Shown in pieces: positions 1 to 36,562 of a DNA stretch of 36,562 bases. Both the position numbers and the translations under genes were made by a program. Location of the stretch: contig CAYTVX010000002.1 of the NCBI GenBank assembly GCA_964441885.1, forward strand, positions 1 through 36,562. Direction: 5' to 3'. The first letter of the stretch is position 1; each line of letters begins with the position of its first letter. The stretch comes from an uncultured Candidatus Saccharibacteria bacterium. GTDB taxonomy: Bacteria > Patescibacteriota > Minisyncoccia > Phycocordibacterales > CALRHW01. The notes under the pieces were generated by a model. That model was not told the origin of the DNA, did not search any database, and saw only the letters and a program-made list of their open reading frames with translations.

Positions 1-167
1 GGAGAAAGCTCGGCAACGATTTTGAGAAGCATTGTGCAAAGTCCATATATAGCACCAGTAGGTTCGCCTTTTGTAGAAGCAAAATCTGGCAAAGCATGAT
101 ACGCACGATGAATAATAGCGTGCACATCAAGCAAAACTATTTTTTGATTTTGTTTTTTCTCAGACAT
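1..167 (-). CDS. 5'-3' exonuclease (FEN-like) domain of a DNA polymerase I family protein, N-terminal fragment; the gene continues past the window edge
   Basis: The reverse complement of 1-167 reads from ATG (165-167) as MSEKKQNQKIVLLDVHAIIHRAYHALPDFASTKGEPTGAIYGLCTMLLKIVAELS with no stop. The pattern LxDxHxxxxRAYHALP...G.PTGAIYG matches the conserved N-terminus of Pol I 5'-3' exonuclease domains. It is absent from the ORF track because it is truncated. Confidence 0.6.
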   Translation of the reverse strand, partial: MSEKKQNQKIVLLDVHAIIHRAYHALPDFASTKGEPTGAIYGLCTMLLKIVAELS

Positions 168-188
168 TTTTCGTGGTGGATTTTTAGA

Positions 189-644
189 CTACATATGGAT
201 ATCAAACTTTCTGGTGCTCTCATCCACAAAAGTACATATCACCTGTATGTGTTCATTTGGCATTCCCTTGTACACCCGCTCTGGCCATTCTATACAAATA
301 AGATTGTGCGGATCATTTAAAAGTTCCTCCCACTTTATGTGCGCGAGCTCTTCTGGAGATTCCATTCTGTATGCATCTATGTGAATCAAATTTGAAAAAC
401 AATTTTGTGTTTTTGTATCAAGCTCGTATCTTTTTTGTAAAACAAATGTTGGACTAACTACTTGGCTTTTTACACCAAGTGCTTTTGCAACACCCTGCAC
501 AAAAGAAGTTTTTCCAGAGCCAAGCTCACCATACAAACCCACAACGGTCGCCTTTCCTGGTGGAATTTGGCAAATTTTTAAAAGATTATTAACAAAATCT
601 AAGGCAAGAGATTGTGTTTCTGTAAGATTTTTTGTAACTGTCAT
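189..644 (-). CDS. tsaE: tRNA threonylcarbamoyladenosine (t6A) biosynthesis ATPase TsaE (YjeE family)
   Basis: 151 aa with the P-loop GELGSGKTSF followed by SPTF and HIDAYR motifs in the typical TsaE order. The size is typical. Confidence 0.85.
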   Translation of the reverse strand: MTVTKNLTETQSLALDFVNNLLKICQIPPGKATVVGLYGELGSGKTSFVQGVAKALGVKSQVVSPTFVLQKRYELDTKTQNCFSNLIHIDAYRMESPEELAHIKWEELLNDPHNLICIEWPERVYKGMPNEHIQVICTFVDESTRKFDIHM

Positions 645-650
645 ACGACA

Positions 651-659
651 ATACTATCA
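651..659 (-). promoter_or_regulatory. Extended -10 element TGaTAGTAT lying 6 nt upstream of the tsaE ATG (candidate leaderless promoter)
   Basis: The minus strand reads TGATAGTAT-tgtcgt-ATG. No purine-rich SD lies between. Confidence 0.4.
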
Positions 660-668
660 TAAACGAGA

Positions 669-699
669 GTGCGCCCCAGAGCCGAAGCTTGGGGCGCAC
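669..699 (-). terminator. GC-rich intrinsic terminator hairpin downstream of the lipoprotein gene
   Basis: The minus strand reads GUGCGCCCCA-AGC-UUCG-GCU-C-UGGGGCGCAC, a 10-bp GC stem plus an inner 3-bp stem with a UUCG loop. It is followed by UCUCGUUUAUGAU and starts 32 nt after the TGA at 731-733. Confidence 0.6.
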
Positions 700-730
700 G
701 TGAGAGTCTTTCCTCTCTGTCTTTCTCCTT

Positions 731-1417
731 TCACTTGCAGTTCTTGTTGTTCTGTCCGGGAGCCGTCCAGGGCTTGCCGTGACCATGATTGTTGTGGGTG
801 TTTTCCCAGTAGGTGGTGTCGCCACCATACCATTCCTGGTAAAACTCTGGGCCCCGGTTGTAACGCCAGTCGTTTCCATTGGTGCCAAACGACACGGTGG
901 CCCCGGCGCTAGCGCCAGCACTGAAACTGCTGCCACCGGAGTAGTAGTCACCAAACTGGTTGTAACCACCACCCCACGGAACACTCGCTGGTCGCTTGAG
1001 GTAGGTGCTTTCCTGCACCACCTGCACGCGCACCGGCTCCATGGGCTGTGTCCACACCAGCTGGCCATTGGCGCCAACCTGCGCCGAAGGGTAGTTGTTC
1101 ACCAGCACCACCGGTGCCTGGTTTTGCACAACAACCCCAACGGGCTGAGCAACACCCGAGTGGACGGCGGGTCCATCGGTTGGCGTCTGCGCCAACATGG
1201 TCAGGTGGGTAAACTCGGGCTGATCCCGAACCACACCGTCCGACCACATGAAGTGGCCAGGGCCATCTGCAGGACGAGCTTCCCGCTTCACTTCTGCGGG
1301 CAAAACTCGTGCGGCATAGGCGGTGGGACGGTCGATGTTGCCTTTGTCCACGACGGACGAAGCGCAACCACCGACCAACAAGAAAACCGAAACTGAGAGG
1401 ATGTAAATGAGCTTCAT
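731..1417 (-). CDS. Putative secreted lipoprotein of unknown family (Gly/Tyr/Trp/Asn-rich C-terminus), probably horizontally acquired
   Basis: 228 aa. The N-terminus MKLIYILSVSVFLLVGGCASS is a signal peptide plus lipobox (VGG|C). The SD GAAAGGA ends 8 nt upstream of the ATG. Synonymous codons are G/C-ending (AAC, CAG, GAC, GTG, CTG), unlike neighbouring genes. Confidence 0.7.
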   Translation of the reverse strand: MKLIYILSVSVFLLVGGCASSVVDKGNIDRPTAYAARVLPAEVKREARPADGPGHFMWSDGVVRDQPEFTHLTMLAQTPTDGPAVHSGVAQPVGVVVQNQAPVVLVNNYPSAQVGANGQLVWTQPMEPVRVQVVQESTYLKRPASVPWGGGYNQFGDYYSGGSSFSAGASAGATVSFGTNGNDWRYNRGPEFYQEWYGGDTTYWENTHNNHGHGKPWTAPGQNNKNCK

Positions 1418-1470
1418 GCGGTTTGTCCTTTCGGGGACTAGGGGTGTTCTGTGTATTTGTAACTATGTCA

Positions 1471-1499
1471 ATTATATCACAGAGAATATGCAAAGTCAA
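1471..1499 (-). promoter_or_regulatory. Near-consensus sigma70-type promoter TTGACT-17 nt-TATAAT (with TGn extension) facing the lipoprotein gene
   Basis: The reverse complement of 1471-1499 is TTGACTttgcatattctctgtgaTATAAT. It lies in low-G+C DNA about 50 nt upstream of the ATG at 1417. Confidence 0.5.
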
Positions 1500-1530
1500 G
1501 CGTGTTTTAGGGTATAGAGAAATGCTAGTA

Positions 1531-1536
1531 TATAAT
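1531..1536 (+). promoter_or_regulatory. -10 box TATAAT 6 nt upstream of the pilB-like ATG at 1543 (candidate leaderless promoter)
   Basis: Sequence is aatgctagTATAATctatatATG. There is no SD. Confidence 0.4.
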
Positions 1537-1542
1537 CTATAT

Positions 1543-3219
1543 ATGGTTCAATTTAACGAAGAAAAACAAAATCAAAGAGTAGAGGAACTAAAAAGACGTG
1601 AGGCAGAAGACCTAACACAGATACTGGCCACAAAATATGGCATCCCCTATCTAGACCTTGCCACTATTCCTATAAACATTGACGCTTTACGTGTGATAAA
1701 AGAAAGTGAGTCATTGGACGCTCAAGTGGCCGCATTTAATATTGTAGATAAAAAAGTACATTTGGGCCTACTATCTCCAAGCACAGAAAAAAGTTTGGCT
1801 GTAGTAGAGGATTTGAAAAAAAGAGGTTATACACCAATACTCTATCTTGTATCTCCTGAAAGTTTGAAAAAAGTTTGGGATAGATACAAAGATCTTTCCA
1901 TGTCTATGGAAACAAAGGGTGGCGCACTCGACATTTCAAATGAAGGAATTTTAGAATTACTTGAAAAAGTCACCACGCTTGATGAACTAAAAAAACTTAT
2001 AGAAGAAAGCTTGGGAGAGAAAAAAGCATATCGTATCTCTAGACTTCTAGAGACAATGCTGGCTGGTGCGCTTGCCAACAAAGCCTCTGATATACACCTA
2101 GAACCCGAAGAAAGCTACGTACGCTTACGATATCGTCTCGATGGTGTGCTTACAGATATAGTAAAGTTTGATACAGAAACATACAACCTCATTCTTTCTC
2201 GTTTGAAACTTCTTTCAAATCTAAAATTAAATATAAAAGGAAAAGCACAAGATGGTCGCTTTAGTATAAAACTCAATGATGATGAAATTGAAATCCGTAC
2301 ATCCCTTCTTCCTGGAGCATACAACGACTCAATCGTACTCAGAGTACTCAATCCAAAAGCTATATCTGTACCTTTAGAAGATTTGGGTATTCATCCACGA
2401 CTACTCGCCATACTACAAAACGAAATATCAAAACCAAATGGAATGATTCTCACCACAGGCCCCACCGGATCTGGAAAAACCACGACCCTTTATGCATTCT
2501 TAAAAAAAATTCACTCACCAGAAATAAAAATTATTACAATTGAAAATCCAATTGAATATCATTTACCTGGAATAGTACAAACGCAAACCGCCGAAGGATA
2601 CACCTTCCTTGAGGGACTGCGCTCTGCTCTACGACAAGATCCCGACGTGATAATGGTTGGTGAAATTCGAGATAATGAAACAGCAGAAATTGCCATAAAC
2701 TCAGCACTCACCGGACACTTGGTATTTTCAACACTTCACACCAACAACGCTGCGGGAGCTTTCCCCCGCCTCATCGACCTCGGTGTAAATCCAAAAGTAA
2801 TCACGTCTGCTATCAGTGTGTGTATGGCACAGCGACTAGTGCGAAAGCTTTGTGCTGATTGTAAAGCAGAAAAAACCCCAAGCGAAAAAGAAAAAGCTGT
2901 CATAGACAGAATAATAAATAGCATTGAAGACAAAACATATTTAGAAAAATTAGACTCTCAAAAAATGTGGGAAGCAAAGGGTTGTATAAAATGTAACTTC
3001 ACTGGATACAAGGGACGCGTGGGTGTATATGAAGCGATAAAAACTGACGAAAACATAGAAAAAATCGTTCAAGAAAATCCTAGTGAGAGAGAAATAAAAA
3101 AAGCCGCAGCCCCTCAACACATACTAGACATGCAACAAGATGGAATTATAAAAATTCTTCAAGGAATAACCTCTATAGAAGAGCTACAACGAGTAATAGA
3201 CCTTGAGGAGGAAAAATAG
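1543..3219 (+). CDS. pilB: Type IV pilus assembly / type II secretion ATPase of the GspE/PilB family
   Basis: Contains Walker A GPTGSGKTT, Asp box ITIENPIEYHL, Walker B DVIMVGEIRD and His box FSTLHTNNA. It also has the tetracysteine motif CADCK...CIKCNFTGYKGR and an N-terminal GspE_N-like segment (ATKYGIPYLDL). The track ORF starts at 1423, but M41 (1543) follows the TATAAT box, and the first 40 aa look like translated intergenic DNA. Confidence 0.85.
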   Translation: MVQFNEEKQNQRVEELKRREAEDLTQILATKYGIPYLDLATIPINIDALRVIKESESLDAQVAAFNIVDKKVHLGLLSPSTEKSLAVVEDLKKRGYTPILYLVSPESLKKVWDRYKDLSMSMETKGGALDISNEGILELLEKVTTLDELKKLIEESLGEKKAYRISRLLETMLAGALANKASDIHLEPEESYVRLRYRLDGVLTDIVKFDTETYNLILSRLKLLSNLKLNIKGKAQDGRFSIKLNDDEIEIRTSLLPGAYNDSIVLRVLNPKAISVPLEDLGIHPRLLAILQNEISKPNGMILTTGPTGSGKTTTLYAFLKKIHSPEIKIITIENPIEYHLPGIVQTQTAEGYTFLEGLRSALRQDPDVIMVGEIRDNETAEIAINSALTGHLVFSTLHTNNAAGAFPRLIDLGVNPKVITSAISVCMAQRLVRKLCADCKAEKTPSEKEKAVIDRIINSIEDKTYLEKLDSQKMWEAKGCIKCNFTGYKGRVGVYEAIKTDENIEKIVQENPSEREIKKAAAPQHILDMQQDGIIKILQGITSIEELQRVIDLEEEK

Positions 3220-3323
3220 TCAATTACACTACATTAAGAAACAGTTTTTAAAATTTACAATCTTGTAAAAAGTGCGTCCGTGTGAATAATTAGTAACCAG
3301 AGAGACTAAGTGGATACGAAAAA

Positions 3324-3490
3324 ATCCAAGGCATAAATCTCTAAACAACACTTTTAATATTCGTACCAAAAGTTAAATATTTCCCAAAGGATAACCCCAG
3401 CAAACCACACAAGGTGGTAACCAGAATGTCCTCTAAAGAGATACTACTAAGCCACAGGGGCTTCGTTGTTTAGAGATTTATATCTTGGAT
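3324..3490. repeat. 26-bp near-perfect inverted repeat (3324-3349 / 3465-3490) enclosing 115 nt with internal hairpins; candidate structured ncRNA or MITE-like element
   Basis: The left arm is atccaagGCataaatctctaaacaac. The reverse complement of the right arm is atccaagATataaatctctaaacaac, giving 24 of 26 paired. Interior hairpins are ACTTTT/AAAAGT, ACCAC-acaag-GTGGT and AAGCC-acagg-GGCTT. No ORF of 60 aa or more occurs in any frame across 3220-3662. Confidence 0.45.
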
Positions 3491-3530
3491 CTAAAAAGAA
3501 ACGCAGGCCACCTATAATATATAAGTGGCA

Positions 3531-3556
3531 ATAAAAATCAAGGCCTTTTCGCCTTG
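3531..3556 (-). terminator. Orphan terminator-like hairpin on the minus strand (CAAGGC-gaaaag-GCCTTG followed by AUUUUUAUU)
   Basis: A 6-bp stem (4 GC pairs) is followed by a T-run only in the minus orientation. No annotated minus-strand gene lies upstream of it. Confidence 0.3.
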
Positions 3557-3650
3557 GGCGCTTCCCTCCAACATTTATTTCAAAGACAACAAAAGCTTAG
3601 CATACAAATACAGAACTGTCAAGTATATATGGCTACCCGTGCTTTTTGTA

Positions 3651-3656
3651 TATAAT
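3651..3656 (+). promoter_or_regulatory. -10 box TATAAT 6 nt upstream of the ruvB ATG (candidate leaderless promoter)
   Basis: Sequence is tttttgtaTATAATtagcttATG. There is no SD. Confidence 0.4.
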
Positions 3657-3662
3657 TAGCTT

Positions 3663-4673
3663 ATGAAAAAGCCTTCTTCTAAAAAAGACTCAAATAGCAC
3701 TGAAGAATCTAGCGAGAAAGACCTAAATTCTCTAGATCAAACACTGCGCCCCTCAAAATGGAATGAGTATATTGGGCAAAAAAATATCAAAGATAACCTA
3801 CACATCCTACTCACCGCAGCACGCGAAAGAAATCATCCACCAGAGCATATTCTTTTTTACGGACCACCGGGGCTCGGCAAAACAACGCTAGCCCACCTCA
3901 TTGCAAAAGAAATTGGTGCACAAATAAAAATCACCTCCGGCCCAGCAATAGAAAAAATCGGCGACCTGGCGTCTATACTCACCAATCTTTCTCATGGTGA
4001 CATTCTTTTTATAGACGAAATCCACCGCCTCAACAAAACTATCGAAGAAGTGCTCTACCCTGCGATGGAATCGGGCGTGCTAGATATTATTATCGGCAAG
4101 GGCCCGTCTGCACGCACCATACAGCTAGAACTCCCCTTGTTTACACTCATATCGGCAACCACTCGTGTAGCACTCATCTCTTCTCCTCTACGTTCACGTT
4201 TTTCTGGAGGAATATTTCGACTGGAGTACTACAGCCAAAGCGAGATAGAAGAAATCGTGAAGCGATCTGCAAAAATACTTGATATAGAAATAGAAGACAG
4301 CGCCGTAAAAGAGATCGCGAAAAGAAGTAGGTTTACGCCACGTACAGCCAACTACTTTCTCAAACGTTGCCGTGATTTTGCACAGGTGCACAAGCAGTCA
4401 CTCACAAAAGAAATGGTAGACAAGGCCCTTTCCCTTCTCGGCATAGACGAAGTCGGCCTCTCACCATCAGACAGGACGATACTCGAAACGATAGCGAATA
4501 AATTTAAAGGTGGACCGGTGGGACTAAATACACTGGCGGCATCGCTCTCCGAAGAACAGGCCACGATAGAAGAATTCAATGAGCCCTATTTACTTCAAGT
4601 GGGATTTTTAGAAAGAACGCCACGCGGACGAACACTTACAGATGCTGGATATTTACACATTAAAAGAAAATAA
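3663..4673 (+). CDS. ruvB: Holliday junction branch-migration helicase RuvB
   Basis: 336 aa with Walker A GPPGLGKTTLA, Walker B ILFIDEIHRL and sensor regions. The C-terminal winged-helix segment EPYLLQVGFLERTPRGR is characteristic of RuvB. Confidence 0.92.
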   Translation: MKKPSSKKDSNSTEESSEKDLNSLDQTLRPSKWNEYIGQKNIKDNLHILLTAARERNHPPEHILFYGPPGLGKTTLAHLIAKEIGAQIKITSGPAIEKIGDLASILTNLSHGDILFIDEIHRLNKTIEEVLYPAMESGVLDIIIGKGPSARTIQLELPLFTLISATTRVALISSPLRSRFSGGIFRLEYYSQSEIEEIVKRSAKILDIEIEDSAVKEIAKRSRFTPRTANYFLKRCRDFAQVHKQSLTKEMVDKALSLLGIDEVGLSPSDRTILETIANKFKGGPVGLNTLAASLSEEQATIEEFNEPYLLQVGFLERTPRGRTLTDAGYLHIKRK

Positions 4674-4675
4674 AT

Positions 4676-5206
4676 ATGTCAGGACATAATAAATGGTCAC
4701 AAATAAAAAGACAGAAAGCAAAAACAGATGGACAGAAAAGTAAAGTCTTTGCTAAGTTTGCAAAAATTATTACACAAGAAGCAAAAAAAGGTGGAGGAAA
4801 CACAAGCGCGCCAGGTTTAAAGGCGGCTATAGATCGTGCACGCGCAGAAAATATGCCAAATGAAAACATCGACAGGGCTATCAAAAAAGCTACGACACAA
4901 GCGACAGACCTAGAGTCAATAACATACGAAAGTTATGGCCCAGGAGGGTGCGCTATAGTCATAGACGCCCTTACTGATAATAGAAATAAAGCCGCCCAAG
5001 AAATAAAACACATTCTCTCAGACAACGGTTTTGAGCTTGCGGGCATAGGTGCGGCGACATGGGCCTTTGAAAAGACGACGACGGAGGGTTGGGTACCAAA
5101 AACCACAATACCTATTTCAGAAGAAGACGGCGCCCTACTTGAAAAACTAATAAACGACCTCGAAGAAAACGACGAGGTTCAGGATGTTTATACAAATGCA
5201 GAATAA
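4676..5206 (+). CDS. yebC: YebC/PmpR family DNA-binding regulator (shortened form)
   Basis: The N-terminus MSGHNKWSQIKRQKAKTDGQKSKVFAKF and the C-terminus DEVQDVYTNAE are the family hallmarks. It is 176 aa, whereas family members are usually about 240 aa. Confidence 0.85.
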   Translation: MSGHNKWSQIKRQKAKTDGQKSKVFAKFAKIITQEAKKGGGNTSAPGLKAAIDRARAENMPNENIDRAIKKATTQATDLESITYESYGPGGCAIVIDALTDNRNKAAQEIKHILSDNGFELAGIGAATWAFEKTTTEGWVPKTTIPISEEDGALLEKLINDLEENDEVQDVYTNAE

Positions 5207-5693
5207 ATATACCAAGGTTATTTCTGTTGATCCTGGATATGAACGTCTAGGAATAGCGGTTGTAGAAAAAGACGGTGGAAAAAAAGAAGAACTTATATTT
5301 TCTGAGTGTTTTAAAACATCAGCAAAACTAAAACACGAAAAAAGGTTGGCACTACTTGGACAAGAAATAAAAAAAGTAATAAAAGAGTACGAGCCGACAG
5401 ATATGGCCATAGAAGAACTTTTTTTCAGCAATAATCAAAAAACAGCAATGCGCGTAGCTGAAGCTAGGGGTGTCATAATATACGAAGCATCTTTACAAAA
5501 CATTCAGGTTTACGAATACAAACCAGTAGAGATAAAAATGGCGGTGACAGGATATGGTAAGAGTACAAAAAATCAGGTGATCTCTATGGTAAAAAGACTT
5601 ATAAAAATACCACCAACAGTAAAAAACGATGATGAATTTGACGCTATAGCTACAGGCCTCACCCACACCGCCTCAAAGAGATTCTCCCAATAA
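5184..5693 (+). CDS. ruvC: Crossover junction endodeoxyribonuclease RuvC
   Basis: Contains VISVDPGYERLGIAV (first catalytic Asp), AIEELFF and the terminal DEFDAIATGL motif. An alternative start at ATG 5196 (MQNKY...) gives an 11-nt overlap with yebC. Confidence 0.85.
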   Translation: MFIQMQNKYTKVISVDPGYERLGIAVVEKDGGKKEELIFSECFKTSAKLKHEKRLALLGQEIKKVIKEYEPTDMAIEELFFSNNQKTAMRVAEARGVIIYEASLQNIQVYEYKPVEIKMAVTGYGKSTKNQVISMVKRLIKIPPTVKNDDEFDAIATGLTHTASKRFSQ

Positions 5694-5815
5694 ATAAGGG
5701 TTATCCACAAAAAATAAAGAACGCGTTTGCAAAAATTTTCATATTTGATACAAATAGTGGGTCTACGATAAAAATACAAAAAATCGTGGTCATTACAAGA
5801 TAATTTTATAATACT

Positions 5816-5941
5816 ATGGCAGATGAATTTGACGCTTTGAACGAGATAGATGAAGATGGTGTTGCGATACCTCCAGTGGGGGCAGATGACGAGGACGAAG
5901 AAGACGATGATGTGGTTGATACTGACGAAGAAACAATGTAA
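5816..5941 (+). CDS. Hypothetical 41-aa hyper-acidic micro-protein
   Basis: ATG 5816 to TAA 5939-5941 encodes MADEFDALNEIDEDGVAIPPVGADDEDEEDDDVVDTDEETM. It has 20 D/E and no K/R/H. TATAAT (5807-5812) lies just upstream and a strong hairpin terminator lies 10 nt downstream. It is below the ORF-track size cut-off. Confidence 0.3.
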   Translation: MADEFDALNEIDEDGVAIPPVGADDEDEEDDDVVDTDEETM

Positions 5942-5950
5942 CCAATAAAA

Positions 5951-5970
5951 AAACGACCACCCGGTCGTTT
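5951..5970. terminator. Bidirectional intrinsic terminator between the micro-ORF (+) and tyrS (-)
   Basis: AAACGACC-accc-GGTCGTTT is flanked by an A-run (5946-5953) and a T-run (5968-5975), so it is functional in both orientations. Confidence 0.6.
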
Positions 5971-5976
5971 TTTTAT

Positions 5977-7197
5977 TTATGACTCTATTTTAATTTTTAC
6001 AAAACGTCTTTTCCCTATTTTAAAAGTAGCGTCTTTCCACACAGTAAAAAGTGGGTCTGTAACACGAGTACTGTCATCCATATTTTGCACAGCCCCCTCT
6101 TCTACAAGACGTCTAAATTCTGCTTTAGACTTTACAATATCATTCACAAGAAGCGCATCAACAAGCACGGTGTTTGGCACCAAATTTATTTCCAAAACAT
6201 CTTCTGGCACAGAGCCTTTTTGAAAAGTATTTATAAAAGACTGTTTTGCTTTTTCTGCAAAATCTTTGCCGTGATACGTGGCAACAATTGCTTCTGCCAA
6301 TTTTATTTTTGCATCTCGTGGATTAAAACCCATCTCAAAGCTTTTTTCTATAGCATTAATTTCCGCCTCCGGCATATCAGTACATAAAAGAAAATACTTT
6401 GAAATGAGGTTGTCGCGAATAGACATAACTTTTCCAAACATATCGTTTGGCGCATCAGAAATGTTAATTACATTCCCCCAACTTGTAGACATTTTTCTTC
6501 CATCTGTTCCCTCAAGCATCTGCACGGTGAGCACATCTTGCTCTGGCTGCTTGTGATGCTTCTGTATAATTCTGCCGGCTTTTAGATTGAAAAGTTGATC
6601 AAATCCACTAATCTCCACATCTGCCTTTACCATCACAGAATCAAAACCCTGCATAAGTGGATACAAAAACTCACGAAGAGAAATCTCTTCACCCTTTTCT
6701 ATTCGCTCTTTAAAATTGCGTCGAGCAAGCATTTGTTGAACAGAAAAACTTTCAGCGAGCTGACATATTTCTTGAAAACCAAGCTTTGAAAGCCATTTAC
6801 TATTGTAGTAAAACTCAGCTTTTTTTAAATTTATAATTTTACCAACCTGTTTTTTATAATGCTTTAAGTTTTGTTTGATAATTTCCTTTGAAAGCATTGG
6901 CCGTTTATCTAGCTTGTCTGATGGATCACCAATCTGTGCAGTAAAATCACCGACGATAAAAACAGCGGTGTGACCAAGATCCTGAAGGGCCCGTAATTTT
7001 CTCAAGACGGCGGCACGGCCAATATGAATATTTGAACCGGTTGGATCAAAACCAAGCTTTACACGAAGTGTTTTACCAGAGAGAAGCTTCTTTTCAAGAC
7101 TGTCTTTTACAAAAATATCCTCAACTCCACGAGTGAGTATTTCATGTATTTTTTCTTTATCTGTACTTACGGTTTTCCCACCAAAAGGATTTTTCAT
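5977..7197 (-). CDS. tyrS: Tyrosine--tRNA ligase
   Basis: 406 aa with a HIGH-type motif (GSNIHIGRAA) and KMSKS-type motif (GRKMSTSWGN). The C-terminal S4-like domain (KAEFRRLVEEGAVQ) distinguishes TyrRS from TrpRS. Confidence 0.9.
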   Translation of the reverse strand: MKNPFGGKTVSTDKEKIHEILTRGVEDIFVKDSLEKKLLSGKTLRVKLGFDPTGSNIHIGRAAVLRKLRALQDLGHTAVFIVGDFTAQIGDPSDKLDKRPMLSKEIIKQNLKHYKKQVGKIINLKKAEFYYNSKWLSKLGFQEICQLAESFSVQQMLARRNFKERIEKGEEISLREFLYPLMQGFDSVMVKADVEISGFDQLFNLKAGRIIQKHHKQPEQDVLTVQMLEGTDGRKMSTSWGNVINISDAPNDMFGKVMSIRDNLISKYFLLCTDMPEAEINAIEKSFEMGFNPRDAKIKLAEAIVATYHGKDFAEKAKQSFINTFQKGSVPEDVLEINLVPNTVLVDALLVNDIVKSKAEFRRLVEEGAVQNMDDSTRVTDPLFTVWKDATFKIGKRRFVKIKIES

Positions 7198-7206
7198 AAT
7201 AAGGTT

Positions 7207-7215
7207 AATTTACCA
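7207..7215 (-). promoter_or_regulatory. Extended -10 element TGgTAAATT 9 nt upstream of the tyrS ATG
   Basis: The minus strand reads aaaTGgTAAATTaaccttattATG. Confidence 0.35.
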
Positions 7216-7257
7216 CATTTGCTTTGTTTTTGGTATTCATATACTCTGCTCGCAATG

Positions 7258-7266
7258 TGCTAAAAT
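7258..7266 (+). promoter_or_regulatory. Extended -10 element TGcTAAAAT 8 nt upstream of the PBP ATG at 7275
   Basis: Sequence is caatgTGcTAAAATtgaacaatATG. It is divergent from the tyrS element within a 77-nt spacer. Confidence 0.4.
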
Positions 7267-7274
7267 TGAACAAT

Positions 7275-9791
7275 ATGAAAAACAAATCTACTAAAGTGTG
7301 GCGGTGGCTAAAAAAAAGTGGGATAAAAAATGTCGTGCTTTTTGCCATTGGAATAGCGGTGATAATAACGTCAATTCTTATTTTATGGGTTTCCACCTTT
7401 CAGCTCCCAACGCTTGACTCCTTTCAAGAAAGAAAAGTCTCTCAATCCACAAAAATATATGACCGCACAGGAGAGGTTCTTCTATACGACGTATACCAAA
7501 ACATAAAAAGAACAGTTGTACCGTTTGACCAGATTTCACAACACGTAAAAGACGCCACAATATCAATAGAAGACAAGGAATTTTATAGCCACAACGGAGT
7601 AAAGCCCTCATCTTTTATCAGAGCCATCTTTGCAAACCTAAAAACAATGCAATTTAGCCAAGGAGGATCAACAATAACACAACAAGTTGTAAAAAACTCT
7701 CTACTCACCGGTGAAAAAAGCATTACACGAAAAGTAAAAGAGTGGGTACTCGCAATAAAATTAGAAAAAATTCTCACAAAAACAGAAATTTTGGGAATGT
7801 ACTTAAACGAAATCCCTTATGGTGGAAGTATCTATGGTGTAGAAGAAGCTAGCAATGAGTTCTTTGGGGTAAAAGCAAAAGACCTCTCCATTGCACAATC
7901 AGCATATCTCGCCTCTTTACCTAAAGCACCAACATACTATTCCCCATATAGAAATCGTACAGCACTCGATGAGAGAAAAAACGTTGTATTGAAAGAAATG
8001 TACAACGACAAATACATTACCGAAGCAGAATACAACAAAGCAAAAAACGAGGTGGTTATTTTTAAAGGACAAGAAGAGGGTGGAATAAAAGCTCCACACT
8101 TTGTAATGTTTGTAAAAGATTTACTTGAAAAAAAATATGGAGAAAAAGTACTAGAAGAGGGTGGTTTTAAGGTGATCACCAGCCTAGATTACAAACTCCA
8201 AGAAATGATGGAGAAAGAAGCAAAAGAATATGCGCTCGCAAACGCAAAAACCCACCAAGCGGAAAACATAGCTGAGGTAGCAATAGACCCAAAAACAGGC
8301 GAGATTCTTTCAATGGTTGGCTCTAGAGATTATTTTGATAAAGAAATAGATGGTAATTTCAACGTAGCACTAGCCCACAGACAACCAGGTTCTGCATTTA
8401 AACCATTTGCATATGCTAAAGCTTTCGAAAAGGGTTATACGCCAAGCACAACACTCTTTGATGTACGAACACAGTTTTCTTCAACTTGTGAAAAAGAAAA
8501 CCTCACAAGTGAAAATGGTTGCTACTCTCCACAAAACTACGATGGAGGTTTTAGGGGGCCAATAACAATGAAAAATGCTTTGGCACAATCAATAAACATT
8601 CCGGCAATTAAAACACTTTATCTTGCAGGAATAGATGATGTTTTACGTTTAGCAAAGGACATGGGTATAAACAGCCTTACAAACCCAGGACAATACGGCC
8701 TTACATTGGTGCTTGGAGGTGGAGAGGTTTCCCTACTTGATATGACAAGTGCTTACGGAGTTTTTGCAAATAACGGAGTACGTTATCCATACAAACCAAT
8801 TATCGAGATACAAAAAATAGACGGCGAAACAGCAGAAAAATTTGAAAACAAACCAATAAATGTTTTACCAGAAAATGTCGCCTTACAAATTTCAGAAATT
8901 TTATCTGATGATGCTGCTCGTGCACCAATATTTGGAGCACACTCTGGTCTTTACATACCCAACAGGCAGGTGGCTGTAAAAACAGGAACAACAAACGACT
9001 ACAAAGATGCTTGGATCGTAGGATACACACCAAGCCTCGTTATTGGTGCTTGGGTAGGAAACAACAACAACACACCGATGGATAAAAAGGTGGCTGGATA
9101 CATCATCGCACCATTCTGGAACAAGGTTATGAAAAAAGCCCTAGAAACATACCCAAACGAACAATTCAAAGCGTCGGCGGTAGAAGACTTACTAGACTTT
9201 AAGCCAATCCTACGTGGAAAATGGCAAGGAGAAAACAGTTACGCTATTGATAAAATTTCAGGAAAACTCGCAACAGAATATACGCCAGCAGAAACACGTG
9301 ACGAGATTGTTATAGGAAAAATACACTCAATACTTTATTGGGTAGATAAAAATAATCCACGCGGACTACAACCCCAAAACCCAGAAAATGACCCGCAGTT
9401 TGAACGCTGGGAATACTCCGTTAGAAATTGGGTAGAATACAACAATATTCCTGAGCTAAAAGAAAACGCTATTCCACACGGTTTTGATAATGTTCACACG
9501 CCAGAAAATATGCCAATAGTCTCCATTGAAAATCCAGATAAAAACAAAGAATACCTTGGAAACAAGAAAATTATTACTTCACTTGAATACTCAAGTGAAT
9601 ATCCAATTACAAAAGTTGAGTACTATATAAATGGAAACTTTACCGGAAACACCAACAACTCACCATTTTCTATTTCATTTGTTCCAGACGATCTAACCTA
9701 CATTCATAGTGGCTCCAATGAGCTCAAGGTGGTGGTCTACGACAGTGTGTTTAACAAAGTTGAGAGTATTGTAAACTTTGACGTAAAGTAG
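7275..9791 (+). CDS. Class A penicillin-binding protein (bifunctional glycosyltransferase/transpeptidase, PBP1A family) with a C-terminal extension
   Basis: GT51 motifs are EDKEFYSHNGV, GGSTITQQVVKN and RKVKEW. Transpeptidase motifs are SAFKP (SxxK), SIN (SxN) and KTGTT. It has an N-terminal TM anchor. The track ORF starts at 7224; M18 (7275) follows the -10 box. Confidence 0.88.
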   Translation: MKNKSTKVWRWLKKSGIKNVVLFAIGIAVIITSILILWVSTFQLPTLDSFQERKVSQSTKIYDRTGEVLLYDVYQNIKRTVVPFDQISQHVKDATISIEDKEFYSHNGVKPSSFIRAIFANLKTMQFSQGGSTITQQVVKNSLLTGEKSITRKVKEWVLAIKLEKILTKTEILGMYLNEIPYGGSIYGVEEASNEFFGVKAKDLSIAQSAYLASLPKAPTYYSPYRNRTALDERKNVVLKEMYNDKYITEAEYNKAKNEVVIFKGQEEGGIKAPHFVMFVKDLLEKKYGEKVLEEGGFKVITSLDYKLQEMMEKEAKEYALANAKTHQAENIAEVAIDPKTGEILSMVGSRDYFDKEIDGNFNVALAHRQPGSAFKPFAYAKAFEKGYTPSTTLFDVRTQFSSTCEKENLTSENGCYSPQNYDGGFRGPITMKNALAQSINIPAIKTLYLAGIDDVLRLAKDMGINSLTNPGQYGLTLVLGGGEVSLLDMTSAYGVFANNGVRYPYKPIIEIQKIDGETAEKFENKPINVLPENVALQISEILSDDAARAPIFGAHSGLYIPNRQVAVKTGTTNDYKDAWIVGYTPSLVIGAWVGNNNNTPMDKKVAGYIIAPFWNKVMKKALETYPNEQFKASAVEDLLDFKPILRGKWQGENSYAIDKISGKLATEYTPAETRDEIVIGKIHSILYWVDKNNPRGLQPQNPENDPQFERWEYSVRNWVEYNNIPELKENAIPHGFDNVHTPENMPIVSIENPDKNKEYLGNKKIITSLEYSSEYPITKVEYYINGNFTGNTNNSPFSISFVPDDLTYIHSGSNELKVVVYDSVFNKVESIVNFDVK

Positions 9792-9796
9792 CTGTA

Positions 9797-10051
9797 TTAG
9801 CGAATATCAGCGATTTTAGAACCTTCACCACTATTTATGTTTTGAAGTAAAAGCTTCTTCTTTAAAAAAATCATATTTTTTATTATCGGAGAAGTGTTTA
9901 CATATAGAACACCGTTTTTTATCTTTACATCAGATGGGTTTATATCCACGCCAAGGGTTTTTTTCAGCACATCAACAATTACACCACTCTCTATAGCGCG
10001 TAAAGATAAAATTTTCTTAAATCTTTGTAAAAAAGAAGATAGGTTGTTCAT
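9797..10051 (-). CDS. DUF721 (DciA-like) small protein downstream of dnaN
   Basis: 84 aa. The pattern IKNGVLYVNTSPIIKNMIFLKKKLLLQNIN...KIADIR resembles the DUF721 core (NGVL.V.v.s......L......i...ln......I.di.fr). The position immediately after dnaA-dnaN is typical for this family. Confidence 0.5.
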   Translation of the reverse strand: MNNLSSFLQRFKKILSLRAIESGVIVDVLKKTLGVDINPSDVKIKNGVLYVNTSPIIKNMIFLKKKLLLQNINSGEGSKIADIR

Positions 10052-10062
10052 ATCCCTTTCAA

Positions 10063-11166
10063 CTATCTATTCATTGGCATTACCAAATACAAAAAAGATT
10101 TGTCTGAAACCCCACGAATAACGACTGGCTTATTGATCCCATTAAAATTTAAAGAGATGCTATCTGAATCTATAGACTGAAGACAATCTACGATATATTT
10201 GTAGTTAAAGTTTATATCTACATCTTCTCCCCCCAAAACAGAGTCAATTGTGTTTGTGTTTTCTCCTATATCAGAGTTTTTTGTTTGTAATTCAAATAGT
10301 TTTTTTGCTGGTGAGACTTTTATATTTATTTGATTTAATTTATTTGAAAAAATATTAGCTATTTTAAGAGAGTTCACAAAATCCTGCTTTAACATTACAA
10401 CTTCTGTTGTTTGAGTTTTTGGAATAATCTGTTTATAGTCTGGAAAAACACCGTCAATAACGCGTGAAGTTAAATAAATATTTTCATAACTAAAAGAAAT
10501 TTGGTTTTTCTCTAAATTCACCTGCACCTCACCAGAAACACCTTCTAATACACGAATTATTTCTGAAACGTTTTTAAATGGTATGAGTAAATAACTAAAA
10601 TCTTTTATTTTGTTTGTTTTTATTTTCTTTTCAGCTAAACGAAATGAGTCTGTTGCAACAAAAACTAAATTTTCTTCTTCGTCGCTATATATATAAACAC
10701 TGGCCAACTCTGATTTCATACTTGATACAGCAGAACTATACCAAACAGACTTAAGACCCTTAACAAAATCATTTGAATTAATTTTTAAAGATTTTTCTGT
10801 TGATACAACAGGAATTGTTGGAAAATCATCAGTTGAGTATGTTTTTATATGTGTGGAGTTTTTTTGCGTAGAAACAACCAAAACCCCATCTTCCTTAGAT
10901 AAAACAACTGTTTTGTCTCCCCCAACACTAGAAAGAAAAGATCCTAGTATGTTTGCTGGAACAGCTACAGAGCCTTCCTCTAAAACCTTAACCGGCATCA
11001 CTATCTCTATGCCCAAATCAAGATTTGTTGATTTGATAATTAAAGTATTATTTTTTGCTTCTAGAAAAATACAATTAATAACAGGTAAAGAATGATTCTT
11101 ACCGGCTATTTTTTCAGCTTGTAAAATATTTTTACTTAATTTCTCTATAAGGCATTCTACTTTCAT
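10063..11166 (-). CDS. dnaN: DNA polymerase III beta sliding clamp
   Basis: 367 aa, directly downstream of dnaA. The N-terminus is MKVECLIEKLSKNILQAEKIAGKNHSLPVINCIFLEAKNNTLIIKSTNLDLGIE and the central segment is ATDSFRLAEKK. Both match the clamp pattern (tlPiL.n.l.ea....l....TDle; ATDg.RLa). Confidence 0.88.
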   Translation of the reverse strand: MKVECLIEKLSKNILQAEKIAGKNHSLPVINCIFLEAKNNTLIIKSTNLDLGIEIVMPVKVLEEGSVAVPANILGSFLSSVGGDKTVVLSKEDGVLVVSTQKNSTHIKTYSTDDFPTIPVVSTEKSLKINSNDFVKGLKSVWYSSAVSSMKSELASVYIYSDEEENLVFVATDSFRLAEKKIKTNKIKDFSYLLIPFKNVSEIIRVLEGVSGEVQVNLEKNQISFSYENIYLTSRVIDGVFPDYKQIIPKTQTTEVVMLKQDFVNSLKIANIFSNKLNQINIKVSPAKKLFELQTKNSDIGENTNTIDSVLGGEDVDINFNYKYIVDCLQSIDSDSISLNFNGINKPVVIRGVSDKSFLYLVMPMNR

Positions 11167-11400
11167 AAACTGTAATGTATTAATTAATATTATATTAAAT
11201 ACTATTATTACTATAAGGACTGTTGATAACTGGATAACTCAAATTAGTCTTATTTTAAAACGTATTTTTAACTTTTCTTATCAACAACCTGTTAATTTTA
11301 TTTGGTAAGTTGTGTGTATTTTTTAAACTTTTACACAATTTAACATTCTTATCCACACACTTCGCTCTCTATTCACATCATATACACATTGTATAAAATA
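11167..11400. promoter_or_regulatory. Candidate oriC in the dnaA-dnaN spacer: DnaA boxes plus an AT-rich unwinding element
   Basis: A perfect TTATCCACA lies at 11349-11357. TTATCAACA lies at 11278-11286 (+) and 11221-11229 (-), and TTATCCAGT lies at 11229-11237 (-). Positions 11167-11220 contain only 8 G/C in 54 nt by hand count. Confidence 0.55.
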
Positions 11401-12750
11401 TCAAACCAACATCGACCTAATTTGGTTTATCTCTTGTGCGAGAAGATTGTCTGACTTGAGATCGTTCTTTATCTTTTCACAAGAGTGAATAACTGTAGTG
11501 TGATCTCTTCCCCCCATTTTTTCACCTATTGATGGGTAGGAGATGTTGAAATCTTCCCTGAGTATGTACATAGTGATTTGTCGCGGTTTTATAATTTCCT
11601 TCTTTCTGGTTTTTTCGTAAATACTTTCTTCGTTTATATTGTAGAAATCAGCGATTATTTTGATTATTTCTTTAGGAGAGAGATTCTTTTTTGGTTTAGC
11701 ACTATTTTTTATAAGATTTTTTACGTCGTTTAGTGTTAGATCTTTTTGTTTTAGTTGAGCTTGGCAGATTATGGTGTTTAAAGCCCCCTCAAGCTCCCTG
11801 ATGTTACTAGAAAGTGTTGTGGCTAGATAATCTACAACCTCAGTAGATAGGTCAAAATTGTGAGACTGTAGCTTGGCACGCAATATAGATGTTCTAGACT
11901 CGTGGTCTGGGGCAGGTATATCCACTATCATTCCAGCGCCAAACCTAGATTTTAGGCGGTCTTCTAGGTTTTGTATGTATCCCGGGTGTTTGTCTGATGA
12001 GAAAATGATTTGCTTGTTGTTGTCGTATAGGTGGTTAAATAGATGGAACAACTCCTCTTGTGTACTTTTTTTGTTTGAGAAAAATTGGATATCATCCATG
12101 ATTAAAATATCGTATTTTCTATACTTTTCCTTAAAATTGTTAACTTTTAGGTTTTGAACAGAGTTTATGTAGTCAACAGTAAATCTTTCAGATGTTACGT
12201 AGTGTATTTTACTTTCAGGGTTGGTTTGTTTTATGTGATTTCCTATTGCTTGGATAAGATGGGTCTTACCATGGCCAGTACTACCGTAGATAAATAGTGG
12301 GTTGTATACGATACCCGGTTTTTTTATGATTGCTTGAGCCGCTGCGTGGGCCAGCTCATTAAACGGGCCAACCACAAAGGTGTCAAAAGTGTATTTTGGA
12401 TTGAGGTTGTCTTCTTTGTTTATGTAAAACTCACTTAGTGGTAGCTCCCCTACGCTTTCCGGTAGGTTTCTAGTGGTGGAGTCGGGCTCTTTTTTCTTCG
12501 TATCGTTTTTATTGACGATATAGTCAAGCGATCTTATGTTTTCCGACATACCACGTAGAGACTTGAGGATAAAAGAGTGATACTTATCCATAAGCCACTG
12601 CTTTACAAAGGCGTTAGGGACACTCAAAAACGCTATGCCGTCTTCTATTTTATATATGAAAGTATCTTTAAACCATGTATTAAAATTAGCTTTTGAAACA
12701 TTAATTTCTACATCTACAAGAACGCTATCCCAAAGTTTTTTAGTATCCAT
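11401..12750 (-). CDS. dnaA: Chromosomal replication initiator DnaA
   Basis: 449 aa with Walker A GSTGHGKTHL, Walker B ILIMDDIQFF and sensor/arginine regions. The C-terminal DNA-binding signature is GEKMGGRDHTTVIHSCEKI. Confidence 0.95.
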   Translation of the reverse strand: MDTKKLWDSVLVDVEINVSKANFNTWFKDTFIYKIEDGIAFLSVPNAFVKQWLMDKYHSFILKSLRGMSENIRSLDYIVNKNDTKKKEPDSTTRNLPESVGELPLSEFYINKEDNLNPKYTFDTFVVGPFNELAHAAAQAIIKKPGIVYNPLFIYGSTGHGKTHLIQAIGNHIKQTNPESKIHYVTSERFTVDYINSVQNLKVNNFKEKYRKYDILIMDDIQFFSNKKSTQEELFHLFNHLYDNNKQIIFSSDKHPGYIQNLEDRLKSRFGAGMIVDIPAPDHESRTSILRAKLQSHNFDLSTEVVDYLATTLSSNIRELEGALNTIICQAQLKQKDLTLNDVKNLIKNSAKPKKNLSPKEIIKIIADFYNINEESIYEKTRKKEIIKPRQITMYILREDFNISYPSIGEKMGGRDHTTVIHSCEKIKNDLKSDNLLAQEINQIRSMLV

Positions 12751-12887
12751 AAATTGTTAGAGTTATTATATATGATTGTCTGTTTCTTCCTACTTGTTAA
12801 AAAGATGTAGTTATGTTGATACGTTGTGTATAAAGTGTGGACAGCTTTGTTTTGTTGTAAAACCTTGAATTAATTATGTTCCTCATA

Positions 12888-12893
12888 TATAAT
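12888..12893 (+). promoter_or_regulatory. -10 box TATAAT 8 nt upstream of the rpmH ATG
   Basis: Sequence is cctcataTATAATcccctattATG. Confidence 0.4.
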
Positions 12894-12901
12894 CCCCTAT
12901 T

Positions 12902-13036
12902 ATGTCTCAAACATACCAACCAAAAAAACGAAAACGAGGAAAAGCTCATGGATTTTTAGTGCGCCAAAGAACTGCTGGTGGAAAGAAAACCATCAAACGC
13001 CGACGTCAAAAAGGTCGAAAAAAGCTATCTGTTTAA
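12902..13036 (+). CDS. rpmH: 50S ribosomal protein L34
   Basis: My own translation is [44 protein letters not shown] (44 aa). It shows the classic L34 sequence and the classic position upstream of rnpA. It is below the ORF-track cut-off. Confidence 0.92.
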
Positions 13037-13048
13037 ACAAAAACAAAC

Positions 13049-13375
13049 ATGTTACCCTCAAAAAAGAGGATATCAAAGGACTCTTTTAAGTCTATTTTAG
13101 TGGGTGGAACGGTGATTCATTCTCCCAACTTCACACTTCGCACTGTTTCCTCTTCGGTTGAGGGTTATGCTGTGTTGGTTTCCAAGAAGGTCGCCCCGCA
13201 GGCTGTTTTAAGGAATAAGATAAGAAGGAGGGTTTATTCTATTATTCACAAAGCTTCTCCCTTTATAAAAAAAACAGCCAAGAATATCATTTCAGCCAAA
13301 GCCGGTGTTAAAAATCTTTCTTTTTCAGCCACCCAAGAGGAGGTGTTTCAATTATTGAAAAAGGCACTGCAGTAA
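13049..13375 (+). CDS. rnpA: Ribonuclease P protein component
   Basis: 108 aa and basic, with an RNR-like motif (LRNKIRRRVYS). The rpmH-rnpA-yidC synteny is conserved. Confidence 0.8.
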   Translation: MLPSKKRISKDSFKSILVGGTVIHSPNFTLRTVSSSVEGYAVLVSKKVAPQAVLRNKIRRRVYSIIHKASPFIKKTAKNIISAKAGVKNLSFSATQEEVFQLLKKALQ

Positions 13376-13392
13376 GATACAATGGTCTGATA

Positions 13393-14121
13393 ATGTCTGC
13401 TATATACAACACACTTATTTATCACCCACTCTACAACGGGTTGATTTTGCTTATGGATGTAATTCCTTGGGTTGATGCCGGAGTTATTGTTGTTTTGTTT
13501 ACTGCTATTATAAAACTCATATTGTTTCCCCTTTCAAAAAAAGCAGTAAACACGCAGATTCAAATGAAAGCTGTTGAACCAGAGCTTGCAGAGATTAAGG
13601 AAAAGTATAAAAACGACAAACAGGAGCTAGCTAGAAAAACGATGGATCTTTATAAAGAAAAAGGCATTAGGCCCTTTACGAGCGTTCTTCTTGTTTTTAT
13701 ACAGTTACCAATTATTTTTGCGCTCTACCGAGTTTTTTGGCACTCAGGATTACCAACAGTAAACACGGATATTTTATATAGCTTTGTGCATGTTCCAGAA
13801 TCAATCAATATGATGTTTCTTGGTCTTATAAACATCTCATTAAAAAGTAAGATTTTGGCTGTTTTGGTTGGCTTGTCTGCGTATTTACAAGCAAGAATAG
13901 TGACACCAAAACCTGTTCCTAAAAAAGATACCAACCCAAATGACAATTCTTTTAAGCATGATTTCGCTCGAAGTATGAGCATCCAGATGCGTTACGTTTT
14001 TCCAATAATCGCAGTTTTTATTTCCTACGGTATTTCAGCCGCGATTTCTTTGTATTGGATAACAAGTAATATCTTTACAATAGGTCAGGAGTTGTTTTTG
14101 AAAAGAAAACTAAAGAGATAA
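13393..14121 (+). CDS. yidC: Membrane protein insertase YidC (short, YidC/Oxa1 core only)
   Basis: 242 aa with about five TM segments. The amphipathic segment is KMKAVEPELAEIKEKYKNDKQELARKTMDLYKEKGIRPF and the tail is basic. Synteny supports the call. Confidence 0.85.
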   Translation: MSAIYNTLIYHPLYNGLILLMDVIPWVDAGVIVVLFTAIIKLILFPLSKKAVNTQIQMKAVEPELAEIKEKYKNDKQELARKTMDLYKEKGIRPFTSVLLVFIQLPIIFALYRVFWHSGLPTVNTDILYSFVHVPESINMMFLGLINISLKSKILAVLVGLSAYLQARIVTPKPVPKKDTNPNDNSFKHDFARSMSIQMRYVFPIIAVFISYGISAAISLYWITSNIFTIGQELFLKRKLKR

Positions 14122-15372
14122 AAGATCAAGGCTCCAAAGCGTTAGATCTGTTTTGTTGGTAAACAGTAAGAAGTTTTCAGCATCATCTAGTGTGAGATTG
14201 ATTGCGTCTACGTCTTTTCCAGATGCTTCTTTTATGTCTGAAAGTTTTTCACTGGTGCCTTTTGATAAATCTATTTTCCACAAACTATCAGAGAATGAAA
14301 TCAAACCTTTGTACCAAGAGTCTGGGTATTCCCCACTTGGTATTTTTGAAGGTATCGCACAATATACAGTGCCTGTTGTTTTTTTACTCCACACACATTT
14401 TTCTGTAAATGTTGGATTTGATGGTACTGGAGCAGAAATTCCTTCTTTTATGTTGTAAAAACTAAAAGAAACACTACCATCGGCGTTGATTTTATTAAAC
14501 AGTGTTGTAGAGGCTGTTTTGTTGGTTAGTGTTGTGAGTCCTTGTATTCCGCCAAGTATTCTTTGCATTTTTCCTGTGGTTGTATTGGTAAAGTACAAAT
14601 ATCCAAAGCTTTGTGCGCTAGCTTTTGTAGTGAGTGTTAGTGTGTCGCTTTTCGGCCACTGCACCACCCATTCATTTATTGGAGACTCAAAGACCGTTGT
14701 CTTTTTTGTGCCGTCTGGATTTGAGATTGCTCCAACGCTTCCAGTGCCAGCTTTTGTGAGGTAAAAGATTTGATCTTTTTTGTCTGGCACAGCCACAGCC
14801 ATCATATTTAAAGGAAGGTATGTGCTTTGTACTTCAGCAAGGTTGCTGTCTGGTGTGCTTGTGCCGTTTGTTGAAGCTGTGCTTGTGCTGAGTGTGCCGT
14901 AGATTGTTTCAATGAGATCACTGTCGTCTTTTAAATAACGTAGCAACACAGAGTCCTTTTTAAGGAAGGTTGCCTCTGCTATTTTGGGTATGGTTGTGTT
15001 TGATATTCTGTTTATTAGGGTTGTTTCTGTTTCTGCTTCGTATATGTTGCCTGTGCTTTTTTCTATAAAACTAATTATTGTTGTGCTTCCCTTTTTAAAT
15101 ACACCAGCTCCAGATACTGGAAAAGCATAAACCTGACGAAGGGTTGTGGGGATTGTTGGCTGTGTTGTAATGTCCTGTGTTGCTGTTGTTGGTTCTGTGA
15201 TGGGTTGGTCTATGTTATTTGAACCTTGTCCAAAAGGAAAATAATCGCGCAGGTTTATTCCACCCACAGTGGTGTCTCCTACACCCCCCTCTCGTGTGAA
15301 ATATATAAAACCAAGAACACCAAGAGCGATGACTAGGATTATAACTATAAAGATTATGATCTTATTCAACAT
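14110..15372 (-). CDS. Membrane-anchored extracytoplasmic protein of unknown function (last gene of the T4SS-like block)
   Basis: This is the 420-aa version, starting at ATG 15370-15372 two nt after the stop of the upstream gene. It has the N-terminal anchor IIIFIVIILVIALGVLGFIYF, a T/P-rich linker and a beta-rich body. I recognise no family. Its 3' end overlaps the yidC 3' end by 12 nt. Confidence 0.6.
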   Translation of the reverse strand: MLNKIIIFIVIILVIALGVLGFIYFTREGGVGDTTVGGINLRDYFPFGQGSNNIDQPITEPTTATQDITTQPTIPTTLRQVYAFPVSGAGVFKKGSTTIISFIEKSTGNIYEAETETTLINRISNTTIPKIAEATFLKKDSVLLRYLKDDSDLIETIYGTLSTSTASTNGTSTPDSNLAEVQSTYLPLNMMAVAVPDKKDQIFYLTKAGTGSVGAISNPDGTKKTTVFESPINEWVVQWPKSDTLTLTTKASAQSFGYLYFTNTTTGKMQRILGGIQGLTTLTNKTASTTLFNKINADGSVSFSFYNIKEGISAPVPSNPTFTEKCVWSKKTTGTVYCAIPSKIPSGEYPDSWYKGLISFSDSLWKIDLSKGTSEKLSDIKEASGKDVDAINLTLDDAENFLLFTNKTDLTLWSLDLLSL

Positions 15373-15374
15373 AT

Positions 15375-15791
15375 TTATAATATTTTTAACGTGGTTGAGA
15401 CCAGATTTGGGTTTATTGTTTTTAAGATAAACCAAGCCAGTATTGCCAAAAGAAGACCTAGTAGCGCTCTTTTTATCCTTTCTTTTCCGTCACTTTTCCC
15501 AGAAATAGAGTCGGTAGACATATACTCTATACCACCAATAACTATTTCTATTACAGCAAGAACGCCAGCTATACCGATGAGAAGTTTAAACATTCCAGGA
15601 AGATATGTGCTGAGCTCTGTTTTACCAGAAGAACAATTTGCATCACCGGTCGTACAAGTGTAAGGAAGTGGGCTTAGTGGGGTGTACTGTACTGGCTGTG
15701 CGTGGAGTGTTTTTGTATTTGAAAATATACCGCAAGCCAAAAAAAGCATCACCACAGAACTCAATAATATTTTTTTTATATTTATTTTCAT
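15375..15791 (-). CDS. VirB2/TrbC-like T4SS pilin candidate
   Basis: 138 aa. It has a signal peptide (...FSNTKTLHA|QP), then two hydrophobic helices (MFKLLIGIAGVLAVIEIVIGGIEYM and ALLGLLLAILAWFILKTI) separated by the charged loop STDSISGKSDGKERIKR. This is the topology of VirB2-type pilins. An ATGA start/stop overlap joins it to the upstream gene. Confidence 0.6.
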   Translation of the reverse strand: MKINIKKILLSSVVMLFLACGIFSNTKTLHAQPVQYTPLSPLPYTCTTGDANCSSGKTELSTYLPGMFKLLIGIAGVLAVIEIVIGGIEYMSTDSISGKSDGKERIKRALLGLLLAILAWFILKTINPNLVSTTLKIL

Positions 15792-16795
15792 ATATTTATT
15801 TGTCCACCATTCTGATTAAGTGCTTCAAATTTTATTGTTGTAGAGTAGTTTGCAAATTGTAACATTTTTTCAATGTTCTCAATCGCAAGAGAAATGATGG
15901 CTGTGCCACCCACCGAGCCCTCGGGCCTTCTTAAGACGAGAGAGTTTGGTTTTTCTTGGTTTGGTGTTATTTGTCCATTCATTTTCCATTTGTATGAAAG
16001 TGCTGGCGCGTCTTTTCTGTCTACCCCAAAGAAATATGGTGCAGAAGCGAGAGACACCTCTTTATCTCCCAGATCAAACTGTGACGGTAGTGCTTTGTTG
16101 TACATGATTCCATATAGTGGGTGGTTTTCATACAAAAGAACTTGCGGTTGGACACCACGCAGTTCTACGGCACTCTCTGATTTTAGACTACCATCTGCGT
16201 TTGTTACTTCTACGGCTATTACAAATGGTTTTGCTAAGACACCGCTACTGGTTGAGAGGAAGTTTTTGCCGTATCCAGATTGGTTACTTAGGACGCTGTT
16301 ATTTCTACTCCATTTGTATGAAAGAGTTTTTGGGTCTATGTTTTTTCCATCACTACCCACAAAAGAAGGCATGGCTATAAACTGAACAGTGCTTTGTGTA
16401 GAATATAGCGCTTTTCCTTTGTAAAAAGGCGGTGTGTAAGTATTTGCTTGCCAGAATAGTTCTAGGCCAGTGGGTCTGATCTCTGCTGTTTTTGTAAAGC
16501 TGTTTGATGATACTTTTATCGTGGAAACACTGCCGAGCTGTTTTGTTGTAAATTGAAATTGTCTTTCACCCATTCCCTTTTTTTCTACCTTACCGTCAAC
16601 AGACCAGACAAGTTCTAGGTTGTTTAGGTCAAACGCAAAGTTTTCTACCCGCACAGTCACCTGTTCATTTGGTCCGGGGTGTAGAGGGGTTATAAAAAAC
16701 TCTGTCTGACTTGGTGTCTGTGCGTGAGCCGTAAATCCAAACATTGAAAAAACAAATAAGAAAAAGATGATTGTTTTTTTGTGACTGTAGAGCAT
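15788..16795 (-). CDS. Secreted protein with three tandem beta-sandwich-like modules, unknown family
   Basis: 335 aa with the signal peptide MLYSHKKTIIFFLFVFSMFGFTAHA|Q. A module signature recurs three times: LELVWSVDGKVEKKG, LSYKWSRNNSVLSNQ and LSYKWKMNGQITPNQ. Confidence 0.6.
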   Translation of the reverse strand: MLYSHKKTIIFFLFVFSMFGFTAHAQTPSQTEFFITPLHPGPNEQVTVRVENFAFDLNNLELVWSVDGKVEKKGMGERQFQFTTKQLGSVSTIKVSSNSFTKTAEIRPTGLELFWQANTYTPPFYKGKALYSTQSTVQFIAMPSFVGSDGKNIDPKTLSYKWSRNNSVLSNQSGYGKNFLSTSSGVLAKPFVIAVEVTNADGSLKSESAVELRGVQPQVLLYENHPLYGIMYNKALPSQFDLGDKEVSLASAPYFFGVDRKDAPALSYKWKMNGQITPNQEKPNSLVLRRPEGSVGGTAIISLAIENIEKMLQFANYSTTIKFEALNQNGGQINI

Positions 16796-16816
16796 TTGAG
16801 TTGTTTCAGCTCTTTA

Positions 16817-16825
16817 ATTTTAGCA
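16817..16825 (-). promoter_or_regulatory. Possible internal promoter (extended -10 TGcTAAAAT) ahead of the secreted-protein/pilin sub-operon
   Basis: The minus strand reads cgTGcTAAAATtaaagagctgaaacaactcaaATG. It sits in the largest gap (32 nt) of that part of the block, right after the stop at 16828-16830. Confidence 0.3.
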
Positions 16826-16827
16826 CG

Positions 16828-17454
16828 CTACGCAGTTTGTTCAATGCGCGGTCTGCGTGGTTGTGAATTGTTTTTTGGTTTTCCTCCGACATTACCAATA
16901 TCAGCAACCCCTCTTATTACTTCTAGTGATTTGGCAAAATTACCCATTCCTGGATTTGCAGCAATGGCAGCTAGTGTAGCCAACACACCCATTATTTTAT
17001 CAATAGCTTCTTCTGCCCAAACACTTAGGATAATAAGTAAAATAGCTCCAAGCCACCCAGGTATATCGTTTATCACGGGTATTGCTTCTATCGTGATTCC
17101 TGTCCCAAAAATTAACCCCCTTTGTTTTATTACGTTTTTTACTGCGGTTTTTATCATGTCACCACCAGAGCTGATGGCGCTTTTTGATTTGAATCCGGTT
17201 GCTTTACCATTTTTAAATTGATCACCGGCTATTCTCGTTACATCTTTTATGCTGAAAAAGCTCACGCCGTTTACCTTTAGCCATATATAAAACACCACAC
17301 CAGCTATCACTGTGATAATTGTTGAAAATATTACGGAAACTATTATTAAAACTATTGTTGCATCAAGCAAGCTCACGACGAATTGCAGAAGGTCAAAAAT
17401 ACCAGCGACAATTAGCATTGCAACCGCTGTAAATTTTCCTATATGTTGTTTCAT
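16828..17454 (-). CDS. Polytopic membrane protein, unknown family
   Basis: 208 aa with several hydrophobic segments (FTAVAMLIVAGIFDLLQFVV, IVLIIVSVIFSTIITVIAGVVFYIWL, GWLGAILLIILSVWA) and a basic C-terminal tail. A 7-nt gap separates it from the VirB4 gene. Confidence 0.6.
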   Translation of the reverse strand: MKQHIGKFTAVAMLIVAGIFDLLQFVVSLLDATIVLIIVSVIFSTIITVIAGVVFYIWLKVNGVSFFSIKDVTRIAGDQFKNGKATGFKSKSAISSGGDMIKTAVKNVIKQRGLIFGTGITIEAIPVINDIPGWLGAILLIILSVWAEEAIDKIMGVLATLAAIAANPGMGNFAKSLEVIRGVADIGNVGGKPKNNSQPRRPRIEQTA

Positions 17455-17461
17455 AATTTTT

Positions 17462-19276
17462 TTAAGCCCCAGAAGCCTCTAAGTCTTTTTTTGCTTTCTG
17501 AATAGATAGCACCTGAGATGGATCAGAAGTAATAATTTGATCTTCTGTATATGATGCAATAATTTTAATCGCAACGTGCTTTAAGCCGGCAAAGAAAATA
17601 CCCTCTCCCACTGAAGATTCAAGCAGTAAGTATTTTTCTTCATCTGTAAGGTTGAATGTTTGTTGGAGTTTGTCTATGGAGGTTGGAGATTGTTTTAACA
17701 AAACTTGAATTGAGGAGTTGGTGATGATCGGCATTCCATATGGAGATTTTAGAAAATCATCTACGTCTTGAGTGATTGTCGCCAGTCCAAGGTAATATTT
17801 TCTTCCACGTTTTGCTAGGCTGAGCAAGAAAGATGCGGTGTCTTCTGATTTCATCATCCACCACGCCTCGTCTATCACAAGAAGGCGCTTTCGCAATTCT
17901 TTTCTAATAGCACTCCAAATATAGTGGGTCACTATATACATTGCTATTGGTTTTAGCTCGTCTTCCATGTCCCGCAAAGAAAACACAATAAATTTTTTGT
18001 TTATATCTATATTTGTTGGCCTGTTTATAAAGCCCGCCCATGTGCCCTTTGTATATTTTGAAAGACGTTGTGCCAAAGATTCTCCCCCCTCCATTCCTGT
18101 GAGCACAAGCTCAAAATCTGACATAAGTGGTGGATCAATGTTTGAAAAATCAGACTCAGCGGTGATATCTTTGAGCGCGTATGTTTCTGTGATGGCTCGG
18201 TCCATAATAGCGTCTTCTTCTGGGGTGAGTCCGCCGAGCATGAGTCTGAATAGACCAACGAGATTTATAATGTTGCTTCTAAGTACGCTCGATGCGCTTT
18301 CGCCCTCCCCTGGCATCGGCAGGTCAAACGGGTTGATATGGTGTTCTGAATTGAGGGAGATTTTAAAATATCTTCCACCCACAGCTTCAGCCATGTATTC
18401 ATACTCTCGTTCGGGGTCTATGACTATTACTTCTGTATCAAACATTAGAGTACGTAGAATCTCAAGCTTTGTGGCATATGATTTTCCAGAACCAGATTTT
18501 GCAAAAGTGATTGAGTTGTAGTTTTCAAGAGAGAAGCGATCAAAAAGCACAAGGCTTGAGTTGTGGCGGTTGATGCCATACAAAATTCCTTTGTCTTCGG
18601 TGAGATCAAAAGATGTAAATGGAAAAAGACTTGATAGTGGAGAAGAGTTGAGCTTGGAATGAACTTCTAGCAAGTCTGTGGCGATTGGTAGGACGCTTTT
18701 GTATCCTTGTTCTTGTTGGAAAAGTGCAGGCTTTACATATACAAGCTTTGATTCAAGAATAGATTTCATTTCTGATTCTATTTTATCTAGCTCTGCCTCA
18801 CTTTCTCCGTACAAAGAAATGTATAGACCAACATCAAAAAGTTTTTCTTGGGCTTGTTGTAAATTGTCACGAAGATTTTCTAAGTCTTGATATGCGGTGT
18901 CTAGCATTGGATCTCGTACCATCCCCTTTTCTTCTCGTTCGTGAATCTGGCTTTGTACCTCGGCCACCTTTTTTTGAAATTGTCGCAGTACTTTTACAGT
19001 ATCTATTGGGTGAATAAAAATAGATACATCAAAAACTCTGTCTAAGTTGATGATTGGAGCAAACCAGCTTTCTCCAAGGAAGCGTGGATATGAAATAACA
19101 AAAAAGGTGCGAACTATTTTGTCTCCAAGATTGAGCTCTCTTGGGCCTATTTTCAATGCACTTGGTGCAATAATATCTTTAAGCTCAAGGGTTTGAGCTT
19201 TGTATATCTCTTGTGGCAACATTCCCACAAGTTCTTCTTTACTTTCTTTTCTAAATAATTTGCTAAAAAAACTCAT
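17462..19276 (-). CDS. virB4: VirB4/TraC/TrsE-type T4SS ATPase
   Basis: 604 aa with Walker A FAKSGSGKSYATK, Walker B RLLVIDEAWWMM and the downstream motif GRKYYLGLATITQ. The N-terminal region (RTFFVISYPRFLGESWFAPII..DVSIFIHP) is typical of Gram-positive-type VirB4 proteins. Confidence 0.85.
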   Translation of the reverse strand: MSFFSKLFRKESKEELVGMLPQEIYKAQTLELKDIIAPSALKIGPRELNLGDKIVRTFFVISYPRFLGESWFAPIINLDRVFDVSIFIHPIDTVKVLRQFQKKVAEVQSQIHEREEKGMVRDPMLDTAYQDLENLRDNLQQAQEKLFDVGLYISLYGESEAELDKIESEMKSILESKLVYVKPALFQQEQGYKSVLPIATDLLEVHSKLNSSPLSSLFPFTSFDLTEDKGILYGINRHNSSLVLFDRFSLENYNSITFAKSGSGKSYATKLEILRTLMFDTEVIVIDPEREYEYMAEAVGGRYFKISLNSEHHINPFDLPMPGEGESASSVLRSNIINLVGLFRLMLGGLTPEEDAIMDRAITETYALKDITAESDFSNIDPPLMSDFELVLTGMEGGESLAQRLSKYTKGTWAGFINRPTNIDINKKFIVFSLRDMEDELKPIAMYIVTHYIWSAIRKELRKRLLVIDEAWWMMKSEDTASFLLSLAKRGRKYYLGLATITQDVDDFLKSPYGMPIITNSSIQVLLKQSPTSIDKLQQTFNLTDEEKYLLLESSVGEGIFFAGLKHVAIKIIASYTEDQIITSDPSQVLSIQKAKKDLEASGA

Positions 19277-19281
19277 GGTGT

Positions 19282-19920
19282 TTATTGAAGTTGAATAGGC
19301 TTTTCTGCATCGCCCGGATTGAAAATTTTATAAAATAATTCTACCACCTCTTCTGTGCCGAGCTGTATTACACGTATACCAGAGCTCACTAGCCCCTGCT
19401 CTACCACAGAAAGTCTCTGCTCTAGCTGTGTGCGACGCTCTTCAAAAACCTCTTGTGTGTCTACTTTTTTTTCTTCCGCATTTTTCTTTTTACCAAAAAT
19501 TCCAGCAACTGGGTTTTTACCCTGCAGAGCACCAGGTGAATACGGCACGATGACAAAGAAGTGTTTTGTCATGATGTTGGTGTTTTCAGTAAAATTTTTA
19601 ATGAACCCAATGTATTCTTGCACCTGAATTTTCATTAGATCATTTACTTGGTTTTTTTCGCGCTCTTCTAATAGGGCTATGTATGGACGAATATCAAGGC
19701 GGCGAGATTGTATAAAAATTTGTACAGAAAAATCGAGGGAGTTTAGGAAATCTTGGAACTGGTAGATTATAGCTGTGCGCTCGTCGTCTGATTTAAGAGA
19801 AAAATTGATAGAGCTAGCCATCAAAACAGCACGAAGTGAGCCGTCTTTTAGTGTTATGATTCCATCCTTTATGTCACTGATAGGAACAAATTCTTGAGAA
19901 GCTCTTGCGGTTGTTGCCAT
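19282..19920 (-). CDS. Soluble protein resembling the N-terminal domain of VirB4 proteins
   Basis: 212 aa with no TM. IITLKDGSLRAVLMASSINFSLKSDDERTAIIYQFQDFLNSLDFSVQIFIQSRRLDI follows the pattern recalled from VirB4 N-termini (..kDGsl.....l.G..fe....e.e.......n.l........l..h..Rr). It lies between the VirB3-like and VirB4 genes. Confidence 0.5.
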   Translation of the reverse strand: MATTARASQEFVPISDIKDGIITLKDGSLRAVLMASSINFSLKSDDERTAIIYQFQDFLNSLDFSVQIFIQSRRLDIRPYIALLEEREKNQVNDLMKIQVQEYIGFIKNFTENTNIMTKHFFVIVPYSPGALQGKNPVAGIFGKKKNAEEKKVDTQEVFEERRTQLEQRLSVVEQGLVSSGIRVIQLGTEEVVELFYKIFNPGDAEKPIQLQ

Positions 19921-19929
19921 ATGAAAGAA

Positions 19930-20370
19930 TTATAGCTTATTTTCTTCCGTATTTGAATTCTTTTTGAGTGGATTTAGATTTTCTTTTACACTCAGACTCC
20001 ACGTCATATCTTTTAGCTTACTACCAGAGAGTTTTGGTAAAAGGTCTCCCGACAGCTCTTTTGGTTTTTCACCAAGAGCAATTTTTCTTTGAGAGTGCTT
20101 CCATATATAGAGCTTGCTTGCGACAGAATATTTGAAAAAGGCCTCCACCACACGTATAAACGGCTTGTTGTTTACTTTGTAAAAAGCTAGAGCCGCACCA
20201 AATAGAAGTACGGGTAGCATAATCATCACAGCGATTATTCTTACGGGAATCATATAGAATAAGATCACGCAGGCCCCAGCACTACCAGCAAGATAAATAA
20301 ACTGCTTAAATGTAAGCGGGCCAAAAATTTTATCTTCTACATCTGTAAATTGGGGTACTTGAAATCTCAT
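19930..20370 (-). CDS. PrgI family (VirB3-like) two-TM protein
   Basis: 146 aa. The N-terminus MRFQVPQFTDVEDKIFGPLTFKQFIYLAG is followed by two TM helices. This is the signature arrangement of PrgI-family proteins of Gram-positive conjugation systems. Confidence 0.65.
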   Translation of the reverse strand: MRFQVPQFTDVEDKIFGPLTFKQFIYLAGSAGACVILFYMIPVRIIAVMIMLPVLLFGAALAFYKVNNKPFIRVVEAFFKYSVASKLYIWKHSQRKIALGEKPKELSGDLLPKLSGSKLKDMTWSLSVKENLNPLKKNSNTEENKL

Positions 20371-20375
20371 ATTTT

Positions 20376-21008
20376 TTATTCTATTGGTTCACGATATGGG
20401 TCGGTAGAGGTGTACGGTTTTGTGGTAATTGTCTTTGGGATGTTGTTTAAATTTATGCGCACTTCTTCTCGTGGAATTTTTACAACACCACCAAGCTTAT
20501 CGTCTATAATAGTGCCAGTACCAGAGTGCGCTGAAATAAGCGCAGGATGCTCTATTTCTCTTAGAAGCGTATCTTTGTTGAGTGTAATGGCAGCACTTAC
20601 ATCTCTTGTTCCCTCTATTTCTTCGCTTGGTATTTCTCTCTCTATTTGAACACCTTGCACGGGAGCTTCGGTTTGGATTGGTTTCTCTTCTTTTACGATA
20701 CCTCCCATTTTACTAAAAATCTCTCTTTGTATTCCCTGCTCTACACCCACCGCCACACCTTCATCCATTCCGAGCTTTTTTATTAGTTCGTTTACGAGTT
20801 GGTTTCTTGGCAAAAAACCCAGCGTTACTTGAGTCATTAGGTTACTCATTCCACCAATTCTTTTAATATCGGTGATTTTATTTTCTCTAGCAATATCACG
20901 AAGAGATTTGCTTGTATCAAGGGAAAGCAAAATATCTTTTATATTCTGAGGTAATTTTTCAAATGCTTCTTGCTCTTTTGTTTTTGGTGGCATATTTTTA
21001 GAATTCAC
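20376..21008 (-). CDS. Hypothetical soluble protein in the T4SS-like block
   Basis: 210 aa with no hydrophobic segment and a central E/Q/P-rich linker. It overlaps the stop of the upstream gene by 11 nt. An alternative start M6 at 20993 removes the overlap. Confidence 0.5.
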   Translation of the reverse strand: MNSKNMPPKTKEQEAFEKLPQNIKDILLSLDTSKSLRDIARENKITDIKRIGGMSNLMTQVTLGFLPRNQLVNELIKKLGMDEGVAVGVEQGIQREIFSKMGGIVKEEKPIQTEAPVQGVQIEREIPSEEIEGTRDVSAAITLNKDTLLREIEHPALISAHSGTGTIIDDKLGGVVKIPREEVRINLNNIPKTITTKPYTSTDPYREPIE

Positions 21009-23427
21009 TTAATCCAGGACCCATTAGCCATATCGCAGTGTCTAGTATTCTCTCTTCGGCTGGTGTGTGTGCTGTTCCTACGGGAGTGTTCATTATAGCT
21101 GTTGCTTCGTTTACTATTGCGATTCTTATTGCATCTTGTTTAGCATCACTTAGATCACCTTTCATTTTTTGTAGCATTGCTGGGGTATAAATTGGTAGCA
21201 CTCCAGGATTTGTGAGTACAGCAACACCAAGCTGACCCCTTTCTTTTGAATTCATATTGGTCACAGCTTCACGTACCTGTTCGTAATTATCTACAGCTGT
21301 TGAAAGTGGTGTGCCCACAGGTGTACTTGTTGATGCCCTGTTTAGTGTTGCATTAAATAACGCATTTCGGTCGTCGGTCATCTGTTGTTTTTGAGGGAGT
21401 GTGTAGTTTACGTTGTCTGGTTTTGATATAGTATCAAACTTATCTTTAGAGATACTTCTAATAAACGGTCCGTGTTGAGTAAATCTTGTACCACTCATTT
21501 CAATTTCTCTAGTAGACATTGCAGATACTCTGTCTCTAGCCGCCACAAACCTTGGTTCTCGCCTTACATTTTCTATTCTTGCTGTTCTTGCCGCTCCAGT
21601 GAGTGTTGTGTTGGCTATATTTATTTGGTCTTCTTCTTCTCTTAGTGTGTTTACCACAGCATCCATAGGTGCAAATCGAGCTGTGCGTATTCTTTCTTTG
21701 TCGGCTTCCGGTTTGTCACTTTTTTCTAGAATATGTTCAATTTGTCTGGTGTTGAAGTGTTCTACGTGTCTTACCAAATCACTCGTACCCATAGCGTCGA
21801 GTTCTTTTGTGGACATGTTGTTTATCCTCTCTCTAAATCTTCGATTGTGCTCTTCTATTCTTGTGTTGTTTGCGATTTGAACTGGGGTAAGAGCTGGCCC
21901 TCCTGGAGTGGCTGTAACTATTCCCGTCATTATTCCCTGTCTTAGTATATTGTCAGTTTCTCTTTCTCTGTCTTTCAATGCAATATCTTTTCCTGTTTTC
22001 TTCCAATCATCAAATGTAATTTTTCCGCCAAATTTTGACCCAGCAATTTTTTCGGTAGTCACTTCTCTCACGACACGTCCAGCACGAGAATTTCCAACCC
22101 AAGTTTTCTTTAGTTTGTCGTCTGCCCAGCGTCCAGCACGACCAACTGTTGTTGCAGCAATTGCTCCACCAGTTGTTTTTACGCTACCCACCGCAAAACC
22201 TCGCACCCTTGCTCCAGTTTTTTCTAGAAAATTAAGAGCCTTACCTGCTCCGTATGCACCCATTTGTTTCCCTACTACAAGAGAGAATATAAGCATTGAA
22301 ATAACAATAATGAAGTTCATTATTATGTGTATGTTTTCTGGAGCTGGTGGTGCGCCAGCTGCTCCAGGAGTAAAAAGACTTGTCCATACAGATGCATTAG
22401 CAACGCCATTAGTTGAGTTGGCAGCTGATTCTGTTGGAGCCAAAACACCAGATAAAACCGTGAGTGATACCCATATTAGTGCCATACACACAGGAGCAAA
22501 AATACATTGGTCTATAAGCTTGTTCCACCACATTTTAGAATATTTATCTGTTGGCAGTGCCATTGAAACAAAAGCAATTGGAGAAAGGATCATTAAGAAT
22601 ATTAATGTTACAAATCTACCGATAAACATAATACTAAAAGCAAAAAATACCACCGCGGCCACAAGTAGAAAAACAGAACCCAGTAAACCACCCAAGAATA
22701 TTTCACCGAGAGTTTGGGTTGAAGACAACACAGAGGTTGGGTTTACTGCAAATTGCGGTGATATCAAGCCAGTTAGAAGCATTTTTTGTACAAAAGCTCC
22801 AGCGATTCCCAATCCATTTGCTGCGGGTCCTATTATTTGATTATAAAATCCAATCGTTACAATGTTTGATGCGTCAATTATTATTTTTGTAAAGAAAAGG
22901 CTGAAGTTTATTAGAAGTGCCACAACTACCACATTCACAAGCATTTTTTTTACGTTGATACCACTTAGGTTTAAAATACTAGCTATAGCTATGTAGAGGA
23001 TTATAAAAATAAACAGCATATTTGATAGGTCTCTGAATGTTTCCCAAGCTAGATTGAGCGTAGAAATACCACCAACATTCGTAGACATGTCCACAACCGT
23101 ATATTTCATGACGGCTTCCATTAGTGTTCCAGATATCCATAAGATAAGCGCGGAAAGAGAAAGGGCTAATTGGCCTAGCCAAGCTAGCAAAATTTTTAAA
23201 ATAGGCTCTACAAGTGCTGTGGCAATATCCTGCATCATTACCACGTTGCCATAACCAGGTATTGCATATGATGCAAAGTGTCCCAGTGTTGACCAGAATC
23301 CACCATCCTCTGTATTCCCCGGTGCTGTTGTTTGGGCATTTGTGATTGTTGGAGCTAATACCAAAAAAGTCACAACAAGTGTGAGTATAATGTTTCTGAA
23401 AAGTTTTTTCTTGAAAAAAGAATTCAT
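20998..23427 (-). CDS. VirB6/TrbL-like polytopic membrane protein with a ~400-aa hydrophilic C-terminal extension
   Basis: 809 aa. It has a signal/anchor (IILTLVVTFLVLAPTITNAQT), at least seven hydrophobic helices across residues ~70-390, then a charged domain containing three degenerate ~40-aa repeats (RERINNMSTKELDAMGT, RDRVSAMSTREIEMSGT, REAVTNMNSKERGQLGV). Confidence 0.55.
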   Translation of the reverse strand: MNSFFKKKLFRNIILTLVVTFLVLAPTITNAQTTAPGNTEDGGFWSTLGHFASYAIPGYGNVVMMQDIATALVEPILKILLAWLGQLALSLSALILWISGTLMEAVMKYTVVDMSTNVGGISTLNLAWETFRDLSNMLFIFIILYIAIASILNLSGINVKKMLVNVVVVALLINFSLFFTKIIIDASNIVTIGFYNQIIGPAANGLGIAGAFVQKMLLTGLISPQFAVNPTSVLSSTQTLGEIFLGGLLGSVFLLVAAVVFFAFSIMFIGRFVTLIFLMILSPIAFVSMALPTDKYSKMWWNKLIDQCIFAPVCMALIWVSLTVLSGVLAPTESAANSTNGVANASVWTSLFTPGAAGAPPAPENIHIIMNFIIVISMLIFSLVVGKQMGAYGAGKALNFLEKTGARVRGFAVGSVKTTGGAIAATTVGRAGRWADDKLKKTWVGNSRAGRVVREVTTEKIAGSKFGGKITFDDWKKTGKDIALKDRERETDNILRQGIMTGIVTATPGGPALTPVQIANNTRIEEHNRRFRERINNMSTKELDAMGTSDLVRHVEHFNTRQIEHILEKSDKPEADKERIRTARFAPMDAVVNTLREEEDQINIANTTLTGAARTARIENVRREPRFVAARDRVSAMSTREIEMSGTRFTQHGPFIRSISKDKFDTISKPDNVNYTLPQKQQMTDDRNALFNATLNRASTSTPVGTPLSTAVDNYEQVREAVTNMNSKERGQLGVAVLTNPGVLPIYTPAMLQKMKGDLSDAKQDAIRIAIVNEATAIMNTPVGTAHTPAEERILDTAIWLMGPGLSEF

Positions 23428-23430
23428 AGA

Positions 23431-24399
23431 TTAGTTACCAATTAGTCCTCCAGATCGAGTCACTACTTGCTGTATTAGTTGTCCGAGTGCTGCCGACAAA
23501 ATCTCATCAAATTCATCCGCGAGTTCAAGTTGTCTTAGTCCGTCACCAAGAACATTGCTGAGTTGGTCATTTACTATTGTGCCTGGTGTTTTTATTTCAC
23601 TCCATCTCTGGCACTGCTGAGTTTCTATATTACTTTCAAGACATTCTTGGGTTGATAGAAAACCCTTACCCCAATCAAGCTTTTGTTGATCTTCAGCAAT
23701 ATTACCTGCAATTCTAGCGCTAAGTTCTGTTTGTGCGATTAAATAAGCGCCAGATGGATTGTTTTGTGGGTTTTGTGTAATTCTAAACCACGTATTCCAG
23801 CCACCTTGGCTAAAATCATTCGTAAAGCCCTCAACGTTGTTGACTACATCAGTGAGTGTACACCCTATTCTATCTCTAAAGGTGTGAGAGTAGTTGATAT
23901 TGAGGGCTAGTTTTATCTGTAGTTTAAATGGAGAACACAAAAATCCAAGTCCGGCGTCATTTTGTATAAAATCACCAGCGACTCTGTCGGCTGTATTTAT
24001 AAAAAAGGTTGCTGGGTCAGTGACAAATTGTGGTGCGCCATTAAATCCACCATTAATCCAGTTTATTAAAGAGCCCGTAAATTGCTTTATGATGATTTGA
24101 GTAGCGCCCTTGGCAATAGAATCTAGACCAGTACCCGGAACTCCAGCTGGCCCCACCTCTTTTAATGTGATGAGGTTTGTGTTGTAGGCAGTATCAAAGG
24201 TATTGGCAGATATGTCTGCTGCCAGGAATTCAATTTCCTGTGTGCTCAGTAGAAGGGGTGATCCCGCTGTTTCTATTACTGGCACAGCGATTTGGGCGTG
24301 AGCTATGGAGAAAAAGGATAAACTGGCAATAGAAAATACTATAAATAAAGCAGACGAAAATATTTTTTTCTTGAAAAATCTAAAAAGTGTAATAACCAT
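23431..24399 (-). CDS. Secreted Cys-containing protein, unknown family
   Basis: 322 aa with the signal peptide ...FSIASLSFFSIAHA|Q. It has five Cys in the mature part and a W/N/G-rich core (LINWINGGFNGAPQFV, GGWNTWFRITQNPQNNP). Confidence 0.6.
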   Translation of the reverse strand: MVITLFRFFKKKIFSSALFIVFSIASLSFFSIAHAQIAVPVIETAGSPLLLSTQEIEFLAADISANTFDTAYNTNLITLKEVGPAGVPGTGLDSIAKGATQIIIKQFTGSLINWINGGFNGAPQFVTDPATFFINTADRVAGDFIQNDAGLGFLCSPFKLQIKLALNINYSHTFRDRIGCTLTDVVNNVEGFTNDFSQGGWNTWFRITQNPQNNPSGAYLIAQTELSARIAGNIAEDQQKLDWGKGFLSTQECLESNIETQQCQRWSEIKTPGTIVNDQLSNVLGDGLRQLELADEFDEILSAALGQLIQQVVTRSGGLIGN

Positions 24400-24414
24400 G
24401 TATATATTCTAAAA

Positions 24415-25398
24415 TTATATACTATGCACCAGTACAAAACCACCTTCTTCTTCCCCAAATACTACGTTTTTTTCGTTAAAGTATGAGACTGTGTCTGCTA
24501 ATGCTTTGTGTAGATCCCCCACTCTCTTTTTATAATAAACATAGCCACTTAGTCCGCCAATTGGATCGTCAAAATATATTCTCATACCCTGGTCGGAGGC
24601 AAGAACCGCGTTTAGTGTGTTCAGTAGATTTAAATGAGTTTGTGCTGCACTTTTTGGAACCGCTACAGTAGAAAATTCAGTGATAATATTTTTGTAGCTT
24701 TTTATAATAATATCCAATTTTTCTAACTCTTTTGCATTTTGATTTTGGATTGCTTTAGAGAAAATAACAAACTCATTTTCAAGTTCTTCTTTTTTTGGGG
24801 AATTATTTATAAGTATTGTACCGAGTGTATTGCCGTATTGTTTGATACTTTCTTCTGAATCATTGTCGTTTATTTTGATATTGGCAAGTGTAAATTGTTT
24901 GATTTTATCTTCTATTGCGCTCTTGTTTAGGATACTGTTTACGATTTGTTGCTGTTGCTCAGTGTTTCCAATTATTGGCACCCCAGATTTTTTGTACTCT
25001 GCATAAGTAGTAAAAAAATCTCTAGCAAATGTGTCTGTTTGCGTTAGATTTTCTGTAATTTTTGTGGCGGTTTTTTGAGTGTTTTTGTATATAACCTCGC
25101 TGTTTTTAGAGATTTTTTGTAGCTCAACCTCTTTTACATCAGATACACCGTCTTTGTCTGTGTCACCAGAAAGTGGATTCATTTTCCAGAGAATTTCTTC
25201 CCAGTCTTTTAGGCCGTCTCCATCAGTATCTTTGTCTGCATCAGCTTTTATGGCATCACTAACCAAAACTTGTGGCGACGCTTTTATTTTTGCTGTATAT
25301 GTTTGTGTTGCTGGGTGTTTAGAGGAAAGGTAAATTCCACCAACAGCAATAATGCAGGCCACAAGTATTAGTAAGATTTTTTTTCCTGGCATTTTCAT
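24415..25398 (-). CDS. Membrane-anchored protein with thrombospondin-type-3-like calcium-binding repeats
   Basis: 327 aa with the N-terminal anchor ILLILVACIIAVGGIYL. It has two DxDxDGxxD-type motifs (DADKDTDGDGLKDWEE and SGDTDKDGVSDVKE). The remainder is helical and unassigned. Confidence 0.6.
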   Translation of the reverse strand: MKMPGKKILLILVACIIAVGGIYLSSKHPATQTYTAKIKASPQVLVSDAIKADADKDTDGDGLKDWEEILWKMNPLSGDTDKDGVSDVKEVELQKISKNSEVIYKNTQKTATKITENLTQTDTFARDFFTTYAEYKKSGVPIIGNTEQQQQIVNSILNKSAIEDKIKQFTLANIKINDNDSEESIKQYGNTLGTILINNSPKKEELENEFVIFSKAIQNQNAKELEKLDIIIKSYKNIITEFSTVAVPKSAAQTHLNLLNTLNAVLASDQGMRIYFDDPIGGLSGYVYYKKRVGDLHKALADTVSYFNEKNVVFGEEEGGFVLVHSI

Positions 25399-25431
25399 GT
25401 TTAAGGTGTTGAAATTTTCACCTTTATTATA

Positions 25432-26883
25432 TCAGAATTTTGAGGTGTCGGTGTTAATTTGGCTGTATAAAATGTCTGTTTCTTCTAGCGGAGTTATGAT
25501 TTTTCCAAACGGATTGATAACCAAAGAAGTTCCTTTTTTTTCTGAACGTATAACAAAAGATCTGTTTTCTATTGCACGCATTCTGGCGATAGACTGATTG
25601 TATTTTTCTCCCCTATTGTTTGCAAAGACACTATCATTTGAAATATTTATAATTGTTTTTTGTTTATTTTTTCCTAGATCAGTAGAAATTATTTCCGAGC
25701 AAATAAGCGGTATTGTTTCAATTCCAGAAGTGAATACGGTTTTTTTGTCAGCATTTCCTTTTGTGATTATTTCAGAGTGCTTACTTTGCAGAAAACTGGG
25801 CACACTTTCTGATAGAGGAAGTGGTCGGCGTTTGTGATATATGTCTACAATTTTGCCCCCCTCTAGTACTACAAGTGAGTTGTAGTTTTTCTCGTTCGTT
25901 TGTGTGTGCATTCCGATGATAAAAGACGTGGCATTGTAATCAGAAGAAATTTTAATTAATTCATCAAACATTTCTGCTATTTTCCCTTGCGGAATGTTGT
26001 AGCCGTCTGGTTTTTTTGTTTTTTCGTCTAATACAAAAAGTGGAAATGTATTTTCTGGTAAAACGACGATATTATTTTTTTTCTCCGCGGCCTCTTTGGT
26101 TAGTTTAAAAATATTTGCGTATATTTCAGGTGTGTTTATGTGTTCTGTTTTTTTATTTATAGATATTAGTGCAACACTTTTTCTTTCTTTTGGTGGTATA
26201 TAGTTTTTGATTGTAAAATATCCACCAACTAGAACAATTAAAAAAACAGAAACCGCGCTGATTAAAATTTTGTAGTTTATTTTTTTTGTAGAGATGTATG
26301 TTTGTATAACGTAAGAAATTGATAAATTTATATAAATTATAAAAAAAGCTAAACCAGAAATATTAATCCAGTAAGAAAGGTAGGCTATGTGTGCTGTGTT
26401 ATATAAATTATATCCAATATTTCCCCACCCTAATCCGAATACAGAATATGTGCGTATTGTCTCTATGCTTGCCCAAATAATAGGAAAAATAAAAAAGTCA
26501 CTCCATTTTTTTTGTTCCAAAAACAAAAATGATAAGGTAAAGAGTACAAACGTTGTAATCGTTAGGTAAATAGCCAAAATTACAATGCATAGTGTCCACA
26601 AAAAGACTCGGTATTCCCAAATCCAGGTGTTTGGTGGAATCCACCACCATGCATCAAGTGAGACGAGTGGCCATAAAACAGTAAGAAAATATATAAAACC
26701 AGTTAAGAATGCTCCCTTAAGCTTTTCTTTGGTAGAGATGTTTTTTTTAAAAATAAACAAAAAAAATGGCACAAAACTAATCCAAACCAAAGTACGGATA
26801 TTCCACGGGGCTAGAGTTAAGGACAGTAAAAGCCCAGAGATGATTGGAAGAATAAAGGTTTTGTAAGTTTCTAGCTTTCTCAT
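25432..26883 (-). CDS. lnt: Apolipoprotein N-acyltransferase
   Basis: 483 aa. A multi-TM N-terminal half is followed by a C-terminal carbon-nitrogen hydrolase domain with the Lnt triad context VVLPENTFP (Glu), HKRRPLPLSE (Lys) and IPLICSEI (Cys). Confidence 0.75.
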   Translation of the reverse strand: MRKLETYKTFILPIISGLLLSLTLAPWNIRTLVWISFVPFFLFIFKKNISTKEKLKGAFLTGFIYFLTVLWPLVSLDAWWWIPPNTWIWEYRVFLWTLCIVILAIYLTITTFVLFTLSFLFLEQKKWSDFFIFPIIWASIETIRTYSVFGLGWGNIGYNLYNTAHIAYLSYWINISGLAFFIIYINLSISYVIQTYISTKKINYKILISAVSVFLIVLVGGYFTIKNYIPPKERKSVALISINKKTEHINTPEIYANIFKLTKEAAEKKNNIVVLPENTFPLFVLDEKTKKPDGYNIPQGKIAEMFDELIKISSDYNATSFIIGMHTQTNEKNYNSLVVLEGGKIVDIYHKRRPLPLSESVPSFLQSKHSEIITKGNADKKTVFTSGIETIPLICSEIISTDLGKNKQKTIINISNDSVFANNRGEKYNQSIARMRAIENRSFVIRSEKKGTSLVINPFGKIITPLEETDILYSQINTDTSKF

Positions 26884-26933
26884 CTATATAATCATACAGT
26901 ATTTGTTGTGTTGTGAGAGTGTGTTTTTTACAA

Positions 26934-26939
26934 TACAAT
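26934..26939 (+). promoter_or_regulatory. -10 box TACAAT 6 nt upstream of ATG 26946
   Basis: Sequence is ttttTACAATACAATgaacgcATG. The tandem TACAAT copies are at 26929-26934 and 26934-26939. Confidence 0.35.
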
Positions 26940-26945
26940 GAACGC

Positions 26946-28010
26946 ATGTATAGACACCTCAAACTTCTTTTTATTTGTATCGTGGCAGTTTTCATTTGCA
27001 GTTTTGCTTCTAGTGCCGTTGCTTCTCCTTTTTTGTTTACTCGTGATCTTGCTCCAGGTGATACTGGCACAGATGTATATGAGCTTCAGAAGTTTTTAAA
27101 TAAAAATGAGAGTACTTTTGTGGCTATGAGTGGTCCGGGTTCTGCGGGAAATGAAACAAATTATTTTGGTCCAGCTACACAGGCCGGTGTAATAAAGTTT
27201 CAGAATGAGCACGCTTCTGAAATTTTAGTGCCACAGGGATCTTTTTCTGCCAATGGTTTGGTAGACGGTCTTACTCGAGCAAAACTTAATGAAATTTCTG
27301 CTCCACAGACAGAAAGTACAACAAATACAACAAACACAGGCACGCCAACACACGCAGGTAGAATGAGTGCCACCCACACACAGAGGTCAACTCAGGATCT
27401 CAGTGATGTGACACAGTTTAATCTTTTTACTGATAAGGATAATGACAAAGTACGTCTTGCGTTTATTTCTTCTAGCGCGGGCAAGGTTGGTAGTGAAATT
27501 GATTTTACAGGAACCGGTTTTTTACCAATCAACAATAGGATAATTTTCGGTTCTCATACCGTTTCTGGTGTGGCTTCTGTAAATAGTAACAAAATTAAAT
27601 TTACCATTCCCGATTCTATCCCAGCTGGAATATATGATGTAGAAGTTGGTAATACAAAGGGCACAAGTCAAAGCAATGCATATTTTGTGGTCACAGAAGA
27701 TGCGGTAAATATGCCCCCAAAGATTTTATCTGTTTCTCCCGCCGAACCATCTTTAGGAGATGAGGTTATAATTACAGGAGAAAATTTTACTACAAACGGA
27801 AACACTGTGCGTTCTACTTTGGGTGTTTTTACCAACCTCCCCTCTTCAGACGGCAAGACAATAAAGTTTCATTTGAAGGCTCCAGATAATTTACCTGAAT
27901 TTGAAACTTTATTTCAAGACAGCTCTTTTGAATTCAAGGTTTTCCTTTACGTTGTAAACATTCATGGGGTTAGTGAAAAAAACAAACCAGGTATAATTAC
28001 TTTGAAATAA
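26946..28010 (+). CDS. Secreted peptidoglycan-binding protein with IPT/TIG-like domains
   Basis: It has a signal peptide (LLFICIVAVFICSFASSAVA) and a PG_binding_1-like segment (GDTGTDVYELQKFLNKN...GPATQAGVIKFQNEH). A T/N-rich linker leads to two Ig-like segments (GSEIDFTGTGFLPINNRIIFG and GDEVIITGENFTTNGNTVRS). The track ORF starts at GTG 26913. Confidence 0.7.
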   Translation: MYRHLKLLFICIVAVFICSFASSAVASPFLFTRDLAPGDTGTDVYELQKFLNKNESTFVAMSGPGSAGNETNYFGPATQAGVIKFQNEHASEILVPQGSFSANGLVDGLTRAKLNEISAPQTESTTNTTNTGTPTHAGRMSATHTQRSTQDLSDVTQFNLFTDKDNDKVRLAFISSSAGKVGSEIDFTGTGFLPINNRIIFGSHTVSGVASVNSNKIKFTIPDSIPAGIYDVEVGNTKGTSQSNAYFVVTEDAVNMPPKILSVSPAEPSLGDEVIITGENFTTNGNTVRSTLGVFTNLPSSDGKTIKFHLKAPDNLPEFETLFQDSSFEFKVFLYVVNIHGVSEKNKPGIITLK

Positions 28011-28020
28011 TATTTAAAAA

Positions 28021-28371
28021 ATGAAAAGAAAAATCATTATCTTATTTTTAATTGTTGTCACTGTTATTGTAATTATTTTTGTCTATAAAAAAGCTGGAGC
28101 GTTTGTTCCTTTTGGTGGAGAAATTTTGTTTGTACAGAGGTGTCAGTGTCCAATCCCAGGCTTTTTGATTCAGGTGGGCCCTCCTGTTGGCGGATCATTT
28201 CTTTATACACCCACTACCACACTTTTCCCAAACGGCAATATTATTACTCCAGGTACTTGGCTTTTGGGCTTGCACACTGGCACTCCAGTGGGCTGTGGAA
28301 ATTATGATAAGGGGTATTGTGCAGCACAGGTGCCAGCACAAGGAATTATGTATATGGTCGGCACCTCTTAG
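28021..28371 (+). CDS. Small membrane-anchored four-Cys protein, unknown family
   Basis: 116 aa with the N-terminal anchor IIILFLIVVTVIVIIFVY. The extracytoplasmic part has RCQC and GCGNYDKGYC. It starts 10 nt after the preceding gene. Confidence 0.5.
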   Translation: MKRKIIILFLIVVTVIVIIFVYKKAGAFVPFGGEILFVQRCQCPIPGFLIQVGPPVGGSFLYTPTTTLFPNGNIITPGTWLLGLHTGTPVGCGNYDKGYCAAQVPAQGIMYMVGTS

Positions 28372-28383
28372 TTGGTTGGGATT

Positions 28384-29163
28384 TTATAGTTTTTCCGCTA
28401 AGCATCCCCACTCTTCTATTGTAATATCTTCCGCTCTTGCCTTTGGATCAATATTGCAAATAGAAAAAGTTTCGGAGATTTTTTTCTTTTCAAATTCACT
28501 TTCAAGATTTCTAACAAGCATTTTTCTTTTGTGTGCAAAACCAGCTTTAATTACTGAGAAAAATTTTTCTTCTGTAAATTTATTAAAAAAGTTTTTTGAA
28601 ATATTTTCTATAAGTAAAATTGCTGAATCTACATTTGGTTTTGGTGTAAAGTGCATGGCTTTTACGGTTTCTATGTATTTAGGCGTTCCGTATGCTTTTA
28701 CAGAAAGTGACAGCAGACTTTCTTTTTTGTCGCGAGCTACTATGCGTTTCGCCACTTCTTTTTGAAGCATAAGTACCATTAGTGTTGGAGGTGTTTTTTC
28801 TGAAAGAAACATTCGAAGAAGCGCACCGGTAATGTAATACGGAATATTTGCGACTAGTTTATATTTTGTTGGAAGGCTTATTTTTTCTACACTGGTCTCT
28901 AAAATATCTGCGTGGATAAGGTGAAATTTCCCCAAAGATATTTCTTTTGCGAAAAGGTTTTCCAGGTAAGGTACTAGTAGGTCGTCTTTTTCAACCGCGA
29001 TTAGTCTGCCCACTTTTTCTAAGAGTTTTGCTGTTAATGCGCCCTTACCAGGACCTATTTCAAGTACAGTGTCTGTTGGTTCTATTTGTGCGACATCGGC
29101 AATAAGTGCAAGTGCCCGTTTTGATTTAAGAAAATTTTGCCCGAGGGATTTTTTTGGTCTCAT
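28384..29163 (-). CDS. rsmA: 16S rRNA (adenine1518/1519-N6)-dimethyltransferase RsmA/KsgA
   Basis: Contains KKSLGQNFL, the SAM-binding motif VLEIGPGKGALT and NIPYYIT. It is 259 aa. Confidence 0.9.
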   Translation of the reverse strand: MRPKKSLGQNFLKSKRALALIADVAQIEPTDTVLEIGPGKGALTAKLLEKVGRLIAVEKDDLLVPYLENLFAKEISLGKFHLIHADILETSVEKISLPTKYKLVANIPYYITGALLRMFLSEKTPPTLMVLMLQKEVAKRIVARDKKESLLSLSVKAYGTPKYIETVKAMHFTPKPNVDSAILLIENISKNFFNKFTEEKFFSVIKAGFAHKRKMLVRNLESEFEKKKISETFSICNIDPKARAEDITIEEWGCLAEKL

Positions 29164-29179
29164 GTTGTTTTACTTATAT

Positions 29180-31150
29180 TTAGAAGTCTATTCTAAAAAG
29201 TGGTTTTTTGGGAGCAAGATCTGCAGTTCCATCTTCGCGCTCCATATATTTATCTTCAATATCAAAAATAAATTCAGAAGGTATATTTACTTGTCGTGAG
29301 CCAAAAATCATTCTAGTTTGTGCATATGATAAGTAAAGTCTTTTTCTTGCGCGAGTAATCGCCACATAAAACAATCTCCTCTCTTCTTCGGCGTCTTCGG
29401 CTTTCATTTCCGCATCATATTTTTTATGCGGAAATAAATCTTCTTCTAGGCCTGTGATAAAAACATAATCAAACTCAAGACCTTTTGCTGCGTGCACCGT
29501 CATAAGCTTAATAGATTTTTCTTCTGTGCCATCTGTTTCTTCGTCTGTTGAGAGAGCTGCGTCTGTAAGTAGTCGGTCTATTCCTTCTTCTGCTCCGTAT
29601 TGATCATAGGTAACAGCAAGGGTTACTAGTTCTTTGATATTTTCTAGGCGTTCTGTATCTTCATCTCCACCCTTTTCCAATTCACGCTCAATGCCAGATT
29701 CACGAATTGTAAATTTAATTAGGTCTGAAGGATTTAATTTTAAAGAGGATTCTTTTATGCGCGCAAGAACCGTTCGAAATTCTTCAACCTTCTTTTTTGC
29801 TTGTGCCGAGAGAGTCTCTTCTTTTCCTTCCAAGATTTTGTCTAGTGTTACCTTTCCAATTCCGCGCGCCGGTACGTTTATAATACGTCTTATATCAGAG
29901 GTGCTAGCTGGGTTGAGTGCTGCACGAATAAATGAAAGTGTATCTTTGATTTCTTTTCTTTCAAAAAATTTCGTACCAATCATTTGGTATGGCACACTGA
30001 GGGCAACACACGCTTCTTCAAGAATTCTAGACTGAAAGTTGGCGCGATAAAGCACCGCTATCTCATTTGCATTTATCCCCGCTTCAATAAAACTACGTAT
30101 TTTCCCAGCCACTGTGTATGCTTCCTGTGTTTCGTCATAATTGGATATCATCACAACCCTCTCGCCAACCGCATTATTGGTAAATAAACTTTTTTCAATA
30201 CGGTATTTATTTTTTTGTATAATTGCGTTTGCTACTGACAAAATTGTTTTTGTTGAACGGTAATTTTCTTCAAGTCTAATAATTTTTACATCAGGATATT
30301 TTTTTTCAAAATTGAGCATGTTTTGTATATTTGCTCCTCGCCAACTATAAATATTTTGATCGGTGTCACCCACCACGCAGATATTTCTGTGATTCATAGA
30401 AATTAGTTCTGCGATTCGGTCTTGTACACGGTTTGTGTCTTGGTACTCATCTATATGAATATATTGGAAGCGTTTTTGGCAATCTTTTAAAACGTCCTCA
30501 AATTTTTCCAGCAAGACAACTGTTTTTAAAAGTAGATCGTCAAAGTCTAGGGCATTTTCTTTTTTTAGCATTTCCTCATATTTTTCCCAGACAGCAGATA
30601 CTACTTTAGGAAAAAACTGGTTCCCCACACTCTCTTTGTAGTTTGATACGGTTATACCCTCACCCTTTGCTTTAGATATGGCACCACCTATTTTTGCTGG
30701 GTCAAATTGCTTGTTGTCATATCCAGCTAGGGTTGTGGCCTCTTTTATTGCCTTCTTTGCTTCATTTTTGTCAAAAATAGTGAAATATCTTGATAATCCA
30801 ATATGCCCACCGTATTCTTTTAAGAGGAAAACTCCAAGCGAATGGAATGTGCTTAAAAATGGTAATCCAGATTTTGATGTAATTGCTTGTATTTCTGAAT
30901 CGTCTGCTACGAAATGAGCGATTCTTTCTCGCATTTCTCGCGCTGCTTTATTGGTAAATGTTATGGCTAGTATTTCTGTTGGTCTCACCCCCTGTTTTAT
31001 TAGATGGATTATTCTGTGTGTGATGGTTTTGGTTTTTCCTGCTCCAGCACCCGCAACTATGAGTACTGGCCCACTTATTGTAGTCACAGCTTCAAGTTGT
31101 TGATCGTTTAAATTTTCCAAATATGTTTTTTTTACGGAGTTTTCTGTCAT
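29180..31150 (-). CDS. pcrA: UvrD/PcrA-type superfamily 1 DNA helicase
   Basis: Contains motif I AGAGAGKTKTITHRI, motif II HIDEYQDTN, and later motifs TVHAAKGLEFDYVFI and RRLFYVAITRARKRL. The start is taken at M9 (31150), which is preceded by an extended -10 element. The track ORF starts at 31174. Confidence 0.9.
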   Translation of the reverse strand: MTENSVKKTYLENLNDQQLEAVTTISGPVLIVAGAGAGKTKTITHRIIHLIKQGVRPTEILAITFTNKAAREMRERIAHFVADDSEIQAITSKSGLPFLSTFHSLGVFLLKEYGGHIGLSRYFTIFDKNEAKKAIKEATTLAGYDNKQFDPAKIGGAISKAKGEGITVSNYKESVGNQFFPKVVSAVWEKYEEMLKKENALDFDDLLLKTVVLLEKFEDVLKDCQKRFQYIHIDEYQDTNRVQDRIAELISMNHRNICVVGDTDQNIYSWRGANIQNMLNFEKKYPDVKIIRLEENYRSTKTILSVANAIIQKNKYRIEKSLFTNNAVGERVVMISNYDETQEAYTVAGKIRSFIEAGINANEIAVLYRANFQSRILEEACVALSVPYQMIGTKFFERKEIKDTLSFIRAALNPASTSDIRRIINVPARGIGKVTLDKILEGKEETLSAQAKKKVEEFRTVLARIKESSLKLNPSDLIKFTIRESGIERELEKGGDEDTERLENIKELVTLAVTYDQYGAEEGIDRLLTDAALSTDEETDGTEEKSIKLMTVHAAKGLEFDYVFITGLEEDLFPHKKYDAEMKAEDAEEERRLFYVAITRARKRLYLSYAQTRMIFGSRQVNIPSEFIFDIEDKYMEREDGTADLAPKKPLFRIDF

Positions 31151-31159
31151 TAGAAATCT

Positions 31160-31168
31160 ACTATAGCA
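31160..31168 (-). promoter_or_regulatory. Extended -10 element TGcTATAGT 9 nt upstream of the pcrA ATG at 31150
   Basis: The minus strand reads ccgTGcTATAGTagatttctaATG. Confidence 0.4.
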
Positions 31169-31203
31169 CGGCAAGCAGTGTCCACAGGCTGTTCACATGT
31201 GGG

Positions 31204-31231
31204 TTGACGAGAAAGGTGCTGTTAGTATAAT
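31204..31231 (+). promoter_or_regulatory. Sigma70-type promoter TTGACG-16 nt-TATAAT for the LysM/M23 peptidase gene
   Basis: TTGACG is at 31204-31209 and TATAAT at 31226-31231. The ATG at 31251 is 19 nt downstream. Confidence 0.5.
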
Positions 31232-31250
31232 AATTGGATACCCAGAATGA

Positions 31251-32447
31251 ATGGCCGATACAAACAAATGGCTCAACAGAGCCATTTTACCACTTCAGGA
31301 CGAAATTATCATTAATCTTAGGCTTATTTTACACCAGTTCAAACAACTTATATCTCACTTTTCTGCCGATAACGGAAAAAAAGCTAGATATAAGGCCATA
31401 AAAGTGCTTTTAACGGGATTTGTTTTCACACAAATCGTATTGGTCCTATTTTATTTTGTGACCCCGCCGACTGTAAATGCCGGCTTTTTTAATACTTTCT
31501 CAGTCATTTTTGGTGGTAATTCTGAGGAGTTTTCATCGCATAAATATGGCCGTAATTCTCAGACGATGCCTCTTCTTGAGGCCCCCCTTAGTCCAAACCT
31601 TTCTATAGGAGGTGGTGATGTGACTATAGAAGACAACGCTATTGTGGCAGAACTTAATGCAAACGGAGATATCGGCAGTGATAATCATATGTTGTCTGGT
31701 CAGATTAGTTTGTATGTTGTAAGACAGGGAGACTCTCTTTCACAGATTGCAAAGATGTTTGGGGTCTCTACAAATACTATTGTGTGGGGCAACAATCTAT
31801 CCGGTGGTGTTATTTCAGAAGGACAAACACTTGTTATTCTTCCTATTTCTGGTGTACAGCACATTGTAAAGTCTGGTGACACTGTTGAGAGTATTGCTAA
31901 AAAATATAAGAGTGATATAGACGAAATACGACAATTCAACGATTTGTCTGTAAGCTCCAAGCTTGCTGTGGGTGACGTGATTATCGTACCAGACGGAGAA
32001 ATTACAACGATTCACGCACCATCTACAGGTGTGTATTCAAAAACTGTGCCAGCTTCTTCTTATGGTGCCCCTAGAAATCCTTTGCCCATAAGATCTGTTC
32101 CAGCTGGGTATTATTCAAGTCCGCTTGCAAGTTATAAAAAGACACAGGGTATTCATGGATATAATGGAGTTGATCTTGCTGCACCACTCGGCACACCACT
32201 TATGGCATCTGCTTCTGGAACGGTTATTGTAAGTAAAAGTTCTGGATGGAATGGAGGATATGGTGTGTATGTTGTTATCGCACACGATAATGGTACACAA
32301 ACTCTCTATGCCCACATGTCAAAAACTATTGTTTATGCTGGAATGCATGTAGAAAAAGGTCAGATGATTGGTAACCTTGGATCTACTGGAAAATCAACTG
32401 GTCCACACGTACATTTTGAAATTAGAGGAGCAAAAAATCCTTTCTAG
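31251..32447 (+). CDS. LysM-domain M23 family metallopeptidase (peptidoglycan endopeptidase)
   Basis: It has a TM anchor and two LysM repeats (YVVRQGDSLSQIAKMFGVS and HIVKSGDTVESIAKKYKSD). M23 motifs are HGYNGVDLAAPLGTPL (HxxxD) and GPHVHFEIR (HxH). Confidence 0.85.
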   Translation: MADTNKWLNRAILPLQDEIIINLRLILHQFKQLISHFSADNGKKARYKAIKVLLTGFVFTQIVLVLFYFVTPPTVNAGFFNTFSVIFGGNSEEFSSHKYGRNSQTMPLLEAPLSPNLSIGGGDVTIEDNAIVAELNANGDIGSDNHMLSGQISLYVVRQGDSLSQIAKMFGVSTNTIVWGNNLSGGVISEGQTLVILPISGVQHIVKSGDTVESIAKKYKSDIDEIRQFNDLSVSSKLAVGDVIIVPDGEITTIHAPSTGVYSKTVPASSYGAPRNPLPIRSVPAGYYSSPLASYKKTQGIHGYNGVDLAAPLGTPLMASASGTVIVSKSSGWNGGYGVYVVIAHDNGTQTLYAHMSKTIVYAGMHVEKGQMIGNLGSTGKSTGPHVHFEIRGAKNPF

Positions 32448-32450
32448 TTT

Positions 32451-33992
32451 TCATATTTTCTTTGGTCGGTATTGCAATGCTTCAAGCATATGCTTTATTT
32501 CTATCTCTTTTGATTTATCTAGGTCTGCTATGGTACGTGCCACTTTCCACACACGGTGATATCCCCGCGCAGATATTTCCAATTTTTCTGCTGATATGTT
32601 TAAAAACTCGCCCACCTCTTTTGAAAGCGGAGCTATTTCTAAAAGTTTTTTATTTTGTAACTGTGCATTTGTGTTTATCTTTATTTTATACTTTTCAAAT
32701 CTTTCTTTCTGAATTTTGCGCGCGTTTGCAACGCGTTTTTTTATGTCTATTGAATTTTCTCCCGTGTTATTTTTTCCAAGTGTTTGATGTTCAACCATTT
32801 CAACATTAATCCACAGATCTATTCTGTCTACGATTGGACCAGAAATTTTTCTGCGGTAGTTGGAAATGTTTATGGGTGAACAAACACACTCTTTATTTTT
32901 TACACCAAAGTATCCGCATGGGCAAGGATTCATTGCGGCAATTAAAATAAAGTTTGCTGGGAAATGTGCTGTGCCACGTGCACGTGAGACAGTGATAACT
33001 TTTTCTTCAAGTGGTTGTCGCAAAGAATCTATTACTCTTCTATCAAACTCTGGAAACTCATCTAGAAAAAGAACCCCGCGATGTGCCAGCGTTACTTCTC
33101 CGGGCTTGGGTATGCTACCTCCACCCACGAGAGATGAATATGAAGCCGTGTGATGTGGTGCACGAAAAGGTGCGGCTGTCACCAATGTGTCTTGAAGTGT
33201 TCCCGCAACAGAATGAATCGCTGTTACTTCAAGTATTTCTTCGAAAGACATTTCTGGGAGTAGATGACAAAAGGCTTTTGCTAACATTGTTTTTCCTGTA
33301 CCTGGTGGACCGCACATAGCGAGACTATGTCCACCAGCCGCTGCTATTTCTAATCCACGCTTTGCCCCTTCTTGTCCGCGGATGTCTTCAAAATCGTATT
33401 CGCTTTTATATTTTTCATAAATTATTTTTGTTGCTGGTTCTGGTGTTAATGATTTTTGTGTGGGATTTTTTTTATTTGTATTAAGGTGTGCAATAATGTC
33501 CTGTAATTTTTTTATACCAAAAATATTTATACCTTCTATGAGCGCTGCTTCTTCTCTGTTTTTGTGTGGAACAAAAACTTCTGTAAAACCCATTTTTTTT
33601 GCCTCTTCTACCAACGGCAGTATTCCTGTCATTGCGCGCACTTCACCATCTAGGGAAAGTTCTCCAAGAAAAATTTTTCTTGCAGGATCAAAAGACATCT
33701 CTTTTGATGCCAAAAGATATGCTAGAGCAATTGGTAAATCAAAAGTTGGCCCCTCTTTTTTTAAGTCGGCTGGCGCTAGTGATATTATTACTTTTTGATT
33801 TTTTTGTTTGGGTGATTTAAACCCTGAATTTTTTATAGCCGCAGACACACGATCGCGGGATTCTTCTACAGCTTTATCTGGTAAGCCAACTATTGTAAAT
33901 GAATGAAGGCCGTTTGATATATCTACTTCTATGTCTATGATATGTGCCTTAAGTAGTGTTGTTTGTGCGCTGTGAAGTTTTGAGAAACCCAT
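32451..33992 (-). CDS. comM: YifB/ComM family Mg-chelatase-like AAA+ ATPase
   Basis: 513 aa. It has an N-terminal Lon-protease-like domain, Walker A CGPPGTGKTMLA, Walker B VLFLDEFPEF and a Cys cluster (NPCPCGY...CVC) typical of the family. Confidence 0.88.
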   Translation of the reverse strand: MGFSKLHSAQTTLLKAHIIDIEVDISNGLHSFTIVGLPDKAVEESRDRVSAAIKNSGFKSPKQKNQKVIISLAPADLKKEGPTFDLPIALAYLLASKEMSFDPARKIFLGELSLDGEVRAMTGILPLVEEAKKMGFTEVFVPHKNREEAALIEGINIFGIKKLQDIIAHLNTNKKNPTQKSLTPEPATKIIYEKYKSEYDFEDIRGQEGAKRGLEIAAAGGHSLAMCGPPGTGKTMLAKAFCHLLPEMSFEEILEVTAIHSVAGTLQDTLVTAAPFRAPHHTASYSSLVGGGSIPKPGEVTLAHRGVLFLDEFPEFDRRVIDSLRQPLEEKVITVSRARGTAHFPANFILIAAMNPCPCGYFGVKNKECVCSPINISNYRRKISGPIVDRIDLWINVEMVEHQTLGKNNTGENSIDIKKRVANARKIQKERFEKYKIKINTNAQLQNKKLLEIAPLSKEVGEFLNISAEKLEISARGYHRVWKVARTIADLDKSKEIEIKHMLEALQYRPKKI

Positions 33993-34084
33993 ATGACATT
34001 GAAACCCGTGGCTAATGCAGGTATTGAAGCATATCGGGGATAAAGGAATTCTAAAGAAATTCTAAAGTTTTAAACAAAAATGTG

Positions 34085-34450
34085 TTACTTCATATGTTTC
34101 ATGCAGGTTGCTGCCGCGGGGTTTGCTTCCAGTCTTTCTTTTTCTATTGGTTCCCCACTAACCTCGCATATACCATATGTACCGCTTTCAATTTTTTTTA
34201 GCGCCGCTCGTATCTCGTTGTATCTTATTTCCAGCTGTTTTAGAATCCCAGCATTTTCTTCGTATGTTTCTAGACGATCTGCCGCTTCATTTTCATCTCC
34301 CCCGAGCACATCTGTGGTTGGTGGCGGTGTGGCTTCCCAGTCGCTAATATTTTCTGGGTTGTGTACTCCCACTGTTTTTAATTCGCTTTCAACCAGCGCC
34401 AATTCTTTTTCTAATTCTGCTTTAAAATGCGTTGTGTTTATATCTGTCAT
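34085..34450 (-). CDS. DksA/TraR-family-like protein with a degenerate zinc finger
   Basis: It has a coiled-coil region with DENEAAD (DxxExA versus the canonical DxxDxA tip). The C-terminal GTYGICEVSGEPIEKERLEANPAAATCMKH has the form C-x2-S-x17-C-x2-H. The start is taken at M14 (34450); the track ORF starts at 34489. Confidence 0.55.
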   Translation of the reverse strand: MTDINTTHFKAELEKELALVESELKTVGVHNPENISDWEATPPPTTDVLGGDENEAADRLETYEENAGILKQLEIRYNEIRAALKKIESGTYGICEVSGEPIEKERLEANPAAATCMKHMK

Positions 34451-34502
34451 ATTTAAAATGATAACAGAATATTTGTCTATGGCAACCAAGGCGAGTTTGA
34501 TG

Positions 34503-35528
34503 CTAGCGTATTAATTTTGAAGTAGAAAATCTATTTAGGATTTCCTTGAATGTGTCTTGATTGTCAACAATGAAAAGAGTTTTTGAGTCAATAAAGGAAT
34601 ACAGCATTATTGTTTCACCTTGGTTGTCTCGTAGTATTCGAGCGTCTTTGTTTTGTACTATCAGGTCTTCAAAATTCAACAAAGGTATTCCCGCAAGTGT
34701 TTGGTCGGTTGTGTTTTGTGTGCGAAATATCATTCCCAAATCTGAGTATAGATTTTTTTCCCACAAAAGCATTCCTTCAAATGCTTTGTCAAAAGCATCT
34801 ATTTGTATGATAAAAACCGGATGTTTTTTTTCTGATGTATATATTCCAGCAAACATTTTTTTATCGAATGCTCTTGTAAGTGATGGTGGAATATTTGGTG
34901 CAAGTGCTTCAAAAAAAGTATATGCATCAGCTTCTGCGACAGAAGATGTTGCGTTTTGTGCGAGTATTTTTACGTACGTTATAGAATCTTTTGGATAGTC
35001 ACTGTTTGTGAGTTCTGAAAAGTTCGCAACAAGTTTTATTGAATTTAAATTATCGATATTTAATTCTTTTTCCTGATCAACCGGAATGAAAGTGTTTATG
35101 AGACGTTGTGCTATTGGTGTTGATTTTGGTTTCTGATTGAGAAAATATACTAGGGCAAAAACTCCGACACCAATAGAGACAAGCACGATGCCAAAAATTC
35201 CAAAAAGTGTGTTGCGAGCAAATCGTTTCGTTACCCCCTCTTCTTTGTCTGGTGATATATTTGCAAAAGAAATTACCTTCTCTTTGATTGGTATTGGTAC
35301 CGATTTTACTGGGGTAGTTTTTTCAAAAACATTTTTTAGTGGTTCTACTTTTTTTATCTCAACTTCTTTTTTTCTTTGTTGTGCAAGATTTACACTTACG
35401 GCCGATGTTTGGTGTAAACGAATCATTTCGGCGATGTCGCGTTCGTATGTGCGAAGTGGTTTGACGAGAGTATCCGCTTCAGCTTTTTTTTGTGCATCAG
35501 TCGCACTTTGTGGTACTTCTGGTTCCAT
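34503..35528 (-). CDS. Single-pass membrane protein, unknown function
   Basis: 341 aa. A charged N-terminal ~110 aa is followed by the TM segment LFGIFGIVLVSIGVGVFALVYFL and an extracytoplasmic domain. Confidence 0.55.
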   Translation of the reverse strand: MEPEVPQSATDAQKKAEADTLVKPLRTYERDIAEMIRLHQTSAVSVNLAQQRKKEVEIKKVEPLKNVFEKTTPVKSVPIPIKEKVISFANISPDKEEGVTKRFARNTLFGIFGIVLVSIGVGVFALVYFLNQKPKSTPIAQRLINTFIPVDQEKELNIDNLNSIKLVANFSELTNSDYPKDSITYVKILAQNATSSVAEADAYTFFEALAPNIPPSLTRAFDKKMFAGIYTSEKKHPVFIIQIDAFDKAFEGMLLWEKNLYSDLGMIFRTQNTTDQTLAGIPLLNFEDLIVQNKDARILRDNQGETIMLYSFIDSKTLFIVDNQDTFKEILNRFSTSKLIR

Positions 35529-35599
35529 GTTTTTAATAATTATAACGGAAATTGCACGCGATGTCTTCGCTATCTAAGATTTTTTTATAGTGAAAAAAC

Positions 35600-36148
35600 T
35601 TAAACTTGTGTAGATGGATTATTTCTTGATGGAGCTCTGCCAAAGTTTATTAAGTATTTTCTTGGGTTTTCGTCGAGATCAATAAAATCATCAGCAACTT
35701 CTATGAGTTTTGATGAAGATGATTTTCCAAAAGCTACCACTTCTACCTGACATCCTTCGTTGATTCTTAAGTATTCAAGTAGCGGAATAAAATCTCCGTC
35801 GCCAGAAACGATAATAACTGTGTCGAGTTTTGGTGCGAGCTGTATTGCGTCGACTGCTAGACCCACGTCCCAGTCGGCTTTTTTTGCTCCGCCAGAAAAA
35901 ATCTGCAGATTTTTTGTTTTTGTTTCGATTCCAACTTTTCCGAGCGCCTCAAAAAAGCTTTTCTCTTCCCCGCTCTCTGTCGTGATTACGTATGCGACCG
36001 CGCGTATGAGCTGTCGGCCAGCAAGCGCATCTTTTACTACTTGTCCAAAATTAACTCTCGCTTTATATAAATTTTTCGCACTGTGATATAGATTTTGTGT
36101 GTCTATAAAAATACCAACTCTTTGATTTTTGTGTTTGATTACTGTCAT
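35600..36148 (-). CDS. NYN-domain (LabA-like) protein, putative RNase
   Basis: 182 aa with RVGIFIDTQNLYHSAKNL near the N-terminus and IIVSGDGDFIPLLEYLR. These are the acidic-residue motifs of NYN/LabA domains. Confidence 0.75.
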   Translation of the reverse strand: MTVIKHKNQRVGIFIDTQNLYHSAKNLYKARVNFGQVVKDALAGRQLIRAVAYVITTESGEEKSFFEALGKVGIETKTKNLQIFSGGAKKADWDVGLAVDAIQLAPKLDTVIIVSGDGDFIPLLEYLRINEGCQVEVVAFGKSSSSKLIEVADDFIDLDENPRKYLINFGRAPSRNNPSTQV

Positions 36149-36214
36149 GAATATTAAAAATTAAAAACTCTTATTAAAATAAAACCGTACGCTTATAAAA
36201 ATGATTTCAAAGAA

Positions 36215-36242
36215 CGAAAAAGCAACCATTTGGTCGCTTTTT
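36215..36242 (-). terminator. Intrinsic terminator downstream of rpsO
   Basis: The minus strand reads AAAAA-GCGACCA-aa-UGGUUGC-UUUUUCGUUCUUUG. The stem is complete with one G-U pair only in the minus orientation. Confidence 0.6.
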
Positions 36243-36250
36243 CAAAAACT

Positions 36251-36523
36251 TTAAGCCTTTTTCTTCATCTCAAGCTTCTTCATGAGAGCGTTGAAACGCT
36301 TGACGCTCTTTTTCTGAAGATACTTCATCTGAGTCTGTCTGTCGGCTACCATTTGTAGAAGTCCACGTCGAGAATGAGTATCTTTTGTGTTTTTCTTTAA
36401 ATGTAGAGCCAAAGCCTCGATTTTCTTGGTCAAAAGGCCTATCTGCACCTCTGGTGAACCAGTGTCTGTATCGTGGATTTTTGTGTCAGTGATGACTTTT
36501 TGTTTCTTTGTCTTTGTAAGCAT
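36251..36523 (-). CDS. rpsO: 30S ribosomal protein S15
   Basis: 90 aa. GSPEVQIGLLTKKIEALALHLKKNTKDTHSRRGLLQMVADRQ matches the conserved S15 core (GS.EVQ...LT..I..L..HL....KD.HSRRGLL.MV..R). Confidence 0.92.
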   Translation of the reverse strand: MLTKTKKQKVITDTKIHDTDTGSPEVQIGLLTKKIEALALHLKKNTKDTHSRRGLLQMVADRQTQMKYLQKKSVKRFNALMKKLEMKKKA

Positions 36524-36562
36524 TGTGGGTCTAAATTATCATAAATGCCCTATTTTTGCAAG

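Follow-up and report, generated by a model that had tools for sequence, protein, structure and literature searches.

Within the window, by which we mean the whole 36,562-nt (36.5-kb) stretch of DNA analyzed here, a single gene for a predicted lipoprotein lies between tsaE and pilB, on the same strand as tsaE and divergent from pilB (Table 1).

Table 1. Coordinates of the features in the tsaE–pilB region of the window
Feature	Position	Strand	Evidence and details
tsaE, native composition, downstream flank	189..644	−	Pfam PF02367, E = 1.5e-30; GC3 0.296
tsaE extended −10 TGATAGTAT (651–659) and 6-nt spacer	645..659	−	Leaderless ATG at 644
GC-rich hairpin, UUCG loop, probable terminator of the lipoprotein gene	669..699	−	Inverted repeat and fold
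Conserved 3′ UTR element AAGACAGAGAGGAAAGACTCT	703..723	−	Between stop codon and terminator
CDS, lipoprotein precursor, 228 aa	731..1417	−	TGA stop 731–733; GC 0.592, GC3 0.686; ORF list
Signal peptide and lipobox, MKLIYILSVSVFLLVGG before the cysteine	1364..1417	−	Cys18 codon (predicted lipidated) 1364–1366; from translation
Shine-Dalgarno (SD) GAAAGGA	1426..1432	−	8 nt from ATG; read from sequence
Promoter of the lipoprotein gene	1471..1499	−	−35 TTGACT 1494–1499, 17-nt spacer, TG 1478–1479, −10 TATAAT 1471–1476
pilB (T2SSE ATPase)	1531..3219	+	PF00437, E = 8.7e-117; −10 TATAAT 1531–1536, 6 nt before ATG 1543

The N terminus of the precursor, M-K-LIYILSVSVFLLV-G-G-C18, has the features of a lipoprotein signal of the PROSITE PS51257 type when read by hand and with a regular expression for a short basic n-region, a hydrophobic h-region, and a lipobox [LVI][ASTVI][GAS]-C among roughly the first 35 residues. 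A lipobox of the same GGC type recurs in most orthologues. Lnt (PF20154 plus PF00795) is encoded at positions 25432–26883, and Lgt and LspA are absent from the 36.5-kb window. The mature protein is rich in G, V, P, A, W, Y, and N residues, and the 228-aa sequence matched no Pfam or NCBIfam family. Thus, a reading of this DNA made from its letters and ORF translations (hereafter the sequence-only reading) was correct in recognizing both the lipoprotein signal and a protein of no recognized family, and our homology searches agree on the latter. An AF2 model of the protein has a mean pLDDT of 31, a low value that may simply stem from an alignment of four sequences. Comparison of the family profile with 4tsh_B and 3qe5_A aligned 48 residues at E = 0.017–0.04, a lead that is not significant, and at this level of similarity we did not assign the protein to the streptococcal antigen I/II adhesin C-terminal domain.

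The gene coincides with the single G+C island of the window, at 665–1450, where GC is 0.59 and GC3 0.69, compared with 0.38 and 0.21–0.40 elsewhere. In 300-nt windows, positions 751–1350 reach 0.60–0.63 G+C and the rest of the first 6 kb 0.33–0.47; in 600-nt windows across the 36.5 kb, positions 601–1500 give 0.57–0.58, and all windows off the island, those straddling its edges aside, are at or below 0.46. Profiled every 30 nt, composition changes abruptly at both borders, near 661 and near 1450. The G+C jump described in the sequence-only reading is therefore present at all three scales. Its further proposal, that the shift is purely synonymous, holds in part. Position-specific G+C gives the lipoprotein gene a GC3 of 0.686 and the 22 other genes 0.21–0.40. 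With host codon usage, the lipoprotein coding sequence would have a G+C of 0.473, compared with 0.595 observed and 0.379 for host coding sequences, so that about 56% of the excess reflects codon choice and about 44% amino-acid composition.

The lipoprotein gene has its own expression signals, consisting of an extended −10 promoter, an SD-led 5′ UTR, and a strong 3′ hairpin. In this it corresponds to the self-contained, single-gene cassette, packed between native leaderless signals, that had been proposed. The flanking genes are organized differently, as the −10 box lies 5–12 nt before the ATG in tsaE, pilB, ruvB, and others. The predicted TTGACT-17-TATAAT promoter was recovered by a promoter scan with 11 of 12 consensus positions and a TG extension, the best of 11 promoter-like matches within the window's first 4 kb, and across six lineages its TTGACTT and −10 region vary little or not at all. 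Likewise, the SD had been contrasted with SD-less native genes, and an SD-like motif is indeed found in just 2 of the 33 window ORFs, the lipoprotein gene and one other; relatives also retain a purine-rich SD (AAAGG), along with the ATG. For the proposed UUCG-loop terminator, the hairpin is well supported, with the 91-nt 3′ region folding at −40.2 kcal/mol (z = −4.3; none of 200 shuffles folds as well), but the adjoining U-tract (UCUCGUUUAU) is weak and a terminator scan made no call at the site. In relatives, hairpins of other sequence followed by a T-run occupy the equivalent place, and such different sequences at a conserved position indicate compensatory change. The 3′ UTR element is near-identical in the window and in lineages L003, L004, L006, and L171. 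It is contained in the sole island stretch that blastn detects in relatives, which also matches L172.

To place the gene in its clade, we compared the locus with that of Candidatus Paceibacterota relatives whose PilB proteins are 77–87% identical to that of the window. In all sampled relatives the slot between tsaE and pilB holds one or more GC-rich ORFs of the same orientation, most of which have a recognizable lipobox, and the slot genes of these relatives have a GC3 of 0.48–0.75 where their pilB genes have 0.27–0.49. In most of the close relatives examined, the promoter, the SD, the terminator position, and both flanking leaderless promoters (including the tsaE promoter sequence TGTGATAGTATGGTCGTATG and the pilB promoter region) are conserved, and several also have the 3′ UTR element. 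On a PilB neighbor-joining tree the slot is occupied in all 13 lineages of the clade to which the window belongs, whereas the sister L012 and several deeper lineages have tsaE–pilB gaps of only 21–216 bp. PilB profile scans of genome and metagenome contigs returned, among the matches listed, mostly distant relatives, which were used as outgroups only; in many of these more distant Patescibacteria, among the matches listed, tsaE and pilB are directly adjacent (21–216 bp). The cassette was thus inserted between the two genes, as had been suggested, and the insertion is ancient. Because the lipoprotein gene is found in the same place in every sampled relative, it is old and not a recent import.

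The slot proteins have diverged far more than their neighbors, with 23–50% identity where PilB is 83–94% identical. Homology of the window protein to the slot proteins of relatives is weak though specific by BLASTP (E = 2e-5), and the protein shares with its closest relatives, in addition to the GGC lipobox, the motif VxRxAxPxxxPxxxWxDGxVxDxPE. A family HMM that includes the window protein detects the L008 protein at E = 6.8e-10; an HMM built without it ranks the window protein as the top nonmember among 3,524 ORFs at E = 0.085, which is not significant alone. The smaller slot proteins of L009, L011, L172, L174, and L175 went undetected by the family HMM. Orthology of the window gene with the slot gene of close relatives is the best explanation of these data and would rest largely on position and the conserved UTRs.

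Further insight into the forces acting on the gene came from L003 and L004, whose PilB proteins are identical and whose pilB genes differ by 12 synonymous nucleotides. Their slot genes have 39 differences, 29 of them at codon positions 1 or 2, and a dN/dS of 1.05, compared with 0–0.06 for pilB, tsaE, and polA. In this pair dS is 0.146 in the C-terminal third and 0.011 in the N-terminal part, and the C-terminal region is the most variable between strains. These values suggest that the lipoprotein evolves at a near-neutral or diversifying rate, which for a predicted exported lipoprotein fits a surface molecule touching a partner cell, phages, or the environment. The composition of the gene was examined in two ways. 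Fourfold sites of pilB differ at p = 0.52–0.59, and with synonymous sites of the flank so close to saturation, neutral G+C decay would require an ancestral GC3 above 1; in an F81 decay model, which takes these pilB sites as neutral and assumes that the common ancestor already had the gene, a GC3 of 0.687 today would need an ancestral value of 1.1–1.4. In addition, polarized changes in the slot gene, though the counts are small and parsimony-based, number 16 W>S to 16 S>W, compared with a host-bias expectation of 2–3.2:1 (P = 0.001–0.03); the control flank gave 35:30. The lipoprotein gene is thus at its own high-G+C equilibrium and is not a decaying foreign remnant. Three candidates could uphold its G+C richness: biased gene conversion, selection on the composition of the nucleotides or the mRNA, and the exchange of alleles.

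Collectively, these comparisons of sequence make it probable, in our view, that the island encodes a clade-restricted surface lipoprotein that is probably highly expressed and diversifies fast, and that the G+C richness of its gene is being actively maintained. A Paceibacterota (CPR/Patescibacteria) ancestor would have acquired or evolved the gene in the space that separates the leaderless, divergently oriented promoters of tsaE and pilB, and its descendants would have inherited it there ever since. The gene's own strong promoter and stable 3′ hairpin suggest that its expression is high. As judged from its sequence and model, the product would be exported, held by a lipid on Cys18 at the membrane's outer face, and largely disordered. 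The compositional equilibrium may come from GC-biased gene conversion (gBGC) at a recombination-prone locus, or from selection on nucleotide or mRNA composition. A stronger version, which we put forward tentatively, is that in this Paceibacterota subclade the gene stays about 0.2 in G+C (up to 0.4 in GC3) above the genome through synonymous saturation while the protein evolves almost freely, and that nucleotide composition itself is what is actively maintained. If this is true, the force would be unusually strong local gBGC or selection on DNA or mRNA, and the island would be no footprint of recent transfer.

Alternatively, the slot could be a recombination hot spot in which divergent GC-rich alleles are swapped between Paceibacterota lineages through the conserved UTRs and flanks, with an old pool of GC-rich alleles possibly seeded from outside the clade. 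Alleles drawn from such a pool need not descend vertically, the window allele included. We regard this as a less likely account that nevertheless has several observations on its side. The UTRs and promoters are far better conserved than the coding sequence, and the slot changes between L003 and L004 are clustered (six within 11 nt) in spite of identical PilB proteins. Slot content also varies, from one to two genes of 97–269 aa, with a transposase-like ORF in L173. Moreover, relatives hold further small GC-rich genes, and at other sites strains with 99% identical flanks carry alternative ones. However, divergence of the slot proteins tracks that of the flanks, with no obvious incongruence among five lineages: identity is 0.90 for L003–L004, 0.50 for L003–L006, 0.37 for L003–L008, and 0.26–0.30 for the window protein and the others. 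Allele exchange also leaves the persistent GC-richness of the pool unexplained, and the family, four clusters among 5.8 billion proteins, is located entirely in the tsaE–pilB slot.

It is improbable that the ORF is incidental, meaning that what is maintained is the GC-rich DNA or its transcript, such as an intergenic element that serves structure or regulation where tsaE and pilB diverge, and that the frame stays open because stop codons are scarce. A dN/dS near 1, a protein predicted to be unstructured, and a UTR element more conserved than the coding sequence would all fit such an element, as would the finding that five of the six reading frames of the island contain long ORFs. Yet GC3 is highest in the lipoprotein frame, the SD and ATG are conserved, and most lineages retain the in-frame signal peptide and lipobox although the mature part has diverged almost completely. 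The N-terminal codons have a dN of 0.0069, below their dS of 0.011, a conserved internal motif is present, and the island has no Rfam structured-RNA match at E up to 1. A 205-aa plus-strand ORF (779–1396) was considered as an antisense gene and discarded, having no conserved counterpart in relatives.

The proposal of the sequence-only reading, that the gene came recently and horizontally from a high-G+C donor such as, perhaps, the host cell, is largely refuted and now seems very unlikely. The contrast in GC3 (0.686 and about 0.30) is strong, the SD and GC-rich hairpin look foreign in a leaderless, SD-poor genome, and GC-rich DNA evidently does reach the clade, since relatives have strain-specific GC-rich genes at other sites. 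Nevertheless, the slot, the orientation, and the same anomalous composition recur in the sampled relatives, even at a PilB identity of 77%, and most of these relatives have the promoter and terminator as well. That reading had itself named the same GC-rich gene in all relatives, alongside other GC-rich genes, as evidence against recent transfer, and this is largely the pattern found. The equal numbers of W>S and S>W substitutions give no sign of decay. The search for a donor or host source led back to the slot family or to nothing: no homologue outside it was found in 5.8 billion proteins and 1.84 billion cluster representatives, in Pfam and NCBIfam, or among the phage and plasmid sequences of IMG/VR, INPHARED, and PLSDB. 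The sole phmmer match outside the family (P0122, E = 4e-4) is a repetitive, unrelated protein. Pfam scans of the window ORFs contained no integrase or transposase family, and repeats flanking the island are at chance level only. A likeness of 612–668, and of 628–668 within it, to 1449–1490, suggestive of a target-site duplication of the tsaE promoter or 5′ end, was rejected by comparison with relatives and arises because two separate promoters share the extended −10 consensus TGTGATAnnAT. Finally, despite the abrupt change of composition at both borders, a foreign GC-rich fragment wrongly joined or binned into a low-G+C contig is hardly credible, as two read sets, SRR12762303 and SRR12762304, were assembled independently and their contigs cross both junctions at 99.9–100% identity, which answers the chimera check that had been called for as far as contigs can answer it, and the tsaE–lipoprotein–pilB architecture recurs in NCBI, JGI, ENA, and Logan assemblies from unrelated projects.

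Our preferred reading, an old surface lipoprotein gene with maintained G+C, has several implications. Atypical G+C is routinely taken as a sign of recent horizontal transfer, an inference that is wrong for the tsaE–pilB island. As one gene with a GC3 excess of 0.2–0.4, a near-neutral protein, and conserved UTRs, the locus provides a natural test bed for gBGC versus selection. For CPR biology, it presents a lineage-specific, probably abundant surface lipoprotein, predicted from sequence, beside the pilus ATPase and thus a candidate for partner-cell contact. The locus also shows that the reduced genomes of this lineage retain a small set of GC-rich orphan genes with fast turnover. Accessory genomes are usually AT-rich; under the stronger, tentative version given above, the strain-specific GC-rich orphans of relatives suggest the reverse here, with the whole accessory gene pool of the clade being GC-rich, and such a pool could reflect uptake of partner-cell DNA via the adjacent type IV pilus machinery.

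Comparison with known systems reveals partial resemblances. The Braun lipoprotein Lpp of E. coli is an abundant lipoprotein of the Lgt/Lsp/Lnt pathway, and the window protein is like Lpp-type lipoproteins in its lipobox-cysteine signal peptide, its small size, the strong promoter and stable 3′ hairpin that point to high expression, and the Lnt encoded in the window. It differs in having no sequence or family relationship to them, in a G/Y/W/N-rich mature part that is predicted to be disordered, and in a dN/dS near 1; an outer membrane that an Lpp-like protein could bind is not known from CPR cells. Phage morons and genomic islands are one-gene cassettes of unusual G+C that bring their promoter and terminator with them. 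The lipoprotein cassette likewise forms a transcription unit of its own, deviant in composition and set between two unrelated genes, but it lies outside any prophage, has no mobility genes, is fixed clade-wide, and is not decaying in composition. Lipoproteins diversified by DGRs exist, Legionella LdtA among them, and DGRs are reportedly common in CPR. Although the slot lipoprotein resembles these in varying most between strains in its C-terminal region, we rejected this mechanism, as the 36.5-kb window contains neither a template repeat of the island nor a reverse transcriptase domain and the substitutions are mixed rather than adenine-specific. Borrelia vlsE, a surface-lipoprotein antigenic-variation gene far GC-richer than its AT-rich genome, is diversified by gene conversion. 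As with vlsE, a GC-rich, hypervariable lipoprotein gene is found here in an AT-rich, host-dependent bacterium, and the clustered substitutions suggest conversion-like events; unlike vlsE, to which it has no sequence similarity, the locus is accompanied by neither silent cassettes nor partial copies within the window, and by no silent cassettes within the 9–14-kb loci of relatives. According to passages of Lassalle et al. (2015; PMC4450053), recombining bacterial genes have higher GC3, mainly through non-optimal GC-ending codons. The slot-gene GC3 excess, +0.17 to +0.41 in one gene only, looks in our judgment far larger than the between-class differences expected under gBGC, but the locus resembles the genes described in those passages in its raised GC3, its balanced W>S and S>W changes, and its probable recombination signature.

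The G+C island of the window is genuine and the only one it contains. The abrupt rise described in the sequence-only reading was borne out by scans at each scale: G+C climbs from 0.36–0.42 to 0.60–0.63 over about 750–1350 in 300-nt windows, stands at 0.57–0.58 across the island region (601–1500) in 600-nt windows, and has borders near 661 and 1450 in 30-nt steps. Apart from windows within the island or straddling its edges, all 600-nt windows of the 36.5 kb are at or below 0.46. As that reading had it, the island holds one convincing gene, whose product carries a lipoprotein signal with a lipobox Cys. G+C at its three codon positions is 0.61, 0.48, and 0.69; third-position G+C (GC3) of the 22 other window genes is 0.21–0.40. 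The shift had been described as purely synonymous, which holds for ~56% of the G+C excess (codon choice); ~44% reflects amino-acid composition (G, V, P, A, and W enriched; I, K, L, and E depleted), because the protein re-encoded with host codon usage still gives 0.473 (host CDS, 0.379; observed, 0.595). A chimeric assembly, for which the junctions were to be checked, is effectively ruled out: both lie on contigs from two separately assembled runs, SRR12762303 and SRR12762304, that run from tsaE through the lipoprotein gene into pilB with 99.9–100% identity to the window and encode the exact protein.

Features of the window and of loci from relative lineages (L numbers)
Feature	Position	Strand	Details
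tsaE	189..644	-	flank of island
UUCG hairpin	669-699		GC-rich; 3' of lipoprotein gene
3'UTR element AAGACAGAGAGGAAAGACTCT	703-723	-	21 nt, between lipoprotein stop codon and terminator
Lipoprotein gene	731..1417	-	228 aa; N-terminus MKLIYILSVSVFLLVGG, then C
C-terminal Cys ending	731-745		also slot proteins of L008, L009, L172, L175
SD GAAAGGA	8 nt upstream of lipoprotein ATG
Promoter TTGACT-17-TG-n-TATAAT	1499..1471	-	11/12 consensus positions
pilB	1543..3219	+	PilB-type T2SSE ATPase; flank of island
dnaN	10063-11166		adjoins rnpA and yidC region
dnaA	11401-12750		adjoins rnpA and yidC region
T4SS-type cluster	14110-25400	-	T4SS pilin (PF18895), TraG/VirB4-like P-loop ATPase, PrgI
Lnt, apolipoprotein N-acyltransferase	25432-26883	-	LNT_N + CN_hydrolase
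Other small GC-rich orphan genes	L003 562-1191; L004 830-1228; L004 8340-9041; L009 515-898		G+C 0.50-0.58
5'UTR hairpin, GTTTCC loop	L003 5800-5900; L006 4295-4400; L008 5830-5900; L009 5830-5890

The closest PilB homologues (77–87% identity) come from MAGs named Candidatus Paceibacterota, and PilB identifies the window organism itself as a Candidatus Paceibacterota (CPR/Patescibacteria) bacterium. In all loci fetched from these closest relatives the order polA-tsaE-X-pilB-ruvB-yebC-ruvC is preserved, where X, occupying the slot between tsaE and pilB, is one or two GC-rich ORFs (97 to 269 aa) with the orientation they have in the window and, in most, a recognizable lipobox. Slot GC is 0.48–0.64 vs. 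0.36–0.48 for the locus, and slot GC3 is 0.48–0.75 vs. 0.27–0.49 for pilB. A neighbor-joining tree of PilB places the window inside a clade of 13 lineages. Because the slot is occupied in 13/13 of these, and tsaE and pilB are directly adjacent (AT-rich gap of 21–216 bp) in the sister lineage as well as in several that branch deeper, the lipoprotein gene is an insertion, and an old one. Thus, the proposed insertion stands, with adjacency seen in sister and deeper lineages and occupancy in close relatives, and its proposed recency does not. The pattern that the reading itself had set against a recent origin is largely found, as relatives share the GC-rich slot gene and carry other small GC-rich orphan genes at sites that vary between strains. 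At one site, where their flanks are 99% identical, L003 and L004 have different GC-rich genes, and in L004 a further GC-rich insert of 1.2 kb separates pilB from ruvB. Judged from such genes, accessory genes of the clade appear GC-rich rather than AT-rich. In L173 (3080–3895), the slot also holds an ORF of 271 aa that adjoins a 114-aa GC-rich ORF; its match to the integrase core (rve) is weak (E = 2e-4, short of the Pfam threshold), and it may represent an IS insertion into the slot.

The window protein is 23–30% identical to the relatives' slot proteins, vs. 83–87% for PilB and 58–84% for TsaE of the same relatives. BLASTP against the L003 slot protein gave E = 2e-5, a VxRxAxPxxxPxxxWxDGxVxDxPE block and the GGC lipobox are common to window and relatives, and an HMM including the window protein matched L008 (E = 6.8e-10); with the window protein left out, it ranked the window first among 3,524 ORFs, at an E of only 0.085. 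Direct protein-sequence evidence for orthology is weak but specific, and the non-coding parts provide the stronger evidence. Most of the close relatives examined have kept the lipoprotein promoter (TTGACTT-N17-TGTGATATAAT), the SD region, and the leaderless promoters on either flank, and several of them have also kept the 21-nt 3'UTR element AAGACAGRGAGGAAAGACTCT. This element, which holds a small GAGAG...CTCTC hairpin, is near-identical in five lineages whose CDSs are unalignable at the DNA level, and the 3'UTR stretch was the sole part of the island detected by blastn against relatives. The relatives' terminator hairpin keeps its position with differing stem sequences, a compensatory change. 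Slot-protein identity tracks the flank phylogeny (L003-L004, 0.90; L003-L006, 0.50; L003-L008, 0.37; the window most distant). Slot-protein C termini often consist of Cys plus 1–3 residues, and the last residue, or one close to it, is basic (NCK, CNK, CKSR, PCR, HCR, KCR); this Cys may be a conserved motif on a lipoprotein already bearing an N-terminal lipidated Cys.

Divergence of the slot protein is very rapid. The slot-gene dN/dS (L003 against L004) is 1.05 vs. 0–0.06 for pilB, tsaE, and polA, changes fall mostly at codon positions 1 and 2, and the protein is barely constrained. The C-terminal third holds most of the variation (dN and dS both ~0.14; N-terminal part, dN 0.007 and dS 0.011), where clustered multi-base changes suggest recombination or conversion tracts.

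The composition of the gene is at a stable high-G+C equilibrium. At 4-fold degenerate sites of pilB, window and relatives differ by p = 0.52–0.59 (JC K4 = 0.9–1.1). Under an F81 model with observed base frequencies, a deviation in composition shrinks along each lineage by the factor sqrt(1 - p/b), here 0.37–0.48. For a neutral gene to show the present GC3 of 0.687, its ancestral GC3 would have had to be 1.1–1.4, an impossible value. Slot-gene changes between L003 and L004, polarized by parsimony with L171 and L006, number 16 A/T to G/C (W>S) and 16 the reverse (S>W), vs. the 2–3.2:1 toward S>W expected under host-type bias on 58% G+C sequence (P = 0.001–0.03). The deeper L003/L171 comparison gave 74:50, and the control flank (tsaE + polA), at its own equilibrium, 35:30. 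These counts, small and parsimony-based, point the same way as the F81 result, namely that composition is maintained rather than decaying. Patescibacteria exchange genes mostly among themselves, and the persistent anomaly is notable because amelioration is the expected fate of old transfers (PMC12455944).

What holds the G+C high may be GC-biased gene conversion, documented in bacteria in recombining genes with higher GC3 through non-optimal codons (PMC4450053); it fits the recombination-like pattern of the slot gene, but the effect at this locus is very large. Other candidates are selection acting on the composition of the mRNA or DNA, and allele exchange with a GC-rich pool by way of the conserved UTRs. 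There is no support for a recent transfer from a high-G+C donor, possibly the host cell: no donor lineage emerged from protein, profile, viral, phage, or plasmid searches. The window protein matched no Pfam or NCBIfam family, in line with the earlier impression of no recognized family, and in a word-seeded search of 5.8 billion proteins its sole match was to itself. A family profile against 5.8 billion proteins gave four clusters, of which the three besides the window's were traced, all to the same slot. IMG/VR viral contigs, phage records, and plasmid records held no match to the lipoprotein, nor Rfam any for the island. The one further phmmer match among 1.84 billion cluster representatives (E = 4e-4) was rejected as an unrelated repeat protein. 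The family is new and narrowly distributed, and what sets it apart is an anomalous composition that is maintained, rather than an event of transfer: cassette and insertion survive from the sequence-only reading, recency and host origin do not.

The claimed expression signals are present. The promoter is the top promoter-like site of the first 4 kb, and the SD lies where described. The proposed terminator is upheld in its hairpin and strong 3' fold (-40.2 kcal/mol, z = -4.3); its U-tract is weak. The contrast with SD-less native genes also holds, SD-like motifs occurring in 2/33 window ORFs, the lipoprotein gene and one other. A -10 box lies 5–12 nt before the start codon of tsaE, pilB, ruvB, yidC, lnt, and others, a leaderless arrangement. 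Because SD-like motifs are absent from 31/33 ORFs and TATAAT-like boxes stand at that distance in many, leaderless translation seems the norm in this lineage. The lipoprotein gene is an autonomous, clade-fixed transcription unit between two divergent leaderless genes and, given its near-consensus extended -10 promoter, rare SD, and stable 3' hairpin, would be highly expressed. The window's 5'UTR (about 46 nt) is without the conserved GTTTCC-loop hairpin of the relatives' longer 5'UTR (e.g., GGGGTGCGGAGCGTTTCCAAACCCC), which may be a regulatory element lost from the window lineage.

The product is predicted to be lipid-anchored on the cell surface. Because the window of this CPR genome encodes Lnt, triacylated lipoproteins would be implied in an organism not known to have an outer membrane. 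The pilB neighborhood hints at a cell-surface role, possibly under relaxed or diversifying selection. More broadly, G+C islands should not be equated with recent horizontal transfer, and this gene offers a tractable case for studying how local G+C content is determined in bacteria.

Elsewhere in the window, G+C falls to 0.28–0.31 over 9900–13400, with a change of sign in the GC skew near 11.4 kb; with dnaA and dnaN, this stretch is probably where the chromosomal replication origin lies. The T4SS-type cluster, which also has several large proteins without a Pfam match, resembles the monoderm-type conjugation/type IV secretion system of Patescibacteria as outlined in PMC12102498. An AlphaFold2 model of the lipoprotein, built from an alignment of four sequences, averages a pLDDT of 31. 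In a PDB profile search, family profile positions 180–227 (residues ~145–190 of the window protein), in the G/Y-rich C-terminal region, gave a sub-significant 48-residue match (E = 0.017–0.04) to the streptococcal antigen I/II adhesin C-terminal domain (4tsh_B and 3qe5_A).

Follow-up and report, generated by a model that had tools for sequence, protein, structure and literature searches.

Within positions 14110-26883 lies a minus-strand gene block that very probably encodes a core-genome, vertically inherited, non-conjugative T4SS of Paceibacteria (Parcubacteria, CPR/Patescibacteria), derived from the monoderm MPF_FATA (CD1110/pGO1-like) conjugation machinery. The window, that is, the whole 36.5-kb stretch of DNA analysed, belongs to a CPR/Paceibacteria genome. 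The conserved block comprises 11 genes, in which an engine composed of a split VirB4 (a TrsD-like N-domain protein plus a 604-aa ATPase), PrgI/VirB3, an extended VirB6-like protein and one VirB2-like pilin is accompanied by six lineage-specific proteins without known family (Table 1). These component matches support the reading of the first-pass annotation, namely a T4SS that combines a minimal core of Gram-positive type and a VirB2-like pilin.

Table 1. Features of the T4SS block and its flanks
Coordinates	Strand	Length	Assignment	Basis
10063..14121	.		dnaN, dnaA, rpmH, rnpA, yidC (origin-proximal housekeeping flank)	Pfam matches
14110..15372	-	420 aa	Predicted membrane-anchored extracytoplasmic beta-propeller	AF2 model
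15375..15791	-	138 aa	VirB2-like T4SS pilin	Pfam T4SS_pilin
15788..16795	-	335 aa	Secreted 3xIg protein, signal peptide	Repeats read in sequence
16828..17454	-	208 aa	Small fast-evolving polytopic membrane protein	Positional orthologues
17462..19276	-	604 aa	VirB4 ATPase without the usual N-terminal domain	NCBIfam, Pfam, PDB matches
19282..19920	-	212 aa	TrsD-like soluble protein, split-off VirB4 N-terminal domain	NCBIfam, BLASTP
19930..20370	-	146 aa	PrgI/VirB3-family two-TM protein	Pfam PrgI
20376..21008	-	210 aa	Soluble fast-evolving protein	Positional orthologues
20998..23427	-	809 aa	Putative extended VirB6/TrbL-like polytopic membrane protein	TM scan, orthologues
23431..24399	-	322 aa	Helical secreted or anchored protein, four conserved Cys	Homologues
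24415..25398	-	327 aa	N-terminally anchored envelope protein	TM segment, weak TSP3 repeat
25432..26883	-		Apolipoprotein N-acyltransferase (Lnt)	TIGR00546, Pfam

Organization and borders of the block

The ORF list of the window holds 12 tightly packed, co-directional ORFs in this region. The first-pass annotation had counted 13, whereas its own list of four anchors, seven unknowns and Lnt adds up to 12. Its head-to-tail spacing of -11 to +33 nt follows from the ORF coordinates, as does the 3-nt gap between 23427 and 23431 (23428-23430), and direct reading of the letters confirmed the ATGA overlap at 15788-15791. The adjoining co-directional arrangement behind the proposed single transcription unit stands, but Lnt had been wrongly counted into the block. 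From the spacing alone we infer a probable operon; promoter and terminator scans of the block performed no better than on shuffles.

Lnt was identified by TIGR00546 (178 bits, cutoff 132.9) and by Pfam CN_hydrolase and LNT_N. It is adjacent to the T4SS block at its upstream end and co-directional with it, yet it is no conserved member, because only 1-2 of 80 relatives carry it at that position. Its GC content is lower (0.31-0.35), while the block and flanks are uniform at 0.36-0.41, bearing out the stated resemblance to neighbouring core genes. In the housekeeping flank, rpmH lies at 12902-13036, and DnaA-box-like sites (TTATCCACA-like) occur at 11221, 11278 and 11349 in the dnaA-dnaN spacer.

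Among the ORFs of the entire window, to which the search for transfer and integration genes was confined, there is no relaxase, VirD4/T4CP, VirB11, integrase or tRNA. The clostridial VirD4, relaxase, MobC and SLT proteins, used as tblastn queries, had no match in the window, nor within +/-10 kb of the loci of 80 relatives. The reported lack of relaxase, coupling ATPase, VirB11 and integrase thus holds across the whole window. No VirB8-like or VirB1-like component was recognized in the block. The window also contains comM and a PilB-type ATPase gene.

A split VirB4 engine

The ATPase carries a Walker A motif, FAKSGSGKSY, and a Walker B motif, LLVIDEAWW; both of the stretches first noted in it (FAKSGSGKSY and LLVIDEAWWMM) were found in the translation. 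It exceeds the cutoff of NCBIfam conju_CD1110 (376.6 bits, cutoff 325) over profile positions 177-733 of 752, and matches Pfam P-loop_TraG (5.7e-27) and AAA_10 as well as PDB 4AG5 (4.6e-41) and TrwK (4e-8). The CD1110 and 4AG5 matches establish the VirB4/TraC-type ATPase proposed earlier, and its type is CD1110/MPF_FATA. Similarity to the CedB model (31.8 bits, cutoff 700) is that of a generic P-loop.

The neighbouring 212-aa protein, previously listed as unassignable, proved assignable as a TrsD-like VirB4 N-domain through the N-terminal part of VirB4 profiles, TrsD and an unsplit clostridial VirB4. Its NCBIfam matches, all under curated cutoffs, are to VirB4_plasma (3.3e-10), CD1110 positions 7-119 (1.1e-6) and TrsD (8.2e-6; 25.8 bits, cutoff 200), and it aligns with residues 35-128 of the 783-aa clostridial protein (BLASTP, E=1e-6). 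The counterpart is a separate ORF in 78/80 relatives, with a median pairwise identity of 62%.

Membrane anchors and pilin

The PrgI-family protein scores above the Pfam gathering cutoff (2e-11, 44.7 bits, cutoff 27), shows two neighbouring hydrophobic segments in the TM scan and has a counterpart in 75-76 of the 80 relatives. The pilin likewise passes its cutoff (PF18895; 1.5e-8, 35 bits, cutoff 26.6) and matches the NCBIfam Mbov_0395 pilin-like model (3.7e-5); its signal peptide, short Cys pair and two hydrophobic helices agree with the VirB2 topology first ascribed to it. The median length among its orthologues is 322 aa, and their C-terminal extensions vary, making the window pilin a minimal form.

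The VirB6-like protein itself has no Pfam match. It begins with a signal-like N-terminus and about 6-7 TM segments within residues 1-400 (TM scan), continues with a hydrophilic, probably coiled-coil half of about 400 aa, and is encoded upstream of PrgI, like PrgH in pCF10. TrbL is matched by 5/44 of its orthologues (best 6e-5); homologues P0266 and P0307 match nearly the whole profile (25.8 and 28.5 bits, cutoff 25.9), and a precomputed PF04610 match exists for 8/111 database homologues. A VirB6-like identity is therefore supported through orthologues, not by the protein's own score. Profile searches thus placed three of the four anchors of the first-pass annotation (VirB4, PrgI and pilin) above cutoffs; the VirB6/TrbL anchor stands through orthologues and homologues near the TrbL gathering score, while the window protein matches nothing.

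Six accessory proteins without known family

Six of the seven partners first called unassignable, all but the TrsD-like protein, still lack a family: five envelope proteins and one soluble protein with a DPYREP tail. A signal peptide or TM anchor, as claimed for five of the unknowns, was confirmed by sequence and TM scan. Compared with Prg/Pcf proteins by hhalign, the accessory families showed no detectable similarity (probability at most 13%).

The soluble protein is helical in its N-terminal part, continues with a Pro-rich linker and carries, C-terminally, the invariant motif DPYREP; it has no Pfam or NCBIfam match and no TM segment. Positional orthologues lie between VirB6 and PrgI at 46 loci, with DPYRE (nearly) invariant. 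The 208-aa membrane protein is encoded directly downstream of VirB4; its orthologues, located between VirB4 and the Ig-repeat protein at 53 loci, share the motif FxxWF..G..KR..E.IP..LP.WT, and none has a Pfam match.

Relatives of the 322-aa protein are usually longer, with C-terminal Ig-like domains. Its homologues, 242 in number, are without exception hypothetical proteins of CPR bacteria, and some contain PF18998, fn3 or SdrD_B domains; its AF2 model was poor (pLDDT 63.7, pTM 0.29), Foldseek gave no match, and neither did a PDB profile search. The 327-aa protein has a TM segment at residues 1-28 and a weak TSP3-type Ca-binding repeat (DxDxDGxxDxxE; Pfam TSP3_bac 0.0051, under cutoff) followed by a helical domain; a PDB profile search returned no meaningful match, and 44-47 of 80 relatives have a counterpart.

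The secreted 335-aa protein consists of three tandem beta-sandwich (Ig-like) repeats, each with an xYxWxxNG motif. Weak Ig-like matches occur among its orthologues (BiPBP_C in 18/45, best 2e-4; Ig_3 in 8/45; PKD_3), and counterparts are present in 70-76/80 relatives. In the 420-aa protein, an N-terminal TM helix and a disordered linker of about 40 aa precede a beta-propeller, which the AF2 model predicts confidently (pLDDT 86.9, pTM 0.78). The best Foldseek PDB hits, WD40 and TolB propellers (E about 1e-8, TM about 0.45), are generic fold matches. This protein, with a counterpart in 57-61 of 80 relatives, is no known T4SS component.

Synteny and conservation among relatives

At least 594 VirB4 relatives were confirmed. 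The best 80 of them, on which the locus counts are based, share 80-95% identity with the window protein; all are from CPR genomes, most of which bear the name of Paceibacteria, Parcubacteria or a related candidate phylum. Dozens of species share the order uvrD-ksgA-...-g2-g3-VirB6-g5-PrgI-TrsD-VirB4-g9-g10-pilin-g12-yidC-rnpA-dnaA-dnaN. In dozens of Paceibacteria/Parcubacteria species, the 11 positions other than Lnt keep this synteny, flanked in every case by ksgA-uvrD and yidC-rnpA-rpmH-dnaA-dnaN, and the dnaN-dnaA-rpmH-rnpA-yidC flank is common to most relatives. The placement between yidC and housekeeping genes is not peculiar to this genome, and the suggested synteny comparison recovered the same 11-gene order.

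Among 72,556 plasmids, the best VirB4 matches are only 28-35.5% identical and all belong to Firmicutes or Actinobacteria and to the CD1110 type. Across the same 39 genomes, pairwise identity reaches 80% for VirB4 versus 61% for DnaA, 49% for DnaN and 49% for KsgA. The envelope parts of the block fall to 21-30%. Judged from these identities, the pattern is consistent with an essential engine whose surface parts are adaptive.

Proposed function and alternative explanations

The system may act as a host-contact translocon, for import or export (uptake or effector delivery). VirB4/TrsD would dock on PrgI and VirB6 and drive pilin extraction and polymerization into a surface filament or conduit, with the exposed, fast-evolving proteins fitting the structure to the host cell surface. 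Such an apparatus would carry macromolecules between epibiont and host, either proteins outward or host-derived molecules or DNA inward, and would not transfer its own DNA; the oriC neighbourhood may raise gene dosage. The first-pass suggestion of a contact apparatus in a reduced-genome organism is probable, agreeing with the CPR genome and the published view of Patescibacteria T4SSs (PMC10633639; PMC12102498; PMC12857230). Epibiotic growth of Southlakia epibionticum needs T4SS genes and pilins but not comEC (PMC10633639; PMC12857230), such essentiality data being limited to this one Saccharimonadia species.

A DNA-uptake machine like Helicobacter ComB or archaeal Ced, taking host DNA as nucleotide source or for transformation, is unlikely, though it retains some weight. 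Nucleotide synthesis is missing from CPR bacteria, and the 2025 survey favours import as its hypothesis (PMC12102498); comM and the PilB-type ATPase share the window, and a missing relaxase and T4CP are compatible with import. However, the CedB similarity is generic, CedA-like or ComB-specific partners were not found, and Pfam and NCBIfam recognized no DNA-binding domain in the block. S. epibionticum requires T4P/ComEC for competence and can live without comEC, though not without the T4SS (PMC10633639; PMC12857230), so the essential role is not DNA uptake via ComEC.

It is rather improbable that the locus is chiefly an adhesion or pilus-assembly machine, whose VirB2 filament would attach to the host without translocation. 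The conserved pilin, the exposed fast-evolving partners with adhesin-like folds (Ig repeats, propeller, and Ig-like extensions in relatives) and the position of T4SS pilins among the most highly expressed function-unknown genes of Paceibacterales co-cultures (PMC10936435) favour this reading, but type IV pili already serve CPR adhesion, with a PilB ATPase in the same window, and the very strong VirB4/TrsD conservation and VirB6 channel protein fit a transport engine.

We give almost no credence to an ordinary or decaying ICE with relaxase, coupling protein and integrase beyond the window: although this VirB4 family is otherwise typical of Firmicutes conjugative plasmids and ICEs, the window spans only 36.5 kb, and VirD4-like genes lie far from virB4 in most Patescibacteria genomes surveyed (PMC12102498), the idea is contradicted by synteny (the same place and housekeeping neighbours in dozens of species) and opposed by a composition equal to the flanks, by the lack of tRNA, integrase and relaxase within about 17 genes on each side, by VirB4 conservation exceeding that of DnaA, and by the survey's VirB4 tree, where 99.3% have a nearest neighbour of the same class, and its record of relaxases in just 103 of 3,035 genomes. 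Core-genome synteny and the lack of transfer and integration genes in the window thus support the earlier rejection of an ICE and the non-conjugative T4SS preferred here.

Comparison with known systems

Archaeal Ced likewise uses a VirB4-family ATPase without relaxase, possibly for import, but its CedA-like partners are absent from the window. Plasmids of the pGO1/pSK41/pIP501 type have the order VirB3-like, TrsD-like, VirB4. The window has the same order, and shares with these MPF_FATA systems (TrsC-TrsD-TrsE) a separate TrsD-like protein beside VirB4; the plasmids additionally carry relaxase, T4CP, VirB1-type hydrolase, VirB8-like proteins and surface adhesins, and no pilin. The order PrgH(VirB6)-PrgI-PrgJ(VirB4) of pCF10 Prg/Pcf is also kept, and the window VirB4 passes the CD1110 equivalog cutoff. 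In pCF10 and the clostridial CD1110 modules, however, VirB4 is unsplit, and PrgK (VirB1), PrgL (VirB8), PcfC (VirD4) and a relaxase are present.

The T4SS of S. epibionticum ML1 (SEML1_0006-0019; Wang et al. 2023, PMC10633639) shares the monoderm-type core, VirB2-like pilins, the lack of a recognizable relaxase and a chromosomal location, there near the start of genome numbering. That species, likened to the window by description, belongs to another class (Saccharimonadia) and has six divergent pilins, with essential peptidase and lysozyme genes adjoining virB4; its T4SS essentiality is experimental.

Closest is the Paceibacteria arrangement of the Patescibacteria-clade T4SS (Quinonero-Coronel et al. 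2025, PMC12102498). In that survey, the Patescibacteria VirB4 clade sits inside MPF_FATA; TrsD, PrgI, VirB6 and VirB2-like proteins are widespread and relaxases rare. VirB4, TrsD, PrgI/VirB3, VirB6, a PF18895 pilin, the chromosomal site by dnaA, dnaN, rnpA, rpmH and ksgA, and the lack of a nearby relaxase/T4CP are all shared, and nothing essential differs in the window. Its own traits are the inserted upstream Lnt and the single minimal pilin, orthologues being mostly longer and other classes having pilin arrays. The first-pass annotation therefore overstated the novelty, since origin proximity, missing relaxase and a pilin on a monoderm core were already published. The locus is one further example of the kind described in 2023 and 2025, in nearly all ultrasmall CPR/Patescibacteria, and its remaining novelty lies in the six lineage-specific accessory families, to which the survey's searches, as far as its consulted text shows, gave no family.

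Identity and layout of the T4SS block

The block is a Patescibacteria type IV secretion system (T4SS) in its Paceibacteria arrangement, lying on the chromosome near dnaA, dnaN, rnpA, rpmH and ksgA, as is the pattern in Paceibacteria. A published survey of 3,035 genomes (PMC12102498) places the Paceibacteria T4SS locus near these same genes, describes the VirB4s of Patescibacteria as one monophyletic clade within MPF_FATA, and reports TrsD, PrgI/VirB3, VirB6 and PF18895/VirB2-like pilins as widespread in the surveyed Patescibacteria.

Twelve head-to-tail ORFs on the minus strand make up the block (14110-26883), with the spacings of -11 to +33 nt that the first-pass annotation had described; its count of thirteen ORFs was one too many, and its own list sums to twelve. 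Direct sequence reading confirmed the ATGA stop/start overlap at 15788-15791, and GC content was 0.36-0.41 across block and flanks. A promoter/terminator scan gave counts no better than shuffles and is thus silent on operon structure. No tRNA or tmRNA was found in the window, and no Rfam family matched anywhere in it.

Features of the T4SS block and its surroundings (g numbers label the family-less block genes)
Position	Strand	Feature	Remark
731-1417	-	228-aa ORF	lipobox-like N-terminus (LVGGC)
1423-3219	+	PilB-type ATPase	type IV pilus
11221-11357		dnaA-dnaN spacer	three DnaA boxes resembling TTATCCACA, one of them exact
11401-12750		DnaA
12902-13036		rpmH
14110-15372	-	TM-anchored beta-propeller (g12)
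15375-15791	-	pilin	138 aa
15788-16795	-	3xIg secreted protein (g10)	signal peptide
16828-17454	-	post-VirB4 small polytopic protein (g9)
17462-19276	-	VirB4	604 aa
19282-19920	-	TrsD-like protein
19930-20370	-	PrgI/VirB3 homologue
20376-21008	-	DPYREP-tailed soluble protein (g5)
20998-23427	-	VirB6-like protein	809 aa
23431-24399	-	Cys-rich helical protein (g3)	322 aa
24415-25398	-	TSP3-repeat anchor (g2)
25432-26883	-	Lnt (apolipoprotein N-acyltransferase)	genuine Lnt
26913-28010	+	secreted protein, PG_binding_1 + TIG	divergent from and adjoining block
28021-28371	+	small Cys-rich anchored protein	divergent, adjoins block
31251-32447	+	M23+LysM peptidoglycan peptidase	outside block
32451-33992	-	ComM

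The PilB-type ATPase, the M23+LysM peptidase and ComM all lie in the origin-proximal neighbourhood of the block. Pfam analysis revealed that the other sizeable ORFs of the window with a family match are all housekeeping: TsaE, the PilB-type ATPase, RuvB, YebC, RuvC, an aminoacyl-tRNA synthetase, PBP1a, KsgA, UvrD, the M23/LysM peptidase, ComM, a DksA-like zinc finger protein, an NYN-domain protein and S15. The DnaA-box-like sites lie in the dnaA-dnaN spacer, the likely oriC; over the whole window, counts of such sites are not above chance. The 228-aa ORF lies where GC is raised (0.44-0.46), is overlapped by long ORFs on both strands and has no Pfam or Rfam match.

Core components and a split VirB4

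VirB4 passed the NCBIfam CD1110 equivalog (376.6 bits against a cutoff of 325), covering only profile positions 177-733. Among structures, it matched 4AG5, the VirB4 of Thermoanaerobacter, at 4.6e-41 and TrwK at 4e-8. With both Walker motifs intact on sequence reading, it can be assigned as an ATPase of MPF_FATA ancestry. The VirB4 of the window is split. The upstream TrsD-like protein consistently matched six VirB4/TrsD models in their N-terminal regions, all below curated cutoffs, and aligned to residues 35-128 of a clostridial VirB4 that is not split (783 aa); the window VirB4 covers residues 205-754 of that protein. These matches identify as a TrsD-like split N-domain of VirB4 a protein that had been called unassignable, and its ORF encodes the N-terminal part that the 604-aa VirB4 lacks. 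It lies next to virB4 and is conserved in 78 of the 80 loci of the best relatives.

Profile searches likewise placed two other proposed anchors of the system. The PrgI/VirB3 homologue, near virB4, scored 44.7 bits against a Pfam PrgI cutoff of 27, and the pilin scored 35 bits for the VirB2-like T4SS pilin family PF18895 (cutoff 26.6); both, like VirB4, thus lie above cutoff. For the VirB6 anchor, the window protein has no family match of its own, whereas five orthologues out of 44, and two homologues from the database, matched almost the full TrbL/VirB6 profile at about its gathering score. The N-terminus of the window protein is signal-like, about 6-7 TM segments follow, and the C-terminal half, of about 400 aa, is hydrophilic. 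It lies upstream of PrgI, the place that PrgH takes in pCF10, and its hhalign comparison with PrgH was not significant. Topology and position fit a VirB6/TrbL homologue near virB4, and the protein is probably VirB6.

Pilin orthologues are mostly much longer than the window pilin (median 322 aa), with the T4SS_pilin domain first and variable Cys-rich extensions at the C-terminus; examples from related loci are L001:13433-14284, L013:12286-13128, L036:13236-14171, L022:13287-14159 and L049:15011-16309. Some carry an H..G....D...HWH motif that, by eye, resembles that of a peptidase. Fusion of pilin to a peptidoglycan peptidase (H..D...HWH) was considered and set aside; Pfam did not confirm it, giving a single weak CHAP match (0.0035).

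Conservation of the locus

At least 594 VirB4 relatives were confirmed among GTDB species genomes, and the best 80 were used for comparison. These 80 share 80-95% identity with the window VirB4 and belong to CPR genomes, most of which bear the names Paceibacteria, Parcubacteria, Zambryskibacteria or Taylorbacteria. Among plasmid VirB4s, the best reach 28-35.5% identity, none exceeding 35.5%, and sit in classical MobC-relaxase-VirD4-PrgI-VirB4-SLT modules. Judged by pairwise identities, the window VirB4 groups with those of Patescibacteria, not with plasmid or ICE ones.

The synteny comparison revealed the same gene order between the same housekeeping genes in dozens of species: uvrD-ksgA-(TIG/PG-binding, p116)-g2-g3-VirB6-g5-PrgI-TrsD-VirB4-g9-g10-pilin-g12-yidC-rnpA-dnaA-dnaN. 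The system belongs to the core genome. By tblastn, counterparts of the divergent PG_binding_1/TIG protein and of the small Cys-rich protein lie beside the T4SS block in 19 and 8 of the 80 relatives, respectively.

Lnt, at the head of the block, occupies this position in just 1-2 of the 80 related loci and therefore appears to have been inserted or acquired in this particular lineage, a presumed monoderm. The GC content of its gene (0.31-0.35) is below that of its neighbours.

Across 39 genomes holding all genes, median pairwise identity was 80% for VirB4, 62% for TrsD, 61% for DnaA, 51% for PrgI, 49% for DnaN and KsgA, and 21-30% for the envelope parts. VirB4 is thus more conserved than DnaA, DnaN and KsgA in these loci, a comparison slightly biased in favour of VirB4 by the choice of loci on VirB4 similarity. 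The contrast is sharp, with an ATPase above DnaA in conservation and surface parts that evolve fast.

Proteins without a known family

Structure prediction separated two of the six family-less proteins. AlphaFold2 gave a confident model of the propeller protein (pLDDT 86.9, pTM 0.78), in which an N-terminal TM helix is followed by a disordered linker and then the beta-propeller. Its Foldseek matches were generic WD40 and TolB propellers and allow no specific functional transfer; a specific function was accordingly dropped. The model of the Cys-rich helical protein was of low confidence and matched nothing in Foldseek, and no fold is assigned to it. This protein has four conserved Cys and 242 database homologues, all hypothetical CPR proteins, often with extra C-terminal Ig-like domains (PF18998, fn3, SdrD_B). 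The copy in the window is short compared with orthologous ORFs, whose median length is about 548 aa.

The 3xIg protein contains three repeats, each with an xYxWxxNG motif, and its orthologues match Ig-like families weakly. The TSP3-repeat protein is anchored N-terminally, and its repeat is weak. Two others evolve fast: the small polytopic protein, which retains a conserved motif (positional orthologues in 53 loci), and the soluble protein (46 loci), which ends, together with its positional orthologues (alignment A8), in an invariant C-terminal DPYREP. An invariant motif in an otherwise fast-evolving family suggests a conserved docking peptide.

PDB profile searches (hmmsearch) with orthologue alignments of five unknowns returned nothing significant, the few matches being coiled-coil, Ig-like or TolB noise (E at least 0.01). 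Seven accessory-family alignments compared by hhalign with every pCF10 Prg/Pcf and clostridial plasmid T4SS protein reached at most 13% probability.

Transfer genes and functional readings

A relaxase, T4CP, VirB11 or integrase was not found in the 36.5-kb window by Pfam searches of its ORFs, among them all non-nested ones from 80 aa upward, and tblastn for relaxase and T4CP was negative in the window and within 10 kb on either side of the 80 relatives. The reported lack of transfer genes therefore holds for the window. The survey counts relaxases in only 103 of 3,035 genomes (PMC12102498). Also borne out was the lack of a recognisable lytic transglycosylase or VirB8: Pfam, NCBIfam, PDB profile search and hhalign against PrgK and PrgL gave no SLT, CHAP or NTF2-like match in the 11 block proteins other than Lnt, though divergent analogues may be present. 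The M23/LysM enzyme might take the place of the missing VirB1.

Two functional sub-hypotheses are compatible with the T4SS identity. A Ced/ComB-like DNA importer is unlikely; CedB scored 31.8 bits against a cutoff of 700, and no CedB with CedA/CedA1/CedA2 partners was found. That the block builds purely an adhesion pilus seems somewhat less likely still. An ICE is very improbable and was rejected on synteny and composition, with no integrase, att/tRNA boundary, atypical composition or patchy distribution found in the window and relatives.

For the Patescibacteria T4SS, a working model would have VirB4/TrsD, docked on PrgI and VirB6, drive pilin extraction and put together a filament or conduit. 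Host-specific contact would fall to the variable exposed proteins, and the machine would export protein or import host macromolecules rather than carry the cell's own DNA. A bolder and rather doubtful proposal is that the six family-less proteins form a Paceibacteria-specific module replacing VirB1, VirB8 and the adhesins of monoderm T4SSs, yielding a host-piercing conduit that imports host macromolecules. To our knowledge, no T4SS has so far been shown to work in this mode.

Relation to known systems

Few "extra" machines are conserved in these minimal, host-dependent bacteria, and the Patescibacteria T4SS is among them. Only one species, Southlakia epibionticum, has been tested, and there the system is essential: T4SS genes and pilins are needed for epibiotic growth and comEC is dispensable (PMC10633639; PMC12857230); a T4SS requirement for host-dependent growth is known only there (PMC10633639). 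In Paceibacterales co-cultures, few unknown genes are expressed as highly as the T4SS pilins (PMC10936435).

Components, synteny, the lack of transfer genes and the published Patescibacteria T4SS together support the first-pass annotation's overall interpretation of a T4SS-like system that is not an ICE; given that published match, it is right but not new. The remaining interest lies in the uncharacterised accessory module. The parts list (split VirB4, extended VirB6, confidently modelled membrane-anchored propeller, 3xIg secreted protein and DPYREP-tail protein) and the conservation contrast should help to pick targets for structural and co-culture work, and are no discovery in themselves. 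Set beside a kind of system already known, the window holds a compact, single-pilin Paceibacteria example with clearly listed parts.
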